From NCBI RefSeq assembly GCF_046119375.1, contig NW_027362767.1, positions 23,002,001 to 23,066,000 on the forward strand: a DNA stretch of 64,000 nucleotides, read 5' to 3'. This stretch comes from Phyllobates terribilis (taxonomy: Eukaryota). A program made the position numbers and the translations under genes. Shown piece after piece: positions 1-64,000 of this stretch (position 1 is its first letter; every line of letters starts with the position of its first letter). Under the pieces are notes generated by a model. The model was given only the letters and a program-made list of their open reading frames with translations. It made no database searches and was not told where the DNA came from.

Positions 1-3000
1 TAATGTAATGTATGTATACAGTGACTGCACCAGCAGAATAGTGAGTGCAGCTCTAGAGTATAATACAGGATGTAACTCAGGATCAGTAATGTAATGTATG
101 TACACAGCGACTGCACCAGCAGAATAGTGAGCGCAGCTCTGGAGTATAATACAGGATGTAACTCAGGATCAGTAATGTAATGTATGTACACAGTGACTGC
201 ACCAGCAGAATAGTGAGTGCAGCTCTGGGGTATAATACAGGATGTAACTCAGGATCAGTAATGTATGTACACAGTGACTGCATCAGCAGAATAGTGAGTG
301 CAGCTCTGGAGTATAATACAGGATGTAACTCAGGATCAGTAATGTAATGTATGTACACAGTGACTGCACCAGCAGAATAGTGAGTGCAGCTCTGGGGTAT
401 AATACAGGATGTAACTCAGGATCAGTAATGTATGTACACAGTGACTGCATCAGCAGAATAGTGAGTGCAGCTCTGGAGTATAATGCAGGATGTAACTCAG
501 AATCAGTAATGTAATGTATGTACACAGTGACTGCACCAGCAGAATAGTGAGTGCAGCTCTAGAGTATAATACAGGATGTAACTCAGGATCAGTAATGTAA
601 TGTATGTACACAGCGACTGCACCAGCAGAATAGTGAGCGCAGCTCTGGAGTATAATACAGGATGTAACTCAGGATCAGTAATGTAATGTATGTACACAGT
701 GACTGCACCAGCAGAATAGTGAGTGCAGCTCTGGGGTATAATACAGGATGTAACTCAGGATCAGTAATGTATGTACACAGTGACTGCATCAGCAGAATAG
801 TGAGTGCAGCTCTGGAGTATAATACAGGATGTAACTCAGGATCAGTAATGTAATGTATGTACACAGTGACTGCACCAGCAGAATAGTGAGTGCAGCTCTG
901 GGGTATAATACAGGATGTAACTCAGGATCAGTAATGTATGTACACAGTGACTGCACCAGCAGAATAGTGAGTGCAGCTCTGGAGTATAATACAGGATATA
1001 ACTCAGGATCAGTAATGTAATGTATGTACACAGTGACTGCACCAGCAGAATAGTGAGTGCAGCTCTGGAGTATAATGCAGGATGTAACTCAGGATCAGTA
1101 ATGTAATGTATGTACACAGTGACTGCACCAGCAGAATAGTGAGTGCAGCTCTGGAGTATAATACAGGATGTAACTCAGGATCAGTAATGTAATGTATGTA
1201 CACAGTGACTGCACCAGCAGAATAGTGAGTGCAGCTCTGGGGTATAATACAGGAGGTAACTCAGGATCAGTAATGTAATGTATGTACACAGTGACTGCAC
1301 CAGCAGAATAGTGAGTGCAGCTCTGGAGTATAATGCAGGATGTAACTTAGGATCAGTAATGTAATGTATGTACACAGTGACTGCACCAGCAGAATAGTGA
1401 GTGCAGCTCTGGAGTATAATACAGGATATAACTCAGGATCAGTAATGTAATGTATGTACACAGTGACTGCACCAGCAGAATAGTGAGCGCAGCTCTGGAG
1501 TATAATACAGGATGTAACTCAGGATCAGTAATGTAATGTATGTACACAGTGACTCCACCAGCAGAATAGTGAGCGCAGCTCTGGAGTATAATATAGGATA
1601 TAACTCAGGATCAGTAATGTAATGTATGTACACAGTGACTGCACCAGCAGAATAGTGAGTGCAGCTCTGGAGTATAATGCAGGATGTAACTCAGGATCAG
1701 TAATGTAATGTATGTACACAGTGACTGCACCAGCAGAATAGTGAGTGCAGCTCTGGAGTATAATACAGGATGTAACTCAGGATCAGTAATGTAATGTATG
1801 TATGCAGTGAATGCACCAGCAGAACAGTGAGTGCAGCTCTGGAATATAATACAGGATGTAACTCAGGATCAGTAATGTAATGTATGTACACAGTGACTGC
1901 ACCAGCAGAATAGTGAGTGCAGCTCTGGAGTATAATACAGGATGTAACTCAGGAGCAGTAATGTAATGTATGTACACAGTGACTGCACCAGCAGAATAGT
2001 GAGTGCAGCTCTGGAGTATAATACAGGATGCAACTCAGGATCAGTAATGTAATGTATGTACACAGTGACTGCACCAGCAGAATAGTGAGTGCAGCTCTGG
2101 GGTATAATACAGGATGTAACTCAGGATCAGTAATGTAATGTATGTACACAGTGACTGCACCAGCAGAATAGTGAGTGCAGCTCTGGAGTATAATACAGGA
2201 TATAACTCAGGATCAGTAATGTAATGTATGTACATAGTGACTGCCCCAGCAGAATAGTGAGTGCAGCTCTGGGGTATAATACAGGGTGTAACTCAGGATC
2301 AGTAATGTAATGTATGTACACAGTGACTGCACCAGCAGAATAGTGAGTGCAGCTCTGGAGTATAATACAGGATGTAACTCAGGATCAGTAATGTAATGTA
2401 TGTACACAGTGACTGCACCAGCAGAATAGTGAGTGCAGCTCTGGAGTATAACACAGGATGTAACTCAGGATCAGTAATGTAATGTATGTACACAGTGACT
2501 GCACCAGCAGAATAGTGAGTGCAGCTCTGGAGTATAATACAGGATGTAACTCAGGATCAGTAATGTAATGTATGTACACAGTGACTGCACCAGCAAAATA
2601 GTGAGTGCAGCTCTGGGGTATAATACATGATGTAACTCAGGATCAGTAATGTAATGTATGTACACAGTGACTGCACCAGCAGAATAGTGAGCGCAGCTCT
2701 GGAGTATAATACAGGATATAACTCAGGATCAGTAATGTAATGTATGTGCACAGTGACTGCACCAGCAGAATAGTGAGTGCAGCTCTGGAGTATAATACAG
2801 GATATAACTCAGGATCAGTAATGTAATGTATGTACACAGTGACTGCACCAGCAGACTAGTGAGTGCAGCTCTGGGGTATAATACAGGATGTAACTCAGGA
2901 TCAGTAATGTAATGTATGTACACAGTGACTGCACCAGCAGAATAGTGAGTGCAGCTCTGGAGTATAATACAGGATATAACTCAGGATCAGTAATGTAATG

Positions 3001-6000
3001 TATGTACACAGTGACTGCACCAGCAGAATAGTGAGTGCAGCTCTGGAGTATAATACAGGATGTAACTCAGGATCAGTAATGTAATGTATGTACACAGTGA
3101 CTGCACCAGCAGAATAGTGAGTGCAGCTCTGGAGTATAATACAGGATGTAACTCAGGATCAGTAATGTAATGTATGTACACAGTGACTGCACCAGCAGAA
3201 TAGTGAGTGCAGCTCTGGAGTATAATACAGGATGTAACTCAGGATCAGTAATGTAATGTATGCACACATTGACTGCACCAGCAGAATAGTGAGTGCAGCT
3301 CTAGAGTATAATACAGGATGTAACTCAGGATCAGTAATGTAATGTATGTACACAGTGACTGCACCAGCAGAATAGTGAGCACAGCTCTGGAGTATAATAC
3401 AGGATGTAACTCAGGATCAGTAATGTAATATATGTACACAGTGACTGTACTAGCAGAATAGTGAGCGCAGCTCTGGAGTATAATACAGGATATAACTCAG
3501 GATCAGTAATGTAATGTATGTACACAGTGACTGCACCAGCAGAATAGTGAGTGCAGTTCTAGAGTATAATACAGGATGTAACTCAGGATCAGTAATGTAA
3601 TGTATGTACACAGTGACTGCACCAGCAGAATAGTGAGTGCAGCTCTGGGGTATAATACAGGAGGTAACTCAGGATCAGTATTGTAATGTATGTACACAGT
3701 GACTGCATCAGCAGAATAGTGAGTGCAGCTCTGGGGTATAATACAGGATGTAACTCAGGATCAGTAATGTAAGTACACAGTGACTGCATCAGCAGAATAG
3801 TGAGTGCAGCTCTGGAGTATAATACAGGATATAACTCAGGATCAGTAATGTAATGTATGTACACAGTGACTGCATCAGCAGAATAGTGAGTGCAGCTCTG
3901 GGGTATAATACAGGAGGTAACTCCGGATCAGTAATGTAATTTAATGTATGTACACAGTGACTGCACCAGCAGAATAGTGAGTGCAGCTCTGGAGTATAAT
4001 GCAGGATGTAACTTAGGATCAGTAATGTAATGTATGTACACAGTGACTGCACCAGCAGAATAGTGAGTGCAGCTCTGGAGTATAATGCAGGATGTAACTT
4101 AGGATCAGTAATGTAATGTATGTACACAGTGACGGCACCAGCAGAATAGTGAGTGCAGCTCTGGAGTATAATACAGGAGGTAACTCAGGATCAGTAATGT
4201 AATGTATGTACACAGTGACTGCACCAGCAGAATAGTGAGTGCAGCTCTGGAGTATAATACAGGATATAACTCAGGATCAGTAATGTAATGTATGTACACA
4301 GTGACTGCACCAGCAGAATAGTGAGTGCAGCTCTGGAGTATAATACAGGAGGTAACTCAGGATCAGTAATGTATGTACACAGTGACTCCACCAGCAGAAT
4401 GGTGAGTGCAGCTCTGGAGTATAATACAGGATGTAACTCAGAATCAGTAATGTAATGTATGTACACAGTGACTGCACCAGCAGAATAGTGAGTGCAGCTC
4501 TGGAGTATAATACAGGATATAACTCAGGATCAGTAATGTAATGTATGTACACAGTGACTGCACCAGCAGAATAGTGAGTGCAGCTCTGGGGTATAATACA
4601 GGAGGTAACTCAGGATCAGTAATGTAATGTATGTACACAATGACTGCACCAGCAGAATAGTGAGTTCAGCTCTGGAGTATAATGCAGGATGTAACTCAGG
4701 ATCAGTAATGTAATGTATGTACACAGTGACTGCACCAGCAGAATAGTGAGTGCAGCTCTGGAGTATAATACAGGATATAACTCAGGATCAGTAATGTAAT
4801 GCATGTACACAGTGACTGCACCAGCAGAATAGTGAGGGCAGCTCTGGAGTATAATACAGGATGTAACTCAGGATCAGTAATGTAATGAATGTACACAGTG
4901 ACTGCACCAGCAGAATAGTGAGTGCAGCTCTGGAGTATAATATAGGATATAACTCAGGATCAGTAATGTAATGTATGTACACAGTGACTGCACCAGCAGA
5001 ATAGTGAGTGCAGCTCTGGGGTATAATACAGGAGGTAACTCAGGATCAGTAATGTAATGTAATGTATGTACACAGTGACTGCACCAGCAGAATAGTGAGT
5101 GCAGCTCTGGAGTATAATGCAGGATGTAACTCAGGATCAGTAATGTAATGTATGTACACAGTGACTGCACCAGCAGAATAGTGAGCGCAGCTCTGGAGTA
5201 TAATACAGGATGTAACTCAGGATCAGTAATGTAATGAATGTACACAGTGACTGCACCAGCAGAATAGTGAGTGCAGCTCTGGAGTATAATACAGGATGTA
5301 ACTCAGGATCAGTAATGTATGTACACAGTGACTGCACCAGCAGAATAGTGAGCGCAGCTCTGGAGTATAATACAGGATGTAACTCAGGATCAGTAATGTA
5401 ATGTATGTACACAGTGACTGCACCAGCAGAATAGTGAGTGCAGCTCTGGGGTATAATACAGGAGGTAACTCAGGATCAGTAATGTATGTACACAGTGACT
5501 GCACCAGCAGAATAGTGAGTGCAGCTCTGGAGTATAATACAGGATATAACTCAGGATCAGTAATGTAATGTATGTACACAGTGACTGCACCAGCAGAATA
5601 GTGAGTGCAGCTCTGGAGTGTAATACAGGATATAACTCAGGATCAGTAATGTAATGTATGTACACAGTGACTGCACCAGCAGAATAGTGAGTGCAGCTCT
5701 GGAGTATAATACAGGATATAACTCAGGATCAGTAATGTAATGTATGTACATAGTGACTGCCCCAGCAGAATAGTGAGTGCAGCTCTGGAGTATAATACAG
5801 GGTGTAACTCAGGATCAATAATGTAATGTATGTACACAGTGACTGCACCAGCAGAATAGTGAGTGCAGCTCTGGAGTATAATACAGGATGTAACTCAGGA
5901 TCAGTAAAGTAATGTATGTACACAGTGACTGCACCAGCAGAATAGTGAGTGAAGCTCTGGAGTATAATACAGGATGTAACTCAGGATCAGTAATGTAATA

Positions 6001-9000
6001 TATGTACACAGTGACTGCACCAGCAGAATAGTGAGTGCAGCTCTGGAGTATAATACAGGATGTAACTCAGAATCAGTAATGTAATGTATGTACACAGTGA
6101 CTGCACCAGCAGAATAGTGAGTGCAGCTCTGGAGTATAATACAGGATATAACTCAGGATCAGTAATGTAATGTATGTACACAGTGACTGCACCAGCAGAA
6201 TAGTGAGTGCAGCTCTGGGGTATAATACAGGAGGTAACTCAGGATCAGTAATATAATGTATGTACACAATGACTGCACCAGCAGAATAGTGAGTGCAGCT
6301 CTGGAGTATAATGCAGGATGTAACTCAGGATCAGTAATGTAATGTATGTACACAATGACTGCACCAGCAGAATAGTGAGTGCAGCTCTGGAGTATAATGC
6401 AGGATGTAACTCAGGATCAGTAATGTATGTACACAGTGACTCCACCAGCAGAATAGTGAGTGCAGCTCTGGAGTATAATACAGGATGTAACTCAGAATCA
6501 GTAATGTAATATATGTACACAGTGACTGCACCAGCAGAATAGTGAGTGCAGCTCTGGAGTATAATACAGGATATAACTCAGGATCAGTAATGTAATGTAT
6601 GTACACAGTGACTGCACCAGCAGAATAGTGAGTGCAGCTCTGGGGTATAATACAGGAGGTAACTCAGGATCAGTAATGTAATGTATGTACACAATGACTG
6701 CACCAGCAGAATAGTGAGTGCAGCTCTGGAGTATAATGCAGGATGTAACTCAGGATCAGTAATGTAATGTATGTACACAGTGACTGCACCAGCAGAATAG
6801 TGAGTGCAGCTCTGGAGTATAATACAGGATATAACTCAGGATCAGTAATGTAATGCATGTACACAGTGACTGCACCAGCAGAATAGTGAGGGCAGCTCTG
6901 GAGTATAATACAGGATGTAACTCAGGATCAGTAATGTAATGAATGTACACAGTGACTGCACCAGCAGAATAGTGAGTGCAGCTCTGGAGTATAATATAGG
7001 ATATAACTCAGGATCAGTAATGTAATGTATGTACACAGTGACTGCACCAGCAGAATAGTGAGTGCAGCTCTGGGGTATAATACAGGAGGTAACTCAGGAT
7101 CAGTAATGTAATGTAATGTATGTACACAGTGACTGCACCAGCAGAATAGTGAGTGCAGCTCTGGAGTATAATGCAGGATGTAACTCAGGATCAGTAATGT
7201 AATGTATGTACACAGTGACTGCACCAGCAGAATAGTGAGCGCAGCTCTGGAGTATAATACAGGATGTAACTCAGGATCAGTAATGTAATGAATGTACACA
7301 GTGACTGCACCAGCAGAATAGTGAGTGCAGCTCTGGAGTATAGTACAGGATGTAACTCAGGATCAGTAATGTAATGTATGTACACAGTGACTGCACCAGC
7401 AGAATAGTGAGTGCAGCTCTGGGGTATAATACAGGAGGTAACTCAGGATCAGTAATGTAATGTAATGTATGTACACAGTGACTGCACCAGCAGAATAGTG
7501 AGTGCAGCTCTGGAGTATAATGCAGGATGTAACTCAGGATCAGTAATGTAATGTATGTACACAGTGACTGCACCAGCAGAATAGTGAGCGCAGCTCTGGA
7601 GTATAATACAGGATGTAACTCAGGATCAGTAATGTAATGAATGTACACAGTGACTGCACCAGCAGAATAGTGAGTGCAGCTCTGGAGTATAGTACAGGAT
7701 GTAACTCAGGATCAATAATGTAATGTATGTACACAGTGACTGCACCAGCAGAATAGTGAGCGCAGCTCTGGAGTATAATACAGGATGTAACTCAGGATCA
7801 GTAATGTAATGAATGTACCCAGTGACTGCACCAGCAGAATAGTGAGTGCAGCTCTGGAGTATAATACAGGATGTAACTCAGGATCAGTAATGTAATGTAT
7901 GTACACAGTGACTGCACCAGCAGAATAGTGAGCGCAGCTCTGGAGTATAATACAGGATGTAACTCAGGATCAGTAATGTAATGTATGTACACAGTGACTG
8001 CACCAGCAGAATAGTGAGTGCAGCTCTGGGGTATAATACAGGAGGTAACTCAGGATCAGTAATGTATGTACACAGTGACTGCACCAGCAGAATAGTGAGT
8101 GCAGCTCTGGAGTATAATACAGGATATAACTCAGGATCAGTAATGTAATGTATGTACACAGTGACTGCACCAGCAGAATAGTGAGTGCAGCTCTGGAGTA
8201 TAATACAGGATATAACTCAGGATCAGTAATGTAATGTATGTACACAGTGACTGCACCAGCAGAATAGTGAGTGCAGCTCTGGAGTATAATACAGGATATA
8301 ACTCAGGATCAGTAATGTAATGTATGTACATAGTGACTGCCCCAGCAGAATAGTGAGTGCAGCTCTGGAGTATAATACAGGGTGTAACTCAGGATCAATA
8401 ATGTAATGTATGTACACAGTGACTGCACCAGCAGAATAGTGAGTGCAGCTCTGGAGTATAATACAGGATGTAACTCAGGATCAGTAATGTAATGTATGTA
8501 CACAGTGACTGCACCAGCAGAATAGTGAGTGAAGCTCTGGAGTATAATACAGGATGTAACTCAGGATCAGTAATGTAATGTATGTACACAGTGACTGCAC
8601 CAGCAGAATAGTGAGTGCAGCTCTGGGGTATAATACAGGAGGTAAATCAGGATCAGTAATGTAATGTATGTACACAGTGACTGCACCAGCAGAATAGTGA
8701 GTGCAGCTCTGGAGTATAATACAGGATGTAAATCAGGATCAGTAATGTAATGTATGTACACAGTGACTGCACCAGCAGAATAGTGAGTGCAGCTCTGGAG
8801 TATAATACAGGATGTAACTCAGGATCAGTAATGTATGTACACAGTGACTGCACCAGCAGAATAGTGAGTGCAGCTCTGGGGTATAATACAGGAGGTAACT
8901 CAGGATCAGTAATGTAATGTATGTACACAGTGACGGCACCAGCAGAATAGTGAGTGCAGCTCTGGAGTATAATACAGGAAGTAATTCAGGATCAGTAATG

Positions 9001-12000
9001 TAATGTATGTACACAGTGACTGCACCAGCAGAATAGTTAGTGCAGCTCTGGAGTATAATACAGGATGTAACTCAGGATCAGTAATGTAATGTATGTGCAC
9101 AGTGACTCCACCAGCAGAATAGTGAGTGCAGCTCTAGAGTATAATACAGGATGTAACTCAGGATCAGTAATGTAATGTATGTACACAGTGACTGCACCAG
9201 CAGAATAGTGAGCGCAGCTCTGGAGTATAATACAGGATGTAACTCAGGATCAGTAATGTAATGTATGTACACAGTGACTGCACCAGCAGAATAGTGAGTG
9301 CAGCTCTGGAGTATAATACAGGATGTAACTCAGGATCAGTAATGTAATATATGTACACAGTGACTGTACCAGCAGAATAGTGAGTGCAGCTCTGGAGTAT
9401 AATACAGGATATAACTCAGGATCAGTAATGTAATGTATGTACACAGTGACTGCACCAGCAGAATAGTGAGTGCAGCTCTGGAGTATAATACAGGATGTAA
9501 CTCAGGATCAATAATGTAATGTATGTACACAGTGACTGCACCAGCAGAATAGTGAGTGAAGCTCTGGAGTATAATACAGGATGTAACTCAGGATCAGTAA
9601 TGTAATGTATGTACACAGTGACTGCACCAGCAGAATAGTGAGTGCAGCTCTGGAGTATAATACAGGATGTAACTCAGGATCAGTAATGTAATGTATGTAC
9701 ACAGTGACTGCACCAGCAGAATAGTGAGCGCAGCTCTGGAGTATAATACAGGATATAACTCAGGATCAGTAATGTAATGTATGTGCACAGTGACTGCACC
9801 AGCAGAATAGTGAGTGCAGCTCTGGAGTATAATACAGGATATAACTCAGGATCAGTAATGTAATGTATGTACACAGTGACTGCACCAGCAGAATAGTGAG
9901 TGCAGCTCTGGAGTATAATACAGGATGTAACTCAGGATCAGTAATGTAATGTATGCACACAGTGACTGCACCAGCAGAATAGTGAGTGCAGCTCTGGAGT
10001 ATAATACAGGATGTAACTCAGGATCAGTAATGTAATGTATGTACACAGTGACTGCACCAGCAGAATAGTGAGCGCAGCTCTGGAGTATAATACAGGATGT
10101 AACTCAGGATCAGTAATGTAATATATGTACACAGTGACTGTACCAGCAGAATAGTGAGTGCAGCTCTGGAGTATAATACAGGATATAACTCAGGATCAGT
10201 AATGTAATGTATGTACACAGTGACTGCACCAGCAGAATAGTGAGTGCAGCTCTAGAGTATAATACAGGATGTAACTCAGGATCAGTAATGTAATGTATGT
10301 ACACAGCGACTGCACCAGCAGAATAGTGAGCGCAGCTCTGGAGTATAATACAGGATGTAACTCAGGATCAGTAATGTAATGTATGTACACAGTGACTGCA
10401 CCAGCAGAATAGTGAGTGCAGCTCTGGAGTATAATGCAGGATGTAACTCAGGATCAGTATTGTAATGTATGTACACAGTGACTGCACCAGCAGAATAGTG
10501 AGTGCAGCTCTGGAGTATAATACAGGATATAACTCAGGATTAGTAATGTAATGTATGTACACAGTGACTGCACCAGCAGAATAGTGAGTGCAGCTCTGGG
10601 GTATAATACAGGATGTAACTCAGGATCAGTAATGTATGTACACAGTGACTGCATCAGCAGAATAGTGAGTGCAGCTCTGGAGTATAATACAGGATATAAC
10701 TCAGGATTAGTAATGTAATGTATGTACACAGTGACTGCACCAGCAGAATAGTGAGTGCAGCTCTGGGGTATAATACAGGAGGTAACTCAGGATCAGTAAT
10801 GTATGTACACAGTGACTGCATCAGCAGAATAGTGAGTGCAGCTCTGGAGTATAATACAGGATATATCTCAGGATCAGTAATGTAATGTATGTACACAGTG
10901 ACTGCACCAGCAGAATAGTGAGTGCAGCTCTGGAGTATAATGCAGGATGTAACTCAGGATCAGTATTGTAATGTATGTACACAGTGACTGCACCAGCAGA
11001 ATAGTGAGTGCAGCTCTGGAGTATAATACAGGATATAACTCAGGATTAGTAATGTAATGTATGTACACAGTGACTGCACCAGCAGAATAGTGAGTGCAGC
11101 TCTGGGGTATAATACAGGAGGTAACTCAGGATCAGTAATGTAATGTATGTACACAGTGACGGCACCAGCAGAATAGTGAGTGCAGCTCTGGAGTATAATA
11201 CAGGATGTAACTCAGGATCAGTAATGTAATGTATGTACACAGTGACTGCACCAGCAGAATAGTGAGTGCAGCTCTGGAGTGTAATACAGGATGTAACTCA
11301 GGATCAGTAATGTAATGTATATACACAGTGACTCCACCAGCAGAATAATGAGTGCAGCTCTGGAGCATAATACAGGATGTAACTCAGGATCAGTAATGTA
11401 ATGTATGTACACAGCGACTGCACCAGCAGAATAGTGAGTGCAGCTCTGGAGTATAATACAGGATGTAACTCGGGATCAGTAATGTAATGTATGTACACAG
11501 TGACTGCACCAGCAGAATAGTGAGTGCAGCTCTGGAGTGTAATACAGGATGTAACTCAGGATCAGTAATGTAATGTATGTACACCGTGACTGCACCAGCA
11601 GAATAGTGAGTGCAGCTCTGGAGTATAATACAGGATGTAACTCAGGATCAGTAATGTAATGTACACAGTGACTGCACCAGCAGAATAGTGAGTGCAGCTC
11701 TGGAGTATAATACAGGTTGTAACTCAGGATCAGTAATGTAATGTATATATACAGTGACTCCACCAGCAGAATAGTGAGTGCAGCTCTGGAGTATAATACA
11801 GGATGTAACTCAGGATCAGTAATGTAATGTATGTACACAGTGACTGCACCAGCAGAATAGTGAGTGCAGCTCTGGAGTATAATACAGGATGTAACTCAGG
11901 ATCAGTAATGTATGTACACAGTGACTGCACCAGCAGAATAGTGAGTGCAGCTCTGGAGGATAATACAGGAGGTAACTCAGGATCAGTAATGTAATGTATG

Positions 12001-12497
12001 TACACAGTGACTCCACCAGCAGAATAGTGACTGCAGCTCTGGAGTATAATACAGGATGTAACTCAGGATCAGTAATGTATGTACACAGTGATGGCACCAG
12101 CAGAATAGTGAGTGCAGCTCTGGAGTATAATACAGGATGTAACTCGGGATCAGTAATGTAATGTATGCACACTGTGACTGCACCAGCAGAATAGTGAGTG
12201 CAGCTCTGGAGTATAATACAGGATGTAACTCAGGATCAGTAATGTAATGTATGTACACAGTGACTGCACCAGCAGAATAGTGAGTGCAGCTCTGGAGTAT
12301 AATACAGCATGTAACTCAGGATCAGTAATGTAATATATGTACACAGTGACAGCACCAGCAGAATAGTGAGTGCAGCTCTGGAGTGTAATACAGGATGTAA
12401 CTCAGGATCAGTAATGTGATGTATATACACAGTGACTGCACCAGCAGAATAGTGAGTGCAGCTCTGGGGTATAATACAGGAAGTAACTCAGGATCAG
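1..12497 (-). repeat. 86-bp tandem satellite array (about 145 units, runs off the left edge)
   Basis: Unit on the minus strand is TACATACATTACATTACTGATCCTGAGTTACATCCTGTATTATACTCCAGAGCTGCACTCACTATTCTGCTGGTGCAGTCACTGTG. The 86-bp period is visible in the ORF spacing. 81-bp (one ACATT lost) and 91-bp variants are interspersed. Confidence 0.99.
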
Positions 12498-12805
12498 CAC
12501 ACAATATTTTCTGTAGATTTTACTATGAGTAACTTATATGGTCACATGTAAACATAGGCTTTAACAGCAAAGCTGGCTGACAAAAGGAGTTGCCATGAAT
12601 AAAATCCAATAGATTTTTAGGTTATTGGCTGAAGTAAAGGCCCATGAACACATGAACACGGCGGTGCCTCTTTAATAAGTCATCTGTGACTTGAGCTGAT
12701 GGAGATTCAGTTACCTGACAAAGCGGCAACTTCACCAGGTCACAACACAGAAGAGGAAAAGCCCCAGGATGACAGGCAAATACCTCAATAGGAGAATCCC
12801 TTTAA

Positions 12806-13688
12806 GGCCACGGCCCCACTATCAGTATTTGGTCAGTATTTTTCTCAGGGGTGGGAGATAAATGCAGAATTGGTGACTTGTTTCTATTAGGCTGTGTGCC
12901 CACGTAGCGTTTTTCAAGCGTATATGCTGCGGAATTTCCGCAGCGTAAACGCTTGAAAAACGCATGTATATCCGCACCCCATGGTCCCCAATGGCATTCC
13001 GCAATGTCAATGCCCATGCTGCGGATTTTTCCGCAGCGTATATGCTGCGGTCCAAAATCCGCAGCATGTTCATTAATTTTGCGGAAGCGCAGCGGAATCA
13101 ATGTGCGGATGGTACCGAAGTCTGGATGAGAGGAGACTCTCATCCAGACCTGGGTACCAAAGAACCTGTAAAAAAAAGAATAAAATAAAGTTTATACTTA
13201 TCTTCTGATGTTTTCCCTCCGTCGCGCTGTTGTCTGAAGGACCTGCCACGTCATTGAGTCATGTGACCCACCACATGACTCAATGACGTCACCGCAGGTC
13301 CTGCACACAGCAGCGTGAGCCGCTCAAGCCTCCGGACGGGGCAGAGAATGCATCAGAAGGTGAGTATAAAGTTTATTTTTTTTATTTTTTACCATTCTGA
13401 ACAAGTTGTCAAGCACTTTTCCAAGTGATGCTTGGAGAAGTGCTTGATAACCCGCATGCGGAAATGCATGCAAAGACGCCTCACAAACGCTTCTACCTGG
13501 CGGGAAAACCGCATGTAATATCCGCATGCGATTTTCCCGCCAGGGAGAAGCGTAAAAAATATGCTTCAGGTCCGCAACGTGGGCACATAGCCTTATACCT
13601 TTTTTCTGATTGTTCCTCACCTGGTTTTGGCTCCTGAGAAAAAATACTGACCGAATACTGATCCAATACTGATAGTGGGGCCGGGGCC
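12806..13688. mobile_element. PIF/Harbinger (Tourist-like) MITE, family A, interrupted by a nested MITE
   Basis: TIRs GGCCACGGCCCCACTATCAGTATT / AATACTGATAGTGGGGCCGGGGCC. TAA target duplication at 12803-12805 and 13689-13691. Same family as the copies at 22488 and 35136. Confidence 0.88.
12890..13592. mobile_element. Harbinger-type MITE, family B, nested in the family A copy
   Basis: TIRs GGCTGTGTGCCCACGT / ACGTGGGCACATAGCC with TTA on both sides. The empty site TTGTTTCTA-TTA-TACCTTTT is present in the family A copy at about 22591-22610. Confidence 0.9.
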
Positions 13689-13800
13689 TAAGGAAGAGCC
13701 AGTTGTTTGCATGTACTGGGACAGCCCAGGCCTTTGACTTGACCGTTACTATAAGTACCTTATAGGGTTAACTCGTGATGGGCTTGACAAAACAAAATAA

Positions 13801-14195
13801 GGCTATGTTCACACAAACCTGCAGCAAAACTGATCTCTGGCAGGAAATCGGCTGCTTCCAAACCACAGATTTTGCAGCGTTTTTTTCACTGTCCTTCTGT
13901 CTCTATTTATTCATGTACATAAAGTTCTGTGAAAAAAAGAACCCCATTCTATTTCGCCATCAAAAATGCTGATGCAAATTTTGCTGTTTTTTTTTTATCT
14001 CCACCCATTACTTCCTATGGGTGAAAGAAGTGATGCTCTATTTTCCAAAAACCCAACAACAAAAAAATACAAGATGTGCGAACAGAGAATTCTGGTTTCT
14101 CATAGACTTTGCTGGTACCGCAAAACGCAGCTGAAAATTTACATAAAAATCTGCAGCAAAAACCGCTGAAAAACACAACATGTGTGAACATAGCC
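13801..14195. mobile_element. MITE, family C (Harbinger-like ends)
   Basis: Perfect TIRs GGCTATGTTCACACA / TGTGTGAACATAGCC flanked by TAA and TTA. No coding capacity. Confidence 0.8.
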
Positions 14196-14560
14196 TTAGA
14201 CTCCCAGTCAGTGACAGCACATGGATTCCTACAAGCCCAAAGTAAATATTCGGGACAAAAATCTGCTGAGTCTGAATACAGACTTACCAATAATGTCACA
14301 AAGTGCCTGCCACATTGTGAAAGTATTGCAGTGGTCATTACACACGGAGAGGTCACTCATACCGCAGTGCACCTATCCCTGAATAAAATACATCTAAAAT
14401 CTAGAGTCCTGAAGTCTGGGAGAAATGGTGCAATGTGGTATAAAAGTGAGAGCACTTTTCCAGTGCAGATATTTGGGGCCAGGGTCTGTGTGTGGACATG
14501 CTCCTGGTTACTAGAGAAGTTGTACTGACCCTCCCTGGTGAGCACACAGGCCCAGGATGT

Positions 14561-14610
14561 GGGCGGAGCTGGCAGGAGCTGGGTGATTGATAGGCGGTTG
14601 CTATGGAGAT
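14561..14610 (+). promoter_or_regulatory. Proximal promoter of CCDC197-like: GC box plus RFX X-box
   Basis: GGGCGG at 14561-14566. GTTGCTATGGAGAT at 14597-14610 contains the RFX half-site GTTGCYATGG, about 100 bp upstream of the ATG. Confidence 0.55.
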
Positions 14611-14705
14611 GGAACGCTGACCCAGATCCTGGATTCCGCAGCAGGATACAATGTAACTTGTGATCTTCCTGCAACTTGTCGCCTTGTTTTCACCCAAACC
14701 TCACA

Positions 14706-32652
<17,947 letters not shown>

Positions 32653-32952
32653 CTACAATGACCATCTCCCAATACCATCCTGCACCTCCAGGGTTAAACC
32701 TCCTGTACAAATATGGCCCCCAGGCAGTTGTGTAGGGGGAGAAAAATGTGATTGTGTGAGGTTTCCTTAATCTGATACTTAATGATCCAGAAACTTCCAA
32801 TAGACCGGCATCCATAGAAATATGGTCCCATGATCACCGGCAGTCTGGAATCTCCGAGGTCCGGTCTATGGAGATAAAGGACGGTGGTGGCTCCGGGGAC
32901 AAGGAGTCTCATCATCCATTTTCTTACAGTTTTGGTTGTAAATATGTTTATT

Positions 32953-32964
32953 AATAAAAATAAA
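32953..32964 (+). terminator. Tandem AATAAA polyadenylation signals of CCDC197-like
   Basis: AATAAAAATAAA located about 300 bp downstream of the stop codon. Confidence 0.6.
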
Positions 32965-34410
32965 ACAAGAATTGGAATATTTCACAAGATTCCTTTAATA
33001 CGGCACCCAGTAATCTGGAAAATGACTTTATAATCTGACACTGAGAAGGTTCATCTTCGGGTATATACCAGACTATATAGTATATGTAACTTCCAATAAT
33101 CCAGCATGCTGGTGATCCAAAGCATTCCAGATTATCAGTATCATTAGTAATAAGACTCAGCAGCTAGATATAGACAAGTAAATGGGGGGTTATAAAAGGG
33201 GAAAATTGATTTAGTTGAAACCCTTTTAGGTCAGATTGAGCTGATGTTCTCCCCTGATTTGGAGGATAATAGACGCTATAGATTCCCATGGAAAGCTTTC
33301 TAATCCCTTCTCCAGCCTTGAAGCGACATCTTATGTTTGTGCTGCTTCAATGGCGGCTGAAAAGAATGAAAACTTTCTAAAAACTCTTTTTCTAGTGATG
33401 TTATGCCCTCTGGTGGTTGCTTCTGGTATCACACTTCTAGTAAGTTTCAGTGTGGATTTACTAAGCAAAATTTGCCAGAATTTTCTCACAATTCGCACCA
33501 AAAAAGTGGTGTAAATGCCATCCATTAAATTAGTTATGTTATTTTAGACAGGTTTGCACCTCAATAGATCATTCTAAAAAGTGTCTATGGTGAGAAATGC
33601 TGCAGATTTATTAATGCCATGTGCTTTACTGGAGTAAAAGTATACCAGTATAAAAAAGGCCCCGATTCAACATTTTGTTTTTAAATCATTTTTCTGTCTT
33701 GTCTGTTTTTCACGGATGCACTTTCCACCAATTGAATTAAAATTGTGCACAATGTTTGATGAATTAGGCGTGAATTAAAAGATGCTTTCATTTTTGATTT
33801 TGCGCAAAAAAAATGACAAGGACAGAAAAAAAATTAGTGTACAAATTTAAATCAATGCCATATTTTAAATAAATGAAAGGCCGAAAAGGGGCAGATTTCA
33901 GAGCAGAATATGCAAATATCAAAAGGCACGAGACGCATTGTGCGAATATGGCCTTATACTCCGTGGACACTGAGTAAAACTTTTTCAAGCAAAAACTGTT
34001 TGATGAAACGCTGCTTTTTTTGGTGGATTTTTTCTTTTCTTGAAGTAATTTTGAACTCCAATGGACTCGGAGGACGGGACCACCTCTATGACATCCATGT
34101 CTTCCAACAGGACAGGCTGTTTTGCTTTCTGACCCCTTTAATAAATGCAGCTTTATGAACTCTTATCTCCTGCTGTTTCCTGTTTGTTTGTTATTCTGTT
34201 ACATTGTTTCCAATATTCTACAAATAAAGGAAAATATAAACATAAACAAACACCTTGCTCCTCGCTGATAGACCCTCGACTGATTCATTAGAGCATTTCT
34301 GCCTTTTTTTCGCTACTTTTTGCCCATTTTGAATTTGCACTTTTTTTTAAAGTCTATTTAATGCGTCGCCTATTTATTTTTTGTAATGTTTGTTATTGTG
34401 GTCACAGTTA

Positions 34411-34811
34411 GGCTGTGTGCCCACTATGCGTTTTTTAAGCGTTTCCGCAGCGTAATTTCCTCTGCGGAAACGCTTAAAAAACACTTGGTAGAAGGCCTGC
34501 CATGTTCCCCAATGATAATCCGCATGTGCACATGCTGCGGAAGTTTCTGCTGCAGATTATCATTGCGGAAAAATCTGCAGCATGTCCATTAATTTTGCGG
34601 AATCATGGCGTTTTAGCCGCCATTGACTTGCATTGGAACGCATAACATCCGCATGACTACATACAATTCAATGTGCGGATGGTACCTGGGTCTGGAGAAG
34701 AGGAGACTCATCCACACCCGGGTACCATAGAACCTGTTGTTAAAAAAGAATTAAAATATACATTATACTCACCTTCTGATGGAGCATTTCTGCTTCGTTG
34801 GGCACATAGCT
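34411..34811. mobile_element. Harbinger-type MITE, family B (internally deleted)
   Basis: TTA-GGCTGTGTGCCCAC ... GGGCACATAGC. Shares internal blocks (CCGCAGCGTAA, GGTACC...GAGGAGACTCATCC) with 12890-13592. Confidence 0.8.
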
Positions 34812-35135
34812 TTTGGGGATTCCTTTTGCACAATTCATCATCTGCAACTTTTCCAGAAGTTACAAAGTTTGTCACAGATGTGCTCCATTACCGCTCCCCA
34901 TGATTTATTGTGCACATGAAAATTTTAGGCACTCCTTTTTTTAAAATTTTTTTTTGCAACAAAGGGTCAAAGACAAAAATAAAGAGCAGCTTTGATTTTG
35001 CACCAAATTTATGAACGGCGTGCACCATTCTGAAGAACTAAAAGCAAAAAAACGTCAATGGACACAAGACAAAAAAAAAAAGAAAAGTTTCAGGGTTTTT
35101 TTTTTAACCCCCACAGCAAGCAGAGATCCTGCAAA

Positions 35136-35343
35136 GGCCACGGCCCCACTATCAGTATTTGTTCAGTATTCGGTCAGTATTTTTTCTCAGGAGTGGGAGA
35201 CAAAACCAGGAGTGGGTGATAAATGCAGAATCGGTGACTTGTTTCTATTCTACCTTTTCTCTGATTGTTCCTCACCTGGTTTTGGCTCCTGAGAAAAAAT
35301 ACTGACCAAATACTGACCGAATACTGATAGTGGGGCCGGGGCC
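35136..35343. mobile_element. Harbinger-type MITE, family A
   Basis: TIRs GGCCACGGCCCCACTATCAGTATT / AATACTGATAGTGGGGCCGGGGCC followed by TAA. Confidence 0.87.
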
Positions 35344-35490
35344 TAAGGGTGAGAACTTCAAGACAAAGTATATTGGGAAAGTGCAAACATTTCCTCACAA
35401 GGCAAAGAAAACTTTACTTAAAATTCAGAAGACTCCTATACATTTCCAGCTTCTTACCCTTAGGGTTTCCTAATTTCCAATTGCTGGGGA

Positions 35491-35770
35491 GCTTCAATTC
35501 CCAGAATGCCTTGCGAGCCTGCAATCAGGGCATGCTGGGTGTTGTAGTTCCTGCTCATGTCACTATGTTGCATTTGCTACTTTCCAGACTTTGCACTTGA
35601 TGACGTCACATGAAGTGGGCGGGGTGTAAGGAGGCGGATCACTTATTTAGGGCGGAGTTTGGGAGCTGCTGATTTTTGCAGGAAGAGGGAGCAGAGCTGA
35701 CATCATGGTTGGTGCAGGCTGGGGGACACGCACACTGTATCAGTTAGAGACTACAAGTCCCAGCATGTCA
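35491..35770 (+). promoter_or_regulatory. OTUB2 promoter and exon 1 region: ZNF143/THAP11-type motifs, CRE, GC boxes
   Basis: TTCCCAGAATGCCTTGCG (about 35498-35515), CATGCTGGGTGTTGTAGT (35531-35548), TGACGTCA (35601-35608), GGGCGGGG (35617), GGGCGGAG (35651), ACTACAAGTCCCAGCATG (35750-35767). Confidence 0.6.
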
Positions 35771-38700
35771 TGACATTTGTATGCAGGGAGTAGTGGTTTC
35801 CCAGCAGCCATGAGCTACAGGTTATATATTCTGCATTAATCATGGTGTGCTATTTTCCTCTGGTATCAGTCAGGGGCAGCGCTCATGCTGATTGGCTGCA
35901 GGGGCGGGGTCATTGTTACATAGTTTCTGATCTGTGAAGTGACAATGTTACTGTCAGTGAGGGCAGGGGTCACAGGGGCATCTCCGGGGTCACAGGGGCA
36001 TCTCCAGGGTCTGGGGGCATTATAGGATTATTCCTGAAAAATCCAGGTATTCCCAATCTATAGGATAGGTAATAATTTGCTGATCACTTGGGGTCTGACT
36101 GCTGGGACCCCCACAGACTCTTAGATGTAGCGGAGGGGTGTATGCTCGGCCTCCGCTCCAGTCATTGTCCATGGACTGCCATGTGCAGCAGCTTTTCCAT
36201 CAGTCCCATAGATAATGGATAGGAGGCTGAGCATACACCCCTCCTCAAAGCTGCACAGCCAAGTTCTCTGGATCTGTGGGGGTCCCAGCGGTCTGACCCC
36301 AGTGATCAGCAAGTTACCCCCTATCCAATAGTTGGGGAATACCGTGACTTTTTGTGACTGGCCCTTTAATGCCCCATTTGTGGAATTGCTGGGGTCCTCA
36401 GCTGTTGGACTCCCAACGATCAGCAGGTCCATCACCTGTAGATGGAGGATACCTTGATTTTTTTTTTTCCCTTTGGGGATTAACTCTTTAATGAGGTTTC
36501 CTAATTTGTATCTATGACCAGTATCACTAGGACCTATCCAGCGGTGTAACCTGTGGTTTACGGGGCCCAAATCTCCCACTGGGGCCCCAACACCCACGGG
36601 TCTATACTGGTCTTCTCATATGGGCCAAAGGGACGTTTTAGGTTCCCGGCGTTCCAATGCCAGCGACCCCTGAACCCACTGTAGTAACGCGCCTCGATAT
36701 ATCATTACTTGCTGATTGTAGGGGTAGTGAGGTAACTATAGCAGTCACACTTGTGACCCCCCCCCTGGTCTAGGGGACCCCATAGGCTAGAGGTGAGTGG
36801 CGGCTTCAAGGCGAAGTGTCAGCTCTAGGGGTGAGCGGAGGATTCGGGGAGAGGCGTCAGCTCTAGGGGTGAGCGGAGGATTCGGGGAGAAGCGTCGGCT
36901 CTAGGGGTGAGCGGAGGATTCGGGGAGAAGCGCCAGCTCTAGGGGTGAGCGGAGGATTCGGGGAGAAGCGCCAGCTCTAGGGGTGAGCGGAGGATTCGGG
37001 GAGAAGCGCCAGCTCTAGGGGTGAGCGGAGGATTCGGGGAGAAGCGCCAGCTCTAGGGGTGAGCGGAGGATTCGGGGAGAAGCGCCAGCTCTAGGGGTGA
37101 GCGGAGGATTCGGGGAGAAGCGCCAGCTCTAGGGGTGAGCGGAGGATTCGGGGAGAAGCGCCAGCTCTAGGGGTGAGCGGAGGATTCGGGGAGAAGCGCC
37201 AGCTCTAGGGGTGAGCGGAGGATTCGGGGAGAAGCGCCAGCTCTAGGGGTGAGCGGAGGATTCGGGGAGAAGCGCCAGCTCTAGGGGTGAGCGGAGGATT
37301 CGGGGAGAAGCGCCAGCTCTAGGGGTGAGCGGAGGCTGCAGGATGGTGGGGGCCATGTTAAAGTTTAGTACAGGTAACCGGACCCGGCGCTTTCTAGTGA
37401 CCCGGCGCTTTCTAGTGACCCGGCGCTTTCTAGTGACCCGGCGCTTTCTAGTGACCCGGCGCTTTCTAGTGACCCGGCGCTTTCTAGTGACCCCTGATAG
37501 GCATCTAACATGCTGTGGCTCCGCCAGTGATGTGCAGGTGTCAGATTCAGAGAATAGACTCAGCTGCGCCCTCTTGTGGGGTCCCAGCATCACTCAAGGG
37601 TTAGTAAAAAATCTCTGGTTGGGCAGGCGGAGCGCCTCCATCCACAGGCACAGACTCTGCATGCATAGATTGCCCCCTGGTGGTGCAAAGTTAAAAAAAT
37701 GAAAAAAAAAAAAAAAAAACAAGATGCAGATGACCCCTTTAAACTCGCTGCTTCAGTCATGATAGAATCTAATATTGTGAGATTTGTTATAACTTTACGG
37801 TCCTGATTCATTATTTGCGGTTTTTTTCTTTACTTTTCCTTTTTATCTGATATTTATTGACCTTTTTTTGTGCCAAATTCTTCAGAATGACTAAGGGGGG
37901 GCTAATGGATTTTGTGCAAAATAGAGATGTCCCGTGGTTTTTTTAAAAATATTTTTTGTGCCATTTTACAGCAGAGTCGCACAATTCTTCAATATTCTGC
38001 CCGTTAGTCTAAACCAGGGTTCCCCAACTCCAGTCCTCAAGGCCCACCAACAGGTCATGTTTTCAGGATTTCCTTAGTATTACACAGGTGATGGAATTAT
38101 TGCCTGTGCAGGTGATGCAATTATCACCTGTGCAATACTAAGGAAATCCTGAAAACATGACCTGTTGGTGGGCCTTGAGGACTGGAGTTGGGGAACCCTG
38201 GTCTAAACGATGCAAAAATATAATGAAGCGGCTGTAGAGCTGCAGCAGGGACCGAGGCGAGAACTGCACAGAGTGTGCAACACTAGAAAAGAAACATCTT
38301 CATAATGAAACCGCGGCCATGAGGGCGTTATAACCAGAAAATGTCACAACTATGATTGCTGGCTGTGTCTCTCTGGCTCTCGCTCCCCCGCGCTCTCTCC
38401 CTCTCTGTGTGGCGGGCGCTCTCTCCCTCTCCCTCTCTGTGGCGGGCGCTCCCCCGCGCTCTCGCTCTCTCCCTCTCTGTGGCGGGCGCTCCCCCGCGCT
38501 CTCGCTCTCTCCCTCTCTGTGGCGGGCGCTCCCCCGCGCTCTCGCTCTCTCCCTCTCTGTGGCGGGCGCTCCCCCGCGCTCTCACTCTCTCTCTCTCTGT
38601 GGCGGGGCCCCCGCTGTCAGTGAATGTACTTTGTGTGTTTCAGGCCGCGGGGGGTTTGATCTCGGAGAAGTGCGATCTCGCCGTCTTCATAGAGGGGCAC

Positions 38701-41445
38701 TGCGCCGAGCCGTTGTGTCGACAGAGGTTGAAGGTGCTTATTTTTAACCCTTCTTTGGCGCTGCTGTTTGGATGATTGTTAATAAGCACAAAACTTTTAA
38801 AACGAATGGATTAGGGGGTGCGGGTTATATGTGTCTCCCTGGGAGTTGTAGTCCCCCTGCAGCTCGGCCTGACTCCTATCTCCTCAGGGGCTGCAGGGAC
38901 GTTACGGTGCCGTCCGCCGGGCCTGCCCTGACGGCAGCTGCTTCTATAGAGGTTTGGCCTTCGCTTTCCTGGAGTATCTGCTCGGTAAACCCCAGGACTT
39001 GCTCCGGTGAGTGGACGCCATTAGTCGCTGACCACATGGATATTTCCAGGGTCCATCCTCAGCTCTTTGCTTTTCTTCGCAGGTTTAGAGAGCGGGTGAC
39101 ACAGAGTGGAAGGGATCTGCTCGCTGCCGGATTCCAGGATCATGTGTATAGACCTCACTATGAGACAGTAAGTCTGAGCCGTGGGGCAGGGGAGGGGGCA
39201 AATCTGATTGGCTTAGAGCTCACAGCACTGCTCTGACCTCAGAACAGAAAAGGACCTCCCACTTGGCAAACTTAGAGAGAAAAAATAAACATTTAAAGGG
39301 GTTGTCCTGAATTGAGGAAAAACTGCTTTCTTCCCAAAAAACAGCGCCACACCCATGCACAGGTCGTATTTGGTATTGCAGCTCAGTACTATTCACCTTA
39401 AAGGGAATCTGTCACCCCCTGGGCGATATCAGACCTCTAATATGGCATACAGGTGATAGAAAGGTAAATCTATACTTACCTGTATGGCCCATAGCAGAGC
39501 TCTGATTGCAGAGGGATCTGGTTTTATAAAGTCTATTTTCCAGAGGCTTGGGGGTCCGGGGGACAGGAAGAAATCCCCACCTATGTGCTTACTATTCCCC
39601 TAAATCGCTGCCTCTGTGCTAAGTTACCATATTGGCCCTGTGACGTGCCCTGCTCTGCCTCCCCTCCCGCGCATGCGCAGAGCACCGCTCCCCTGGAGCG
39701 CGCCTGGTTTCCCTCCGGTGAGTCAGTGACTCGCCGTCGCTTGTGCAATACAAGGCTGTGGCGCAGTACGCAGCCAAACGGGGCCGGAGGGAAACACAGC
39801 ACGCTCCAGGGGAGCGGTGCTCTGCGCATGCGCAGGAGGGGAGGCAGAGCAGGGCCTGTGACGTGCAGGGGAGGGGGGAATATGGTAATTTAGCACAGAG
39901 GCGGCGATTTAGGGGAATAGTAAGCACATAGGTGGGGATTTCTTCCTGTCCCCCAGACCCCCAAGCCTCTGGAAAACAGACTTTATAAAACCAGATTCCT
40001 CTGCAATCAGAGCTCTGCTATGGGCCATACAGGTAAGTATAGATTTACCTTTCTATCACCTGTATGCCCATAATAGAGGTCTGATATCGCCCAGGGGGGG
40101 TGACTCATTCCCTTTAATGGAGCTAGACTGCAATACCGCACACTGCCTGCAGACAGATGTGGCGCTGTGTTTAGAAGAAAGCTGCCACCTTTTTCTAATC
40201 CACTTCTAGAAAAGCCTGAGGATGGATAATGGCTTCATTTTTTTTTTTTTGTTACACTTTAATCATCGTGTAGTAAAAGATCTGATTCCTGTTAGGGATT
40301 GAAAACTTTTTACATAAAACCCAAGGGAGCTCTATCGGATGGGTTAGGGTGGGCATCTGCAGGCCGCTGGGAGCAGCAGTTTCAGGACAGGTGGAGCCAT
40401 CATGTGAAACTAACATTTACATATTTCCCCTTCAAGAACAGCAGGGGGCAGTATTGCAGGGAATGTTTGGCGCCTTGGACCCCTCCAACCCCGGATATTG
40501 CACCATTTTTCTAGATGTCCCACCTTCCCCCCCTGTGACTTGTGCTTGGATCTGAACTCTCCTAGTTTCTCAGCCTTGTAGATGTGGTAGCGGGCGAAGG
40601 GACAGCAGCAGGCGAAGCGGCAACGGGCGAGGGGACAACAGCAGGTGAAGCGGCAGCAAGGGTCAAGGCAACAGCCAGCAGCCTCCTGGGAGCGTTCAAC
40701 CATCCGTATGTCTCTGACAGCGTCGTCCGGTACCTGAGACTCGTCACTTCCGCCTTCCTCCGGAGCAGAGCTGAATTCTTCCAGCCGTTCTTAGAGTATG
40801 CCTGCAGCATGGAGGACTTCTGCACTCAGGTTCAGCCTCGTTACATGTATATGAGGGGGGGGGGGGGGGTCTTTTCAGATAGTAAAGGATTGGGCAGATG
40901 GATTACAATATGCTCAATCCTTTGTTCCTGAGGTGCCTGACTGCATCTCACGCCCCTCGTCCCACTAATGAGGCAATCTAATCCCGCTCATCCACCAGAT
41001 CTTTCACAATGGGGATCTCACGTGTGGACCCCTGACAGGTGCCGTTGTCAGTGAAGGTCCGAATCCCCTCCATACCTACAGCTCTCTGCAATGTGTGGGA
41101 ATCTGACCCCCCCCCGTGTCCACTGTCCACACCGCTACATGCCCGCTCGGCAGAAATGAGCATCCATGTGTGTACAGGAGCCGACCGCTTCCTTATACCG
41201 TAAACTCTGGTGTCTTCTCTTCCCTGCAGAGCGTGGAGCCCATGATGGCGGTGTGCGACCACATGCAGATCATGGCAGTGACGCAGGCGCTGGATATACC
41301 GCTGCAGGTGGAATACGTGGACTCCAGAGACATGGCCATAACCCAGCACGTCTTCCCGGAGGGGTCCTGCCCGTGCGTCTACATGCTGTACAGTGAGGAC
41401 CACTATACCCTGCTGTACAAGGAGGGAGCCGTCCCCCCTGTGTAG
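35705..41445 (+). CDS. OTUB2: Ubiquitin thioesterase OTUB2 (otubain-2), divergent, 258 aa, spliced
   Basis: Coding exons 35705-35707 (ATG only; inferred from CATC-ATG|GTTGGT), 38644-38733, 38888-39006, 39083-39167, 40566-40829, 41230-41445; total 777 nt. Motifs LISEKCD, DGSCFYR, DLLAAGF, LRLVTSAF, VEPM..CDH.QI and LQVEYVD match otubains. Short N-terminus and convergence with DDX24 indicate OTUB2 rather than OTUB1. Confidence 0.92.
36047..36341. mobile_element. Palindromic MITE remnant in OTUB2 intron 1
   Basis: GGTATTCCCAATCTATAGGATAGG...GCTGATCACT...GGGACCCCCACAGA is mirrored by TCTGTGGGGGTCCC...AGTGATCAGC...CCTATCC...GGGGAATACC. Termini are decayed. Confidence 0.65.
36819..37335. repeat. 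38-bp G-rich minisatellite (about 13.5 units)
   Basis: Unit CAGCTCTAGGGGTGAGCGGAGGATTCGGGGAGAAGCGC, near-identical copies. Confidence 0.97.
37381..37494. repeat. 18-bp minisatellite (about 6 units)
   Basis: Unit GACCCGGCGCTTTCTAGT. It explains the TRRFLV and TRKRRV repeat ORFs. Confidence 0.95.
38015..38200. mobile_element. hAT-family MITE, 186 bp, near-perfect palindrome
   Basis: Exact 8-bp target duplication GTCTAAAC at 38007-38014 and 38201-38208. TIRs CAGGGTTCCCCAACTCCAGTCCTCAAGG / CCTTGAGGACTGGAGTTGGGGAACCCTG. Confidence 0.95.
38372..38606. repeat. About 40-bp CT/CG-rich minisatellite just upstream of OTUB2 exon 2
   Basis: Unit CTCCCTCTCTGTGGCGGGCGCTCCCCCGCGCTCTCGCTCT, 5-6 copies. Confidence 0.92.
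39297..40210. mobile_element. Older T2/Kolobok-type MITE hosting a nested MITE at its central TTAA
   Basis: TTAA-AGGGGTTGTCC left end. Arms CAGCGCCAC...GGTATTGCAG and CTGCAATACC...GTGGCGCTG are inverted around the insert. The right end is decayed, so the end coordinate is approximate. Confidence 0.6.
39402..40113. mobile_element. T2/Kolobok-type MITE, 712 bp, long foldback, in OTUB2 intron 4
   Basis: TTAA duplication at 39398-39401 and 40114-40117. Termini AGGGAATCTGTCACCCCC / GGGGGTGACTCATTCCCT. Arms are complementary over most of their length. Confidence 0.93.
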
Positions 41446-41680
41446 GGGCCGTGGCCCAGGACTGATGCGGGGGTCCTACATCTGCAACCCCAGCCCCTAT
41501 AGATCTGGACACATAAGATGTGAAACTGTGACCACGAGTTACAATCTGCACCGCAATTTATTAACCCCTTAGGGTTCAGGTGTGGCTGTGGAGTGGGGCA
41601 GAAGGACGTCTGAGGGTCTCCACATGCGGGAGCGTGACTCATTAAGTTTGTAGGGGGCGTAACTGCACACAGGGAAAAGA

Positions 41681-41686
41681 TTTATT
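41681..41686 (-). terminator. AATAAA polyadenylation signal of DDX24 (a second one lies at 41557-41562)
   Basis: TTTATT on the plus strand, about 160 and 280 bp beyond the DDX24 stop codon. Confidence 0.55.
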
Positions 41687-41843
41687 TTTTCACTCTAAGG
41701 GAGGGGGCTGCACAAAGCCCCCAGGGGTCACTTTTGTGTCCAGTCTGTCTGCGGCCCCCCAGAGTTTGTCCCTGATTGTGCAGGAACAGCACCACCTGGT
41801 GGCGGCTCCCGGCATCTGCAGTCTCTGTACAGGAATTCTCCCG

Positions 41844-54029
<12,186 letters not shown>

Positions 54030-54430
54030 TTCCTTTCAAACCTGAAAAAAACAAATGATTAGACGCGGGTAATGACTGACTGACACGACGGCCCCGAGGC
54101 CGCCATACTGGATCGATGCTTTATGACCGGAGAGCCCGAGTACCCCAGCTCAGCCCACAAGGCCATATACGTACCTGTACAGCCTCTGCACAGCAACTGC
54201 AGGCTCAAGTCCCCTATGAAGAATAAAAAAAAAAAAAGTCTAATGAAAAAAGGGGTTTTAAAGATAAAAAATTCTAGTCAAACACTTTTCCTCATAAAAA
54301 AATAAAACACATTCTGTGTCGCCGAGTCCAGAAATGTCCGAGCTATGAAAATGCTAAATGAAGTAACCGATTAGGTAAAGACTGAGAAAAATAAATGTCA
54401 GCTCTGACGCTTCATTACATCCTGTCCGGA

Positions 54431-54544
54431 CAGTCCTCAGCTCAGACTGACACAATGTAGCGACACCTCAGCCATGACAAGTCTCAGCTCAGCCTAGACA
54501 GACACAATGTAGCGACACCTCAGCCATGACTAGTCTCAGCTCAG
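54431..54544. repeat. About 51-bp tandem duplication in DDX24 intron 1
   Basis: CTCAGCTCAG..GACACAATGTAGCGACACCTCAGCCATGAC occurs twice. Confidence 0.8.
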
Positions 54545-54680
54545 GGAAGGATTTCAGCCCCCTGAGGTGACTATGGTCACCATTCACTGACTGCCAGCAG
54601 CGTGCATCCGCACAGACATGCTGGTACTTGTAGTTCCGCACTGACTCCCCGGAGCTGCCCCGTCACCGGCTAATATTTAC

Positions 54681-54840
54681 CTCCGATCTGGTCGGGGACA
54701 GGATCAATACTCGATCACCGAGATACACGAGATCCGCAGTTGAAGCACAGAACACGCTGCTCACGAGGAAGTCGCCATTACAGTGTGACGTCATCGGTAA
54801 GCGACAGAACAAACTTTATTAACAGCTAAACTTCCGGACA
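54681..54840 (-). promoter_or_regulatory. Inferred non-coding exon 1 and promoter of DDX24
   Basis: Minus-strand donor GAG|GTAAAT at 54680, CRE TGACGTCA at 54786-54793, ETS-type CTTCCGG at about 54830, CpG-rich. The matching acceptor TTTTTCAG ends at 54042, 12 nt before the ATG. Confidence 0.5.
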
Positions 54841-55006
54841 CTGGGTGCAGCGCTGCTCATAGCTCCCTCCTGTGGCTCCTCTAGTCACTGCACGACTGAG
54901 GCTCAATGTCATGTGCTGCACTGACTAGAGGGAGAAATATCTGTAATGCAAGATACCAAAAAGCTTAGCCTAATTATAGGCACATAGGGTATAGTAACTC
55001 ATCAAG

Positions 55007-58000
55007 TGTGTACATACATTACATTACTGAGCCTGTATTATACCCCAGAGCTGCACTCACTATTCTGGTGCAGTCACTGTGCACACACATTACATTACTG
55101 ATCCTGAGTTACATCCTGTATTATACTCCAGAGCTGCACTCACTATTCTGCTGGTGCAGTCACTGTGTACATACATTACATTACTGATCCTGAGTTACAT
55201 CCTGCATTATACTCCGGAGCTGCACTCACTATTCTGCTGGTGCAGTCACTGTGTACATACATTACATTACTGATCCTGAGTTACATCCTGTATTATACTC
55301 CGGAGCTGCACTCACTATTCTGCTGGTGCAGTCACTGTGTACATATATTACATTACTGATCCTGAGTTACATCCTGTATTATACCCCAGAGCTGCACTCA
55401 CTATTCTGCTGGTGCAGTCACTGTGTTCATACATTACATTACTGATCCTGAGTTACATCGTGTATTATACCCCAGAGCTGCACTCACTATTCTGCTGGTG
55501 CAGTCACTGTGTACATACATTACATTACTGATCCTGAGTTACCTCCTGTATTATACCCCAGAGCTGCACTCACTATTCTGCTGGTGCAGTCACTGTGTAA
55601 TTACATTACATTACTGATCCTGAGTTACATCCTGTATTATACTCCAGAGCAGCACTCACTATTCTGCTGGTGCAGTCACTGTGTACATACATTACATTAC
55701 TGATCCTGAGTTACCTCCTGTATTATACTCCAGAGCTGCACTCACTATTCTGCTGGTGCAGTCACTGTGTACATACATTACATTACTGATCCTGAGTTAT
55801 ATCTTGTATTATACTCCAGAGCTGCACTCACTATTCTGCTGGTGCAGTCACTGTGTACATACATTACATTACTGATCCTGAGTTACATCCTGCATTATAC
55901 TCCGGAGCTGCACTCACTATTCTGCTGGTGCAGTCACTGTGTACATACATTACATTACTGATCCTGAGTTACATCCTGTATTATACTCCGGAGCTGCACT
56001 CACTATTCTGCTGGTGCAGTCACTGTGTACATATATTACATTACTGATCCTGAGTTACATCCTGTATTATACCCCAGAGCTGCACTCACTATTCTGCTGG
56101 TGCAGTCACTGTGTTCATACATTACATTACTGATCCTGAGTTACATCGTGTATTATACCCCAGAGCTGCACTCACTATTCTGCTGGTGCAGTCACTGTGT
56201 ACATACATTACATTACTGATCCTGAGTTACCTCCTGTATTATACCCCAGAGCTGCACTCACTATTCTGCTGGTGCAGTCACTGTGTAATTACATTACATT
56301 ACTGATCCTGAGTTACATCCTGTATTATACTCCAGAGCAGCACTCACTATTCTGCTGGTGCAGTCACTGTGTGCATACATTACATTACTGATCCTGAGTT
56401 ATATCCTGTATTATACTCCAGAGCGGCACTCACTATTCTGCTGGTGCAGTCACTGTGTACATACATTACATTACTGATCCTGAGTTACATCCGGTATTAT
56501 ACTCCAGAGCAGCACTCACTATTCTGCTGGTGCAGTCACTGTGTACATACATTACATTACTGATCCTGAGTTACATCCTGTATTATCCTCCAGAGCTGCA
56601 CTCACTAAACTGCTGGTGCAGTCACTGTGTACATACATTACATTACTGATCCTGAGTTACATCCAGTATTATACTCCAGAGCTGCACTCACTATTCTGCT
56701 GGTGCAGTCACTGTGTACATACATTACATTACTGATCATGAGTTACCTCCTGTATTATACTCCAAAGCTGCACTCACTATTCTGCTGGTGCAGTCACTGT
56801 GTACATACATTACATTACTGATCCAGAGTTACATCCTGTATTATACTCCAGAGCTGCACTCACTATTCTGCTGGTGCAGTCACTGTGTACATACATTACT
56901 GATCCTGAGTTATATCCTGTATTATACTCCAGAGCTGCACTCACTATTCTGCTGGTGCAGTCACTGTGTACATACATTACATTACTGATCCTGAGTTACA
57001 TCCGGTATTATACTCCAGAGCAGCACTCACTATTCTGCTGGTGCAGTCACTGTGTACATACATTACATTACTGATCCTGAGTTACATCCTGTATTATCCT
57101 CCAGAGCTGCACTCACTAATCTGCTGGTGCAGTCACTGTGTACATACATTACATTACTGATCCTGAGTTACATCCAGCATTATACTCCAAAGCTGCACTC
57201 ACTATTCTGCTGGTGCAGTCACTGTGTACATACATTACATTACTGATCCAGAGTTACATCCTGTATTATACTCCAGAGCTGCACTCACTATTCTGCTGGT
57301 GCAGTCACTGTGTAAATACATTACATTACTGATCCTGAGTTGCCTCCTGTATTATACTCCAGAGCTGCACTCACTATTCTGCTGGTGCAGTCACTGTGTA
57401 CATACATTACATTACTGATCATGAGTTACATCCTGTATTATACTCCAGAGCTGCACTCACTATTCTGCTGGTACAGTCACTGTGTACATACATTACATTA
57501 CTGACCCTGAGTTACATCCTGTATTATACTCCAGAGCTGCACTCACTATTCTGCTGGTGAAGTCACTGTGTACATACACTACATTACTGATCCTGAGTTA
57601 CATCCTGTATTATACTCCAGAGCTGCACTCACTATTCTGCTGGTGCAGTCACTGTGTACATACATTACATTACTGATCCTGAGTTACATCCTGTATTATA
57701 CTCCAGAGCTGCACTCAGTATTCTGCTGGTGCAGTCACTGTGTACATACATTACATTACTGATCCTGAGTCACCTCCTGTATTATACTCCAGAGCTGCAC
57801 TCACCATTCTGCTGGTACTGTCAATGTGTACATACATTACATTACTGATCCTGAGTTACCTCCTGTATTACACTCCAGAGCTGCACTCACTATTCTGCTG
57901 GTGCAGTCACTGTGTACATACATTACATTACTGATCCTGAGTTACATCCTGTATTATACTCCAGAGCTGCACTCACTATTCTGCTGGTGCAGTCACTGAG

Positions 58001-61000
58001 TGCATACATTACATTACTGATCCTGAGTTACATCCTGTATTATACTCCAGAGCTGCACTCACTATTCTGCAAGGTGCAGTCACTGTGTACATACATTACA
58101 TTACTGATCCTGAGTTACATCCTGTATTATACTCCAGAGCTGCACTCACTATTCTGCTGGTGCAGTCACTGTGTACATACATTACATTACTGATCCTGAG
58201 TTACATCCTGTATTATACTCCAGAGCTGCACTCACTATTCTGCTGGTGCAGTCACTGCATACATACATTACATTACTGATCCTGAGTTACATCCTGTATT
58301 ATACTCCAGAGCTGCACTCACTATTCTGCAAGATGCAGTCACTGTGTACATACATTACATTACTGATCCTGAGTTACATCCTGTATTACACCCCAGAGCT
58401 GCACTCACTATTCTGCTGGTGCAGTCACTGTGTACAAACATTACATTACTGATCCTGTACTGATCCGGAGTTACCTACTGTATTATACTCCAGAGCTGCA
58501 CTCACTATTCTGCTGGTGCAGTCACTGTGTACAAACATTACATTACTGATCCTGTACTGATCCGGAGTTACCTCCTGTATTATACTCCAGAGCTGCACTC
58601 ACTATTCTGCTGGTGCAGTCACTGTGTACATACATTACATTACTGATCCTGAGTTACCTCCTGTATTATACTCCAGAGCTGCACTCACTATTCTCCTCGT
58701 GCAGTCACTGTGTACATACATTACATTACTGATCCTGAGTTACATCCTGTATTATACTCCAGAGCTGCACTCACTATTCTGCTGGTGCAGTCACTGTGTA
58801 CATACATTACATTACTGATCCTGAGTTACATCCTGTATTATACTCCAGAGCTGCACTCACTATTCTGCTGGTGCAGTCACTGTGTACATACATTACATTA
58901 CTGATCCTGAGTTACATCCTGTATTATACTCCAGAGCTGCGCTCACTATTCTGCTGGTGCAGTCACTGTGTACATATATTACATTACTGATCCTGAGTTA
59001 CCTCCTCTATTATACTCCAGAGCTGCACTCACTATTCTGCTGGTGCAGTCACTGTGTACATACATTACTGATCCTGAGTTACATCCTGTATTATACTCCA
59101 GAGCTGCACTCACTATTCTGCTGGTGCAGTCACTGTATACATACATTACATTACTGATCCTGAGTTACATCCTGTATTATACTCCAGAGCAGCTCTCACT
59201 ATTCTGCTGGTGCAGTCACTGTGTACATATATTACATTACTGATCCTGAGTTACATCCTGTATTATACTCCAGAGCTGCACTCACTATTCTGCTGGTGCA
59301 GTCACTGTGTACATACATTACTGATCCTGAGTTACATCCTGTATTATACTCCAGAGCTGCACTCACTATTCTGCTGGTGCAGTCACTATGTACATACATT
59401 ACATTACTGATCCTGAGTTACATCCTGTATTATACTCCAGAGCTGCACTCACTATTCTGCTGGTGCAGTCACTGTGTACATACATTACATTACTGATCCG
59501 GAGTTACATCCGGTATTATACTCCAGAGCTGCTCTCACTATTCTGCTGGTGCAGTCACTGTGTACATACATTACATTACTGATCCTGAGTTACATCCTGT
59601 ATTATACTCCAGAGCTGCTCTCACTATTCTGCTGGTGCAGTCACTGTGTACATACATTACATTACTGATCCTGAGTTATAGCCTGTATTATACTCCAGAG
59701 CTGCACTCACTATTCTGCTGGTGCAATCACTGTGTACATACATTACATTACTGATCCTGAGTTACATCCTGTATTATACTCCAGAGCTGCACTCACTATT
59801 CTGCTGGTGGAGTCACTGTGTACATACATTACATTATTGATCCTGAGTTACATCCTGTATTATACCCCAGAGCTGTAACTCACTATTCTGCTGGTGCAGT
59901 CACTGTGTACATACATTACATTACTGATCCTGAGTTACATCCTGTATTATACTCCGGAGCTGCACTCACTATTCTGCTGGTGCAGTCACTGTGTACATAT
60001 ATTACATTACTGATCCTGAGTTACTTCCTCTATTATACTCCAGAGCTGCACTCACTATTCTGCTGGTGCAGTCACTGTGTACATACATTACTGATCCTGA
60101 GTTACATCCTGTATTATACTCCAGAGCTGCACTCACTATTCTGCTGGTGCAGACACTGTGTACATACATTACATTACTGATCCTGAGTTACATCCTGTAT
60201 TATACTCCAGAGCTGCACTCACTATTCTGCTGGTGCAGACACTGTGTACATACATTACATTACTGATCCTGAGTTACATCCTGTATTATACTCCAGAGCT
60301 GCACTCACTATTCTGCTGGTGCAGTCACTGTGTACATATATTACATTACTGATCCTGAGTTACCTCCTCTATTATACTCCAGAGCTGCACTCACTATTCT
60401 GCTGGTGCAGTCACTGTGTACATACATTACTGATCCTGAGTTACATCCTGTATTATACCCCAGAGCTGCACTCACTATTCTGCTGGTGCAGTCACTGTGT
60501 ACATACATTACATTACTGATCCTGAGTTACATCCTGTATTATACTCCAGAGCTGCACTCACTATTCTGCTGGTGCAGTCACTGCATACATACATTACATT
60601 ACTGATCCTGAGTTACATCCTGTATTATACTCCAGAGCTGCACTCACTATTCTGCAAGGTGCAGTCACTGTGTACATACATTACATTACTGATCCTGAGT
60701 TACATCCTGTATTATACTACAGAGCTGCACTCACTATTCTGCTGGTGCAGTCACTGTGTACATACATTACATCACTGATCCTGAGTTACATCCTGTATTA
60801 CACCCCAGAGCTGCACTCACTATTCTGCTGGTGCAGTCACTGTGTACATACATTACATTACTGATCCTGAGTTACATCCTGTATTATACTCCAGAGCTGC
60901 ACTCACTATTCTGCTGGTGCAGTCACTGTGTACAAACATTACATTACTGATCCTGTACTGATCCGGAGTTACCTCCTGTATTATACTCCAGAGCTGCACT

Positions 61001-64000
61001 CACTATTCTGCTGGTGCAGTCACTGTGTACAAACATTACATTACTGATCCTGTACTGATCCGGAGTTACCTCCTGTATTATACTCCAGAGCTGCACTCAC
61101 TATTCTGCTGGTGCAGTCACTGTGTACATACATTACATTACTGATCCTGAGTTACCTCCTGTATTATACTCCAGAGCTGCACTCACTATTCTCCTGGTGC
61201 AGTCACTGTGTACATACATTACATTACTGATCCTGAGTTACATCCTGTATTATACTCCAGAGCTGCACTCACTATTCTGCTGGTGCAGTCACTGTGTACA
61301 TACATTACATTACTGATCCTGAGTTACATCCTGTATTATACTCCAGAGCTGCACTCACTATTCTGCTGGTGCAGTCACTGTGTACATACATTACTGATCC
61401 TGAGTTACATTCTGTATTATACTCCAGAGCTGCACTCACTATTCTGCTGGTGCAGTCACTGTGTACATACATTACATTACTGATCCTGAGTTACATCCTG
61501 TATTATACTCCAGAGCTGCGCTCACTATTCTGCTGGTGCAGTCACTGTGTACATATATTACATTACTGATCCTGAGTTACCTCCTCTATTATACTCCAGA
61601 GCTGCACTCACTATTCTGCTGGTGCAGTCACTGTGTACATACATTACATTACTGATCCTGAGTTACATCCTGTATTATACTCCAGAGCTGCGCTCACTAT
61701 TCTGCTGGTGCAGTCACTGTGTACATATATTACATTACTGATCCTGAGTTACCTCCTCTATTATACTCCAGAGCTGCACTCACTATTCTGCTGGTGCAGT
61801 CACTGTGTACATACATTACTGATCCTGAGTTACATCCTGTATTATACTCCAGAGCTGCACTCACTATTCTGCTGGTGCAGTCACTGTGTACATACATTAC
61901 ATTACTGATCCTGAGTTACATCCTGTATTATATTCCAGAGCAGCACTCACTATTCTGCTGGTGCAGTCACTATGTACATACATTACATTACTGATCCTGA
62001 GTTACATCCTGTATTATACTCCAGAGCTGCACTCACTATTCTGCTGGTGCAGTCACTGTGTACATACATTACATTACTGATCCGGAGTTACATCCGGTAT
62101 TATACTCCAGAGCTGCTCTCACTATTCTGCTGGTGCAGTCACTGTGTACATACATTACATTACTGATCCTGAGTTACATCCTGTATTATACTCCAGAGCT
62201 GCTCTCACTATTCTGCTGGTGCAGTCACTGTGTACATACATTACATTACTGATCCTGAGTTATAGCCTGTATTATACTCCAGAGCTGCACTCACTATTCT
62301 GCTGGTGCAATCACTGTGTACATACATTACATTACTGATCCTGAGTTACATCCTGTATTATACTCCAGAGCTGCACTCACTATTCTGCTGGTGGAGTCAC
62401 TGTGTACATACATTACATTATTGATCCTGAGTTACATCCTGTATTATACCCCAGAGCTGCACTCACTATTCTGCTGGTGCAGTCACTGTGTACATACATT
62501 ACATTACTGATCCTGAGTTACATCCTGTATTATACTCCGGAGCTGCACTCACTATTCTGCTGGTGCAGTCACTGTGTACATATATTACATTACTGATCCT
62601 GAGTTACTTCCTCTATTATACTCCAGAGCTGCACTCACTATTCTGCTGGTGCAGTCACTGTGTACATACATTACTGATCCTGAGTTACATCCTGTATTAT
62701 ACTCCAGAGCTGCACTCACTATTCTGCTGGTGCAGACACTGTGTACATACATTACATTACTGATCCTGAGTTACATCCTGTATTATACTCCAGAGCTGCA
62801 CTCACTATTCTGCTGGTGCAGACACTGTGTACATACATTACATTACTGATCCTGAGTTACATCCTGTATTATACTCCAGAGCTGCACTCACTATTCTGCT
62901 GGTGCAGTCACTGTGTACATATATTACATTACTGATCCTGAGTTACCTCCTCTATTATACTCCAGAGCTGCACTCACTATTCTGCTGGTGCAGTCACTGT
63001 GTACATACATTACTGATCCTGAGTTACATCCTGTATTATACCCCAGAGCTGCACTCACTATTCTGCTGGTGCAGTCACTGTGTACATACATTACATTACT
63101 GATCCTGAGTTACATCCTGTATTATACTCCAGAGCTGCACTCACTATTCTGCTGGTGCAGTCACTGCATACATACATTACATTACTGATCCTGAGTTACA
63201 TCCTGTATTATACTCCAGAGCTGCACTCACTATTCTGCAAGGTGCAGTCACTGTGTACATACATTACATTACTGATCCTGAGTTACATCCTGTATTATAC
63301 TACAGAGCTGCACTCACTATTCTGCTGGTGCAGTCACTGTGTACATACATTACATTACTGATCCTGAGTTACATCCTGTATTACACCCCAGAGCTGCACT
63401 CACTATTCTGCTGGTGCAGTCACTGTGTACATACATTACATTACTGATCCTGAGTTACATCCTGTATTATACTCCAGAGCTGCACTCACTATTCTGCTGG
63501 TGCAGTCACTGTGTACAAACATTACATTACTGATCCTGTACTGATCCGGAGTTACCTCCTGTATTATACTCCAGAGCTGCACTCACTATTCTGCTGGTGC
63601 AGTCACTGTGTACAAACATTACATTACTGATCCTGTACTGATCCGGAGTTACCTCCTGTATTATACTCCAGAGCTGCACTCACTATTCTGCTGGTGCAGT
63701 CACTATGTACAAACATTACATTACTGATCCTGTACTGATCCGGAGTTACCTCCTGTATTATACTCCAGAGCTGCACTCACTATTCTGCTGGTGCAGTCAC
63801 TGTGTACATACATTACATTACTGATCCTGAGTTACCTCCTGTATTATACTCCAGAGCTGCACTCACTATTCTCCTGGTGCAGTCACTGTGTACATACATT
63901 ACATTACTGATCCTGAGTTACATCCTGTATTATACTCCAGAGCTGCACTCACTATTCTGCTGGTGCAGTCACTGTGTACATACATTACATTACTGATCCT
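55007..64000 (+). repeat. 86-bp satellite array (over 100 units, runs off the right edge)
   Basis: Same unit, inverted relative to 1-12497. Contains 81-bp units and 97-bp units with an ACTGATCCTGT duplication. Confidence 0.99.

Follow-up and report, generated by a model that had tools for sequence, protein, structure and literature searches.

The OTUB2 gene found in a 64,000-nt stretch of the Phyllobates terribilis genome (hereafter, the window) is best explained, with a probability that we put at about 65%, as the single OTUB2 orthologue of this frog, expressed, altered at its active site by stepwise and ancient residue changes and predicted to work still as a Cys-His thiol deubiquitinase. 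The most likely reading of the protein is that of a predicted working enzyme with a weak or absent third catalytic residue and a changed cleft, and not of one in decay. To judge from the sequences compared, the odd active-site residues are real, were acquired in old frog ancestors and appear to have been kept by selection; the gene itself is an ordinary orthologue, already annotated, that inherited them.

Gene structure, orthology and fold

The gene comprises six exons on the forward strand that encode 258 aa (Table 1). The annotated protein, P0001, is named OTUB2 by NCBI and consists of the initial Met plus the 257 aa encoded by exons 2-6. The length of 258 aa given in an earlier note on this DNA is therefore right if the Met of the upstream exon, which lies outside the coordinates of that note, is counted, whereas the other five, which span 38644 to 41442, yield 257 aa. 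The window was identical to GCA_046119375.1 across 25.7 kb. A DUF4200 gene on one side and a DEAD-box helicase gene on the other flank OTUB2, and Ranitomeya and Dendrobates have these two neighbours as well; the helicase gene lies downstream and on the opposite strand in the three dendrobatids, and the exon structure of OTUB2 is also the same in all of them.

Table 1. Exons, active-site residues and tandem duplication of P. terribilis OTUB2, in window coordinates
Feature	Position	Strand	Description and basis
Exon 1, 3' part	35650..35707	+	5'UTR and start codon ATG 35705-35707; donor GT at 35708; gene start of L002 maps to 35705; joint 35707>38644 in transcript contigs of X7, X9 and X17; coordinates cover the 3' part of the exon
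Exon 2	38644..38733	+	Residues 2-31 (AAGGLISEKCDL...RQRLK); direct reading, exact spliced mapping and transcript joints
Exon 3, Cys loop	38888..39006	+	Pfam Peptidase_C65 match 3.1e-09; aligned with human OTUB2 residues 37-73
Ala43	38921-38923	+	Exon 3; counterpart of human Thr45
Pro45	38927-38929	+	CCT; exon 3
Asp46, Gly47		+	Exon 3, between Pro45 and Ser48; Cys loop
Ser48	38936-38938	+	AGC; exon 3
Cys49, nucleophile	38939-38941	+	TGC; exon 3
Exon 4	39083..39167	+	Residues 72-99; first base ends the Arg71 codon; spliced mapping and transcript joints
Exon 5	40566..40829	+	Residues 100-187, with the loop insert; Pfam C65 match 1.1e-12
33-nt tandem duplication	40591..40655	+	2.0 copies, 90% matches (Tandem Repeats Finder); adds 11 aa to the loop
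Exon 6, coding part and stop	41230..41445	+	Stop TAG 41443-41445; Pfam C65 match 1.6e-15
Val195 in MAVCDH	41251-41253	+	GTG; exon 6
His245	41401-41403	+	CAC; exon 6, followed by Tyr246
Thr247	41407-41409	+	ACC; exon 6

The gene is an OTUB2 orthologue, probably the single one of P. terribilis, and belongs to peptidase family C65. The Pfam profile Peptidase_C65 (PF10275), which is also the precomputed domain assignment of P0001, matched exons 3, 5 and 6 with 37-58 bits each against a curated cut-off of 24.3, and chains of human OTUB2 in the PDB scored above those of OTUB1 for every exon tested, exon 6 being aligned with human OTUB2 residues 168-230 with an E value of 1.7e-20 (HMMER). In the phylogenetic tree, the anuran OTUB2 sequences formed one clade (support 100/99) inside the tetrapod OTUB2 clade, and the OTUB1 sequences grouped separately (support 100/100). 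As predicted by AlphaFold (mean pLDDT 86.6, pTM 0.85), the OTU/otubain fold is kept: the best Foldseek match of the model was 4fjv_A, from a complex of human OTUB2 with ubiquitin (TMt 0.95, rmsd 2.0), with OTUB1 structures matched at TMt 0.95-0.97 and FAM105A, another protein of OTU fold, among the structural neighbours.

P. terribilis OTUB2 is transcribed and correctly spliced, as all five GT..AG junctions were present in transcript contigs of three runs from three studies (X7, X9 and X17). These contigs showed no letter differences at the active-site codons, and the reads of a further sample (DNA run X15) covered positions 41266-41550, also without difference. Therefore, the unusual residues are not errors of the assembly, an alternative that the earlier note had left for reads and transcripts to decide. 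That they might be assembly or annotation errors has in fact next to no chance of being true, given this agreement and the recurrence of the same states in about 20 frog species whose genomes were assembled independently, which together rule out assembly error at the active site.

Active-site residues and their distribution

Both catalytic residues of otubains, the Cys of D-G-x-C-F-Y-R and the His of H-Y-x-x-L-Y, are present in P. terribilis OTUB2, where the motifs read CPDGSC (Cys49), MAVCDH (Val195) and DHYT (His245, Thr247). No Asn or Asp, the third triad residue of the family, was found two positions after the His, this place being taken by Thr247. All residues and coordinates that the earlier note had reported were borne out by the sequence, and the three absences that it had pointed to, those of the Asn/Asp third residue, of the Asn before the Cys and of the Glu of ECDH, are real in this protein. 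The motifs it had given for the human enzyme were likewise seen in the HMMER alignments to PDB chains (KTKGDGNCFYR, ATECDH and SHYNILY), as were those of OTUB1 in OTUB1 sequences (RPDGNCFYR, ESDH and GHYDILY).

Human OTUB2 (PDB 1tff, 4fjv and 8cms) has the same C65 fold as the frog protein (TMt 0.95, 43% identity), could be aligned with it exon by exon and agrees with it at the Cys and the His, at the Asp-Gly pair of the Cys loop and in the CDH motif; both proteins are without the long N-terminal extension of OTUB1 type. From human to P. terribilis OTUB2 the differences are Asn50 to Ser48, Asn226 to Thr247, Glu174 to Val195, Gly47 to Pro45 and Thr45 to Ala43. In addition, where the human loop is EKDGS, the frog protein carries about 24 extra residues that are predicted to be disordered. 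The paralogous otubain OTUB1 resembles P. terribilis OTUB2 in the Pro before the Asp (RPDGNC) but differs in its Asp third residue, its ESDH motif and its N-terminal ubiquitin-binding extension. The literature searched yielded no paper on the active site of OTUB2 in amphibians.

For comparison, relatives were gathered by word searches and by searches with P0001, yielding 22 anuran OTUB2 sequences. Ser precedes the catalytic Cys (DGSC) in all 22, compared with Asn in every other vertebrate otubain sampled. Thr, Ser or Ala occupies the third-triad position (H-Y-T/S/A) in every neobatrachian sampled as well as in Spea and Pelodytes, Ala being the residue of Pyxicephalus, whereas Asn, Asp or Glu stands there in the remaining vertebrate otubains sampled, except in the caecilian Rhinatrema, which has Ser. 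Finally, every neobatrachian sampled has Val or Leu in place of the ECDH Glu. At the pre-Cys, ECDH and third-triad positions, Ascaphus, Bombina and Xenopus thus read Ser/Glu/Asn, Spea and Pelodytes read Ser/Glu/Thr or Ser/Glu/Ser (Ser/Glu/Thr in Spea) and Neobatrachia read Ser/Val/Thr, the states that P. terribilis shares with Dendrobates tinctorius, Ranitomeya imitator, Bufo bufo, Engystomops and Nanorana. Through all this, Cys49, His245, Asp46, Gly47 and the CF.R helix start were unchanged in the 22 frog sequences, and D46, G47, C49, F50, R52, D197, H198 and H245 were invariant among the 21 amphibian sequences of alignment A1.

This distribution suggests an order of events. The Asn before the catalytic Cys would have become Ser on the stem of all frogs, the third-triad Asn would have become Thr or Ser in the common ancestor of Neobatrachia and the spadefoot-type frogs, and Val would have replaced the Glu of ECDH on the stem of Neobatrachia, whereas the replacement of Gly or Ala by Pro45 and of Thr by Ala43, along with the duplication of 11 aa in the loop, would belong to the Phyllobates lineage only.

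Because the unusual residues are not special to the P. terribilis gene, the interpretation first given to them is only partly supported. The earlier note had allowed that the same residues might prove widespread in amphibians, and this is largely so, as DGSC, H-Y-T/S/A and V/L-CDH are common in frogs; it is not so for Pro45 and Ala43. These two residues and the 33-nt duplication occur only in Phyllobates among dendrobatids, and the tip branch of P. terribilis is the longest of the three, at 0.17 compared with 0.07 for Dendrobates and 0.043 for Ranitomeya, in a three-way fork without resolved order, all of which would fit a recent, Phyllobates-specific remodelling of the site by adaptation or decay. 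Such an event is nevertheless very improbable, since Ser48, Val195 and Thr247 are common to many frog families, the Pro before Asp-Gly is also found in Aquarana and the position of Thr45 varies in other frogs and in fish. Moreover, at the 56 near-invariant columns of vertebrate OTUB2, P. terribilis departs from the consensus in eight and other frogs in 2 to 10, so that it behaves as a typical frog, and its lineage has an omega of about 0.3 with a synonymous branch that is proportionally longer too. Species-specific remodelling is thus largely refuted by alignment A1, in which the residues are widespread in frogs.

The loop itself varies among dendrobatids. An insert rich in Ala, Gly, Glu and Thr in exon 5 was detected only in the three dendrobatids of alignment A1, and it is predicted to be disordered because its pLDDT is about 50. 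The 33-nt duplication within it was absent from Dendrobates and Ranitomeya, and the RNA contigs of X7, X9 and X17 carried it without indels. Overall, P. terribilis OTUB2 is 77-78% identical to the other dendrobatid proteins and its C-terminus is 7 aa shorter.

Selection and rate of evolution

P. terribilis OTUB2 is under purifying selection. Pairwise dN/dS values were 0.23-0.33 among dendrobatids. Codon analyses covered five hyloid species, including the dendrobatid trio, and under the GY model in IQ-TREE omega was 0.287 for the trio (2dlnL 46.6 against omega = 1, p ~1e-11) and 0.255 for the five hyloids, for which neutrality was also rejected. On the Phyllobates branch, in a count that by its method also takes in the stem of the sister pair, there were 18 nonsynonymous and 20 synonymous codon changes, against a neutral expectation of 77% nonsynonymous (p = 9e-5). 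Values of omega of about 0.26-0.29 represent moderate, not strong, constraint. In the tree, the distance of frog OTUB2 from the tetrapod node is 3 to 4.7 times that of the mammal, salamander, caecilian and Ascaphus proteins, and this faster evolution suggests a looser constraint than elsewhere. Even so, the drift toward a pseudo-enzyme that had been envisaged for this gene is not supported: neutrality is rejected and the Cys, the His and the core motif are invariant in frogs, which rejects pseudogene-like drift.

Catalytic competence

In human OTUB2, the catalytic residues are Cys51, His224, Asn226 and Thr45 (PMC4295869), backbone NH groups of Asp48, Gly49, Asn50 and Cys51 form the oxyanion hole, and the site is lined by Glu174 (PMC10510154). 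Thiol deubiquitinase function is predicted to be retained in P. terribilis OTUB2. Cys49 would attack the isopeptide bond with His245 as the base, and the oxyanion hole would be kept by the backbone NH groups of the Asp-Gly-X-Cys loop, which the change of Asn to Ser should not affect because the hole is built of backbone groups. The hydroxyl of Thr247 would orient His245 weakly, or nothing would, in which case the site would be effectively a dyad. There is a mechanistic parallel for this in the PRO/DUB of TYMV, of OTU fold, in which a hydroxyl residue, Ser, takes the place of the third catalytic Asp of other OTUs and cleavage relies on a Cys-His dyad (PMC3744425), although this is a distant minimal viral OTU without an oxyanion hole and the likeness is not one of close homology. 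The loss of the Glu carboxylate from the cleft, together with the weak or absent third residue, has probably lowered or retuned activity or chain preference in frogs generally without abolishing it. An altered activity or linkage preference is plausible, but would then be common to frogs in general.

It is also possible, though rather unlikely, that frog OTUB2 is a pseudo-deubiquitinase or scaffold, in which the fold and the binding of ubiquitin or of a partner are selected and useful catalysis is gone. Parallels exist in the non-catalytic inhibition of E2 enzymes by OTUB1 and in the inactive OTU protein FAM105A, itself among the structural neighbours of our model. Such a role would accord with the accelerated evolution described above and with the four residues at or beside the active site that leave states invariant, or limited to Asn/Asp/Glu, elsewhere in vertebrates. 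The tolerance of Thr, Ser and Ala at the third-triad position points the same way, the Ala of Pyxicephalus fitting a non-catalytic role as well, and the change of Asn226 to Ala lowers the activity of human OTUB2, as summarised in a review (PMC8926145). Against it, loss of the catalytic Cys or His was not found in any of the 22 frog sequences, which also hold Asp46, Gly47 and the start of the CF.R helix. The sampling spans an estimated 200 million years or so, and in a pure scaffold one would not expect both catalytic residues to persist throughout. The backbone nature of the oxyanion hole, untouched by the change of Asn to Ser, argues in the same direction (PMC10510154). A predicted working Cys-His enzyme thus remains our preferred reading.

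Since Pyxicephalus has Ala, no hydrogen-bonding side chain is needed at the third-triad position in frogs. A bolder proposal, which we consider doubtful, is that all Neobatrachia have an OTUB2 able to function without a classical third triad residue, predicted to be either a true Cys-His dyad or an enzyme in which a side chain of the substrate or of ubiquitin orients the His, with a hydrophobic residue replacing the Glu of the cleft. In OTULIN, Glu16 of ubiquitin is recruited to orient the catalytic His. If the proposal were true, chain-linkage preference or regulation would differ from that of mammalian OTUB2 across several thousand species, with Xenopus (Ser/Glu/Asn) and Spea (Ser/Glu/Thr) as natural intermediates.

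The P. terribilis gene alone matters little, and the interest lies in the frog-wide pattern, which amounts to a small natural experiment on the OTU active site. In succession, frogs have changed three positions at which nearly all other vertebrate OTUB2 proteins sampled are invariant or confined to Asn/Asp/Glu, while purifying selection continued and the Cys and the His were kept. As living frogs retain the intermediate states, they may give insight into the roles of the third residue and of the cleft Glu in the activity and linkage choice of OTUB2.

Structure and transcription of the OTUB2 gene

Sequence reading and spliced mapping revealed AG/GT boundaries with compatible phases in all five OTUB2 exons between 38644 and 41442, which encode 257 aa. 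No in-frame ATG was found 5' of exon 2 in the contiguous sequence, the Met being supplied by a separate upstream exon. A word search with the stop-free frame around exon 4 retrieved a single protein, P0001 (258 aa; NCBI name 'ubiquitin thioesterase OTUB2 [Phyllobates terribilis]'), whose sequence is Met plus exactly the 257 aa of exons 2-6, and its locus in GCA_046119375.1 was identical to the window across 25,741 bases, which identifies the window as golden poison frog DNA. The gene is not new, being already annotated as OTUB2. At the Ranitomeya (L001) and Dendrobates (L003) loci, annotated alternative first exons lengthen the N-terminus by about 20-25 aa (isoforms X1), whereas the first exon of P. 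terribilis supplies Met only.

Contigs from three transcript runs of three different studies (X7, X9 and X17) were placed on 35600-41550. They skip exactly five introns, every one GT..AG-ended, with junctions joining 35707 to 38644, 38733 to 38888, 39006 to 39083, 39167 to 40566 and 40829 to 41230; P. terribilis OTUB2 is transcribed and correctly spliced. Zero differences from the window were detected in the coding sequence of X7 and X9 and only two in X17, which is labelled as another organism (39134, synonymous; 40678, which turns Ser into Asn within the insert region), and the DNA run X15, made on a different sample, covered 41266-41550 with zero differences. The agreement of X7, X9, X17 and X15 rules out assembly error as the source of the unusual codons. 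The codons located in the earlier note were confirmed for Cys49 (TGC, 38939-38941), His245 (CAC, 41401-41403) and Thr247 (ACC, 41407-41409); the codons of Ser48 (38936-38938), Pro45 (38927-38929) and Val195 (41251-41253) were placed as well.

The neighbours of OTUB2 in Ranitomeya and Dendrobates are the same DUF4200 and DEAD/Helicase_C genes. The two 86-bp end arrays are oppositely oriented, thus explaining the mirrored GC skew (+0.22 and -0.22), and the 45-bp satellite lies within the annotated upstream DUF4200 gene region, presumably in an intron. The tandem arrays of OTUB2 intron 1 give long stop-free frames that are non-coding. Contig depth on the intronic inverted repeats reached about 190,000 in DNA and RNA runs alike, and therefore these are high-copy MITE-like elements of the genome.

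Coordinates of OTUB2, its neighbours and repeats in the window
Feature	Position	Strand	Details
OTUB2 first exon, 3' end	ATG 35705-35707	+	then GT donor; supplies Met
OTUB2 coding exon 2	38644-38733	+	
OTUB2 coding exon 3	38888-39006	+	
OTUB2 coding exon 4	39083-39167	+	
OTUB2 coding exon 5	40566-40829	+	
OTUB2 coding exon 6	41230-41442	+	stop codon 41443-41445
Upstream neighbour		same as OTUB2	product carries DUF4200
Downstream neighbour		opposite to OTUB2	DEAD/Helicase_C gene, about 810 aa
86-bp satellite, very large end arrays	1-12497; 55032-64000		146 and 104 copies, 94% matches (Tandem Repeats Finder)
86-bp satellite, smaller blocks	24761-27676; 29305-29708; 49121-49750		inside neighbouring genes' territory
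45-bp satellite	14945-22052		158 copies, 93% matches
OTUB2 intron 1 short tandem array	36787-37335		38-bp unit, x14
OTUB2 intron 1 short tandem array	37381-37493		18-bp unit, x6
OTUB2 intron 1 short tandem array	38416-38606		40-bp unit, x5; ends about 40 bases 5' of exon 2 acceptor
OTUB2 intron, hairpin-like inverted repeat	38007-38208		86-nt arms, 97% complementarity, 30-nt loop
OTUB2 intron, hairpin-like inverted repeat	39444-40068		195-nt arms, 96%, nested 79-nt pair
36-bp array	46715-48869		57 copies; in downstream DEAD-box helicase gene territory (minus strand)
31/61-bp array	43155-43560		in downstream DEAD-box helicase gene territory (minus strand)

Family and fold

Exons 3, 5 and 6 each separately matched Pfam Peptidase_C65 (otubain) above the curated cut-off, and in a PDB sequence search the top match of each was human OTUB2, with OTUB1 second; the alignments bore out the human OTUB2 motifs previously quoted (KTKGDGNCFYR, ATECDH and SHYNILY). 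The AlphaFold model, built from an input of 21 amphibian sequences, had a mean pLDDT of 86.6 and a pTM of 0.85, its best Foldseek match was the human OTUB2-ubiquitin complex (4fjv_A; TMt 0.95, rmsd 2.0, 43% identity), and it predicts an intact fold. Its sole long low-confidence stretch, residues ~109-135, falls between two helices and is an insert rich in Ala, Gly, Glu and Thr, at the place of the EKDGS of human OTUB2.

Active-site residues across vertebrates

A search with P0001 brought in the OTUB2 of some 20 frog species and of two caecilians, and one with caecilian OTUB2 (best 120 of 262 matches) extended the set to salamanders, mammals, a lungfish, sharks and ray-finned fishes, and to sequences of OTUB1. 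The residue before the catalytic Cys was Ser in 22/22 anuran OTUB2, including Ascaphus, Bombina, Xenopus and Hymenochirus, and Asn in every non-frog OTUB1 and OTUB2 sampled, salamanders and caecilians included. The third triad residue (His+2) was Asn in Ascaphus, Bombina and pipids, Thr in Spea and most Neobatrachia, Ser in Pelodytes, Mixophyes and Pseudophryne, and Ala in Pyxicephalus. Among the other otubains sampled it was Asn in mammals, salamanders, one caecilian and some teleosts, and Asp in sharks, gar, sturgeon, eels and all OTUB1. With Ser in the caecilian Rhinatrema (P0022), Glu in the lungfish Protopterus (P0068) and Ala in the African bullfrog Pyxicephalus (P0011), this position varies more across vertebrates than is usually stated.

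The Glu of the E(C/S)DH motif was Val in all Neobatrachia sampled (Leu in Leptodactylus), with Glu present in older frog lineages and in other vertebrate otubains wherever the motif was readable. The residue before the Asp was Pro in P. terribilis and, independently, in Aquarana, Ala in most other frogs and Ser in Mixophyes; outside frogs it was Gly in OTUB2 and Pro in OTUB1. At 56 columns with a conservation of 15/16 or more among non-anuran OTUB2, P. terribilis showed 8 departures, other frogs 2 to 10 and non-frogs 0 to 3, so that by this measure it is a typical frog. The single-gene reading of the remodelling in the earlier note is weakened: the Ser, Thr and Val are not special to the P. 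terribilis gene but common to many frogs.

In the maximum-likelihood tree, all frog OTUB2 fell into one clade (100/99), inside which Neobatrachia formed their own (100/99), and therefore the simplest history for these changes is a series of single old events, which we take to date from roughly 200 million years ago for Ser and from at least about 150 million years ago for Thr and Val. No bird or reptile OTUB2 was found among the best 120 of 262 matches to caecilian OTUB2, only alligator OTUB1; sauropsid OTUB2 may be really absent or merely ranked lower.

Some features are particular to Phyllobates. Among the dendrobatids compared these include Pro45, and also Ala43, the counterpart of human Thr45, which belongs to the His224-Asn226 hydrogen-bond network (PMC4295869; PMC8926145); this position is variable too in other frogs and fish. 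The loop insert is common to all three dendrobatids and is extended in Phyllobates by 11 aa through a 33-nt tandem duplication (40591-40655; Tandem Repeats Finder). Because Dendrobates and Ranitomeya run 7 residues beyond the ...AVPPV end of P. terribilis, the stop codon marks a shortened C-terminal tail specific to this lineage.

Selection and evolutionary rate

Coding sequences of P. terribilis, Ranitomeya imitator, Dendrobates tinctorius, Engystomops and Eleutherodactylus were obtained by exact spliced mapping. Pairwise dN/dS was 0.23-0.33 among the three dendrobatids (dS 0.22-0.39) and 0.14-0.26 in the remaining hyloid pairs. On the Phyllobates branch, which in this count takes in the stem of its sister pair too, 18 codon changes were nonsynonymous and 20 synonymous, versus a neutral expectation of 77% nonsynonymous (binomial p 9e-5). 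The Goldman-Yang codon model put omega at 0.287 in the dendrobatid trio (against omega = 1, 2dlnL was 46.6 and p about 9e-12) and at 0.255 across all five species (p about 2e-31). Purifying selection on OTUB2 is clear and moderate, and the gene is not drifting; the drift toward a pseudo-enzyme that the earlier note had contemplated is not supported.

Despite this, frog OTUB2 evolves fast as a protein: tree path length from the tetrapod node was about 0.25-0.35 in mammals, salamanders, caecilians and Ascaphus, about 0.72 in Xenopus, about 0.90 in Bufo and about 1.05-1.17 in dendrobatids. The long dendrobatid stem had an omega of about 0.16-0.17 (a rough, distance-based value from pairwise estimates), and thus does not resemble an episode of relaxed or positive selection.

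Discussion

Frogs show no variation, or almost none, at Cys49, His245, Asp46, Gly47, the start of the CF.R helix and the (C/S)DH motif. As the oxyanion hole of OTUB2 is built from the backbone NH of Asp48, Gly49, Asn50 and Cys51 (PMC10510154), the change of Asn to Ser need not disturb it. Glu174 is part of the lining of the active-site cleft, where it bonds ligands (PMC10510154), and the frog cleft would be without this carboxylate. In human OTUB2, His224 is oriented by Asn226 (PMC8926145), and a passage of that review, citing others, has Asn226 to Ala lowering activity; in frogs, the Thr hydroxyl might give the His weak positioning or none. Two OTU enzymes offer parallels for such a site: in TYMV PRO/DUB, Ser replaces the third catalytic Asp and a Cys-His dyad shows weak deubiquitinase activity (PMC3744425), and the OTULIN triad is organised by a ubiquitin Glu (PMC4765238).

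Frog OTUB2 probably remains a thiol deubiquitinase, and we give retained catalysis a probability of about 0.65. The Ala of Pyxicephalus and the fast evolution of the protein would also suit a non-catalytic, binding-only role, but Cys and His are both kept universally in frogs and we regard such a role as unlikely. With catalysis retained, the rate, regulation or linkage preference of the frog enzyme probably differ from those of the mammalian one.

A literature search found no paper discussing amphibian OTUB2 or its active site, and, as far as could be checked, the stepwise frog-wide replacement of these residues is apparently undescribed. For deubiquitinase enzymology, this pattern across the clade is a modest curiosity that can be put to the test.
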